In this document: piece by piece, positions 1 to 64,000 of the stretch
Numbering within the stretch: position 1 is the stretch's first letter
Layout: every line of letters starts with the position of its first letter
Origin: Laetmonice hystrix
Taxonomy: Eukaryota
DNA: 64,000 nt
Assembly: GCA_965235115.1 (NCBI GenBank)
Contig: OZ249437.1
Span: 29,636,001 to 29,700,000, forward strand
Direction: 5' to 3'
Program-made: the position numbers and the translations under genes
Notes under the pieces: model-generated
Databases searched by the model: none
What the model saw: only the letters and a program-made list of their open reading frames with translations
Told to the model about the DNA's origin: nothing

Positions 1-755
1 GCACTTCAGCCAATGAAATGGGCTAACGCGCTGCAGTATACCGGCCTCAATCTCAAAGGAGTGAGGCAGGGGACCAGCTGGCATGCCAGAGACGGATCTA
101 GGAGAGAGGCAGGGGCCGGTCCCCCCCCTAAATTTTGGACAAAATTGATTTCGTGTAATCATTTCAGTTAATTTGTTCTTTTCTTTGAATTATTTTTAAT
201 TTATTTTCCGCCCCTGCATACCTCTCCTCTCGCTGTAGGTCAGAAACGGAAACAACAACAAAAATCAAACCAACTGAGTTAAAAGTGAAACATAAGCAGA
301 CGTATGGGGATGGCTGCACCTTCTTATAGGGGCCTACTCCACTCTCAGTGCCCAACGCTCTAGCGACTTCGGCCGATAAATGTTGCAGATAAATCTGTGC
401 TCTCCTAGCGTACCGGTATTTATGTTGGCCGAGGGACATGCAGAAACGCCTGCAGCGACCTTGCAGGATTTCTGTCGAAGGCAGACACATCAACGTGACC
501 ACCACGTTGGCCTTGGGGGAAAAGATGGCACGTGTTCGGTGACTGAAAAGTCGGTCAGTGATAAAGGGATTTGGCCTCCAACAGAATGCGTTGATGCAGT
601 CCCTCGTCTTTAATCAGAGACATTAATCTGTAGTCTCCACTACAGGGCTAAACTGTACGGAGTATAGACCCCTTCTATAAGCATCAATAGTACCTAGGTG
701 GTAGTCCTTTGGAGTATTTACGACATTTCTAATGACGTGAAATTCATTGTTTCAG

Positions 756-865
756 ATTCTTGGCGGCTTCACAACTTCAATCCGTCGACGCACGGAAGGT
801 GTTTCCGTGTTTTGACGAGCCCGACTTAAAGTCTAACTTCACGGTATCCCTCGTACATCGAACAG
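756..865 (+). CDS. exon 1 in window (110 nt, phase 2/1): [36 protein letters not shown]
   Basis: ttcag| acceptor, |gtaag donor, FPCFDEP motif. Confidence 0.95.
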
Positions 866-3800
866 GTAAGAGTGACCCTTTAAGGTTATTTAAAATAATA
901 TAACCATGACAGAAAATACTTAGTTGAGAAAATACATTCTAAAGGGGGGGGGGGGGGTATTTCAGAAGATGGAAGAACATAATAACAACATGTTTATTCT
1001 AGTTTATCTTTTGATGGATGTGACCTGCACACGACATGTTTATTCTAGTTTATCCTTTGATGGATGTGACCTGCACACGACATGTTTATTCTAGTTTATC
1101 TTTTGATGGATGTGACCTGCACACGACATGTTTATTCTAGTTTATCCTTTGATGGATGTGACCTGCACACGACATGTTTATTCTAGTTTATCCTTTGATG
1201 GATGTGACCTGCACACGACATGTTTATTCTAGTTTATCCTTTGATGAATGTGACCTGCACACGACATGTTTATTCTAGTTTATCCTTTGATGGATGTGAC
1301 CTGCACACGACATGTTTATTCTAGTTTATCCTTTGATGAATGTGACCTGCACACGACATGTTTATTCTAGTTTATCCTTTGATGGATGTGACCTGCACAC
1401 GACATGTTTATTCTAGTTTATCCTTTGATGGATGTGACCTGCACACGACATGTTTATTCTAGTTTATCCTTTGATGGATGTGACCTGCACACGACATGTT
1501 TATTCTAGTTTATCCTTTGATGAATGTGACCTGCACACGACATGTTTATTCTAGTTTATCCTTTGATGGATGTGACCTGCACACGACATGTTTATTCTAG
1601 TTTATCCTTTGATGGATGTGGCCTGCACACGACATGTTTATTCTAGTTTATCCTTTGATGGATGTGACCTGCACACGACACTGATTATAAAATCATCGGG
1701 AAAATAACCTGCATTAAGTGAAACGAGAGCCTCATTTTGATTAAAATGACGTAGCCTTTGATTAATTTGAAGCTGATTAATGGGAGGCTAATGAACTAAA
1801 TACATCGCGCCCAGGGCAAATTAAGATAACTTGAAGCCCACTGTTTTAAGGTGATGTCAATTACTTCATATCCCAGGGGACTTCTGTGTGTCATGGACGA
1901 GATCAGGGATATTGCGGGAAGCTGGGAGCTATTAACTGGTTTCTCATGTCGGAGTCCAGGTTTGATCTCTGTTCCATACGACTCTCACGATCAAGTTATG
2001 TTCTGTTATTGATCTCTTCATCCCTCTATATAATATTTCATACATTACTACTTGGACATAAATTGATTTACATATCTAAAGTTTTGTTAATGTGTTTTCG
2101 ACATTGAACATTGCCGCGTATGTGTATAAACCGGAAACCAAAATGGGTACGTGATGAAATGAGAAAAAAAAACCGATGTCCTTCTTGCCTTTGACGTTCT
2201 GCGCGTCTCAAGTTTTAAGGACANNNNNNNNNNNNNNNNNNNNNNNNNNNNNNNNNNNNNNNNNNNNNNNNNNNNNNNNNNNNNNNNNNNNNNNNNNNNN
2301 NNNNNNNNNNNNNNNNNNNNNNNNNNNNNNNNNNNNNNNNNNNNNNNNNNNNNNNNNNNNNNNNNNNNNNNNNNNNNNNNNAAACGAATACGGCACTGAT
2401 ATGTCGCTCTTTGGTAAAGTAATATGGAAATCAGATATTCTATCGGATCGACGTCTAACTGTTTGACATGTCTGGGAATTGGGTTAACATAATTATATTT
2501 TATCATCGAACAATGTCCCTTAAGACCACACGTGTATAGACAATCAGTGGCGACAATCAGACTGGTCGACCTGATGATGGAGGTGTGAGAATTCCTGCGA
2601 TGTTTCATCACTCTCCTCTGATAAACCTGTCATAATGTATTTCCATGACCCCGACAATGATTCTCGAGGGGACCTGGCGATCAAAGCCGAGTTGTGGGGT
2701 ACGATATAATGTTACGCTAATGGCTTAAGACTAAGCTTTGAAGACGAGTTCATCCCGGTTGATTCGTGTACGCTGGATGGTAGAAGCTTCACGCCAAAAG
2801 GAGAAGTAGCGCCTGGGATTGAACTAATGCGATTAAGACCGGTGGCGGGGGCTGCTATGTCCGACGTTTGGGAAGACTTCGTGCAACTCGGCACTTTACT
2901 CGGAGAGGGGTCTTCCGGCAGCAGGGTCTTGGGGTTAATGTCATTACGATAGACTTAACCACACGACATGACAGCCTGATCGTTTTCAGCGAGATCGCGG
3001 ACATGTTCCGGTGATGAGAATCCAAGCAACAACAAAATTCTTGTGAGAATGCTGAAAAATGGCATGGCTCCCCGAAACGTCGTCGGTGTGTGTGTCGTTC
3101 TACCCAGGTTTTCAATTTTTTTTCAGTGTACGATTGCAGTTTTGATTCTACATTGATCTGCTGATGTATGCCGCCATTTCTGCGACGCCTCTTTCATTTC
3201 TTAACAATTGATTTATTTTCCACTTACGTTTGCTGTAACAGATGCAAATTGTTTCAGTACACTTTCGTTTCCTCTTGTCGATGCACCAAAACCGCTGACT
3301 AACAAGAATTTTCCTCGGGAGCCATGCAAGCAAACAGTCTATCATGGTATACGCTCTTTGATGTATGATAGGCTAACCATATACTAGGAACAAAATTATG
3401 TAAACTTAAATTAAGGTGGTTTAAACGTTGTCCTCTGTAACGCTATGAAATCAACGGTTACGTAGTATATTGGTTTTTAACGCTGCCTCTAGCGCTATGA
3501 AATCAACGTTACGTAATATATTGGCGTCGCTAAAGAGCAGTATTATCTCTCCCCCTTGGCAGAATTGCCCATAAAGTGCGTGTTTATGAGGAAGTGTGTG
3601 TCTATGATCACCAAGGCAGCAGGAAGAGAGGAGCACTCATATGGCGATCGTAACCATGTGACCCGTTTTAGGCACGTGACCTCAGCCTGGAGGCCAGCGG
3701 TTCCATTAGACAGACCACATATAGGGACCTCCGGCTGTGTGACAAACACCTCGCCATCGGTCACAGTCCTGCCTGTCACAGTCGGAAATTATAAATTAGG

Positions 3801-6800
3801 CTCTGTATGCCCGTATAGGAGGCCAATGTCACAATCTCGCCATGATATGTTAGAGAGGGATGCATAAAGTCTTTAAAGGTAATACAATCTGGACGTTTGT
3901 GAAATTGAACACTGTCGCGTCATGGCAATTGCCTTCACTTTGGTTGGGGTTGTGTGTGTATGCGGTTATTTTGTCATGTATCAGTGTTTTCAGTGGAGTC
4001 ACGTTTTTATCAGATCTGTCACATTGTATATGACAAGTTGACCATGATGTCATGGTACGGGTGTGAGTAGTGACAACATGGACGGTAGGGTTATCCAAGA
4101 GATCGTTCCTCACACAAGTAGTCCCGACGGTTTCTGGCTCACCTCACTTGTCTTACTACGCGCCCGCAGGCATTGTCCTCGTCCACTGCCCCCCCCCCAA
4201 CCCGGTTCGAAGGTGTTGGTCGAAAATAAAACCTAAACTGAAGGTTTGATTGAGATTTGTGTACTTTATATATCGGCCAATGGTAAAAAAAACAGTGCAG
4301 CACGNNNNNNNNNNNNNNNNNNNNNNNNNNNNNNNNNNNNNNNNNNNNNNNNNNNNNNNNNNNNNNNNNNNNNNNNNNNNNNNNNNNNNNNNNNNNNNNN
4401 NNNNNNNNNNNNNNNNNNNNNNNNNNNNNNNNNNNNNNNNNNTGTGACGCTGTATTGAAAATGACACGTTTTTTCTTTTGCATCGTTTCGTATCCGTCAT
4501 CCCTTTTTTTCTAATTTACAAAATCTTAACGTGATCATATTTTGCCCGGCTTTTATGTGAACCTAATCGGGCAGGGTTAATTACAGATATGATTAAACAC
4601 GTGCTGCTTTCACTATCCTGGGCAGCCGTCGGTCTTACGACGAGAGGCTACTGTGAAGTTCTCGTCAACAGGGTCCAATTAAAAACAGCCATCCATCGAT
4701 ACAATTAGAGACGACCAATTTGCTTGGGGGGAAAACTCTCCTTTCAGAAATGGCAGTCACTTAAGGCAATGAAAAAAATATCCCTGGATGGAACAGTTAC
4801 TGTTTCAAACTCTTGTGTTTGAGTATAGAAGCTTTCGAGGACGGTAAAAGTCTGGCAGTTCTAATTGTCTCAGTGCATGCACTCCCTACTACTTGATTAT
4901 CGAACCGGTAGATTCTGCAGTCAGGCGGGACCTTGTTAACATCGCAGGATAAGACGTTCCTTGTCAGCCACCGATATGGTCCTATCCGACTCAACTGATG
5001 CCGCAAGGGGAGTGTTTCCCCACGATATGAACCGTCCCTAGGTAATGTAGGCTGTGTTCGATCGACCACGGACTCTTTGCCCTGCCTGTTCCTCCCCTGG
5101 GGGAGCCACCCCTGAAACTGGAGGAATCTTGGCCGCAGCGCTGTCGTTCTCAGGCACAATAAAAAAAGAAAGTCGCAAGGGTAATACTGATAACGGCGCC
5201 GGTGCCTGCACTCGATGGGTGCACCCTTTGTCAGGCCTTAATTCGGGTTGAAATCATTGCAGTTGGGTCCGTTTCGGATGCATGTTCTACTTCAAAGCTT
5301 CAAGGCAATAGTACATTTTGTACTTCTTAAATAGTTTACACGAAGTGAGTCTGACAATTGTTTATGTTCGATTGTGAATGTTTATATTATACGTCCTCAT
5401 GATCTGATGTTGATGAGGGCATTCCCTATTTTTATGGTACAGCTCTTCTCTCAAAGGTGTGCTGCTGTTCCACCATCCACTGCATGGCAGTGTTTGCTAC
5501 GGCCAAGGGATCGCGGCAAAGTCTAGGTCAGCGTTGCTTCCCAGTGCGCCCCAAACGCGGTCCGTGCTCCGGCTGCAGGGAGCCTAGGTCATGCAATCTT
5601 AATGTCCTTATGGCGCGGCTAGTGACAGCCCCGGGGCCGGGGGACTGACCCAAACCCCAGCCTACCACCCCAGCACGTCACCTAGATGAGCTGGCTTTTT
5701 GTTCCAGACCATCAGAGTGACTTCTTCAGCAGTCTACCGCTCTTTCTAAAAGGAAAGCTTTCAGAGCGTACATGCGTAAGCCTGTTTATAATTACTCATT
5801 CTTCTAGGCAGGATGGTTTTCATTCTTGTCTTCTCTATATTCTCTATATTCTCTATATAGCAACCCAGTAATTAACACAAAGTCGCACACCTCTAATCTT
5901 TCAGCCGTGAATGTTAATTGATATGCCCAAAGACTTTCTCCTCAAATCCCTGGAGACGCCGGTTTGAAATAGGCCTAATAGACGTTATCCATGAAGTCCT
6001 GCCAAGAACCGCCGAGATGCATGGCTCCGGTCCAACTTGACAGGATCAGACTAAGATCAAGGCGGCTCTATAATTGAAACTCTGTGCAATGCATGGTTGA
6101 TTCTTAGAGAGATACTAATAGTCGTGAGCACGCCTTTCGCGTTTGACTGATCAGTACTCTGTCATGTTTTACGGATTTATTTGGATCTCATGCGATCGAG
6201 AGGCTCTAAGTCCCTCTAGAAAACGTGCCTACAAAATAGTTCGTGCTAATTGAAATGCTACAAAGGTTTGGTTCTATTGTTATCCATGGGAAACTATTTC
6301 AGTGATTCCTAAAAGGAAAATACGGGAGGAGAAATGATTGCCAAATGTCTTAAAAGGTGTTTGGCTGATATTTTCTCGTATTCTTACGTGATACTGTGAT
6401 GTTGCATGTTGTCAGGGATTTAAAAAGATTGTTTAATAGCTTCTTTTCTTTTTAACTTATCTTCTATATGAACAGAAATGCTATCATTAAAGTATTCCCC
6501 CAACCATGTATAAAGGAGGGTGAGTGATGGTGATTCTAAAGGCATTGTCTGCACCTTAACTCATCTGCATGGCGAGATGATAGTTGAAGGCTATAACGGA
6601 AGAAGAAGGCGTGTTACCCTTCACGACATCACGGCCCGGATGATATTAAGATATATGTTGCACGGGCATTCAAGGGCCGAGATGTAACTAAAAACACGGT
6701 TCCGTAATGTTCAGCGTTTACAAAGTGTTCAGAACTGATTCTACACAACATCTTGGGCCGGTGTGTGGTGCATACAGTACAGAGATAATGCGGCGAGGGT

Positions 6801-9800
6801 TGTTATTGACACCAAAAGTCTTTGAGTAATTAGGTTCGACCGGTGCTAAATAAAAGGGCTGAGTTCTATCGTATTATTCCAATCTACAGACACTCAGCAA
6901 ATAGAAATTGTGACTGAAGATCGTGCCGAACGAGTTGCCATCATTAAGACTTTTATAAGTAATCTATGATTAACATTTTCTAAAACTCTGCCGATAATGA
7001 CATTTATATCATAGACGTACTTTTTATCGGTAATTTTAATCACAGACAACACGTAGCCGTAAAGAAAGTATCTTTGTCTGCAAGTTTTCGAGCGTGAATG
7101 TAGGTCTAAGTCAGAGGATACAGCGGACAGAGGACACTTAATAAATCCGATTAGGCCTATACGAGATTGTGTAATCCGGCCCGTCGCCATTATCTCAGAC
7201 TTCAGAGAGGGAGGCAGGCGAATTCAGGAGGACGTGGATAAATGTTCAATGTATCTGTTTAAAAATAGTAATTTACAGACATATTGGGAAGGGTCAAAAT
7301 CACTTGGATGATTGCTCCACTATGTCCGCTAGGACCTGATATTGCCCCATTCTCGACGTAGCTATCTTAGAGCCAAATTAAGCTCGGGCCCATACCCTAA
7401 TGTGATCGGTTGTAGATGGTCGTGTTGGCAGCGATAACCAATAAATATCAAGCAGATTGGATTTAAGCTGGGTGTGAAACTTGTACGATGTGTAAGGTCT
7501 CCGTGGCTTAACATAAGTAATAACGATAGTTTGAACTGACGGCGTGCAGTGATTAAGCTGGTTTTGTTCAAGTATAGAAAGTGCAGTCTCTGCCCCATGG
7601 TTCTGTCGTTTACTTTATATATGGACCATTCACCCAGCGCTCGCTGCAAGCGATGCCCAACTGCTGCAAAGGAAAGCTACTAAATCGAATTTCGCTTCGT
7701 ATCCGTGTGAGTGTTTTCGATCACAGATATAGATTTTGACGGCGCTGTCTTCCAGGAAACTGCTACATGGTACGAGATCAATGAGTTCCTGGCATTATGG
7801 AGGGTCCACAATTAGTAGTCTCAGAACGCACCGATGCGATGTTTGGCCACACAGCTATCTGTAATTCACAGGAAGGAAAACGAACATGTGAATTGTGCAT
7901 CCTTAGAACCTTGGTCTTCTTCGTTCTACGTGTGACATTGATCTTGTTATTTTGATATATATCGAGCCAATAATCTCTTTTTCTTGTTCGTTTTTTTTTG
8001 TCGTAAGGACTTATTGTCATATAGGAGCGTACGCGAGCTGCCTTTGTTGTCAGCCCGGGGGCACTGTTCACAACAGCAGCGGCAGAGGATGAGACTGTTG
8101 GCATTGCGTGCACAACACCCCAAAGTTCCTTCGTACGTTGAGTATGGCAAACAACACTGATAAATGGCCAAGTACGTAAATGGCCAATGCTGTTATTACG
8201 TGTGGATGCAATGTGGAGCATCACAGGACACATGGATGAATTAACGTATTTTCCATGAGAAAATGTTATAAATATCTAAGGACGAATATGAATCAATGAC
8301 AGATATGAAATTAGGACGTAGGACGGAAATTAGGGGAATGAGTTACGTATATAAAAGGACACTATAACATCACTTCATTCATCAGCAACATTTGCCGTAT
8401 GACTGGAACTATCATCCAGCAGTTGTAATTGTTCAATGAAGAAAGGCATGATGGGATTCATTACGTAACCATTGATGAACTAACAATGTTCGTAGACTGA
8501 ATCCTGCTATAGTGAAACATTCACATGTCCACCAATATGTGTATTCAACCATATTCATTTAGGCTTGTTGGACCGTTGTATGTAGGGTACTCTGATGTGC
8601 TCTGATCCCTAAACCCGACCGTTTCGTTTCCTAGAGCCTGGACGGTCTGAAATATATAATTATTGTGGGTGGCAGCATTTTCGTGCCGTTGTTTTAACCA
8701 CCCTGCATGGCGAGACCGAAATGATCAACTCCTGTTTGAACAAAATGAAAATTAGGTATATTGTTTGATAAATATCCGAGCGATAAATATGGAGTTATCG
8801 TTGCATGACGGGTATCGTAAAATTGTATTATACTAGCGTTGGTCTATATGCCTTTGTTAGGGCGTGTAAGTTTGGTACGAGTATTGTATGGATGTATGTA
8901 CTACCACAGTAACATTATGAATATGGTAGTATGCCAACATGCGTGATTTACAAGGAATATAACCGACCCGTACATAATTATTCAAACCCCATATAATCCA
9001 AGGAATGGATTATGCACGAGTTGATTTATGCTCTAAAGAATTATACGAGGATAATAGCCTAGCTTATTTATAATTTTCGACTCCCGAGTTAAAAAAAGGC
9101 AATTTAGTAGTCAAATGCGCCGTTATATATCATGTTGTTGCTAAAAAGTCGTTGGTATTGGAGCTTGTTTCGTTGGAAGGAGAGAAAAAATAAAAGTTGG
9201 TTCCAAGAAGCACTTCCTGAAATACGAGCGAACCTGGCAAACCTAACAGATATTCGTTTACAGTATAGGTTGTTTTATTGCTTCCTGACTGTGGCCGTGA
9301 CTATTAAATCAAATCACGAATATCTAAAAGTAACACAATCAACCTTAATTTGGATAGAGGCATAATCACCCTAGGAATCACCTGTATAATGCATACCAAC
9401 ACTTTTCTGAGACAAAAGTTGCCATATTATGCCAACTATTCAACTACCTAGACCAAGTCTCCTCAATCGAGACCACCAGTTTGAGATTATCGCTGATTCT
9501 ATGTCATCAATCACGTGATGGGGATTCCTTCCACGGTTTGGCAATACGCAAAGTGGGTCATCGCTCGATGAATTCCATTGGCTGTTCAAGTCAAACTATG
9601 AATGTTGAATTTAATTAGATTTCTCCATTTCTGTGGGTATTCACTTATTGATTTGTGTAGCCTGAGGCTTTATCTAACCTCAGAGCCTATGTCTTCATTT
9701 TGAAGTCATTGAAATAAGAGAATAGCTGTGGGCTGGTTTAAATATAACACGTGTACATGTGCCGAGGCTAAGATACAACATCGTGTCTCATTAGTGCGCG

Positions 9801-12800
9801 TACCTAATGTTGACATATCATGTTTCGCATCAGTAATAAGCTCCAGAGATTGATAAGCTTCCCCTGGATGTGAGAGGGACTTCTAGGGGCAATTCTACAA
9901 CACGCGTCTCTCAGCACGCGTGACGTCAGTCTAAAATGGGCATGGAAAATGCCCCAACCAGATGCATCGTCGTTTTGGTCGGTGGCCATGCGTGATTTGT
10001 CTACGTAGCTATCATTCTGAGGTTGTCCATCCATGCCTCAGTCACGTCATTGCTCCAGAGGTACATGCGTACACACCGACGGACGTGACACGCTGGCCCA
10101 GAGCAGCAGTCACTCACTGTGACAGATAGACATGACCTTATTTCTTAAGCAACCGATAGGCTCTCATGAACGAGGGAATATTGTGGAGAGCGGCGATTCT
10201 GGAGAGGGACGAATATGAAAGTCCGCATGCAACGGCTTTGATAACTTGGAAACGACAGCAGGGTCCTTCTCGGCTTTATTGAGGCTATGCACTGTCACGA
10301 TCGATAAATGTCGGCTTGCTTTTGGCCTTTGTCAAACAGCCTATATACGTTACTGGGAAATGAAGCTCGTGGGGCTAGGGGAGGAGGAATATAGAACTTC
10401 CGCTTCCACCATAGGGCAAAAAAAAAAAATAGATTCGTTTCTTGTCCCCGCGCGCGTCACCTAAAAACCCCCGCGTCAAGTCTTTTTTTTTCAAATCCGA
10501 CTGCTTCATATGGTGGGCAGTGTAGCGCTGTGACAGAACGTTGCAACGGTTCTTTGGCGTTGGCGTTTTTCTGTTAGTCTTGTTGACTTTAGGTGAGTTT
10601 TACACGTTCTAAAACATTGAACATCATTGTATTGGTCTTTTCTTCAAGATTTATGTACCCAACAGCAATTGCATTCGAAGAATCGGCCGTTGTCTAGTTG
10701 CATCCAAAAAAAAAAAAAGAAAGACCAAAAAAAAAAAAAGAAACCGCGTCACCGCACCATTTTTTTTATATGAAAGGACAAGAAACGAAACTTCTTTTTT
10801 TTTTGGCCTAGCAGAGGTGCCTGCGATCTTAGATCCAGGAGGTTGCTAGTTTTCGACCTGAAGCATATTATGGCTATAGGAGTTATAGAGGTCTATACTT
10901 GGTCCACGCTAGCCGATCAATAAGAAATCCGTGTTGGAGATAATGGCCTGAGGCGGTAAAGATTAGGGATGTGTTCGGTGGTGTTGTGCGCTGGTCAGCA
11001 GTGGACGGGATCACTCCCCTAGGGTCTACCAGTGGGAGTGCATACATCTTTGCGGTCCTACTGTCGGAGAACTCCACATTCTGCACGGAATCCGACCATG
11101 TGGTGGTTCCAAATGGGCTGACTGCAGCAGCGCCATCTAGGAATAGCTGGAGCAGCCAGCGGCGCCTTTAATACGGATTCTTCTTACCATTTCTCTGTCA
11201 GAGCGGGTCCGAAGACTCCTGTATCAATACCTGTCATTATCCCGTCTGCCTTATACTACTTACCAGTTACGAATGAGAAAAGGAAATGGTATGTATACAA
11301 TTGAAATATGAAAAATACACCCCGCCGACTCGCCCCATCAACGGAGTGGCCACACTTCCGAGAAAGAATCCAATATGATGCGTTTAAACCTGCAGACCAA
11401 AATATCGATGTAACCATATTCATTGGGGATCGGGGTTTCGGAACTGAATAAGAGGGTCATCATCGACCAGTTTTACTGGTTGAGGAGACTGGAGTACACA
11501 GGAAACCCGGGAAGCGGATAGGTAGGATTTTATTTGACCTTTAGAATCTGCAACAACGCAGAATGTACTGCAGATAATTTTGAAACCCGATAACCGATGG
11601 TGGCAGTTAACATGGAAGGTCGGGTTTTGTTTTTAACGGCGTAGGCACGATTTCCGTATCATACCATTTCTTTCTTTCTTTCTTTCTGATCCAAATCTGC
11701 AGAGGAAGGTTCTGATGACTTAATCTGACAAGAGAGTGCTCGGATCCCTTTCAAATTTAAACATCTGCCGAGTTGTACTCGAGGCTAGGTTAAATCTGAA
11801 TATAATTTTAAAAGATCTTGTATTTTTTCATATAGTCAGAGGAACATTTTGTGTCATAATTACAATCTAGCTTTACGAACTATAAAAGATTCAGTCACTC
11901 CAAATAGTCCTAGCCGATTTTGTTGCGGGAGGGGGGGGGGGCAAGAGGATGTTGCCCCCCAAAAAATCTAGCATCATAAAATCGGGCAAAGTTCACCCGA
12001 TCTACGTTCAACGGACGCTACTGTGCCGACGATACAGTCAGTCGGGGAGGGGGGGGGGCACTGACCCCCCCCCCCTCGACTGACCCCCGCACCACTGAAT
12101 GACCCCCAACTGACAGACCCCCGACTGACCCCCATGACTGACCCCCCCGACTGACCCCTCAGAGTATAAGACTTGAGCATGCAGTTTCAGTATCACGCAC
12201 ACCTATATACCTTTAACAAATTAAACCCTCATTTGCTACCCGTACAACCCCCGAAAGGGAATACCTTCTGCTCAACTGAGCAATTTCTTGTTATTATTTT
12301 TGTTTTTTCGAAGAAAAAGTTTAATGGGAACAGGTTTCTACGAAACCACATAATAGGCCAGGGTAAGATAGGCTGATTTCATTTACCCCTGTGTACTCAA
12401 CATGATACACGACATGGAAGCTGACCTCCTATTCTCATGTTGAATGCCACTGAAAGAGGAGACACCGTATTTCCATCTCCTTAGTAACATAATTGCATGC
12501 GCGCATGCGCTTTTAGAGGCAAAAACAGAACTCGTTCGCCTCAGTGTCTCCTGCAGTTTATTTCAGTATTCGATAAACACTCGTGAACCGTCGCCAGCTT
12601 TACAATGAATAAAACATGATCGTGCTTTCACAATGTACCACTTTATTGGTTAGAGAAATGCATTTGATTGACTCGATGGAAACTTCAAAAACCTAAACAG
12701 TTTATTCTACTAGTCATGTCGCATGGACGCCGTGGTCTGGTGTTATATCTAATCGTATGGCTATTGCTCCACCATTTCAATGCCCTCTTCTCTCATTTAC

Positions 12801-15800
12801 CATCCTCATATATTTACACTTCCGTGGTTCACATTATAAAAAGTGGCCGGTCTGCAGTATACACCAGCCGCACAGAAACTGTTTCGGTAGTAGAATATTA
12901 AAGGGCTGTCGTTTTATACATTGTGCATAATCTTTGTGGAATGGAAGAAATGTTTTTCTATAGGTTCCCTGAATAATTGGAACATGTTGGTAGAGGGAGA
13001 GGCAGTGCTCCCGACTACTTCATATTATCTTTAATGTTCGTACCAAGGCGACATGCTATCTCCCCCGACACACCCCTCACCCAAGCCCTCGTGCCCCAAC
13101 TCCCCCCGTTCATCTTCCCCATGGATTTCCCCCGGGGCATTATCCTTTCTAGGGCACCCCCACTCCCCGAAACACACCGACAGCTCTCCCGTTAAGATTC
13201 AGGTTGAAGAAGGAGAGGATCTAGGAATTTGAAGGGGTGGGGAGAAGGATGCCGAGAAGGGGGTATATTAGGGATAAAATTAGGAAACAGAATGAGTTGA
13301 AGGAGAGATGAATCCTTCAACTGGGTCCGCTCTCTTGCAGAGTATTTACCTTTACCATCTTGAAACATGTTCAAGACGACTCTAAAATGAAATACTTTTT
13401 TTTCTACTTAATAATAATCTCTGCATGTCCGGTAAACGTTTTTCCCATTCACAAAGTTTACTGGTTGCCTAAATAATATGTAGTCAAATCTTGACCGAGC
13501 ACGTGTGTATTATTAATATTAGAGTATTAAAGGGGCATATTATGAGGAAACGTAAAAAATCGGTATTTCAAAGAACTTTTGCTGTTTTCATAAAGAGATC
13601 CTTCATTAAAATTGCTTGGTAAACAAAGACAGACTTATCAGTTTCAATTTGCGTGAGAAATCGAAGTTTATGAATCTCCCTTGCCCGCTTCTCTGTCGAT
13701 TTCGTAAAATATTTTTGGGTGGCATTCTGATGCCGAACGAGTGCAACTGCTGAATTGTTTACAACTAAGCGAAGCACGTGACTAAGCACATGCAGAGAGT
13801 GCACACGCAGGATGTGACGCAGTACACGATTACACGGGTTGATGGGAGGTTGTCTACCAAATTATGGCGGGAGATGTGCTATCGGGAGAAATCTATGCGT
13901 GTGGTTGTATAGAACCTACTTGTGCTGCATACGCAGCGAAAACACGTCGGAGGACAAAATGCTGTGGTAGGATTATTTACGTGAAAGCGTAGTACAAGAC
14001 CTGCAACAACAGGGATGTACGGTTCACAGGAAGCGTAGTACAAGACCTGCAACAACAGGGATGTAGGGTTCACAGGAAGCGTTGCTAATGCGTTGCCTAA
14101 TTAAAGGTGATTAGGCGAAGGCGCCAAGGCAAAACAGGCATTAAATGGATGTCTTATTCTCGTTCGATTCAGTAAATCTATGGCTCCTATTTCACAGGTA
14201 GGGCGACTGTCGACTTTTATGGGTCCTGCACACTGTCGAGGAGGAAATCACCGAACATTTAGTTTTAGAAATGTCACGTAAGACGGCATAAAGCTCGTTA
14301 CTTACGGGGCGAACAAAGGACAAAGCAATGCTCAGAGGAAGAAAGATTTGATAGTATAAAAACAGTCAATCGGTACTGCGGGAGTGGGATATACACAGAG
14401 GTGCATCCACAGGCGACTGCGTTTTCTACTTTANNNNNNNNNNNNNNNNNNNNNNNNNNNNNNNNNNNNNNNNNNNNNNNNNNNNNNNNNNNNNNNNNNN
14501 NNNNNNNNNNNNNNNNNNNNNNNNNNNNNNNNNNNNNNNNNNNNNNNNNNNNNNNNNNNNNNNNNNNNNNNNNNNNNNNNNNNNNNNNNNNNNNNNNNNN
14601 NNNNNNNNNNNNNNNNNNNNNNNNNNNNNNNNNNNNNNNNNNNNNNNNNNNNNNNNCAAATGCTGGTCCCTGTTCGTGTCCTTATTTTCAAGACGGAAGG
14701 CATGCTTGTTGCTTGTATAATGCGTGTTTCCAGCGTGCAAGCATGCGTTCTGTCTCTTCCTCTCGTCTGAGTGAAATATCTGATGGTTTCTGCCGCCATC
14801 ATTAGTCCTTCCATTGCAAGATCTGAGAAAGTGCTCGTAGTACATCGATCGACCATCATCAGCCTCATCTTGTCGCGTGTTCACGACGTTACGTCGCTGC
14901 CGACCCAGCGCCAGCGAGGCCGCCAATCAGGGGCCTCATTAGATTGATGGCACGCGTCACGTGACAATAATCTGGTCCTTAGGGATATCTCCTTGGTTGG
15001 AATGCTGCTCCAGCTGGTGGATAGCCCCGAGAAAGAGACCTCAGATGCTGACATTCCGCCAGCAACAGGTTCATTTGCAGCGGCCAGGTCCGATCAATAT
15101 GTATACATCCGTGTGCTAATGAGGGCGGCCATTTTGTCGTCTATAATCTAGGCCTACATGTCAACGGTAGAGGTTGAAATACTGGGGCAAGTCATATATC
15201 GCGGAAATGAATGGATTTAGTTGTTTTGATTTGTATGAGCACATATGAGTCGCATGAAATATGTCCTAAATTCTATTTTTGTAAATCTATACTTGAGATA
15301 TATACTTTATAACGATACGCCGTAGATCAATCAGGCACTGCGATATTCGTTATCATGCTTCCCATGTACACGCAGACTAACGTAGCTTAATGGAATCTTG
15401 GATTCTCTGCTTTTGTGGGATTCCCTATCCGAAGAAATACTTCAAAGCAATAGTGTTTTGGACAGCTGCTTTAAGTACGTCTGTTTTAATGGACTTCTGT
15501 CAGGAAGTTTTACAGAAAAAAGTGTTTACTGTTGGGTTTTACAAAGATTTTACGTGCATTATTTAGACATACAATGTGTACTATTTGCTATAGGGTGGGG
15601 ATGCAGCTTTGTTTTCGTAGCGATATACCTTGCCTAAGATAACAGAGTTGACATTTACGGATATATAACATACTTTTCAGCAGCTGCCGTCAAAGAGCCA
15701 CTTATAAGTGAAATATAAAGCGCTTTCGAAGTTATGTTATAACTGTAACTATAAAAGAGATTTGCGAATTAATACACGTTAAGACGAAATGTAGAGACAC

Positions 15801-18800
15801 ACATAACAGGAAACGCCTCAAAATATGGCTTTATCAAAATGTTTAGATATAACAGGTTTATATTGCAAAATTAAGCTTGTGCCCCTTTGTATGGTAATCA
15901 TATTCAATTATCGTACAAATTTACAAAGTGCACCAGCATACTGAACCATAATCCATGTGTGAAAACGTTTCTGGATTGTTGTAACCTGACTAATTACTAA
16001 TGATGTATTGTTACCCTAGCGTAGTGAAACGAAACATGGATCCTTTAATTAAATATATGATTTCTTATCAGCCGATAAACATACTTCAATCAATAATACA
16101 TCATCTCGCCTGCACCTTTACTTCATATACCGACCGTACAGTTGAGTGTAGAAAACGAAATATAATCCTGTCGTGACGTCACATGAAATAGTAGTTCCGC
16201 ATATGAGAATTAAATGAAATGTAACATTTAAAGTAATTAAATATATGATTTCTTATCAGCCGATAAACATACTTCAATCAATAATACATCATCTCGCCTC
16301 CACCTTTACGTCAGAAAATGCGTACAAACCCAGATATATTTATCTATAGTTATAACAAGTAATTCCTATAGGATTGAGAATCCTTTGTTGATACATCGAA
16401 TGCACCATCGTTAAATTTGTCATCAACCGAGAGAAATAAACTCGGGGAGGTGGTCTCACAAAAAGATTTTTCCATTACAGGGATTCATTGTTCCAAGAAA
16501 TAAGATGATGATATGGAAATTGTATGTTGCCTAGTCACAACCCATCAAAAGGATTTCTCAGATCAAAGTCTTCCCGTTCTATCCATTTTTGTAACTTAAC
16601 GAAATCGACGTTCTAATTGCGAGGCGTTCCATTTCCTTCCAGAATACACGGCGCTGTCGAACATGCCGGTTTCCAAATCGACCGTGCTCGATGACGGATG
16701 GGTGAAGAATGAATTCGAACCGACTCCCATTATGTCCACCTACCTGCTGGCCTTTGTCGTCGCTGACTTCCGGTCCCGCGAGCGCGTCAGTGAAAGCGGC
16801 CTGACGGTAGGTGTTGTGATAACTCTTCCATGGAAACAACCCCCTCCCAACACTTTCTATGTCTCCTGCCTTCATCTTTACTAGAGAACTCTTTACTAGA
16901 GACCACACTCAGAGCTGGTCTGGCTCGTTTCCGCCTTTTTGTGAAACAATACTAGGTCAACGCGCTGCCAAACTCGGTATGAAACTGAGACTTCTATTGA
17001 ACTATAATCTACGAGGCGTTCCATTATACATTATACATTATACATTATACCAAGGTGGAAATTAGTGTAGTAAGATCCTAGCCTACGCCATCTTCACTAT
17101 TCAGTCAAATAGGGTGACAAAACCTACTCGTACCGTTAGTTGTTACGTATCGACCAAGGCTATCATTAACACTGACAGATAACACGATTTCATTCGGTGT
17201 ATTTTATGAAATTATAGAAGGTTCTCAGCGAAATGGTTTAGTATATGTGCAGGGACTATTTACACACATGTAGCCAACATGAGGGGAATGAATATACATG
17301 TATGAGTACGGCTGTATTTAAATGGATCCCATATTATGTACTGCCTATGTGCCCGGAGCAGCCATACCACTTAATACAAAATCAGAATACAATCGCGTGG
17401 AATAGAATCATACATTTCACTCCAAATACGCCATTTGTGAAGCCCCTTCAACATCCAATCATGTTTGACGCGACATTTCTATTTTGTGGCAAAGTATGTT
17501 TATTTTGTGGCAAAGTATGTTTATTTTGTGGCGAAGAGTCTCAACCTACCGACTTTGATTGTCATAGGTTTCCCTGTGAGATCTGTGGTCGCTTGTGGTA
17601 GTTTCAAAGTTACGTCATTTACTAAAGGCAGTGTTGGGTCATGAAAGGGGTCGCCAGATACCCTCAATGCCTGTCAGATCATCACAGGACATCGGTGCCC
17701 CTTAAACTTCACTCAATCTATATTTGATTTCCCAGTTTGTCTCTTTACATCAAAATTAACGTGGAGTGAGAAAAAGTTTGTCAAAAAGGTCGTCACGATA
17801 CAACGCTCTACAAGCTCCGAAACCTGAGGGCTGACACATATACCAGAGTCAAGTTAAGTTTTCATTCTTTGATAGCAGTAAAACGCTTCCTGATGACTTA
17901 TCTTGGACATCTGTGGAGAAACAGATGAAGGTAATCGAATTGGTTCTGGGAAGTGAAGGCGGTTCCTGCAATGATTCACCTGATCACGTATTCCCTGTGT
18001 CTCTAACGAACAACACTCTATCACTGATTATTGACTGCATCAGTTTACAATCGTTATACGTTGGTTTCCTAGATCAGATTGTGTTCATTCCTTACATTTC
18101 CTATCTGTGCGTGTTCCCATCACACGAGGCCGTGATGACAAGGAAAACATGATAATAATTATCAATTTCCAGGAAGCATTTCTTGACATCAAATTCATGT
18201 CTTTCGGCCTAATTTAGTTATAGGATATTATCGATGGTGATGGCCTAGGTAATGGAAACATGCGGGGTTTACAACAGTCACAGACGTTGAGGTCGTGGCT
18301 TCTTGCGTGGAAGCAAACGATTTGGTTAAAGCCCTCGGATATATTTCCTGATGTTCTCTGTCTCCCTCTCAATCGCTCACTCTGTGTCTGTAAGGGAAGG
18401 TAGTTCTGACCTTACCTTGACCTCGGACTGGCTTGATTAGGGAGAAGGCGTTCCAATAAAGAGACCCCCTGCTCAATAGCGTGTTTTACATCGCTTGGCG
18501 TTGTCCTGGCGATCTATACTTGTCCACTTTAACTCATTTACTCACTTTAAAGCAAATTCTATTGCTAGCTGCCGTACCAAACAGATCCTCTCGTGCCATG
18601 GTAGTTTGTCGACAAGTGTATATCATTATCTGGAGGCAAGGCCTGTACTGATGACTTCCGTGTCATTTCAAAGCCGAATTGCTTTGTAATGGAAACTCCT
18701 GAGTAATCGAAACGAGAAGGAGGAAACTTACATGGAATCAGCCATAGTCACTTTATACGCTGAAGATGACCATTCACTTTGTTCGCAGAAGCTAATTGAG

Positions 18801-21800
18801 CAAACATGTAAGGAACCGGTATAGAATGTTTTAGTCGTTCCTTCCAAGGTGCACGGATTCCATCTTTTCGTTCCAACGAAGCCAATGAAGGGTTGCTTCG
18901 CGGAGAGCCCTCGCCAATCTCTTTTGTTTGCCACTAGGCTCCCCCCAACAATAAAATGGTCACACTAGTCTTTGCTGCTCGTAACCTGGGGAACTGCCGT
19001 GTAATACCACCGGTATTCGCTACTCATCTACACATTAAGTCAACCGACCAAGGGACTTTGACACTATTATATTTCATCCAAGTGCATTCATCTAAGCAAT
19101 TTCAGGACTGTACTGAAGTACAGGGTTCCGTTTTATATTTCTGTTGGGTGATTAATACCGTTGACACACCGACGCTCCAATGCGCTTCAAATCGCCTCAA
19201 ATCGCATTGATACGGTTCGTGACACACCCAACACGGTTCCCAATGCGCATTGAATCGCATTGAACCCAAACCACATCCACATGTGGATTCAATGCGCATC
19301 GAAGCGCATTGACAAAACCCGTTTTTGGTGTGTCAACGGTATTACTGTTGTGACCGTCTAAGGTCGAAGAAGCTCGACTTTGACATCAACAGGAAGGCAC
19401 GGAGCAGTTGGTGCTAGGTGAGAACTCAAATGGAGGTCAACGGGAGTACAGCTGATGTTTACATTTCATTGACCGTACTGACCACACTACATGGCTCCTA
19501 TATCTCATGATATATAATCAGGTGTAAGTACATTATACCCATTACACCCCTACAACACCACAATCTCATTTCTCCTTCATAAAGGCGTGTTGGCGCCGAG
19601 CTCGTATACTGACACATTCTCTAGCCTCTGATAATCTCGTAGCGTAATCATAGGAGCAAAGATTGCATGTTCCTGGTGAACTTCAGTATGATTCCGCTGG
19701 AGCCAGTAGGTAATGGTGAGTTTCGGGTTCTAGCAGGCCTCGCCTGAAGCTCTAGCAAATCAATGGGTTGCGTGTTGTAGGACAATTTATCAGCAGCGCT
19801 GTTTTCTTCAGCTCTGGCTCCAAAGGGTATGGCAAAGACAGGAGCCAAGATATCCTGTTACTTCTAGATTCAGGGACCCCGGATTCCATGACCAAAACAT
19901 TAAAAAAAAATATATTAAATAAACCAAAGTACAAATGCGATAGGCAATACCGCGCCAGAATGCAAAAGACAACGGCAATTCGTCATGATATTTCCTGTTG
20001 AAATTTAAATCTAATGGAGGCGCTATCACTAGTATCGAAGCCCATATATATTATTCATGTCGGCACAGTGTTAGTCAATGTAGAGAACGGGGACTGTAAC
20101 GAAGGACAGGCCATTCATAAACGTGACATTCATCGAATGAATGAGTGACAATGTCGGCAGACAGTATACTATAAGGTTATAGAACAGGGAACGGGTGTAT
20201 ATCCACACAGGAGCCCTTCATCCCAGTTATCAGTCAGTTATTCAAGGCTATAGGATATCAGGCGAACACAGAATGAGAAATCATTCTGCTCTGGCATTGA
20301 CAGATAAATGTCTGCCGACGTGCTCAACAGAACGTGCAAAACAGTTTTCAGGTCTATGATTTAAGTTAGTGCATTGACATTAAATGCACCCGTTAACCGG
20401 AGATAAAATGTTTGCGTTTTTCGTGAATTACCCTTGACAACGATTGGATGGCATTTGGTATCACGTGGTTGATCACATGACTTGTTCATGATAGGCCCCA
20501 CTCCATGGAAAATAGCACATGCCATGGATGAGGCTTAAATCTGCCATTACCGATCTCAAGTCGCTCTCCCACCATGGCCGTCTTGACCCGCTGGTGGACA
20601 CGATGACCTTGACGACTGCTCACAGCAAGAGTACAATGTCTAACAAGGTGTGCGTCTTCTCCAGTCGTCTTTCCGCAAATTCTACGGCATTCCAGTTCCA
20701 GTTCAATGAGCGACCATGAGATAAGAAATGGTACCATAGATACGCGTAAAAACTGTGGAGAAATAATATGTCGTATCTGTAGCTCCGCTATGCGCAGGAA
20801 GATGGTTGGCTCGAAGAACGGTTTCTGAAGTAATAGGCTAGGGGTGACCAAAAACGAAGGTGTTTTCTGTGCAGTGTTTTGCTGTAACCAAACTGACACC
20901 CCCCCCTCACCACCACCTCCACCACCTCCACCACCAGAACATTGACCAGCAATGCACTTCACACGACCTGGTGTTGTTTCAGAAAGCTGATGCCAACTCC
21001 ACCCTTCTAGCCTCAACACTCGCCTTTTTACGGGAAGTAATATATAGCGAGAGAAAGAAGAAAGAGCCAGAAAAAGACAAATGGGCCTTTGTTCTACACG
21101 ACACACCCTAAAAAAATTGGGTAGCCTTTTCATTGCTGGCGATCAATAAGTAAGATTCCGCGTTCAGTCTTGAGTAAGTCATGAGGCCTCAGTTGTTTGT
21201 GCCGTGTTGGCTCGCGATTGAATCACGCAGTCCTCACAGTATGGGTCCTACTACACTCCGAGGAGAGTTCCACACGCGATGTTTTGAACAGTCCTCTTGG
21301 CGGCCTGGGGGCTATGTAACTCGTGCAGTGACAAGTGTTTCATTCAAACAAGACAGTTGGAGAACGGAAGTTGGAGGGTGAGGAATGACGTATATTTTGT
21401 TTAAAGGGATTTGTATTTTGTACCTGACTCCAACACCCAATCATCTCGTGTGGCCAAGAGATTGCATATGAGGTGTCCTGAAAAATAGTTCAAATGTGAG
21501 CCGTACCAAGATTGGCATACAATTCATCCACTGGGATTTTATATAAATTTTCCAGCTGTTATTCATTATTCTTCATAAATACTTTCCTGGTGGATGCGGC
21601 GACTCGGTAGAGGGGAACGGAGAAGAATCATATGAAAATTATTGACCCAAAGAGGTTGTGTAAGCGGTGTCAAATAGGGAACTTTCAAACGGAAAATGGC
21701 TTCAAAGAAGTAGTCAGACCCACTGGGCCATTATGTGCCCATCGAGCCATCTTTGGCATTAAAATAAACTGACCCTTGTATCCCCATCGTGTGTGCACAC

Positions 21801-24800
21801 GGCCTGATAATGAGCCAGAGGGTAGACTGGTCTTAACATCACTTCGCTCTCTGTACCTGCTGTCATAACCAACCATCACCCGACCCAGGAAAAGGACATC
21901 TGGAAAGGGACATTCGGTTGTGCAGATCAATGGTACGAGACATTTAGACGCGTTGCCGACCCTCGTCCAGTGTCGATCGTTTGGTCTTACTGCATCGATG
22001 ACCTCCCAATGCACCAGGTTCTGTCTGTCGGCCGACGATGACCTCCCAATGCACCAGGTGCTGTCTGTCGGCCGACTGGGCCGTGCCGAAGTAGCCCGAG
22101 GTTTGCCGAGGACAAAACCAAAGTCCCGATGACGTCCGTTATCCATGTCACCTGACCCTGAGCACACATCAAAGGCACCATGACATCCGAGATCGAAGTT
22201 AACTGTTATCAGTGCCCCAGGCCATGATCGAAGCTCAGAGCGGCGGTGTTCCTGCAGGACAGCCTTTGCAACTCTATAGCAGGTCTGTTGTGTGCAGTAC
22301 GAAACTAACACAAAATGACATCGTAGATGGTTGTACATGTTTATGTACATGTACATGTATGTGTGTGGGAAGGTGCCATGATGGCGTGCTAGTGGGTATG
22401 TGTCGGTGTGGTGTAGGGGTGTGGTTTCTGTGTAGTGGCGTCAGAACTGGGCACCAAGCCATGAGGTTCGGGTTAAACCAATATAAAGATCCATTAAACC
22501 ATGATCAGAGATGTGCCATATCGTGTCTATACTCGCAGGCGAGGGCGCAAACAAACCTCAAAGATAGGTCTCTGTAGCTTCCGACGTCTGTAGGAATGGT
22601 GAGGTATTGGATAAAGTGTGGACGTGGGTGTGTGTGTATGTAGGGGTCTGGTGGTGGGTGGGTGGGTGGGTGGGGGTAGTGGAAAGGTCGGGCGATATGG
22701 TCATTATGCGATAGAAAACGTCTGCTTTCACTTGCCAATGTCTGCTCCATTACAGTAGACCAATACATCATCATTTGTCTCACTCACCATGCACCCTATC
22801 ATGGCGTGTGTGGTTAATATTACATCGGCCATGAAATGATTGATGGCTCCCCCTATTTTCATTACATTTTCTTGTTTACTCATCCCTCCTTGTTTACTCA
22901 CCCTTTTAACCAGATAAGCATTTGGTCCCAGCCAGACACCTTCGACCAGACGGCCTATGCGTTAGAATTTGCCGAGAAAGCGTACGACTTCTTCGCCAAA
23001 TACTTTGGAACACCGGAGGTTGTTCCTAAAGCAGGTAAGGGATTTAAATATATTAACGTGTTCAGACAGCTAAAAAATGCAACATTGTAATGCGAAACAC
23101 ATTTATATCCAAAAAGGTCTTACTGTGGATCAGAATAAAGCATTTGACGGAATGCTAATATGAACCACTTAATGAATTTCTGTTTTAAAGAGTTCTTTTA
23201 CCAGGTAGTGGAGCTCCCATCCGACCTCATCTCCCGATCTCACGGCTACTATAAATCAACGCCTACACAAGCCTTTCGGAGAATTCGATTGTTAGATATA
23301 TAATAAATAGAATAGACACCAGTTAATCTAGCAAACAGAAAATCTCTAAGGCAGTCTTTCCGATTGTGTTGCAGTTTGTAATAATTTTTGACTAGCACAT
23401 GTTGTCTACTCAGACAGTCTGAAGAAAACGTTCTCTACTCACCGGAGAGATTGAGAATAACAAATGAACCAAAACGAATTATTTCAGACCACGCGGCAAT
23501 TCCCGACTTCAGCGCAGGAGCGATGGAAAATTGGGGTCTTGTGCTTTATCGCGAAACCACACTGCTTCACGATGAGGATGTCTCATCCATCTCCAACAAG
23601 TACTGGGTTAGCCTCGTTATGGCTCATGAGATAGCTCACACGGTAGGTAGATTACATTACAATACTCCAGGGACTGTCATATTCGTGTCAGCAAAACGGG
23701 AGACGCCGGGAAAAAGAATCCTAGATTTCGATCCAAGTTCTGTACGGGCTTACATGACAAAATTATAGTAAGGTAGGGGCCCCCCCCCTCAAGAGCGTGT
23801 CAGATTGTGGGGGTGATTGCTGTCTCGTCTGCCACTCCCCGATGAAGGTATCCAATGGATACAAATCACCGCTTGCATAATAGACCCAGCAGAGGTCTGA
23901 TGCATGTCCACTTCGTGTTCTTGATGTCGTTTGGGCGAAGCTAATAAATGTGGCATGGGGACAATCTGATGTAAAAATTGCTCATGCTCTTAATACATTT
24001 TCTTTGGGGTCTCTAAAAGCCGCGCCTCCCGGCAAATTGGGCAGGTCCGGCCAGACACGTGATACTAGCCATCAATCACTGCGCACGCTCAGAGGTTTCA
24101 TACAACGCATGACAGAATGAGGCATTCCTGGCAGACTTTGCTGACTGACATACGAGCCGGATAGAAAATAAATATAATTTAAAATAACGGTTTTTATGAG
24201 AGAACAACTGCGTGTAAGATTTCATGTAGCGTATAGTTTCTCCCAGATAGCATCGGATTGATTATATTCATTCGTATTTTCCGAGGATGACTGAACAGTA
24301 ATTATAGGAGTCCGATGTAATCCTTCTGAATCAGTTCCTCTCTGATGTGGGGTTCGAACTCAGCTGCAAAATAAGGTTAATTTTCTTGTCACTGATATCG
24401 GAAGTGTCGCCCTGTATTTTCTTTCCTTTTGCGCCTTCTTCATTCCTGTCGTGACCGTTTTCCTAACTTTCGCTACCTTTAAATGAGATATGATGCAGAC
24501 GCCGAGGGCTAACTAGGATATAGATCAAAAGACTATACTGTTACTTTCTGCCCATGCCCCAATTCATCACCACCTAGTCTTACGCCGATAACTTTAGCTA
24601 AGACCCAAGTTTTAAGGAGATTTCTTCCTTTTAGTTTTATACTCGGCTTTAAATCAATTTAGTCACGTCGTTTTTCGTCTTAAATGGCCACCGAGGGTCC
24701 AAAACAGCGACAAACTGTCTGCTGCATAGATCAGCTGGCCGACGGAGTCGTTACTTAACGTTGTCGTCTGTAACGTTGTGTGGGCGTTTAACGGAACATA

Positions 24801-27800
24801 TCTGTAATCCACAATCTGCGATGACGCATTTAAAAACTAGCTGGTCGGTAGTAATTTGAATCAGTATGCCAGTAGCGTTAAATATTTGAGACATAAGCTT
24901 GTTAATGAAGATCACAGCGAACCTCTTTTTGACAGACCAATCACGACCATCGTCACATCGTGATTTTGGTCGGGTTTGCTTGCAGGCCTAGCTACCTGCC
25001 TTAAGATAAGGTAACCAAGTAGAGACACGTCAAAATATAGGCTCGCGCGGATAGAAACATTCCAAATTCTATTGGATATATGAAGTTGCAGACATAAAGA
25101 CAAAACGGATATGAAGAATATTGTCGCGGGATTGGGATTGTTAGAATATTCTACCAGGTTGTTCTTTGTTCGGCGGTAGCTATTAACCTCATTGATGAAT
25201 TCCGTACAACCACGGCAACAGCAACCATATGGATTTCTCATAACTTTCATTTTAAATCAGGCAGCCACCACAAGCGATGTTGTCCATTGTCAGTGAGGTA
25301 TCTAGAAAAAATGACTTTTTTCACACTTTTTTCATCTTCATACTTATTTTTCATACCAATCTATGTCTGGTGGCAGCACTGAATATGTGAAAATGCACAA
25401 AATGTAACCCACCATACTTTGCTAAAGGTTAACTACCCTAGATACCCTGACCTGCACAAAGTTTCAAAAAATACCCGAGTCTAACCATACCCCAGCCCTG
25501 GTGCTGACACACTAATTTACATATTTGTCTCTCAAGACATACACACGTGACTGCAATTCAGAGAGGGCGCTGACCTCGCAATTTTGCTGTGTTATTTTTA
25601 ATAATAAATTAAATAATTTTCACCAAAACAAAACAGACACAAAATATGTTTCAAAATTAACTTTCAGAGTTTCCCTGACATCTTTAGTAGGTACACTAAG
25701 ACTTTTAAATTAGCAGGAACTTTGTTTATATCTCAGCAAAATGTTGCGGCTCTGCTATTATACACACCATTATATAGTAATTTGCGGTTTGTTTGCTGGC
25801 ATTTCAGGGGTCTTTACTTAGCTAAAGGCTAGGTACCCCTCTGGTCTTCACAAACTATGTACAATCACCTTTCACAATCGATTTCTGACACTTTCTGAAG
25901 GTCTGCATCGACTGGATGTACAATTATAGCGCGCCACCTGGCGAATAGGACATCTGGGGTTCGACTATTAAACTTGTGTTCGTATCGTTTTTATGTGTCA
26001 TGATACGTATCGTATCGTGGCACAAGTCTTTGAGCTAGATACACTCCGGTATGGCCCTGTGATTGATACCTTGTGTCGTGCGTTTAGAAAGGTCATTCTA
26101 GATTCACGTGTGTTTAATGCACAGTGTATGAAGTAAAGGTGATCTCGTTGTGCAGAAGTAATCAAATTCTCCCTTGAAAGAATAGTTATACTGAATGCAT
26201 GTGATGATAGTGATTTTACTCACAACGGTGAAGAGCATTGTCGTTTTGTGAACTGAAAATTAAATAATAAATTAAGATAAAGAGTGCAGTTGGTTTTTAA
26301 GCCGGAACTAAAATTAAATGTCAAAAAACAATTATGAACATTTACAATCTCACAAAAGCCAACAGTGTAACGTTGTTGGGATTCCACATAATGAACATTA
26401 ATATAAAAGCAATCCATAAATACAAATACATGTGTACATACTGAGAGAAGTACACCGGCCAAGTGAAGGAGTGTTTGATGCCTTTAAGTTATTTGAAGCA
26501 TAAAATACCTGGGCAACGATTCGTGTAGCAGTGTTTGTAAATACAAGACGGTTTTAAATGCGCTTTATTAAGGAGCACTTAAATGATAAGACCTGATTGT
26601 CATGTTGAAGTGGTTTTTACCCGTTCAGCCTGTCGATGTTCTAGTGGTTCGGTAACATGGCTACGATGCGTTGGTGGGACGATTTGTGGCTGAATGAGGG
26701 ATTCGCTAACACGCTAATGTACTTCGCCCTGGACAGCATCTATCCAGAGTGGAAAGTGGTAAGTAGAATTACCTGACATCACTATCCAGGCACGGATCCA
26801 GGATTTTATCAAAGGGACGCGGCACAAACGTTCTGACGTCGCCCTTACAAGGCCACATTAATGCCGCGGTTTTTTAATTACGAAAAAGCTATGCTCGGCC
26901 AACTGGAGGTGGGCACGTGCCCCCTGCGCCCTTAGATCCGTGTTTGATATCTTTATAACTATCAGGGTGAGTAGGCTAATTGACATCAATATCATGTTCA
27001 CTGGCATCAATAACATGATAACCATCATGGTACCGTAAGTAGCCTAACTGGCATCATTTACCAAGATGACTATCATACCAGTACCAAGGTGAAGCTATCG
27101 CTGTGATGTCATCTGAAGGTATACAAGAAGGTTTACGACTATTAAGAATGAGCACAGATCGTGTCAAAAGGAGAAGTCTAAACAATGAACCTGTCCAAGG
27201 GTGTAGCCAGGGGGGGTTCCGGGTTGCCCGGACCCCCCCCCCCCCCCAAAAAAAAATAGCTAAATGAATAACTAAATAGATCTAGATGAATTACTAATAT
27301 TATGGTTGGGACCCCCCCCCCCCCATATCTCAGTTCTGCCTATACACCCCTGCTCTCCAAGTGATAATCTCAGATGTATGCTAGTTATAGCAAGGCAGAT
27401 TTTTAAGAAAACCTCACCAGCAATTAATATAGATTCTCCGAGACGTCGTTGGAATATAAATCACCTGCACGGATTTTCGCTGCAGCTGCTGCTGTTATCG
27501 TGAATGAATGGACGTTTCAGAAAATGGCGCGGAAGTCTTGTCAAAATAATTCGCCTTGAAAAATGACGCGTCGCTGTGAGCGTTCGACGCCGCCACGGAA
27601 GTGATCGTTATCTCAAGTTGGACGTTCCGTCGTGCGTCTCTCGTTTCGGCCGCCATGACGCGCAGCACACAGTCGATTACTTGTCAATTAGAGTTTGTCT
27701 CCTGGGTCGGCGTCCTCGTCTTCCGGCCTGCCTGAATCTTGTCAAATAACGGGAGCATGATAATAAACAGTGATCACCAAGGTCGGGAACGACTGGTTGT

Positions 27801-30800
27801 CACCAATACCAACACCCCTCCACCTGACCCCTGTGTCATCAGTATGGGGAATATTATTGTGTAACCTGTAGTGTACAAGATGCAACACTTTGTTTGCTAT
27901 TTTCTGGAAGCCCAACCGTTAGGGACTTCCCACTTCATCCTTCATAATGGCAGTGAACACGCGCCATTGTCTACGGCTCATAGTGTGATGAAAGAGACTT
28001 AAATCCGACGCAATCTTATATTCCCTTATGGAGGATTTCTGATATAAGATAACTGGCAGTTGACCTCTGGGTGATTTGGGACTGTTAACTTCCGGGCAGT
28101 AAAACCGAGGTGAGGAGCAGGCCTGTAATGACCCACCATCTCCCACCAATGAGCTGGGCCTACAAACGACCGAGTGTCTTGTAAATGAACTATGGACGGA
28201 TCTGTCTTCTGTGTATCTGACCACTAATGGGCACGTGCGCCCACAATGTGCCCGGAGTTCGCCCACAATGTGCCCGGAGTGCGCCCAGAGACAATTTGCC
28301 CGGAGACCGCAGCTGGGGGCTGATGCGCCGATCAGTCGTATGGGTCGAAGAAAAGACTATACATTACCTGATGGGATGAGCCAGTATTGTGGAACATTTC
28401 GAATATACATTGGTAGTTTTCTAACAAAACTATTGTCCCTGACACAAGACTAGGTACAATTCAGCAAAATATGATTCTATTTTAACTTTAGTTGAGAGTT
28501 TGAACCCATGCGCAAGACCTCTTTTTCAAATTACGGTATCTATAGAAGCTGATACACGACTTGCTAGTGATGCAAGCAAATTGAAATGAATATTAAAATC
28601 GCGAAAGAAGACGTCATGAACTCTAAGAAATAAGCGTTTTCCAGGGGGGGGGGGGTTCTCCCTATGCCCACACGGCAAAAGGGGCTTGGATACGGGCGCC
28701 AAAATGGTACAATTAATTCAGTGAAACCTGTCTCATGGAAGGCCAGGAGGCGATACACAATCCAGAAAGAAATCCTCCGGGCTACTTTTATTTCAGTGAG
28801 ACAGACTAAGCGAGCGAAACTAATATTCCGTCCGAGTCAATAAGTCTGCCATGACACATATTGAGACCATTCCCTGGATGGCACTTTGAAGGCTCTAACA
28901 TGAGGAAGCAAGAGCCCCAAGCCGTCTACAGGGACCACATTGATCATGAAAGTTCGCGTTGACATGGGACTTCCGTTACCCATAACGCAATACGTCAACA
29001 GCGTTCGTCTTAAATACGTCATTGTCTTTCCGTGGTCAACAGATTACGCCACGTTAGTGCCGTACTGAAGTACCACATGATGGAGTCATTCTTCTCTTCC
29101 GAACAACATAAAGAACCCACAAACCAATCTTGTGACTTTCAGCAAGTAAAATGGCATTATTTATCTCGCGACCTTTCTTGGACTATTTTGCAGTAAAATA
29201 GGATTTCCGAGATTTAAATCTTTGCCAAGCTTATCTGTCATTTCATTAGGCTTTTCCGTCATTTCACCATAAATTCTACCCATTTCAGCCTACAATAGTG
29301 ATCATATCATGTTTCTTTTAAACTTTTTCTAAGGCAGCAGGGGTTGCCACTATCTAGAAGAATAGCCATTATCCCTTATATTCGTTTCAAACACTGCATC
29401 TATCACAATACAGTAGAAGACATTTAAGCAGCAGGTGCTCGGCATAGCAGTTAAAATGTATTTGTTCTATTATGTCAATTCCGTGCTTCTAGTCTACTTA
29501 GATGTATCTGTGCATCGCTAAATACCAGAAAGATAGCCCTATTATTAACCACGTCCAGTGTGTTGAGACTATATCAGAAAGATAATGGTATGAAATCGAC
29601 GTTTTAATCTCCCCTATATAAAACATATGCCGTTTTCTTACCCAACATCCAATGCCTTCAGAAAGCCTTTTATTCTTTACGAGTATTTTATAGGAATCTT
29701 GTTGTCGCTTGCGTTGCTGTCTAACCGTATATTTCAGCCAGCCATTCCAGCCAAGCGCAGACATGTCTTAAGCCTTTGTATTTAAGTTGTTGGCGTAGCG
29801 TGGTCTTGTAAAGAGAATAGATATATGTCCAGGACACAGGCTTCTAGAAGTACAACATTTAGGAAAACTAATCTATATCCTATTTACGTCTTACAAAATA
29901 CACTCTTTCTAATATCTACCCAAGGCTGCTTCAGGGGCCTGGCCCCCTGTCTAGCTTTCTTTGAGAGGGGGCGTTAGGATCTACCCTTGGTTACAAATCC
30001 TCGTTATACACCACTGATGGGAATTCCAAAGGAACCAATTGTGGTCCACCACCGGACTGTGCCGTAAACAATGTGTGTCTGACAATGTGATTGCAGTACG
30101 ATCTACAGTTGATGAACAACAATGTGTGTCTGACAATGTGATTGCAGTACGATCTACAGTTGATCAACAACAATGTGTGTCTGACAATGTGATTGCAGTA
30201 CGATCTACAGTTGATCAACAACAATGTGTGTCTGACAATGTGATTGCAGTACGATCTACTGTTGATCAACAACAATGTGTGTCTGACAATGTGATTGCAG
30301 TACGATCTACAGTTGATGAACAACAATGTGTGTCTGACAATATGATTGCAGTACGATCTACAGTTGATCAACAACAATGTGTGTCTGACAATGTGATTGC
30401 AGTACGATCTACAGTTAATGAACAACAATGTGTGTCTGACAATGTGATTGCAGTACGATCTACAGTTGATCAACAACAATGTGTGTCTGACAATTGCAGT
30501 ACGATCTACAGTTGGTCAACAACATCTACCCAGTGATGACCAAGGATTCCTTGCTCACGTCACACGCAATCTCTACCCCGATTGCTGACCCCGATGACAT
30601 TCCGCAGTTCTTTGATTCCATCTCGTACGACAAGGTAAGAGTTGCCATGAGACTTATTTACCCGCCAATTCTCGCACCTGAAAGTCCAGTTATAAATGTT
30701 TAAAAAAGAAAAATTCTAAGGTCACGGATCAGTGTATGAGAGTGGATGAGAGTTATATACCCCAAAATATCTCCTTTTTTTTCCTTTATACAAATAGTTG

Positions 30801-33800
30801 TAGCAGTGCTTCACCCCAGGCCTTTATTTATTTTCACAATTTGGATGTACGTCATATCATTTAGTATCATTTTACTTTAGTGTGCCTAGTGTACGTGCTT
30901 GCGAATAATCCATTATTCGGACTCGAGCCTCCTTGATCTATTCATTATCTTTGCAGGGGATGGCAGTTCTACGACTTTTACGGGGATTTCTAGGTTGGAA
31001 TGACTTCCGCAAGGGTCTACAGGTATTAAAGGACAACACTTTCGATGCAGAAAGCTTTAATATTTTATGTGATCCAGCTCCTATGTGTTATAATTTAAGA
31101 CCTTAAACCCGACATGAAACACACGAGGTATCACGATTATCCTTATGTTATCCGAGTGATTTTAATTAAAAGTTAATTAAAATTTGCAATTTCACAGTAG
31201 AAGGTTTGCTCGCTGTAATGGTAGTCAGAACGACATGAAAGTGTATTGAACCTTCTCGACGTGCTTTGTATAATTATTTCTTAGCTCACTACCATACACA
31301 TGACCGATGTTAATTTAAAATGCATCCCATCCCCTGTAAGCGGTCAATTACGTCATAGGCCTATGCTTCAAAGTAAAGGGATTTTTTAAAATTTCTTATT
31401 TAGATGTACATCAGTCGCTACAAATTTAAAAACGCCGAAATGCCGGAACTTTGGAAGACGTTTGCTGAGGTAAGCTATCAGTTTAATGTGTCGGTCCACC
31501 TTTAACGTCACGATACGTCATCGCTCCTCCCTGACCCGAGCCGTCATGCCGATTCTACGTCCAACGTCTCGGGCCATATTCCATCCTCAGGAGATAGACC
31601 TCTCCCAACATAACATAAATGCCAATTACTGTCAGGAAAGCGCGCCATCACACTGCAGCATTCCAGCTTTAATTGAATATCTCGGTAGTTTATGCTCATC
31701 GTGTCCTGATCAAATGTAGCGTTTTCATCAGCCACTTGACATTACTGTCGCACACCGATGAGATCTACGAGCAGTGGTAGGCGAGCCAAGGACCCTAGTT
31801 CTGATATTTCGGTTTCAATAAAACGACCGCGACAAATCCAAATTTATGACTGACACCCTATTTACTCATCTTTTTCAATTCACTGGTAAATCATTTCTCT
31901 ATCTATTTCATCTTCATTTTCATTCAGCATTACAGTCCTAAATTGTTTGTGGTGCTAAGTGAGTATAATATCTAGGTGTTTATTACTAAATGGCCAAGCT
32001 ACTTCATGTTCTAATGATCGTTTTTATTTCAGGCTGTCAACAATAAATATAATGTTGGCGAAATTATGGACACGTGGACACGACAAATGGGCTTTCCCGT
32101 TGTTACTGTCCGTCATATCCGGGGCGACGTCTACCGGCTTGAACAGACACGATTCCTGTTGAACCCGGACGACCGATTTAACCCCAGATCTAGTAAATAC
32201 GGGTAAGCAGCAACTTAAAATAGGGTGCATACTATAGGGACACTGAGGTAAGGACGGTATCCACCAAGCGGCCAAGTGTGGATCAATAGTATAGGAATAC
32301 TTAGAGGTTTACTGCAATGTGCAGTGGACAACCAAACCCATGCAGGTTTAGTGGATACGGCCCTTTATCATTTTAATTAAACTCAGCAGGACACCCCTTA
32401 AATCACATGGGGGTTTAAGATGGTTCTCGTTGGGTTTTTTTGTGGTTGGTAAAATGTTTTCCCGAATCGAGAGGAATTTTCCCGGTGTTGTCATGACGTA
32501 CACCATTTCGCTGCCGGATTGTGGACACCGTATACTTGGCGCCACGCGGCAGACGATCCTCTGGCCGTCCAAGGCGAGTTTCATGTCCCGCTACCAGACC
32601 GATTATCATATCAGTGTAGACGTCCATTGGCTGTACTGCTGGAGTGTCACTTAGCTCCCTCAAAACGTACTCGCATGAGGCCGGGTTCTGTTAGGCCGAT
32701 ACAGAAATTCAAATCCACCAATGTTTCAATAATCAATCGGGGGGTGCTGCCTTGGCAACACGACGATGTTACTACAGAGGCCGATTGGGAGCAAAAGTAA
32801 AACAACGAGGGCTCACAACTACAGCCATTATCCTACATTATGATGCACGGCTCTTTTTTCACCGCATTGTCATGGCCGTGGAATGACCATTCACGTAAAC
32901 CTATTCCGCGGCGCCGGCCACGCCACCAAAGCCACAATTTAGGCTCCCTGCAAACAATTCCATTACAAAGCATCCCCCCTTAACCACTGCATTCCGAGGC
33001 GTCGCTTCGGACGTGATTTAGCGCCAATACTCCTGGCTAAAAAATAAAAACGGCTGGCCAGAAGTGGCCGTCTCTCTAACCAGATGCATCCATCTCCGTC
33101 TTTGAAATGTGTTTGTAGTTGGCGTGGGTCCCCCATACATCAGGTGATCTACAAGCTGCTCAGGCAGGGTCACACTCCAAAATTAGGGCCCTGGGTGTAT
33201 TGCCTCAATTTATGTAGCCACAGGCGACCTTTGTGTGATTATTTCATAAAGGTCACACTGCTGGTGCGGCGGAGATGGTTGCCATGCTTTCAGTGATAGG
33301 CAGGTGTGGCATTGAGAATGTGGATTGCCTGAATTCAGGGACACTATAATTTACATGGTGGCCGCCCGATGGCGCTGTCTGACGTGCCGAGGTGCCATCA
33401 TTACACGTCTAGTGTTGGGCTGTCCGTGTAGTGTGATTCTAAACACACACCCCTGCTCCCCGTGTTCAGATTGTGGTTGGTTTCTATGACTGGTCGTTAT
33501 GAAGTGAGTCGCCGTCTGATGGGGTATTCTATTTTTAACGAAGTGATTTGTATCTTTTATTGTTTTTTTTGGATCGAATACTCTTGCAGGGTACTTATCA
33601 TTGTTGAGTGATTTTTTCTGTTTTTTCAATGTAAAATTATATTAGATACAGATCAAATTCGTAGATTATTACTGAATGAAGACTAAAATGTCAGCACAAG
33701 TGCTTTGCCGTATGTAATCCTATTTTCTGAGGGCGGGCAGGGGTGTATGCGGTCCTTCAAACAGTCTAAGTGGTGACGTTCATTAAAAGATAAAGTTTCA

Positions 33801-36800
33801 GTTCTAGCAGAAGTTTCTGCACGTCCCAATTATCGACTACAATCATATAGAGAGCCCCGAAGACTGAATTTGTTTTCTGTTTGCAGCTACCGGTGGCGAA
33901 TACCGTTCATATACAAGATAGAAGGGGACAGTGACAAGAGAACGAGCTGGATGAATATGAAATCAGGTAAGTTACGTGTGCAAAATATGCAAAATAGAGG
34001 GGCGAAATCAATCTGATATAACCAGGAACCGGTCTAAGAGTCAAGGGAAACGAGCGAGAGGGAAGAGGAAGCCCGTCGCCGTCAGGTGCGGGTCAGTCAG
34101 GCTAAGTAGTATCAGAAAATGGCAATAAAAATCAGGCTAAACATGTTTGTGGGGGATGTAACTATCGCCCGCTGGTCCTCACCCGATGTTTAACAATGTA
34201 ATACCAGGACCATTGCGATGCTAGTGCTGAGTCATTAATCAATTTTTAATAGGGGTAAATTTACTAAAGAAGACTTTTTATTTGACACATTATAATTGGA
34301 ATTCATCATGCGTACGTTGTCCACTCCGCCAAGAATCATGAATTGTTGTCAGAATGTCACATTAGATGGCCTCATAATAATCGTATCAGCGATGTCCTGT
34401 GTGGCTCAGAGATATTCATGGTCACCTCTAGTTGACAGAACTGCATGCGACCCGACCGGTCATTGTCAATTCTGAATAACAATGGCGCCCCTCACGGCAG
34501 CCGACCAATGAGAGCCCAGGTCTGTTGTCGCTGCGGGATTAGAACAACTACCGCGCGTTACTAAGAAACCATGCTATAGTGATTAATCAATGACATACGT
34601 CGCTGAAAAGCGCCCCCTATGTGCAGAGCAGGTAATTCGGGGTGGCTGTATGCGTCAGTGTAGCATGAATAACGACCATCGCAAGTAGGTGTAGGTCCGA
34701 AAGGGCACAACTCACTTAAGCGTCGCCATCCCGCTAGGTTTCTTCATATTATCATAAAAATGGTCTTCTAAAATTCATTACGGTATTAAAATCTTACCAA
34801 ATTCACGCGTATGTGTACTGTTTGTCATGTTTAAAATTGATGATGCGGTAAAGAAGAAATCAATTTTTTTGAAGTTCGTATTTTTATGTATGAGGATTGG
34901 AAATCGACTTAATATGTTTAACAGTCAGTTTAACGAGAATACTTTAACCTAAAACACTTAATTTCAAAAGAGGAGAGCAAGGGGAATGCTTGTGAATCCT
35001 TCCCAATCAATCTCTGGATATAGGTTGTATTTTACTAAGCTTCTCGGTATTTTCCTTAAGATTTCCATTACTGAGGTCCATGTAAGACCTGTCGTATCTC
35101 TGGGAGCGACCATGGTTCAATATCTGTTTATGAGAGAAGTCCAGATTACTATGCCAGACACAGGTTTCTCACCGACCTGTTTATCCCTTCCAGCTGAGGT
35201 ACGGATACCCCAAGGATCATGGCTGATTGGTAACGTGGATTACATGGGATTCTATCGCACCAACTATGATGAGACCATGTGGCAGCGCCTAATACAACAG
35301 CTCAAAAAGGATCATAAGGTGAGCCCATCACCCATCTCACCTACAGGTTAAGCTCTATGTGGTCTTGATTTAATCGGTGTCGTGTGGCCAGGCAAAAGGA
35401 AAACGCGTTGTTCCCACCTCGTGAAAAATAGGTTTCTCTTCCCTTTTGGGTCACACTGAGTGCCACTTTAATTGGTCGCCAAAGACGACCTGGCGTCGAC
35501 TTCAGGCAGACCCTAGACGTGGGGGCTGTCACGGAAGGAAACCTCAATGCTCTCGGAGGGGAATTCGTTCCTGTGTCACAGGCTCCACTGTGAATACTAA
35601 TGGAGCGAGTTGGGTGAGTGAAAGGCTACAGTTGTTCCTTTTACTACTGGTCTGGGATTGGTGACCAGTTCTTTTCGGGAGTGACGAATCGCGGAATGCC
35701 CACGCCGCATCTTGGAAAACCGCGGTTTTAAAACAGCACGGCTCCATCTAGCGGGCCCTCGCAGTAGATGAACATTGGCGTTGGCGTTCCCCGAAGAGCC
35801 CGTTTGTAGCACGCCTGTATAATTACCTAGCTGTTCCCAGTGATAAATCGGTCAGGCAATCATGATGGTAGTATATTATCTACCGTCCCCACCTACTCCT
35901 AAATTCCACATCATTGTCGCCTGGTAACTACTCTCCCGCTGGTGTGAATGGCACTTCTTTCAATACCGAAGAAAATGACCTTGGAGAGATGACCGGAGAG
36001 GTTAGATGTGAATAATACGTGTTCACCATCTGGTAGAACATCCCCAAGGTGGAATCGAGTGGATGGGATGTAGAATCATAGCCATGAAATGCAAAATTTT
36101 ACTAAATATTCTCATATATCCAGGAATACATCCTTAAGGTGAATATTACTTGTGTAAGAAAACGACAGTGGAATAATATGCTAGCTTACCACAACTATAA
36201 ACGAAGGGCTTCTACTCCTATAATAAAGGACGCTTCTGGGCGAACTAAAAGGTTTGATGTTCGTGTAGTGTTACAACGACTTCTTGCGACTTCAACGACG
36301 AACACCACCATGCCGACCCACTGCCCGACCCTCACCCCCACTACCTGCCCGACCCCCACCCTCGATCCACTGCCCGACCCCCACCCTCGATCCACTGCCC
36401 GACCCCCACCCCCGACCCACTGCCCACCCTCACCCTCACTACCTGCCCGACCCCCACCCTTGACCCGCTGTCCGACCCCCACCCTCGACCCACTGTCCGA
36501 CCCCCACCCTAGACTCACTGCCCGACCCCCACCCCAGACCCACTGCCCACCCTCACCCTCACTACCTGCCCGACCCCCACCCTTGACCCACTGTCCGACC
36601 CCCATCCCCGACCCCCACCCTAGACCCACTGCCCGACCCCCACCCCCACCCACCCACTGCCCGACCCCCACCCCAGACCCCCACCCTAGACCCCGACCAC
36701 GACTACTGGCGTCGTGCCATTATTTGCTGGCAGTGTCCTCATCATCTGGCCAGATGACATATTTATTGTGTGTCATGTCTACACCACTAAATATTCACAG

Positions 36801-39800
36801 TCATCATCTGACCAGATGACATATTTATTGTGTGTCATGTCTACAACACTAAATATTCACAGTCATCATCTGACCAGATGACATATTTATTGTGTGTCAT
36901 GTCTACAACACTAAATATTCACACTCATCATCTGACCAGATGACATATTTATTGTGTGTCATGTCTACAACACTAAAGATTCACACTCATCATCTGACCA
37001 GATGACATATTTATTGTGTGTCATGTCTACAACACTAAATATTCACACTCATCATCTGACCAGATGACATATTTATTGTGTGTCATGTCTACAACACTAA
37101 ATATTCACAGTCATCATCTGACCAGATGACATATTTATTGTGTGTCATGTCTACAACACTAAATATTCACAGTCATCATCTGACCAGATGACATATTTAT
37201 TGTGTGTCATGTCTACAACACTAAATATTCACAGTCATCATCTGTCCAGATGACATATTTATTGTGTGTCATGTCTACAACACTAAATATTCACACTCAT
37301 CATCTGTCCAGATGACATATTTATTGTGTGTCATGTCTACAACACTAAATATTCACAGTCGCCACGGGATAGGTGTTGAGGCCGAGCTCTGATGGCTTCG
37401 TGACGGATGACGTTGATGTTACTATAATTAGGTTGTGCTTATTCTGTTAGTGAATAAAAATAGTGCAGGACACTATTTGATAAAGTAAACGTAAAGCTTT
37501 TAGTGACAAAACCTGTCAGTTTCGTCCGGGATATAATTATCTTGCTTAAGTACGTCCGTGACGAGCTGTTAATGCACCATGCGCTGAAATATTACGTCGC
37601 AGATACAAATAGGTACATGTAGTTCCAGGAACAGAAATTAGTAATTTATAACACGCCGCATCTATCAAGGAAACATGTCAAAGTCATATGACTTTGGTGA
37701 CCTTTCATATCGATGATACGAATCTTTTGTTGATTTTTAATCATAATCTGTTATTACAACTGCATGGTCGGGAGCTAGCCTCGCGTTTTTCGCCCTCGCA
37801 CGTCGCCCTCAATGGCGTATCGGGGGCAATAACAACATGATAACATAGAAATTTGATTATTTGCAACGTTTGGAACCCCCCCCCCCTTCCCACCAATCTT
37901 TTGGAAAAAATCTTCTTAGACAATAACGCTACTGGCCCGAGCGAACCTTGTGCTGTCGTGCAGGCGGTGTTTGGCCGTTCGTTTTACAGCAATCCAATTT
38001 TCGTCCGACTTGAAGTGACACGTCTGTTGAGACAGGCAACAGACCACACGAACGCGGACCTGTCACGTCTTCCTCACGGAGCCTCACGTCTTAGGTCGCC
38101 CGTTCCATGTTGACATTCCCATCTTCGCGGCTCACGTTGTGGGCCAATAAATATCCGTTATTGTCTGAGCACCACTCGTTCCGTTTCCAGCCTAACCTCA
38201 GCCATACGGATGAAGCCACCTCGCCGAGTGTGGCGCTGTTTTGTAAACCCGCCCGAACCACGACGTGACGACCTGAGTTGTCTATATTCGCGCGACCCCA
38301 CCAGATGGAGCTACTACCGATACAGATGTCGTTACGGCTTCTCCTGATCTCGTCCAACCACTTATTACTGTGACATTTACGTCGAATTATGTCGCGATGG
38401 GTCTGCAGGGTCTCATTGCCCTCAGATGTCATTTAATTAGTCAAGCGCCCTTTCCACGAGTCCCCGAAGCAAGAAGCAAGTTAGAGCAAACACAGAAAGA
38501 ATGGCTTCCTGAATTTCCTTATTTCTCTCGCAGGCTTTCTTTCTTTATTCTTTTGGGTTTGTTCATAATTTAAGCAGACCTAAATTAGTCTTAAAATTCC
38601 TTTTAATGCTTCGCTCTGCCTTGCGGGTCCTCAGCGTGATTACCCCCAACATCCAATTTTTCGATAATTTCCCCCTGATTTCTTATGGTGTAGATCGGAG
38701 TCAAACAGATGGCTTGCGCCGATGCTATAGTTTTCATTCTCAATGAAATCTAGATCCCGTCAGATCCTGAGGTATTTTTACATAATATTCTTCCCCTGGT
38801 GAAAAATATGTTTTAGGATGGAGAACATGGCTTATCACACTGCATTATAGACCCTATCAAGGAATTTTAATTAATGCATCACAGGGGAGATTACATTCGG
38901 CTGCCGAATGCCCTGAAAAAATAGACTAACATCCCGTGTAGGGCTAATCAGAGCCTTGCTGAGGCATTAGTATGGCATCTTGCCCTGGATAATTTACCGC
39001 GCAGTGCCTCATATAATAGTTGAGCCATTCCATGTGCCTTATCAGTATGCCATATAGTATGTGAATATTTAGTGGAATAATTTGTAAGTGAATGTTTAAT
39101 CATCAATATCACATGGGTAGGTATAGATCCATACGTAAATCATTCGATAGAGTTATGGCCATTCTACCTGCCTTCCTGTCCGTTTGGATTTTTTAGCCTC
39201 AGATTCCGGATAACAGTAAGAATAAGCCTCTCCCAGATTAATTAATCTCTCTAAAACAATAACAAGCACCTATTTTTTAACAAAAAATGACGCCGCCTTT
39301 TTCTGATATAGACGCGCCTGTGCACTGAGTCCGTATAACGTAATAGCTGGTCCCTTCAAGCAATCCCTTGCCTCTGTCCAACATTTGGCTTTTTACCACG
39401 TCTCTGACAAGACTATCGTGTACCCCCAACTTCCAGCTTCTCCGACAGCCTGCCGTGTAGCCAAGGACAGTCGACCCCCAGAGGAGTGTCTGATGCATCC
39501 TCGTCTTCTGCTCCTATGTTTTGCCCACTAGGGGGCCTGGAAGACATACGATTAGTATGGCCCCGCCATGGCCACACGACCGAGCTACGCCCATGATTGA
39601 TTAGCTTACTCCGACACGAATATAGATGAACCCATGTTTCCTGGTCTCCCAGCCACAGAGACAGGTTTGATGTTCCCCCGCCGCGCTAGAGTGGCCTGTG
39701 GTGCCAACATTGGTTGCCTATCTACCGACTACTGCCGTATATGTACGCCACCTCAAAGCGTGAAGAACCTTCAGAAAATCTAGATCAAAGGTCGTCGTTG

Positions 39801-42800
39801 GCGACAAGCGGCACTCTTGTCTCCCTACATGGTTTTCCACGAAAGCTCCTTCCTGTTAACTTTCACTTTTATTCGATACCTGGCTTGTGAAGGCTGCCTC
39901 GATTTATGAATTGATTATCTTTTTACCAGGTATCTGGGTATGGGAACGAGCGGTGTTTGTTTCTGGATAGCATTGTTTTATACAGGTCCGCATGTCTCTT
40001 TTAGAAACAGAACCTTAAGGCACGAATTTTGTTTACGATCGTATTGAACCAACTTTCATCTCGGTAAATCCCATCCCGTCGATTACCGTTCCTTAAGCTG
40101 TCAGAAATTGTATCCCAATCTTGGATTCACGGCGAAGATTTAAATGGACTTTCCTGCTGAGCTGAGGTTTAAAACATCCTGATTAAAAGTGATTATGGTT
40201 GTAATTTTTTCCTGTTTCTCCCCTAGGTGTTCTCCGCAGCAAACCGTGCAGGTCTGATCAGCGATGCCTTCAATCTAGCCCGGTGAGTAGGAATATGACA
40301 TGTGAATGACCCTTCCTTAATTGAGCAATTATTCATTCTTATAAAGCAATGGATCACGGCGATAGGGCTGTAAGGTCCCGATACAAAATAATTAATAAAC
40401 GTCTCATAGATCGAGCCACCGATGTAATTATTGTAATTACACAGCTAACTGATTGCGGCAATTATATATGACCAAAACTTTGTTTAAAAGCTGTTTATTG
40501 TACATGTCGTGTACCTTTTCAAAATGTGGCGTATAACATATTGTTCCCGTGAAGCCCCATATGGTTTTTTATCCTGTTCAGTTTATTTTCTTCCTTTTAA
40601 ATTTGTTCCGAATATTTAGAAAGAAAAAATTTAAATGGTTACAGGTATATAAAATGAGAAAAAGGTATAGAATTAGTAAAAACCGTTCCGTCTATTCCTT
40701 TCGCACCGTGCCATTTAATATACTCATGTGTTTCACACGTTATATTTTTTACAAGAATGCTTGCTTGAAGCAATTATGATAAAAGTGCGGGTTTTTTTAG
40801 TATTTGCCCATCTTGTATCATGCAGGTTCTTTGATAACTTGTCTCGTTCTTTGAAACTTATTTTTTAGCTACTTAGTGTTGGTTCACTCTCTTGGATGTA
40901 GTTGGGGGCTTCGCCTTTAATAGAGAAGGGTTCTTCGCTGATCAATTCAGCAGGTCGAAGCCAATTACTGGGTTGATATAACCTCGGTGCGAAGGCTCGA
41001 GAAGATGGTGATTTTGGCCCTGAAAGGTTCGGGTTGTGGTTAGTCTGAGTGCTGAGTGAAAGGTCAATACTCTTGGTAATTCTAACCACCGATATATAGG
41101 CACCGCCTGAGTAGGTGCGTTTTCGCATGCCATCAGGAGCACCATGCAGCACAAACACCACTTCCTTGCCATCAGCAGCACCAAGCACAAACATAACTTC
41201 CTTGCCATCAGCAGCACCCAGCACAAACACCACTTCCTTGCCATCAGCAGCACCCAGCACAAACACCACTTCCTTGCCATCAGGAACACCCAGCACAAAC
41301 ACCACTTCCTTGCCATCAGCAGCACCCAGCACAAACACAACTTCCTTGCCATCAGGAGCACCCAGCACAAACACCACTTCCTTGCCATCAGGAGCACCCA
41401 GCACAAACACCACTTCCTTGCCATCAGGAGCACCCAGCACAAACACCACTTCCTTGCCATCAGGAACACCCAGCACAAACACCACTTCCTTGCCATCAGC
41501 AGCACCCAGCACAAACATCACTTCCTTGCCATCAGGAGCACCATGCAGCACAAACACAACTTCCTTGCCATCAGGAGCATCCAGCACAAACACCACTTCC
41601 TTGCCATCAGGAGCACCCAGCACAAACACCACTTCCTTGCCATCAGCAGCACCCAGCACAAACACCACTTCCTTGCCATCAGGAGCACCCAGCACAAACA
41701 CCACTTCCTTGCCATCAGCAGCACCCAGCACAAACACCACTTCCTTGCCATCAGCAGCACCCAGCACAAACACCACTTCCTTGCCATCAGGAGCACCCAG
41801 CACAAACACCACTTCCTTGCCATCAGGAGCACCATGCAGCACAAACACCACTTCCTTGCCATCAGGAACACCCAGCACAAATACCACTTCCTTGCCATCA
41901 GGAGCACCCAGCACAAACACCACTTCCTTGCCATCAGGAGCACCATGCAGCACAAACACCACTTCCTTGTCATCAGCAGCACCCAGCACAAACACCACTT
42001 CCTTGTCATCAGCAGCACCCAGCACAAACACCACTTCCACTTCCTTGCCATCAGCAGCACCCAGCACAAACACCACTTCCTTGCTAAAATGCCGATAACG
42101 AACGTTGTACCAACGAAATCCGCCGATACCGTTTCACTATAAAAGGAAAAGGTTGACATCTTTATCACAGTCTTCCTCTAGGCTCTAAAGATGGTGAAAT
42201 GTACGATTCCGGTGAGTGAGCCCCCCCCCCTTAACCATAGGTGAACATCGTACAATAAAGGAACCGTCTTAGAGTGGTGACTTAGTGAATTAATGAATAC
42301 GTAATGCTGTCATCGAGACAGCGAATAGGACAGTTAGTGAATTACGTAATGCTGTCATCGAGACAGCGAATAGGACAGTTAGTGAATTTAATGTTTGAAT
42401 ACGTAATGCTGTCATCGAGACAGCGAATAGGACAGTTAGTGAATTACGTAATGCTGTCATCGAGACAGCGAATAGGACAGTTAGTGAATTACGTAATGCT
42501 GTCATCGAGACAGCGAATAGGACAGTTAGTGAATTTAATGTTTGAATACGTAATGCTGTCATCGAGACAGCGAATAGGACAGTTAGTGAATTACGTAATG
42601 CTGTCATCGAGACAGCGAATAGGACAGTTAGTGAATTACGTAATGCTGTCATCGAGACAGCGAATAGGACAGTTAGTGAATTACGTAATGCTGTCATCGA
42701 GACAGCGAATAGGACAGTTAGTGAATTACGTAATGCTGTCATCGAGACAGCGAATAGGACAGTTAGTGAATTACGTAATGCTGTCATCGAGACAGCGAAT

Positions 42801-45800
42801 AGGACAGTTAGTGAATTTAATGTTTGAATACGTAATGCTGTCATCGAGACAGCGAATAGGACAGTTAGTGAATTACGTAATGCTGTCATCGAGACAGCGA
42901 ATAGGACAGTTAGTGAATTACGTAATGCTGTCATCGAGACAGCGAATAGGACAGTTAGTGAATTTAATGTTTGAATACGTAATGCTGTCATCGAGACAGC
43001 GAATAGGACAGTTAGTGAATTACGTAATGCTGTCATCGAGACAGCGAATAGGACAGTTAGTGAATTACGTTATGCTGTCATCGAGACAGCGAATAGGACA
43101 GTTAGTGAATTACGTAATGCTGTCATCGAGACAGCGAATAGGACAGTTAGTGAATTACGTAATGCTGTCATCGAGACAGCGAATAGGACAGTATTTTTAG
43201 TCCTCAACCTGAAGGGGCGGGGGTTTCTAATTCGCCCTCCGTATACGTACGTACCTACATACCTATACCTACCTACGTATACGTACGTACGTCCGTCCGT
43301 CCGTCCGTAGACAGCGATTTCTTAGAAGTGTATGGGTCAAATCGCATGAAACTTTACACAATGATCAGGGACAGTCTGAATATTATGCACGACAAATATA
43401 TTTGTGATATCCTGCAAAATGGATGTAAACATATTTCGAGCATTAACTCAGACAAAACGATCCCGAAGTCTCTTAAAATTCGGTGCAAAGAAGAAACATA
43501 TGAGAGGCAATGTATATGCCAATGTATAATGACATGCTTAATTCAGAGCAAATATGGTGACCTGGCGAATATGGTGACATCTTTGTTTTTTGACACCCCA
43601 AATAACAACTTACGGACGGACAAGCGAGTCAGCGTCCTATACATAGCGACAATCATTATGTCATATGTTCAAAATGGAATAGGGGGTTGTAAGCTTCACA
43701 AGCTTTTTTTTACCAGTCTTGGCTCCATTCTCGAATTGCAAATGCACTGCCTGGAAGGACTATCTTAGGTGGCCCTCCACATCAGAGCCTCACGCACCAG
43801 GTAGACACGCGTTTTCCAAATAAGATCAAAGTAGAGTAGATGGAACGCTGTACGAGGCGAATAACCAATGTGCTGGCGTTCATCATGTAATCTATATCAG
43901 TGACATTGAGTATAATCCTATTCATCATGGTTGATGGCATGTTTGTGATAGGAAACTTGACGTGTATGTATACGTCAGACGGCGAGAGTAACCCAGGCAC
44001 CGCACTGAGCGAGCCACGGAGTCCATAAATAAAATAATTCAATATGTGTGTCATATCTCTTCCGTTACAGTTCTATTAGCCTGCTTCAGATCCATCTAGT
44101 GATGAGCCGTAGCGGTCACGCCGGTAGAGTATGTGTGGGTGTGGGTGTGGTTGTGGGTGGGGTGGGGGTGTATGTTCAGACAAAAGGCCGTCTGTGATGA
44201 CGCATATGTATTGTACAGTGTTGGTGTCAGAAGAAATGTCGCTCATTTGTAAATGACAAGCATTTAATTAAGGAAAAACAAGATTAGTGGCATGGCGGAA
44301 AAGTTCATTGGTAATAAGTGCTATATCACATTAGTAATATAACACTGCTGATAGCTAAACAAAGGGATGGTCCGTTGTGTATATAGAGATAGATAGAGAT
44401 GGACAGAGAGAGAGGCGGGCTGACAGACAGCACCACCAGTTTATGACCTGGCGCACGTTTCGATTGAAACCATTCGTTGAGAATTTAAGCACGAACTTGC
44501 CGCCGGTTGGCTACTGTGACACAGACAAATTACCGAACACAAAATTCCAGACAGCTCTTATCCCATTTTTTTCCGGCTTCACTTGCCTTGCAAATCCATC
44601 CAAATACAAGCAGCCTCGGAGAAAGTAGGGATGTTTTAATAGAGAGGTTGTCTGCCGGCCGTAGGGCCAGGGACATGCAGTTAGTCATTCTGCGCCAAGA
44701 GGTCAAGTCCTATCGGCCACTTAAGGCTGCACTCTGGGGGGATCATCAGGGACACTCCTGGCAGGGGCCGAAGATGGTCATGGATCTCGTGTCCCAAATG
44801 CCCTCCTTTATCTCCTTAATCCCATTTTTTAGATCCAAGTTGCATTAAGCTGTTGAGATACATGACCTGTCATTTCTGTAGATAAAGATTTCGTTATGGA
44901 TAGTCCGACTGGTTGGAATGGTCGTTTCGTCTGCAGCCTTTTACTTCCTCGATTCTAGGATCTAAGGGCTTTTATAGAGTTGGATTATTTGAGAAGTTGT
45001 TTCTTTCCAGTACGTCATGCTACGTCTACAGAATCTCCAGGATAGAATGAATTGTGGTGTCTGTACTGTAAATGTGTAGAAGTAGGCCTACACTTTCTTG
45101 TCCAGTTGGTTCAGCTGTTTTGTCAAACTTTCCGATCTCGTTGTAGTGCCAACAAACTTAGCTATGAGATTGCCCTGAACCTGACGTCCTACCTACCAAT
45201 GGAGAACGACTTCGTCCCCTGGCGAGCCTTCCTCGACTCCATCGACTTCATCAAGGGAATGCTCTCCACCAGCAACTCCTTTGGACGACTACGTGTACGT
45301 ACTTGGTCATCGAGCCATTACTTAGCTCTGTACGTGACTGGTTCATTAAACAGCAAGCCGGGTACATGCGGGTGTATACACGGAACAGCGTGTTCCAGTT
45401 TACAATAATTTATTGAGCATAAACAATAACATTCCCTTTCACGTTTTTAACAATGACATCCGTCGTTTACCCGGCTGTGAACGCCAGTAGAATGGCCTTG
45501 CCTGCGGCTGTCGCATAGATAAGTGAAAAGAAACCATTGGCTTCTGTTTGCAAGGACAGGCCCTTCTTGCGACATTTCCGATGCAAATGGCTAGAGCTGT
45601 ATCTAGGGCATTGACGTGACGGCATGGGTCGACTGGCCGCCGCCCAGCCTGATTGACCTTATATTGACCTTGAGTTGTACCAGAGCGCCGACAGCGGAAG
45701 GTCCGTTGACCATGTTTTGGAAATGATTTATCCCATTTTGACGTATTACACGTTCTATTGTGACGTTGATCGAACTGATAGATTACGTTCCGCCAGCCTC

Positions 45801-48800
45801 CTTAAGGGCGGCTCTCCGGATGTCGTCTGCGCAAGATAAGTGGTCTGGTATTGTGCCAACGGAAAGCTCTTTTAAGACCTACGCCTCACCCCGACCCATC
45901 CCCAGTTTGATGTCAGTAACGAAGGGTTTTGAGGGAAATTGGTCAAGACATTTGAAAAAGGTTTGAGTACTATCGGAAACTTATCCAAGGTGAATGTACG
46001 TGATTAGAGACAAACAAATCCAAGAGACGTGTATAGAGACAAAGGCCAACCCCTTGCGATCTCCCACCAGTACATATACCCACGTCTGTACACAGGATCA
46101 CATTATCACATCGTGTAGGTCATAGAGACGTACATAGAGACAAAGGTCAACCCCTTGCTATCTCCCACCAGTACATATATACCCACGTCTGTACACAGGA
46201 TCACATTATCACATCGTGTAGGTCATAGAGACGTGTATAGAGACAAAGGTCAACCCCTTGCTATCTCCCACCAGTACATATACCCACGTCTGTACACAGG
46301 ATCACATTATCACATCGTGTAGGTCATAGAGACGTGTATAGAGACAAAGGTCAACCCCTTGCTATCTCCCACCAGTACATATACCCACGTCTGTACACAG
46401 GATCACATTATCACATCGTGTAGGTCATAGAGACGTACATAGAGACAAAGGTCAACCCCTTGCTATCTCCCACCAGTACATATACCCACGTCTGTACACA
46501 GGATCACATTATCACATCGTGTAGGTCATAGAGACGTACATAGAGACAAAGGTCAACCCCTTGCTATCTCCCACCAGTACATATACCCACGTCTGTACAC
46601 AGGATCACATTATCACATCGTGTAGGCCATATCCAACTGATCCCCTCACAAATCGTATACACGCGCCCGACGCCACTGCAGACGACGGTACAGGTAATGG
46701 GGAGGGAAAGCGTGCGATCTCTTGTGTAAAACAATATGAATTCCATGACCTTTTCCTCGACTACAATTACGTGCCAGCTGAGGGTCTGGATCATCAAGAC
46801 TGGATACGTGCACGATATTGGCTGTACGGTCTGGTAGTACACGTGAACCCACGTTAAGTCTGCTCCCCGTGAAAACCCTACACCTCTCAGCGCTTGTACT
46901 AGTTCACCTTATCCAGTCTTGATGAAGAATTCGTTCCTTCTTTTCTAGAAATACGTGTTTGATCTTGTTGCACCAACCTTCCGCCGTGTGGGCACATCGG
47001 ACCAGGGAGACCTCCTTGATCGGTATAGTAGCCTCAGTATTGATTGACATAAAGCGGAATCCAAGAAGAATATTCATGCACTGAGATTAGAAATAATTAG
47101 GAGAGCGATCTGTTTATATTTTGTTCGCACTTCTCCTATTTGCAGCCAAGTACTATAAATATTTTCAATGTGCATGTCCACAAGAAGTACAATCAATAGA
47201 ACAGAGATTTTTGTTATGCCTTTTTATCAATGAACCAAGTACTTGGGCTGACACAAGAGTAATATTCAAGCAGTACCTGGTACTACTATCGAAGAGATAC
47301 GTTTACAAATAGGCTTGCATAGTTACCACTTGGGAAACTGAATGTGAAAAAAAATACAAAAAGGGATCCCCCCTCCAAAAAAAACTGAATCGACGAAGAG
47401 CAGAGACACGATGAGCGGAGTGTAAGTTTCTTCGTCTTTTTTCTCCACCTGCCCTTAAGGAACCTTCGGAGAACGATTCTAGAGGCAGCTACGGGTACCG
47501 AGGTGCCTGACGCCATCGAGTGGGCCCGCAGGTCGTTCGAGTCGTGGATGGAATACGGAACCAAGTAGGTGTCTGTGCTGATGTAGTATACTCTGTAACT
47601 GTGGGTGACGGGGTGGAGAGGTTATCCAGTGGCGTCATTTGGAGGGGAAACAGCATGGCATTGTTTATGTGCACGGGTATTGGCGGAGACGGGTCACGGT
47701 TCATTGGTTTCCATTGGCCAGGGTCTATTGATAAATGTACCTTGGTTTGTTTCCCGTCCAAAAATACGTCATCTGTAGAACCTCTATAAGCCTTGTGGCA
47801 TTCAGTGGCGTGTCTAGATTTTTCTGCTTTGGGGGCAAAGAGGGGGCAGAGTTGAATATTGGGGGGGGGGGGGGGCAAATTCTTGACGCGAAACGCACAC
47901 CCAACCGTGTGGGTGTTTCTGGGGGGGCGAGCGGGAGGGGACAGCCTTCTGACTGGGGGGGAGGGGGGCGCTCACTCCCCCCGGTTACGCCCTTTGTGTC
48001 ATTATACCTCTATGTGCGTATGGTTTGAGTAGTTTGTGGTCAGAAGGGACGGGTAAGGTAGATGTTACGTATTACACTCTGACGAAGGGAAGTTCATTCG
48101 TTATCTTAAAGATCTTTGACAGTTTCCTATGGTCGGTTCCAGTGTTACATCGCAACGGTGTAGCGCGGATCAATTTTTACACTGTAGAAGATTTGTTTTT
48201 CATGTTGGTACCTTTAAAAAAATACTGGAGTGGGGCAAAAAATAACACTTTTTATAAATAATTGTCACAGAAAAACGTTTGGTAACGTTCCTTTGTTCAT
48301 TTCATCCCCTGTATGAAAAAAACCTCAACAAAGAGCAACCCCTTTTTCTTCCCGAAAAGAAAATCGCGACGGTCTATATTAGAAATGAAACGCAGCACAT
48401 AGAGATTGCTGGGTGGAAGTTCGATGTCCATTTAGTGTTTCCTCCTTTGTCAACAGGATTCCGCCGGACTATGCCGTGGTCATCTATGCCGTAGGGATCC
48501 AGCAAGGAGGGGAAAAGGAATGGAACCATCTCTGGCTAATGTCCAAGAAAACCAAAGTTGCTTCCGAGGCGGAGATCATGATGAATGCTTTGGCATACAC
48601 CCAGGAACCATGGTTACTGTGGAGGTAGGTCAGCCAGCCTCGTTTTGGTCGCTCTAGGGGACACGTGATGCACGAATGGTGTATGGTCCGGGCAGTAGAG
48701 GTCAGCACTAGGGCCAATTGCTTGCTAAACCCCCAATGACCGTCAGCTACTGCATAGTACTACCCCCCTCGGTCCTCCGTCGTCACCACTCTCGCTACCT

Positions 48801-51331
48801 TTACAACAAATATTGCAAACTTGAGCCGTAAAGGACTTTTGCGCACCCCGAGGCATCTCACTGGCGCCCCCTATGAGAATTGTTTCGTTTCGCCTGGGCT
48901 AATAACGTGGGGACCAGGGCAAAGGTCGTGGGGAACGCCAAGATACAAGGCCCAAAGGTTCGTCACTGACAGACTGTGAGGTAGTTGTAAAGCTGGCCTG
49001 GTGTAGCAGCACACTCCCTACAATAACTCGGAACTGTGCCCACCGTGCAGACTTGGACTGTGCCATATTACGTCGGTGTAACGACTGAATTCCACAAGAA
49101 ATGAAGTGCACGCCTGTTATTGCAATCGGGACTGAGTCATTAATTTTCGAAGAAAGCCGCATTACAGTTCTGGTCCAGTCGGTAATAAACAGAGGAACTA
49201 CTAAACCATGTCGAATCGACAGGAGACGGCTGAATGAGTGCGAGACTCTATAGATCTGTAGATTAAAAACTTCTATTACTTCTACCAGTGATTGTACATG
49301 ACCTATGAGCACAACAGGATCACGAAAAAAATACTCCATTGGTAAAGTGGCCGATATATTGTGGACGAATGTTTTCACATAACTTATTATTTAGCCTCGA
49401 GGAAAAGAATTTTTTAAAGTGCAGTGCCTGACACAGGCATCCATAGATAAATATAATCATAAACTTGTAAGAGGTCGAACATTCTATCGCACACATTCGT
49501 GGGGAAAAGGCTAATTATTAATACTGGACCAATTCAATACTGCATTATTAAATGTGGTTTTTGTTGTAATCTTTGCTAGGTTTGCCCGATGGTCTCTGGA
49601 CAGCAGCAAGATTCGCATGCAGGATGTCCGCAACCTCTTCCGGTACTTCGCGTCTACACCACTCGGCCGCTCGGTGGCGCTTCAGTTCCTCCTAACCAAC
49701 TGGGAGGAGATCAACAGACGGTATATGTCAATCACTTGAAACGTTGTGCCATACGTCAATCTTTGTGATCACTTTGACATTAGAAAAACCAGATTATGAT
49801 CCTATAATCTGACATCTCCTTGCATGGACATCTATGTCCGACAGTATTTTCAAGATCTTAACATCAAGGAACATTTTCTTCAAATGTTCCTTTAATCTTA
49901 TCCGCTAGGGGGCGATAAAGGGCGGACGAGGAAGCAGTGAACCAAAATTATCAGTCTAGGATTGATCAAGCATAAAGTGCACGCATCGAAGGATCGATTC
50001 TAGGTCGGGTTCCTGAGCTTACGTCTAGACTGTAATGGAAAGACTTGTCACCTTTAGGTTCCTCCCGCTGTAAGCGGAAGGCTAGGGGGGAAAGGCGGGT
50101 AGAGGCCGCCATAGATTTGAATTGCAAGAGAGTCTTGTTCATTTGTGCATGGAAGGTTGTCAGCTGAAAACCTAACCTTTGTATATAAGCAACACGCCGT
50201 GCGCAACAAATTGTAGGTGTCTGTCACTGGAAGCTCAGACCAATGGCAGTTGTTGGGATCAAAGAAACCACGTGTCAATGACGTGTATGGGCCAGAGGAC
50301 GCCCGGGTCAGTGAGGGTTGTGACCCGAGCACGAGCATCCATAGTGCTCCTGACTGGCATTGTCAGAGCGTCTCCTGTGTACTGGCAGACGCTGTCAGAA
50401 CGCCTGTCAGTCAGGCCGCCTGCAGCCATTCAAACCCACTATAGGTCGGCGGCCTTCTTACATAAACTGCCAAGCCAATTCGTAACTGTCACACCTCGCA
50501 GTTTCCCCTCACAGGTTACGGTGTTTGCTTTCAGATTTGGCATGGATGCGTTCCTGCTACGAGACATTATATATGCAACTACATCATTAATAAATAGTGA
50601 TTATGAGTATAAGCAGGTAGGTTGATGCTGGTATCATTTTACCATACTGTAAAGAGAGAAGTATATGATAATCTTGCATGAGACAGTACGAGAGCATTTT
50701 GTATTCATGCAGGTAAAAACTTCAAAGACATGACTCTTAAAGAATCTTATACACTATGATCTCCGATTCCATTCCATTCTATGTGTAGATATCTTACAGT
50801 CTTTCTGTACTAATTAGAATCTTGCCATCCCAACGTGTAACCAAACACCAAAGCAATAGAAGAAGAAAACACCCCCATCCTTTCACCCACGTGCCGTCAA
50901 TAATCTTGTTTTGTACACCAACATTCCGCCTAGAACTTCTGCACTTGAAAGGGAGAACCTGCCATAATGTCCCCTGCTCAGTAAGAAACACTGATCAATA
51001 TCGAACCGTTTCCTTGCAGCTCGAACGGCTGTACAGAGAGAGCCCTCCAGCCGGTGTGGCCAGAAAAGCTGCCGACAATTCACTTGCTCTCATCCGGTAG
51101 GTTCGGCATCTCTCTCGAATTCTTAGGGCTAATAATTGGGGGGGGGGCACCCTCTGTCTTCTAAATTTGCTGGGGTATTAATTACACCAAATCTACATGT
51201 AATATTTCATGCAATACATGTATACACGTTCTTATTACAGCTCTAACATCAAATGGGTAAAACTGAACAACGAGACAATATCGACGTGGCTGCAGGAACA
51301 CGTGTTGGATCATGACATTGAGGAGGTCTAA
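756..51331 (+). CDS. M1-family zinc aminopeptidase (aminopeptidase N-like), 20 spliced coding exons, 5'-incomplete (first coding exon upstream of window)
   Basis: Manual splicing of 20 GT-AG exons (2248 nt) gives one frame of about 748 aa ending TAA at 51329-51331. Motifs: [39 protein letters not shown]18-[44 protein letters not shown]. Orthology within ANPEP/ENPEP/TRHDE-like cannot be fixed without a tree. Confidence 0.96.
988..1680. repeat. 46-bp minisatellite, 15 near-identical copies
   Basis: unit acatgtttattctagtttatcctttgatggatgtgacctgcacacg, period 46 from 988 to 1677. Confidence 0.97.
2224..2381. other. assembly gap (N run)
   Basis: 158 N. Confidence 1.
4305..4442. other. assembly gap (N run)
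   Basis: 138 N. Confidence 1.
14434..14656. other. assembly gap (N run)
   Basis: 223 N. Confidence 1.
16046..16309. repeat. 76-bp direct repeat, two copies 188 bp apart
   Basis: taattaaatatatgatt...cacctttac at 16046-16121 and 16234-16309, one mismatch. Confidence 0.9.
16643..16806 (+). CDS. exon 2 (164 nt, phase 1/0): [55 protein letters not shown]
   Basis: ttccttccag| and |gtaggt; ALSNMP and MSTYLLAF motifs. Confidence 0.95.
19153..19344. mobile_element. MITE-like element, 192 bp, perfect terminal inverted repeats, possible TA target duplication
   Basis: TAATACCGTTGACACACC (19153-19170) / GGTGTGTCAACGGTATTA (19327-19344); no coding capacity. Confidence 0.75.
20620..20690 (+). mobile_element. 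possible decayed Penelope-like retroelement RT C-terminal fragment
   Basis: [12 protein letters not shown] (20653-20688) recalls the [10 protein letters not shown] motif of invertebrate Penelope-like elements; nearby stops and frameshifts; recognition from memory only. Confidence 0.35.
22914..23034 (+). CDS. exon 3 (121 nt, 0/1): [40 protein letters not shown]
   Basis: ttaaccag| and |gtaagg; M1-like YALE..FFAKYF..PK. Confidence 0.93.
23488..23642 (+). CDS. exon 4 (155 nt, 1/0): [52 protein letters not shown]
   Basis: atttcag| and |gtaggt; GAMEN and HEXXH motifs. Confidence 0.97.
26645..26758 (+). CDS. exon 5 (114 nt, 0/0): [38 protein letters not shown]
   Basis: ttctag| and |gtaagt; third Zn ligand in WLNEGFA. 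Not in the ORF track (too short). Confidence 0.97.
26787..26946. mobile_element. MITE-like element with imperfect CAGG..CGGATCCAGG-type ends
   Basis: caggcacggatccagg versus reverse complement of cttagatccgtgtttg (12/16 match); no clear TSD. Confidence 0.45.
30069..30522 (+). repeat. 51-bp minisatellite: 8 full copies plus a ninth (5-nt deletion) that forms the real acceptor and start of exon 6
   Basis: unit caatgtgtgtctgacaatgtgattgcag|tacgatctacagttgatcaacaa starting at 30069, 30120 ... 30426, 30477. Confidence 0.97.
30500..30634 (+). CDS. exon 6 (135 nt, 0/0): [45 protein letters not shown]
   Basis: attgcag| (last copy of the 51-bp array) and |gtaaga; carries the catalytic Tyr motif FDSISY. 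Confidence 0.92.
30957..31022 (+). CDS. exon 7 (66 nt, 0/0): [22 protein letters not shown]
   Basis: ctttgcag| and |gtatt. Confidence 0.93.
31404..31469 (+). CDS. exon 8 (66 nt, 0/0): [22 protein letters not shown]
   Basis: ttatttag| and |gtaagc. Confidence 0.92.
32033..32202 (+). CDS. exon 9 (170 nt, 0/2): [56 protein letters not shown]
   Basis: tatttcag| and |gtaagc; [11 protein letters not shown] motif. Confidence 0.95.
33887..33966 (+). CDS. exon 10 (80 nt, 2/1): [26 protein letters not shown]
   Basis: gtttgcag| and |gtaagt; Y.W.IP motif. Confidence 0.92.
35194..35318 (+). CDS. exon 11 (125 nt, 1/0): [42 protein letters not shown]
   Basis: cccttccag| and |gtgagc; GFYRTNYD motif. Confidence 0.95.
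36313..36700. repeat. C-rich degenerate ~25-bp minisatellite with an internal 123-bp duplication
   Basis: unit cccgacccccaccctcgacccactg; block cactgcccaccctcaccctcactacc at 36418 and 36541. Confidence 0.9.
36736..37360. repeat. 62-bp minisatellite, 10 copies
   Basis: unit cagtcatcatctgaccagatgacatatttattgtgtgtcatgtctacaacactaaatattca. Confidence 0.97.
38091..38432 (-). mobile_element. possible decayed non-LTR (RTE-like) AP-endonuclease fragment
   Basis: [35 protein letters not shown] loosely fits the E.R..DI...SE.RW.G....G..V..SG pattern; the catalytic Glu is absent. Confidence 0.3.
40227..40282 (+). CDS. exon 12 (56 nt, 0/2): [19 protein letters not shown]
   Basis: tcccctag| and |gtgagt; NRA.LI.DAFNLA motif. 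Confidence 0.95.
41129..42084. repeat. 36-bp minisatellite (~26 copies, some 39-bp variants), stop-free in several frames on both strands
   Basis: unit cccagcacaaacaccacttccttgccatcaggagca; explains ORFs 40865..42076, 41115..42098, 41144..42142 and 41518..42168. Confidence 0.97.
42282..43192. repeat. 45-bp minisatellite, 19 copies, with four 12-bp insertions
   Basis: unit tacgtaatgctgtcatcgagacagcgaataggacagttagtgaat; ttaatgtttgaa inserted at 42388, 42535, 42817 and 42964. Confidence 0.97.
43204..43590 (+). mobile_element. non-autonomous Helentron/DINE-1-like (HINE-type) element
   Basis: 5' short inverted repeat gaaggggcg/cgccctcc, then a (tacg)n/(gtcc)n microsatellite at 43241-43308 and a core containing atgaaactttacaca, the layout typical of this class; 3' end approximate. 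Confidence 0.5.
45147..45294 (+). CDS. exon 13 (148 nt, 2/0): [49 protein letters not shown]
   Basis: gttgtag| and |gtacgt; LNLT.YL..E..FVPW motif. Confidence 0.93.
46023..46626. repeat. 101-bp minisatellite, 6 copies
   Basis: units start at 46023, 46124, 46227 (103-bp step), 46328, 46429 and 46530. Confidence 0.97.
46949..47022 (+). CDS. exon 14 (74 nt, 0/2): [25 protein letters not shown]
   Basis: cttcttttctag| and |gtatag; phases match both neighbours; KY..L..P pattern. Confidence 0.88.
47460..47564 (+). CDS. exon 15 (105 nt, 2/2): [35 protein letters not shown]
   Basis: pyrimidine tract, cttaag| and |gtaggt. Confidence 0.9.
48457..48624 (+). CDS. exon 16 (168 nt, 2/2): [56 protein letters not shown]
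   Basis: gtcaacag| and |gtaggt; GGEKEW motif. Confidence 0.94.
49580..49720 (+). CDS. exon 17 (141 nt, 2/2): [47 protein letters not shown]
   Basis: tttgctag| and |gtatat; IR.QD and NW..I motifs. Confidence 0.94.
50535..50616 (+). CDS. exon 18 (82 nt, 2/0): [27 protein letters not shown]
   Basis: gctttcag| and |gtaggt. Confidence 0.9.
51020..51096 (+). CDS. exon 19 (77 nt, 0/2): [26 protein letters not shown]
   Basis: tccttgcag| and |gtaggt. Confidence 0.87.
51241..51331 (+). CDS. exon 20, terminal (91 nt): [29 protein letters not shown]
   Basis: ttattacag| acceptor; NIKWV...WL C-terminal motif; TAA stop. Confidence 0.9.
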
Positions 51332-53262
51332 TCAACAACAGGCGTGGAAAACAAATCTTAACGAGGTTCACAGATGCGCTGTTGTAATATGACGTCATCG
51401 ATATTTGTGTTGGAGGTATCGCCTGCTGCTAAGCTACCCTCACTAGTGGGAATGAATTATCATCGGTGAATGATGACCCCCCCCCCTCCCCAAAAATGCA
51501 TTACTCACATTCCATCAGTATTTCAAAAGTGTGTTGGTTGACCCGGCATCCCTGAGCAAGGGATACAGAAATAGGATCGCATTGGGATCCTGAATTCACA
51601 GAGTTTCGCGTACACCTTTACCGGGTGTTCCCATATCACGTGCCCGACACGCGGGAATGTATTGGTGCCGTTATAATTAGTACTGCCAAGCGAACGGGAA
51701 CGTAACTATATAAGAAACTTGTCTCATGCCACTGGTGAAAAATACACCGGAAACAAACGTACCAAAACGGTGAGATACCGGGAGAAACAACGAGAACTTC
51801 TGCAGCACGGGATTTTATCCTCTAGGTCATTCAGGTAGACCAGTGGGAAGACGGCAGCTTTTAATCGGTACAAAGACCGATCTCCGTGCATATAATATAG
51901 ATATATATATATACCGTTATGTAATTATGCTTGTACCTGGTATACTGCAAGACCCGCAGGAAAAGAGCCAGGAGAATGCAGATACCAGCAGAGTGCTGAT
52001 GACATTTACATTCTTCCTTGGTTGCCGTTTAGATCAGACTTATCTTGATAGTTTATCGACGCGGATTCCTAGCTAGGGATGTGGGGTTATAGGGCAGAGT
52101 TGTCGTTTACCAAAACGCAGTGTGGATGTGATCTAGTCTTTTTTGCATTTGACTCGGTGCTCCTTAAAAGCATCTATTGTTTTTTCTGGTTAATGATATT
52201 GAAAGCCAAAAATAATGTATTTGTTTGAAGTGTTTGACAGCCAATGACATTATTGGACGATCTAGAGGGTCACCTCTTCCGTAGCATCTTGTAGTTGTCA
52301 TTATGTGAAAGGACATTTTGAAGAATGACTGAGGACGTCTTGCGTTTTGTCTTGTGAGCTCTACGCATGCGTGGTTGTGTGCAACGGCCATTTCCGTTTT
52401 CGGTGTATCGGTGTGACCCTGAGTGATTAGGAATGGATTCATCCTTGCTCAAGGTTTTTACCCTATAGGGCGCATTGAAAGTAAGTTAATGCGCGTCAGA
52501 TAGAATGCTGCTTTTCAGGATTTCTAACCAAAAAAAACAGAACTAGATTGGTTTAGAGTAGAGCTATACAAAGACGAGGACTGAGAACATTGTATTCATC
52601 TTCGCGGAACACCAACTAGACCAGCGGCGTGACAGTGTCCAATTGAGTTTTACTTGAAATGCAAGGTGGACGGGGTGTGCATGGAGTTGTGGACATTATA
52701 TTATTAGGATATCAGGAACTTGGACATACACGATGAGAAGATGTTAGGTGAGGAATTTATTGGCATAATGACGCCTCGTGTCAACACATGGTTGTACATG
52801 TTCATTATAATCATGTCAACACATGGTTGTACATGTTCATTATATTTCTATTTCTGCGTCTGTTTCCAACGTCTCCCATGTTGTCGGCCATGTAATAATG
52901 TAATGATATCTTTCCGTGGAGACAAATTCAAGGAGTTGTATACATTTTGAAGAGATTAACATTGCGAGGTATAGGTATGACGTGTTCGTATATAATGGTC
53001 GTATTGTTCGTGTGTATACACTATTGCACCATGTTGTAAATGTTGCCATTGTGCAAGTATACCCTAAACACGTTTTTTGTTTATATGTTAACGAGGCGGC
53101 TGTATGTACACATGGATTCGTTAAAATATATTTGTAACGTGTAAACATTATTCCGGTAGTTCTTCGTTATTTCAATACGCACAAGAATTCTTCACGTGCG
53201 GGCAGTCAAGGCTGCCTTTTTGTTACATGCCCGAACCGAAATTCCTCAATTTCAATAATTAT

Positions 53263-53268
53263 AATAAA
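53263..53268 (+). terminator. candidate polyadenylation signal of the aminopeptidase (3'UTR of about 1.9 kb)
   Basis: first AATAAA I could find after the stop codon; no transcript evidence. Confidence 0.3.
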
Positions 53269-53425
53269 GAGTAATTTACACAATGTAAATGGCCTACAGT
53301 GTTGACATTAGTTCAGATCGTCTCTGAGTTATATATATATTTACTTTTAGCACAAAGTGAACGATAGTATCTTCGTCCCTCTCTGTGAGACCTACGATAT
53401 AGAGTATACAAAGATGTGTAGTGAG

Positions 53426-53669
53426 CAGTGGCGGATTCAGGGGGCACCCCCCCCAAGCCCCCACCCACCCCACCCCGCTCTTCCAAACTCTTGCTTATTT
53501 TCTATGCTTCATGCATAAAAATAATGGAATTTCGTTTCGATTTGAGAGACATTTCTACTCTGTTCAGAAAACACGTCTCCAGCGTTCCTGAAAATAATTT
53601 CTCCCCACGAAAATTGGCCACCAATTATCCACTAAAAGGTACCCCCCCCCCCATCCTGGATCCACCACC
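53426..53669. mobile_element. MITE-like element with CAGTGGCGGATTCAGG-type ends
   Basis: cagtggcggattcagg versus reverse complement of cctggatccaccacca (12/16 match); C-rich subterminal tracts. Confidence 0.5.
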
Positions 53670-54049
53670 AAAGTGATTTGATAAATTTGTTAGGAGTGAA
53701 GGGACTGTAAATGGTGTCAGGTTTCCGATGACTATTTGAGACCCCCGGGCCTGACTTTGTATCCTTGAGTTCGAACGGGAAATGTGCTCACTTGTTGGTT
53801 AACAAAATCCAGTATTGCCGTTAGGTATAGTTCCATCGCCAATTGTCAAGCTAAGATAAAAGCTGATCATAAATGCGTGGTAGGCAGTAGGTATTCTTCC
53901 TGCACTTGGATGGAGTACCATCCACGCCGTGGCCTTTCATGCCCTTAGGTAATCTCGACGGCAGGTGCTTTTGACATCCCCCTACTCTGCCTGACACCGA
54001 CCCCTACAAGCTCATCGACCAAAAAGGGCGGTTCCTCTTCCAGCAGTAC

Positions 54050-54590
54050 AGTGGTCGTCTGCCTGGGGTTGAACATTGCTTCCCGTCACTGCGCCACTGC
54101 TGGCGGCTGCCGGATGGCCGGCCACAAACAGGACTCCACAGTCGCCATATATTAGGCGTTGTTCACACATGCTGCGGAAATTATGCAGTAAAGCATTGTT
54201 TTTAAAGACAATGTGCGACAATATCCGCTCGCTGTGAATGAGGCGGCATGACGGTTGGAACACATCAGTCGTGGCTGACATAGAGTCGGTGGCAGTGTTG
54301 GAAGGACTGGCAGCAGCCCGACGCAGGAGGGAAATTATGTATTTTTCGTGAGGAAATTGATGGTCCTGCATAGAGAGAGAGGCCAGGGGCGAGCCGTCAC
54401 CAAAGTCGATCACCGAACCACTGGCTCTGTTGCTAGTAGCCAACTATTAAGGTCAATGAATGCACATACTCAGAATGACCTCGTCACCAAGTCTGGCAGC
54501 AGTAGTTTCGAGAGCGCTGCATCGTCAAGAGGCGCTTTACGCTCATGTGACCAACAGCACTATCAAACAAACCATGCTGATTAAAGATAC
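54050..54590 (+). mobile_element. possible decayed RTE-clade LINE 3' end
   Basis: LRHCWRLPDGRP and EIDG / RERGQGRAVTK..D in shifting frames resemble GHV.RM.D.R.P and GKIEG.R.RGR; multiple stops. Confidence 0.3.
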
Positions 54591-57500
54591 CTAGGATGGA
54601 TTTCCTGTCGTGTAACGGGGATACCATTTCACCCGTAGAACGAGATGTGTTAAAGATGTGTTCTTTCTTCCGGGAAGAGTTCTAACGTGGCAGCACTCGC
54701 TGGAGTGTTAAATGTAGCGTGATAGGTGAAGTAGTAATATAGCTGAGCTCGGTGGCTGGGTATCACAGGGGATATAACACCAATCATTGCCGGCCTCACA
54801 ACACTGGGCTTTAAGGTACGTTTGGGTAATGTTTCTACGGAAATTGACCCTACTGGACCGGCCAAAAAAAAACTTTCGCTTGGCTGACGCTCACCGAGGG
54901 GAATTCGTAGAACTGACCCAGGCTTCGCTGAGATAAGGTATTTTAACCGGTTGGTAGAGACAATCTCAAAATATATTGACAACCTGGTTTTACCCGGATG
55001 TAGGTAGAGTTAGTGGTGTAATCTGATGGAATAATGGCATTTAAGGGGAAACTGAAGACGGAAGTACGCCGTCATTCATGAAGTGAAGTAAGAAACGGGC
55101 ATCATCTGGCAGCGATACTGAAGGAAACTCATTTCCCTGACCTTGTGCAGAATCGTTATAGCAAATGTCTTTCCGATTCCGACAAAGAAAACCATGAACC
55201 TGCGTGAAATAAGTTAAATACGAAATCCAAAATCAAACAGTTCAATTGGTTTTATTCACTATATAGTGAAACTACCACTTCGTCCGACACCTGGCCCAAG
55301 AATAGCATTCTACACATGTCTTACACTATAACCAATTCATAAAAAGGTTCCATAGGGGGAATAATCCTCTAATAGGTGAATGTCGGTCAATTTCTTGTGT
55401 GTAGTGGTGGAGGGGGGGGGGGGGTAATTATTATCAAACAAGAATCGTTCTTGTGTCTGACTCGCGTTCATTGTCACCACAGTAGTTTCTCCTATTGCCG
55501 ACAGATGGCGGGGTTGCCGTGCCTAACGCCGACAGGGAGTCAGGGAGGCGACAGTAGATCTATGGGTTTGAGGTGATGGTGGGGTGGGCACCGTGGGCTG
55601 ACTGCGGCTATACGCTGCTGGTGTGTGCCTGTAATCTGATTGAAAGGCAGAGTACTTTGAGACGGCGCCTTGTGATATAGGCATGAAAAAACATCATGCA
55701 ATTAAATATGGCCGCTCTGTCCTGATAAGGACATCGGATGTGAAACGGCTGAGGTGGAACGCGTGATCTCGTGAGTAGGCGCTAACCTCCCTTCTCAGAG
55801 TCAGTATCAAAATTAGGTCAAAAGGGGAGTATAGCGTTTTAACGCAACAATATCATTTCAAATAAGGCCAATAATTGTTTTGCTCTAAAATATATATATA
55901 TCTGGTACATACATTGTTAAAAGCTGTCGTATGGCCCCCGGGGCCCCCTTAACCATTAATAAATAACATGGCTGTACTGCATGGACAATAAAGACGTCGG
56001 CGTACATATAAAAACGCCGCTTTGCCGCTCATAGAAAGAACGCAATGAATAGGCTATGCTTCATAAATCGAGATATCTACAATTCAAAAGCGCGAATCGT
56101 GTCGGCGTAAGAATGAGAGGCGTGACGGTGTGCCTTGAATAGATCCGGTAGGTGGCCGAGCACCAGATGACGTCAACGCTAATGACGTAAACGCTGCCCA
56201 TGCGCGTTTTATGTCCGGCTGTGAGGGCATCAGACACGTAACGTAGCGTCCCTTTGAATTACCCGGCTCCTGAGGTTCCTTCCCCCTCACGTGTGATTTG
56301 TCACCCTCAGCACTATAGTCTTGTTAATTATTGCCCCTGTTTCGACATCATCCCTCCTCCATTTTTGCTGCTGGTTCAAATTGCAGCCCATGGATATTAT
56401 TGTACTGGATCGTCTGTAGTACAGTTTGTCAACAAATCCGCCCGTGTCTCTGATATTCCATTTGATAAATCAGAAAAATAAATCTGTCTGATGTTAAGCG
56501 ATAATACTAATCATAAATTAGAGACTGAAAGGGGTGGATTGGGTCAGAGTGAAATATTAAGTGCACAATGCGAGGGACCTCATCGTGCTGTGACATTTTA
56601 AAGCAATTTTAGGTATTAAAGTGCAGCATCCTCGGTCCTAAAGGTACATGCAATCCTAGACTTGAGTAGGCAATCGCTAACAAGCTTAACAGATTTCAAT
56701 ATTGGGATACACCCTTTTTACATTTTTCATTGGCAGTTCAAGGTAAACGTTAAAATTGCAGTGGATCAGGTGTTTGCCCTTCGTGGAGACAACATTTGGA
56801 GGTAATGTCAAATTGGACATGCAATCTATTTTTCTCCAACTGCACTGATTTTACTTTTACTGCATTCGCTCTTGGAAAGTATGCACCATTAAACACGGAA
56901 ATATATTCTGTTTTTGACGTAAATGATTTTTCAAAGAAAGGAATAATGTCACTTTTCCAAATATTGGTCTTATAATAAAAACATCAGAGTAAGGTAGGCC
57001 ATTAGGAAACCACCCTTTGCTTCTCCTTCCGTGTATCCTGTAGGCGACTGGAGTGTACGAAATTTGCACCCAAAAAAAACATCATAATCAGTATTGAATT
57101 CGTTTATATGTTGGAGACATTCAACATTTTATTTAACTTCCCTGTCAAGCTGATCGCTAATGGCATATATTTTGCTTCATTCAGTAAAAGTTCAATAGAT
57201 ATTAAGTACCGTCTTTGCTGATTTTTTCATACCTTTCAAACCTGCTGTTAGTCATTACACGTGCACATGGTATATTTCCGTACAGGAAAACAGTGACACT
57301 TTGTGTTGGGAGGGATGTATTAAGTTTCGGAACCCCTCAGACTGCGAGTCGTTGGAAATTCTACAGCGCAGACAATGAAAGTCATCCTCCATGGAATCTG
57401 GACTGCATGGGATGGCTGAGGGTGAGTCTGTAGGTGAATTGACAAGTTCTTGTAGTTAATGTCGGCATCACCTTTCGTACATTTATATTCAAAGAAGAAC

Positions 57501-60500
57501 GCCGGGATTCCATCTGAAGTATATGGGCAAAGTTACCAGCGACAATCGTTTCACAATACCTGCATTTTACGCTGCTGTGAATTCATTTGCTGGCCATGGC
57601 AGAGAATGAACGGTTGACCTTGACTGAAGGAGATTGGGTTCACAGCCAATGAGAGGCTGTATCGAGCGCCTACTTGGATTCTACCAGTTGCAATTAGGAC
57701 TACTTGGACTGACGTATACCGTGATACATCCTTGATGGTGCCATATTACGTAATATTATCTATAGTGGTTGGGCATATTGTTAGTTTCATTGGATATTGA
57801 GAAAAGATTATAATAATCTACCCTCTCTACGTTAGTCATAGTATGTACCTACACTGAGGTTATTGCGTTTTTGTATATCTATAGATAAAACAGCGGTTAC
57901 GAGACACTATCTATTCATATAGTTTTTTATTACGCAATAGATATACCAATAATTCACACCGCATATTAATATAACTGCGTTTATGGATATTTTATATCAG
58001 GGGGGGAGCTATCGGATTTAATGCGTCATGCCTATAGTTAGATCGAGGCGGAGTCGAAAACTTACTTAGGGCAAATAGGGCATATCCACGAATGCAATAT
58101 CTACGTGAACTAGCACACTGCTGGAAATCTAGGCGACATTTCAGTCCCTTCAAAATGTCATTTAATTTAAGTATGGTGTAGCTTTTAGCGGCACCAGCGC
58201 GTGCCAACTTTGTGCTGTCTGTATTGCTGAGGTGTTCTTTCTGTTGATGAGGATATGTGCTTGAGATGTCGTTGTCGTATGTTGACCGACGTCGGTTTTA
58301 TTACTTGACCTTGACGAAATGGGAGGCGAGCAGCCGTCGATTACCGAGAGTCAATCAGTGCCCGCCTCGTGTTCTCAAGGACACAGCTCTGAAACCGTGA
58401 TTAATCTTGAGTGTCGGATCCTGCCGCTATGACTGTCTGCGACGATAAATTAATACTTCAACATTTCGGCAGCATCGTGAATTGAGTGGGTGGGTGGGTA
58501 TTTGGGGTTTTACGCCTTGCAACAGCCAGGGTCATATCACGGCGGTGAAGATGATGATGATGAAAGTCAGTTTTTCCTGGACGATATCCAATTCGGCCTC
58601 ATAGGTAAAAGATAAATATTATTAAGTGACTTGCAGTAGTGTGGAAAGAAGACGGCTATACTTCTTTTTATACAGGGCGGAAATACAAAAATATTCATAC
58701 TATTTAGGACTATTTGAGATATCAACTTGAAAATTTTACCAGATATTAGGAACATCGCCTGTATAGATATATTCAGAAGCTTGTGTCATAGGGTTTTGAT
58801 ATATTTAAAGTATCTAAAGTCGTCTTAGGTGGAGGGTCCTGATATGTGATTATGTCTGGGCCATCTGTACGCTCAAAACTCAACATGGTCCTTCAGGGGC
58901 ATGTATAGACGGGTTCGATCTGATCTACTAGATAAGGTCCATTCCAAGTTCGGCATTCCGAAATTGTTATCACAAAACTCGAAGAACCCCTTGTCCAAAC
59001 CGCGTAGAATTCATAACGGTATAAAATAAAAAGAAGAACAAGCCCCTTGGCATATATCAGTGTTTGTGGCACATGTCTAATCTAGACAGAAGTGGTCTCA
59101 TTTCGACTCGTAGACCTTACACTTCATTGAAAGGCTTGACCTTGGGTAAAGGATATCGATAGCCAATTATTGGATTCAGTACCAATGAGAGGCTGTATCG
59201 AGCCATACTGGATGGTACCATGCTGGGAAATTAATTTGGGCAGATTGACTTTCGCAAACAAGAGAATTCTTAACCGCTGATCTAGAGGTTTAATGTTATC
59301 AAGTTCATTCCATTTCAAACGCTACGTCTCCACTGATTGGATATATATATCGGAGCCGGAATGGTGTCACTGAACTAGATTATTATTCGCCATTTAGAAT
59401 AGCACATACTCTCCATTACTCACTGCAGGAAGAGTCCCCTGGCACTCGTTTAGCAGCCACCAATGAGATTACTGCTCTTAAATATCACTCAATGATAACG
59501 ATATTGATGATGATGATGCGTGCGGTTCGTGTCAATAATACGATGGTCAGTACGAATCTTGTCACGGCCTATTGACCCCCTGGTCGAGTGGTAACTCAAT
59601 AATCTATCACATGCCCTTCACTACGCGTCTTTTGACCTTGGATTAAATCCGGAGGATTAGATCAATCGAAAAATCTAAATATAATCCAATAAAGTAACGC
59701 ATTAGGGTAGATAGTAGGTGGAAAAGCTGATCATTTTGGAGAATCTGCAAACTCCACAGAACCTGGTAAATTCTTAGTGCTGGGGAGATACTGTCGAGAT
59801 ATCGAGAAAAGGCATTTTGTGATAATTCGTCTACGACGTCAAATGATCCCGAGGACACGGTCACCATGATGATTGGTTGTAATCGGGAGGCGCCGAGCAA
59901 CATGCCTGGCAAAGCTAGCCCTCGGTCCATCCAACCATACGTGCCAATTAGATGCCTTAAGTACCCAGCTCCAAGGCTGACCAAGCCCAAGTCTAGCGAT
60001 CGACGCCGGCTCTAAGACCTGTCATTGAACGGCCTCTGCCATAGCGCAGTGGGCTGCTAATGGAGCTGTATACAAGTCTCTGTCAAGTCTCTGAGCGGTA
60101 CGTCCATATGTCAATAACAGCAGCGCTTCATTCTCTGCCATTACCATCGAGGCAAACTTCATCGTAAAGCATGGCACATTTAGACACCAAAGGCGACGCT
60201 CGCAGTCCACTTCCCACACAGACGGGCAGTATTTCAACCGACATCGTTTCCTGAAATCATGCACTATCGATGGTTAACCTAAAATGGAGCCAAACATTAA
60301 CCAAAGCAGATATCAATAAAGAGCGAGAAGTGCAATCTGGTAAAGTCTTCATGGGCGTGCTACCAGTTTACATAAAGGTCGGTAAGCCTAAAATATGTTG
60401 CTGCTCCACCTATAGGCCCCAGAATTATAAAAAAAAACCTATTGCTTAGATTATATGATCTGTTTATGACGGTGTCCATCCATTCACTGGTCTTTGACAA

Positions 60501-63500
60501 CGACCTGTTACAAATCCGTCTTGATAATGGGTTTATTACTCAAAATAATAGTTATCTTCCTTTTGACCACTACTAAAGATTGTTGAAGACCGTGTCGGTG
60601 CCTTGAAGGTTACAACTGTTAACCGACCGGAAACGAGTGTGTGGCAAGGGTCATATTTGTATTTTCTTATTGATAGCTCTGATAGTGGTTTTAGCTGCTG
60701 GATATCAGTTCGGAAGTTGTGTCCTAAATTAATGATAAATTTCAGTATAAGGCGATTCGAGTATTTTCTGTTTAATGAATGCTAGATTATAGATATAATA
60801 AATATCAAATTCTTCTCCCAAAACTCGGTGCCTGAAGTACACAAGACAGAAATATACGAAATTGTCAATTCTTTATTAATAGTCTAAAGACCATTAAAGT
60901 TAGAGTGTTGTCTTCTTCTTTTTCTTCTTCTTGTGACAACTGGCTGGGGATCATGAATAAATAATTATATGAGCAGACAATACCACTAGCTAGAGGATCG
61001 TAGCACGCAGATGTAATTGACAAAGCCCTTTGAAGAAACCTGTACTATGAAAAAACTGGTCTACGCTCCCTTTGGATGGAAGTAATCCAACGATGTTGTG
61101 GCACATCTTTCCTCGCACTCATTAACGAATAAAATGGTGCACTGCGCACGACCACCTGCGCCCACGGTTTGTGTGGGACTGGTATATTTATCATACGCCC
61201 TTACCAGGATTTAGGTAGCAATATAAAATTGCCATTCATGGAGACTGATTCCCTAATGGGTGACAAATCTCAAGACACTGCGTGCTCCTCTTAGAGTGCA
61301 CTCAAACTGAAGAGTGGTAAATTCGATTGCCCAGAGAGCACCCCGCATCAAAGTGCTGTGGAGGCTGGTCAGGATATCACGTTACAAGGGGGACTAGGCT
61401 TGACCGGCGCAGAATCTCTGAAAGCATCCTGTGCCTCATCTTCTGTGTTTCCATGTACGCTAGGCTGTGTAAATGAGGTCGGGGCTTTGTAATATCAGTA
61501 TCCTCGTTCCCAAGACGCTAGGGAGAGTTAATGAGAACCAGGGTCGTCCTCAGTCTGCATGAGATCATCCGCTTCTGTCTATTCAAGACTGGACCGTCGT
61601 CTGTCGATTTGAAATGAAACCCCAACCGGAAGTCGGTCCGGTCCGGCTCAATGCATATTCTGCCAGCATAAATTTTATTGTCCTTCCTCAGATCATTGTA
61701 ATAGTGTATCATTATTATCATCGTCTAGACATAGATAGACCTTCAGCAACAGGTGAATCATGATTGTATACAATCAAAAACACTACTACTAATTACTAGG
61801 CTCACTTCTACTATTAAAGACAAGTTAGCGCGGGGAAGTGTTTTATTTTTCGATGCATCTATATACGCAATATCCGATTGCTATCGGGTACATGAAGAAA
61901 TTTTGGACAATGGTGTATTAAATAACGTGAAAAACTAACAGCTGATCGCCCCATCACCACACCACAGAACATTGCATCGCTTTGTTGCTATACTACCCAC
62001 AACAAACTTAAACCTCCACAGTTTTAAAAACCTGTCAAGTCAGCTTAGTGTCACATTCAAAACTCAAATAAATTGACGTGAGACCAACCACATGTAATGT
62101 GAGAACGCGCAGCTGACTCCGTTGTGATCTAACGCTCTATCCTCGAACCGCTTCGCCATTTTGGATAACCGGGCAACAGGGGAATTCCCTTATGCGCGCG
62201 CAGATGATCTACTTCCGCTATCCTTTTCAGCTTTTTAGCTGATTCTGTTGGATACATCGATTTTCGTCGCTTAAAAGCCGTTTCCTCGGAGATTTATTTG
62301 CAAAGCAAGCGTATGTTTAAATATGGTGGAGAGATACGGGAAGTTAGCATGGGGTTCCCTGGAACTTGGGATGTTATGGGATGGGATGTTGTTTCCATTA
62401 TGGGATTATGGGATGTTGTTCGACGTCATTTACAGCGCCCCTTTCGGAGAGCGGAGGGCAAATTCAAACTCCTGCTATTATCATGTTATAGCTTCGGCCG
62501 GAATCCTAGTTAACAAAGATCATCATACTGCAGTACTGCAGCAACAGTGTGTCTTCACATAATATGTCAATAGGTTGCTATTATAGGTACGTGTTTTATG
62601 CTCCAAGATGCGTGCAGTGTACTTCTAATATGAAACATTATTGATTTTTAGAGAAAAAAGACTTTTCCGGGCAGGGCTTTCAGGTGACGGGTGCGGGGAC
62701 AAGAAAGGCCTCTTTTTACCGTTTACTCTGTTTCGTCTTCTTTTTCTTCGTCTTCGTCTTCTTCTGCTTCTTCTTCTTTCTCATCGTTTTCTAATGTAGA
62801 ATGGCTGTGATGAATACACTGACATGAAAGGCTGCCATAATACATTACCAATCTAGACCCAATGTACCCATCCATAACTACATTGCGAGTTAGCCTTTCA
62901 CGATTCTGCCTCACCAGACATTCACGAACGATCAAAGGGCTCCGACACAGGACTCTGCTCGGTATCATGCAGAACATTTTTGGCAGAACTTCAAAGTCCA
63001 CTTCTAAGGGCAGGAACAAAGCAGGGGACCGCTGCCGGCAAGGTTGTTCCTGCCTTTAGGCCAAATGAGGAAAAATACATTTATACACCGCCACATGTTT
63101 TCGGGATGTGTCGACAGAGAATTCTATTTGTCACGGAAATGAGACATGCATGGCATGACCCTAGAATGAGTGAGACCCTTCCACTGGCTCTACTCAGGTA
63201 GATATTCTCATATAGCAACATAACCCACGTTCATTTATAATTCGCGGTACCTTATCTTGAATAATCATCGTAGAAGATCGTTTTTGCAAAACGTTAGCCA
63301 AAGTAATTTCACGTTTCCAGATTGATGGTCGCTTTTCCAAAGTGATTGGACGTTTATGCAATTAGCAATCGTGGTTTGCCATTTTGTCTAACTGAGTTAT
63401 GTGACGGAATGTTAACTCGAGTGAAAAAGGTGTTCTGTTCATGTTATATACAAGTTATTCAACTAGCCTGAGACAGTGGGAAAATCAGGAGAAAAGTCAA

Positions 63501-64000
63501 TCATTTCCCAGGTCTGATTAGATTCACTGACCACGAATATTACAGTATGCTCAGACGAATACAAGTAACATGCTTGCATTCACTGTTACACCTCAACCTG
63601 TCTTCACATCACATAGATTATTCCATGCTTTTCGTACATATAAGAAGTAATAAAAGCAGGGAATCATTTTTAAATTTCTGTAAGAATCGATAAGAATTAC
63701 CAAACCTCAGGAACGGGAATCCCCCTCCCTCCAATAATTTTCTGAAGTCACACGAGTTAAACGGTCCAACCTTCCGAGAAACAGTCACATCCTCAAGGCC
63801 TGACGTCAAACCTATAACCTATCCCGTGGTCTAGTGCTCACACATAACGATTGACACGTACACCATTACGTCTGGGATGAACGCGAAGGGAAGACACATG
63901 ATTTTTTTATTCTAATCTTAGACTGCATATTCTGTGGACACCTACGGCTACTTAGTGACCCCGAACGCTAACATAACACACTTTCTATGATCCAGCTGCA

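Follow-up and report, generated by a model that had tools for sequence, protein, structure and literature searches.

Introduction

Tandem repeats lying across exon-intron boundaries, termed 'mirages', have been described in amphioxus (lancelet) Adh3 and in the globins BflGb6 and BflGb9 (PMC3087553, which cites Canestro et al. 2002 for the Adh3 mirage). Their units measure 10–72 and 150–160 bp and the copies carry splice signals; in BflGb6 the array is built on the acceptor side, and its two haplotypes count 6 and 3 units. RT-PCR indicated that splicing of Adh3 and of the globins is apparently undisturbed by the mirages, and intron gain from such repeats was proposed (PMC3087553). The human CBS variant 844ins68 duplicates the junction between intron 7 and exon 8; its distal copy is strongly favoured and the mRNA is normal (PMC2630376). 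In human F7, a 37-bp VNTR in intron 7 repeats identical donors that remain silent, and further human arrays occur in 6-16, CBS intron 13, LAMIN B2 and PDGF, with use of pseudo-sites in 6-16 and CBS intron 13 (PMC1557585). Finally, the length of an intronic VNTR in ABCA7 was linked to exon skipping and expression by cohort association (PMC5954066).

Here we analyse an array of 51-bp units where intron 5 meets exon 6 in an M1-family aminopeptidase gene from Laetmonice hystrix, within a window of 64,000 nt (the whole stretch of DNA analysed). Judged by its sequence, the array belongs to the mirage type already described: the unit spans an exon-intron boundary, its 51 bp fall within the 10–160 bp of amphioxus and the splice signal is duplicated. 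As in BflGb6, a 3′ intron end is joined to the 5′ part of an exon. The amphioxus hosts are Adh3 and globins, in which splicing was seen by RT-PCR, whereas the host here is an M1 aminopeptidase and exon 5–6 splicing is predicted (PMC3087553). With CBS 844ins68 the locus shares the duplicated intron-end/exon-start junction, but carries eight extra copies of 51 bp against a single one of 68 bp (PMC2630376). It resembles the F7-type arrays in that the end unit spans the boundary, the splice site is repeated and the exon-proximal site is dominant, here by prediction; those arrays lie on the donor side and this one on the acceptor side, and splicing of 6-16 and CBS intron 13 also employs two pseudo-sites (PMC1557585). 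A change of splicing or expression with VNTR length, which a splicing rheostat would need, has a precedent in ABCA7, by cohort association (PMC5954066).

A brief search of the open literature for 'mirage' minisatellites across exon-intron boundaries returned amphioxus globins only, and the one paper returned for annelid minisatellites and splice sites (PMC12783039) describes no boundary-spanning arrays in its matching passages. Occurrence in annelids may thus be unreported in the open literature.

Results

Structure of the array and its host gene

The features of the locus, in window coordinates, are:

754..51330, + strand: M1-family aminopeptidase gene; the window holds about 20 of its exons, and the 5′ part lies further upstream (homologue mapping)
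23488..23642, + strand: exon 4, with GAMEN and HEIAH (exon 3–4 joint in run X4)
26645..26758, + strand: exon 5, ending in phase 0, GTAAGT donor, followed by intron 5 of 3741 nt
30067..30524, + strand: 51-bp minisatellite, 9.1 copies, intron end plus exon start (TRF; single locus genome-wide)
30069..30476, + strand: units 1–8; every unit contains a decoy acceptor preceded by CTGAC at -15, meets an in-frame TGA on read-through and includes a cryptic donor in frame, AAT/GTGTGT
30477..30499, + strand: true end of the intron, shortened by 5 nt relative to the decoys, lowest acceptor score among the gene's 18 (1.5 bits, biased downward as explained below)
30500..30634, + strand: exon 6, 135 nt, encoding YDLQLVNN...SISYDK of the PF01433 domain (joined with exon 7 in run X4)

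TRF delimited the array at 30067–30524 with a period of 51 and 95% matches. Each unit consists of 28 nt of intron end and 23 nt of exon start. The acceptor AGs end at 30096, 30147, 30198, 30249, 30300, 30351, 30402 and 30453, in steps of 51, and then at 30499 after a step of 46. This period and these nine positions agree with the unit build and the acceptors given in the earlier note. The AACAA microhomology that it reported was likewise present, in the exon as well as at the array's left border. Units 2, 3 and 8 match one another exactly; the remaining five of the eight full units differ by 1–2 bases, as the claim of point changes among copies implied, while TGCAG is kept in 8/8 decoys. Two generalizations needed correction: the peptide YDLQL... 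predicted for copies 1–7 becomes YDLLL in copy 4, and TTGAT, said to be carried by the decoys, is TTAAT in copy 7.

We rejected the idea that the unit stems from a dispersed element: the unit pattern has 8 matches in the 627-Mb genome, all of them inside the array. The boundary-spanning array is a genuine one and not a chance repeat.

Three homologues map to about 20 exons across the window, without any insertion at the exon 5/6 junction. The first exon seen in the window aligns at residue 229 of the Capitella protein, and exons are numbered here by their count in the window. Among named proteins, one from Capitella teleta (P0003) comes closest, at 98% over exon 4, with annelids among the other close named matches, which makes an annelid host probable. 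The M1 hallmarks GAMEN, HEIAH and WLNEG are found in exons 4–5. Exon 6 matches PF01433 at E 3.4e-5, which is below the whole-protein cut-off, and the named top matches of the gene carry PF01433; the Tyr of SISYDK in this exon we take to be the M1 catalytic Tyr.

Seven other minisatellite arrays of the window were tested and none spans a splice boundary of the aminopeptidase gene. Long intronic minisatellites are present in this gene at 988–1688, 36739–37360, 41128–42084, 42290–43192 and 46023–46631.

The array in DNA contigs

We examined whether the array could be an artefact of assembly. A contig looping through the unit was found in 3/3 DNA-like runs, with a depth of 563–773 against ~25–55 in the flanks, i.e. 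roughly 10–20 times the flank depth; all of these runs come from one sample, possibly the assembled one, the one point in favour of an artefact. Contigs were compared over the two flanks of the array. The unit lacking 5 nt is also present in a DNA contig of run X1. Together with the point differences in five of the eight full units, these contigs make an artefact vanishingly improbable. In the same sample, the loop was 8.6–14.5 times as deep as the bubbles taken together, whereas 31-mers of the array have a mean multiplicity of 4.8 in the assembly; depth, however, is not copy number. The mean depth of 443 of the deleted-unit contig was left out of any count of deleted units, since a contig mean can mix shared words, and was hence not taken as several such units.

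A contig of run X2 begins exactly at 30495, where a second allele could differ or could have a decoy with the TTGGT of the exon. Between 22880 and 35400 of the window, the DNA contigs of one sample showed many single-base and small indel differences from the assembly, which suggest high heterozygosity.

Reading frames opened by the nine acceptors

With AG 30499, window exons 3–20 form 657 codons free of stops, and all 18 exons checked are intact. Entered from the phase-0 end of exon 5 and read through, decoys 1–7 meet a stop after 14 codons, and decoy 8 shifts the frame to a TGA at 30586, inside exon 6. Only 30499 among the nine AGs keeps the aminopeptidase frame open; the full-length enzyme thus requires eight proximal AGs to be skipped. 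In these respects (the phase of exon 5, the ninth AG as the only one to open the exon body, the frameshift of decoy 8, the need to skip) the earlier reading was borne out.

Run X4 is spliced, although no run is recorded as RNA: GT..AG joints were found between exons 3–4, 6–7, 7–8 and 8–9. It provided three short, low-depth contigs on the exons of the gene, of which the one on exon 6 begins at 30518; none of them reaches exon 5 or spans the exon 5–6 joint, a blank that favours no AG over another. The gene is intact and transcribed. A partly inactivated allele, which had been offered as one outcome of the array, is not supported, with 18/18 exons intact and exon 6 joined to exon 7 in this RNA-like run.

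The decoys had further been described as all poison. This holds solely for read-through, because each unit possesses an in-frame donor, AAT/GTGTGT, 27 nt after its AG, which offers another outcome: a unit might be retained as a 27-nt in-frame micro-exon, encoding YDLQL[I/M]NNN, which would then be joined to the exon body at AG 30499. Exons as short as 27 nt are poorly defined. The cryptic donor scored 6.0 bits, above 4 of the 17 scored donors of the gene, and units 1–7 used in this way would leave introns of 70–376 nt; among the donors in our survey (see below), however, the same 6.0 bits rank near the 5th percentile, and homologous proteins are without insertion at the exon 5/6 junction. Such inclusion is very unlikely. 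If true, it would represent intron gain in progress according to the model in Fig. 7 of PMC3087553.

Choice among the acceptors

The true acceptor scored lowest of the gene's 18, at 1.5 bits against 3.0–3.5 for the decoys, with a matrix trained in this analysis from whose seed set the true site was omitted, which biases its score downward. Acceptor score predicts use poorly, since 28 of 189 ordinary AGs of intron 5 score at least as high as the true site.

Branch-like motifs were then compared. The decoys carry CTGAC at -15 and decoys 2–8 also TTGAT or TTAAT at -36, while the true site has TTGAT at -31 and a CTGAC only 10 nt from the AG. Each decoy having branch-like motifs of its own, TTGAT does not single out AG 30499, and this motif, called branch-point-like in the earlier note, was rejected as a selector of the last AG. 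Most simply, TTGAT is a single base change common to the copies, with A where the exon has the G of TTGGT at its position 16, one mutation that was then amplified. RNA structure masking the decoys was ruled out as well: two units folded no better than shuffled sequences (z = 0.09) and the unpaired probability was flat across the nine AGs (0.28–0.44). Local sequence does not pick the last AG.

The AGs do differ in how far they lie from the strong donor of exon 6 at 30635, 135 nt for the true AG versus 181–538 nt for the decoys. As the upstream intron is long (3.7 kb), exon definition is the likeliest mechanism. From general knowledge of splicing, exon 6 would be recognized as a unit, the donor at 30635 pairing with the nearest upstream acceptor over 135 nt rather than over 181–538 nt.

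The weak true acceptor, with its CTGAC at -10, could nevertheless raise the leak above its usual level. Under an unselected leak, a measurable fraction of splicing would go to the decoys and long alleles would be mild hypomorphs, their products being cleared by NMD, without any part in regulation. The score of the true acceptor below the decoys, the CTGAC placed at -15 in the decoys versus -10 at the true site, and the partial use of pseudo-sites in human donor arrays (PMC1557585) are in line with it. Against it, 12 of the 14 further arrays described below likewise have a decoy that equals or beats the real acceptor, and the count of 28/189 high-scoring ordinary AGs applies here too. We regard a leak of this kind as unlikely. 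Quite improbable is a leak in proportion to copy number, either to NMD, so tuning the aminopeptidase, or into 27-nt micro-exons; if it were true, the locus would be a polymorphic dial that also captures a moment of intron gain from a mirage.

Boundary arrays and poison decoys elsewhere in the genome

To place the locus in its genome, we surveyed 0.80 Mb around kinase and myosin matches (L002–L031 and L040–L129, with some overlap), including 60 stretches centred on weaker kinase matches. This contained 178 non-redundant minisatellites with periods of 15–200, about one per 4.5 kb. From 274 exon-like matches, 213 acceptors and 196 donors were called, and an array end spans 7 of each. One acceptor, L059, was removed by eye because its likelier AG sits just past the array, which brings the count from 14 to 13/409 boundaries (3.2%, 95% interval 1.7–5.4%).

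For comparison, 76 of 3587 control points placed 100–1000 nt into introns coincided with an array end (2.1%), and the enrichment at boundaries over this intronic control was not significant (Fisher p = 0.16); the boundary-calling matrices were trained on the same data and missed weak acceptors (L112), and some control points fall in neighbouring exons. Shifts of 30 and 60 nt (20/406 and 19/405) were excluded from the pooled control, as these points still lie inside boundary units. Boundary arrays are common in this genome, at a rate close to that of array ends in the background. With 3.2% per boundary, the probability that one or more arrays occur in a gene of 36 boundaries is 69%, so that an array in such a gene is to be expected. 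Extrapolated from 13/409, the genome probably holds thousands.

The poison nature of the decoys was then compared with 14 other acceptor arrays, chosen by eye on a recognisable exon body and lying mostly before kinase and myosin exons; 10 of 13 exon bodies matched a Pfam family at E 0.05 or better. In these arrays 103/104 decoys stop or shift the frame, and in 12/14 some decoy scores at least as high as the real acceptor. Single duplications of 20–100 nt were simulated at the gene's other 17 acceptors; 79% (44542/56457) proved poison, a null that the nearest decoys, poison in 13/14 of the other arrays, did not exceed (p = 0.17). Poison decoys are the default for such arrays. The in-frame stop of the aminopeptidase unit is itself not a given, since only 170 of 544 simulated 51-nt duplications contain one.

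The sole open decoy among the 104 was seen on the minus strand in L118:2072–2406, before a myosin-head exon, where the nearest decoy (57 nt) keeps the frame and contains no stop. In another survey stretch, L073 (C1:43480100–43490000), a single kinase gene region carries four boundary-spanning arrays within 6 kb, three of the acceptor type (78x3.7, 46x15 and 49x7.3) and one of the donor type (29x94.7).

Orthologous exons and the origin of the array

Five metagenome loci encode the orthologous exon; the fifth begins inside it. In the four that include the upstream intron (L130–L133), the exon is 135 nt long and in phase 0, and 0/4 have an array or an upstream copy of the exon start. These exons are distant (98–109 of 135 nt identical), so the comparison tells no more than that the array lacks an ancient origin. 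The conservation expected of a poison site in AS-NMD is thus not seen among them.

This bears on the proposal, made in the earlier note, that array length is a selected rheostat which tunes the level of the enzyme through NMD. In its favour, each of the eight decoys is poison on read-through, although only 170/544 simulated 51-nt duplications are, VNTR length affects splicing in ABCA7 (PMC5954066), and the depth of the loop contig hints faintly at a longer second allele. Yet poison is the rule in such arrays and arises by default, about 3% of tested boundaries carry an array, close to background, the array is not conserved, and RNA structure does not distinguish decoys from the true site. The rheostat is unsupported, though not refuted, and we hold it to be extremely unlikely.

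Taking sequence, survey and homologues together, the array is a mirage minisatellite and most likely a neutral by-product of the repeat load of this genome, with a spliceosome that likely skips the decoys and uses the last AG. The open frame of AG 30499 only, the homologues without insertion, the GT..AG joints in run X4, the lack of an array in the four orthologous exons and the abundance of arrays here support this reading. The apparently undisturbed splicing of amphioxus mirages (PMC3087553), the favoured distal copy in CBS 844ins68 (PMC2630376) and the silent donors of F7 (PMC1557585) point the same way, while the pseudo-sites used in 6-16 and CBS intron 13 (PMC1557585), the ABCA7 VNTR (PMC5954066) and the low score of the true acceptor point against it. 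Occasional slips to a decoy would run into early stops, and NMD would remove the products, which would be noise rather than regulation. The array may have started from a 51-bp duplication between the two AACAA microhomologies, followed by a single G-to-A change in the duplicate and then by expansion through slippage or unequal exchange.

As one of probably thousands, the single locus alone matters little. Stacks of near-identical acceptors are nevertheless natural tests of 3′ splice site choice, for which the detailed case (F7) is donor-side, and the aminopeptidase locus is a fair test case because its true site scores below the decoys and each unit offers a potential in-frame micro-exon.

The donor of exon 6 varies between loci. 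In L131 and L133 the orthologous exon has a GC donor (AAG/GCAAGT), and in the window, L130 and L132 it has GT.
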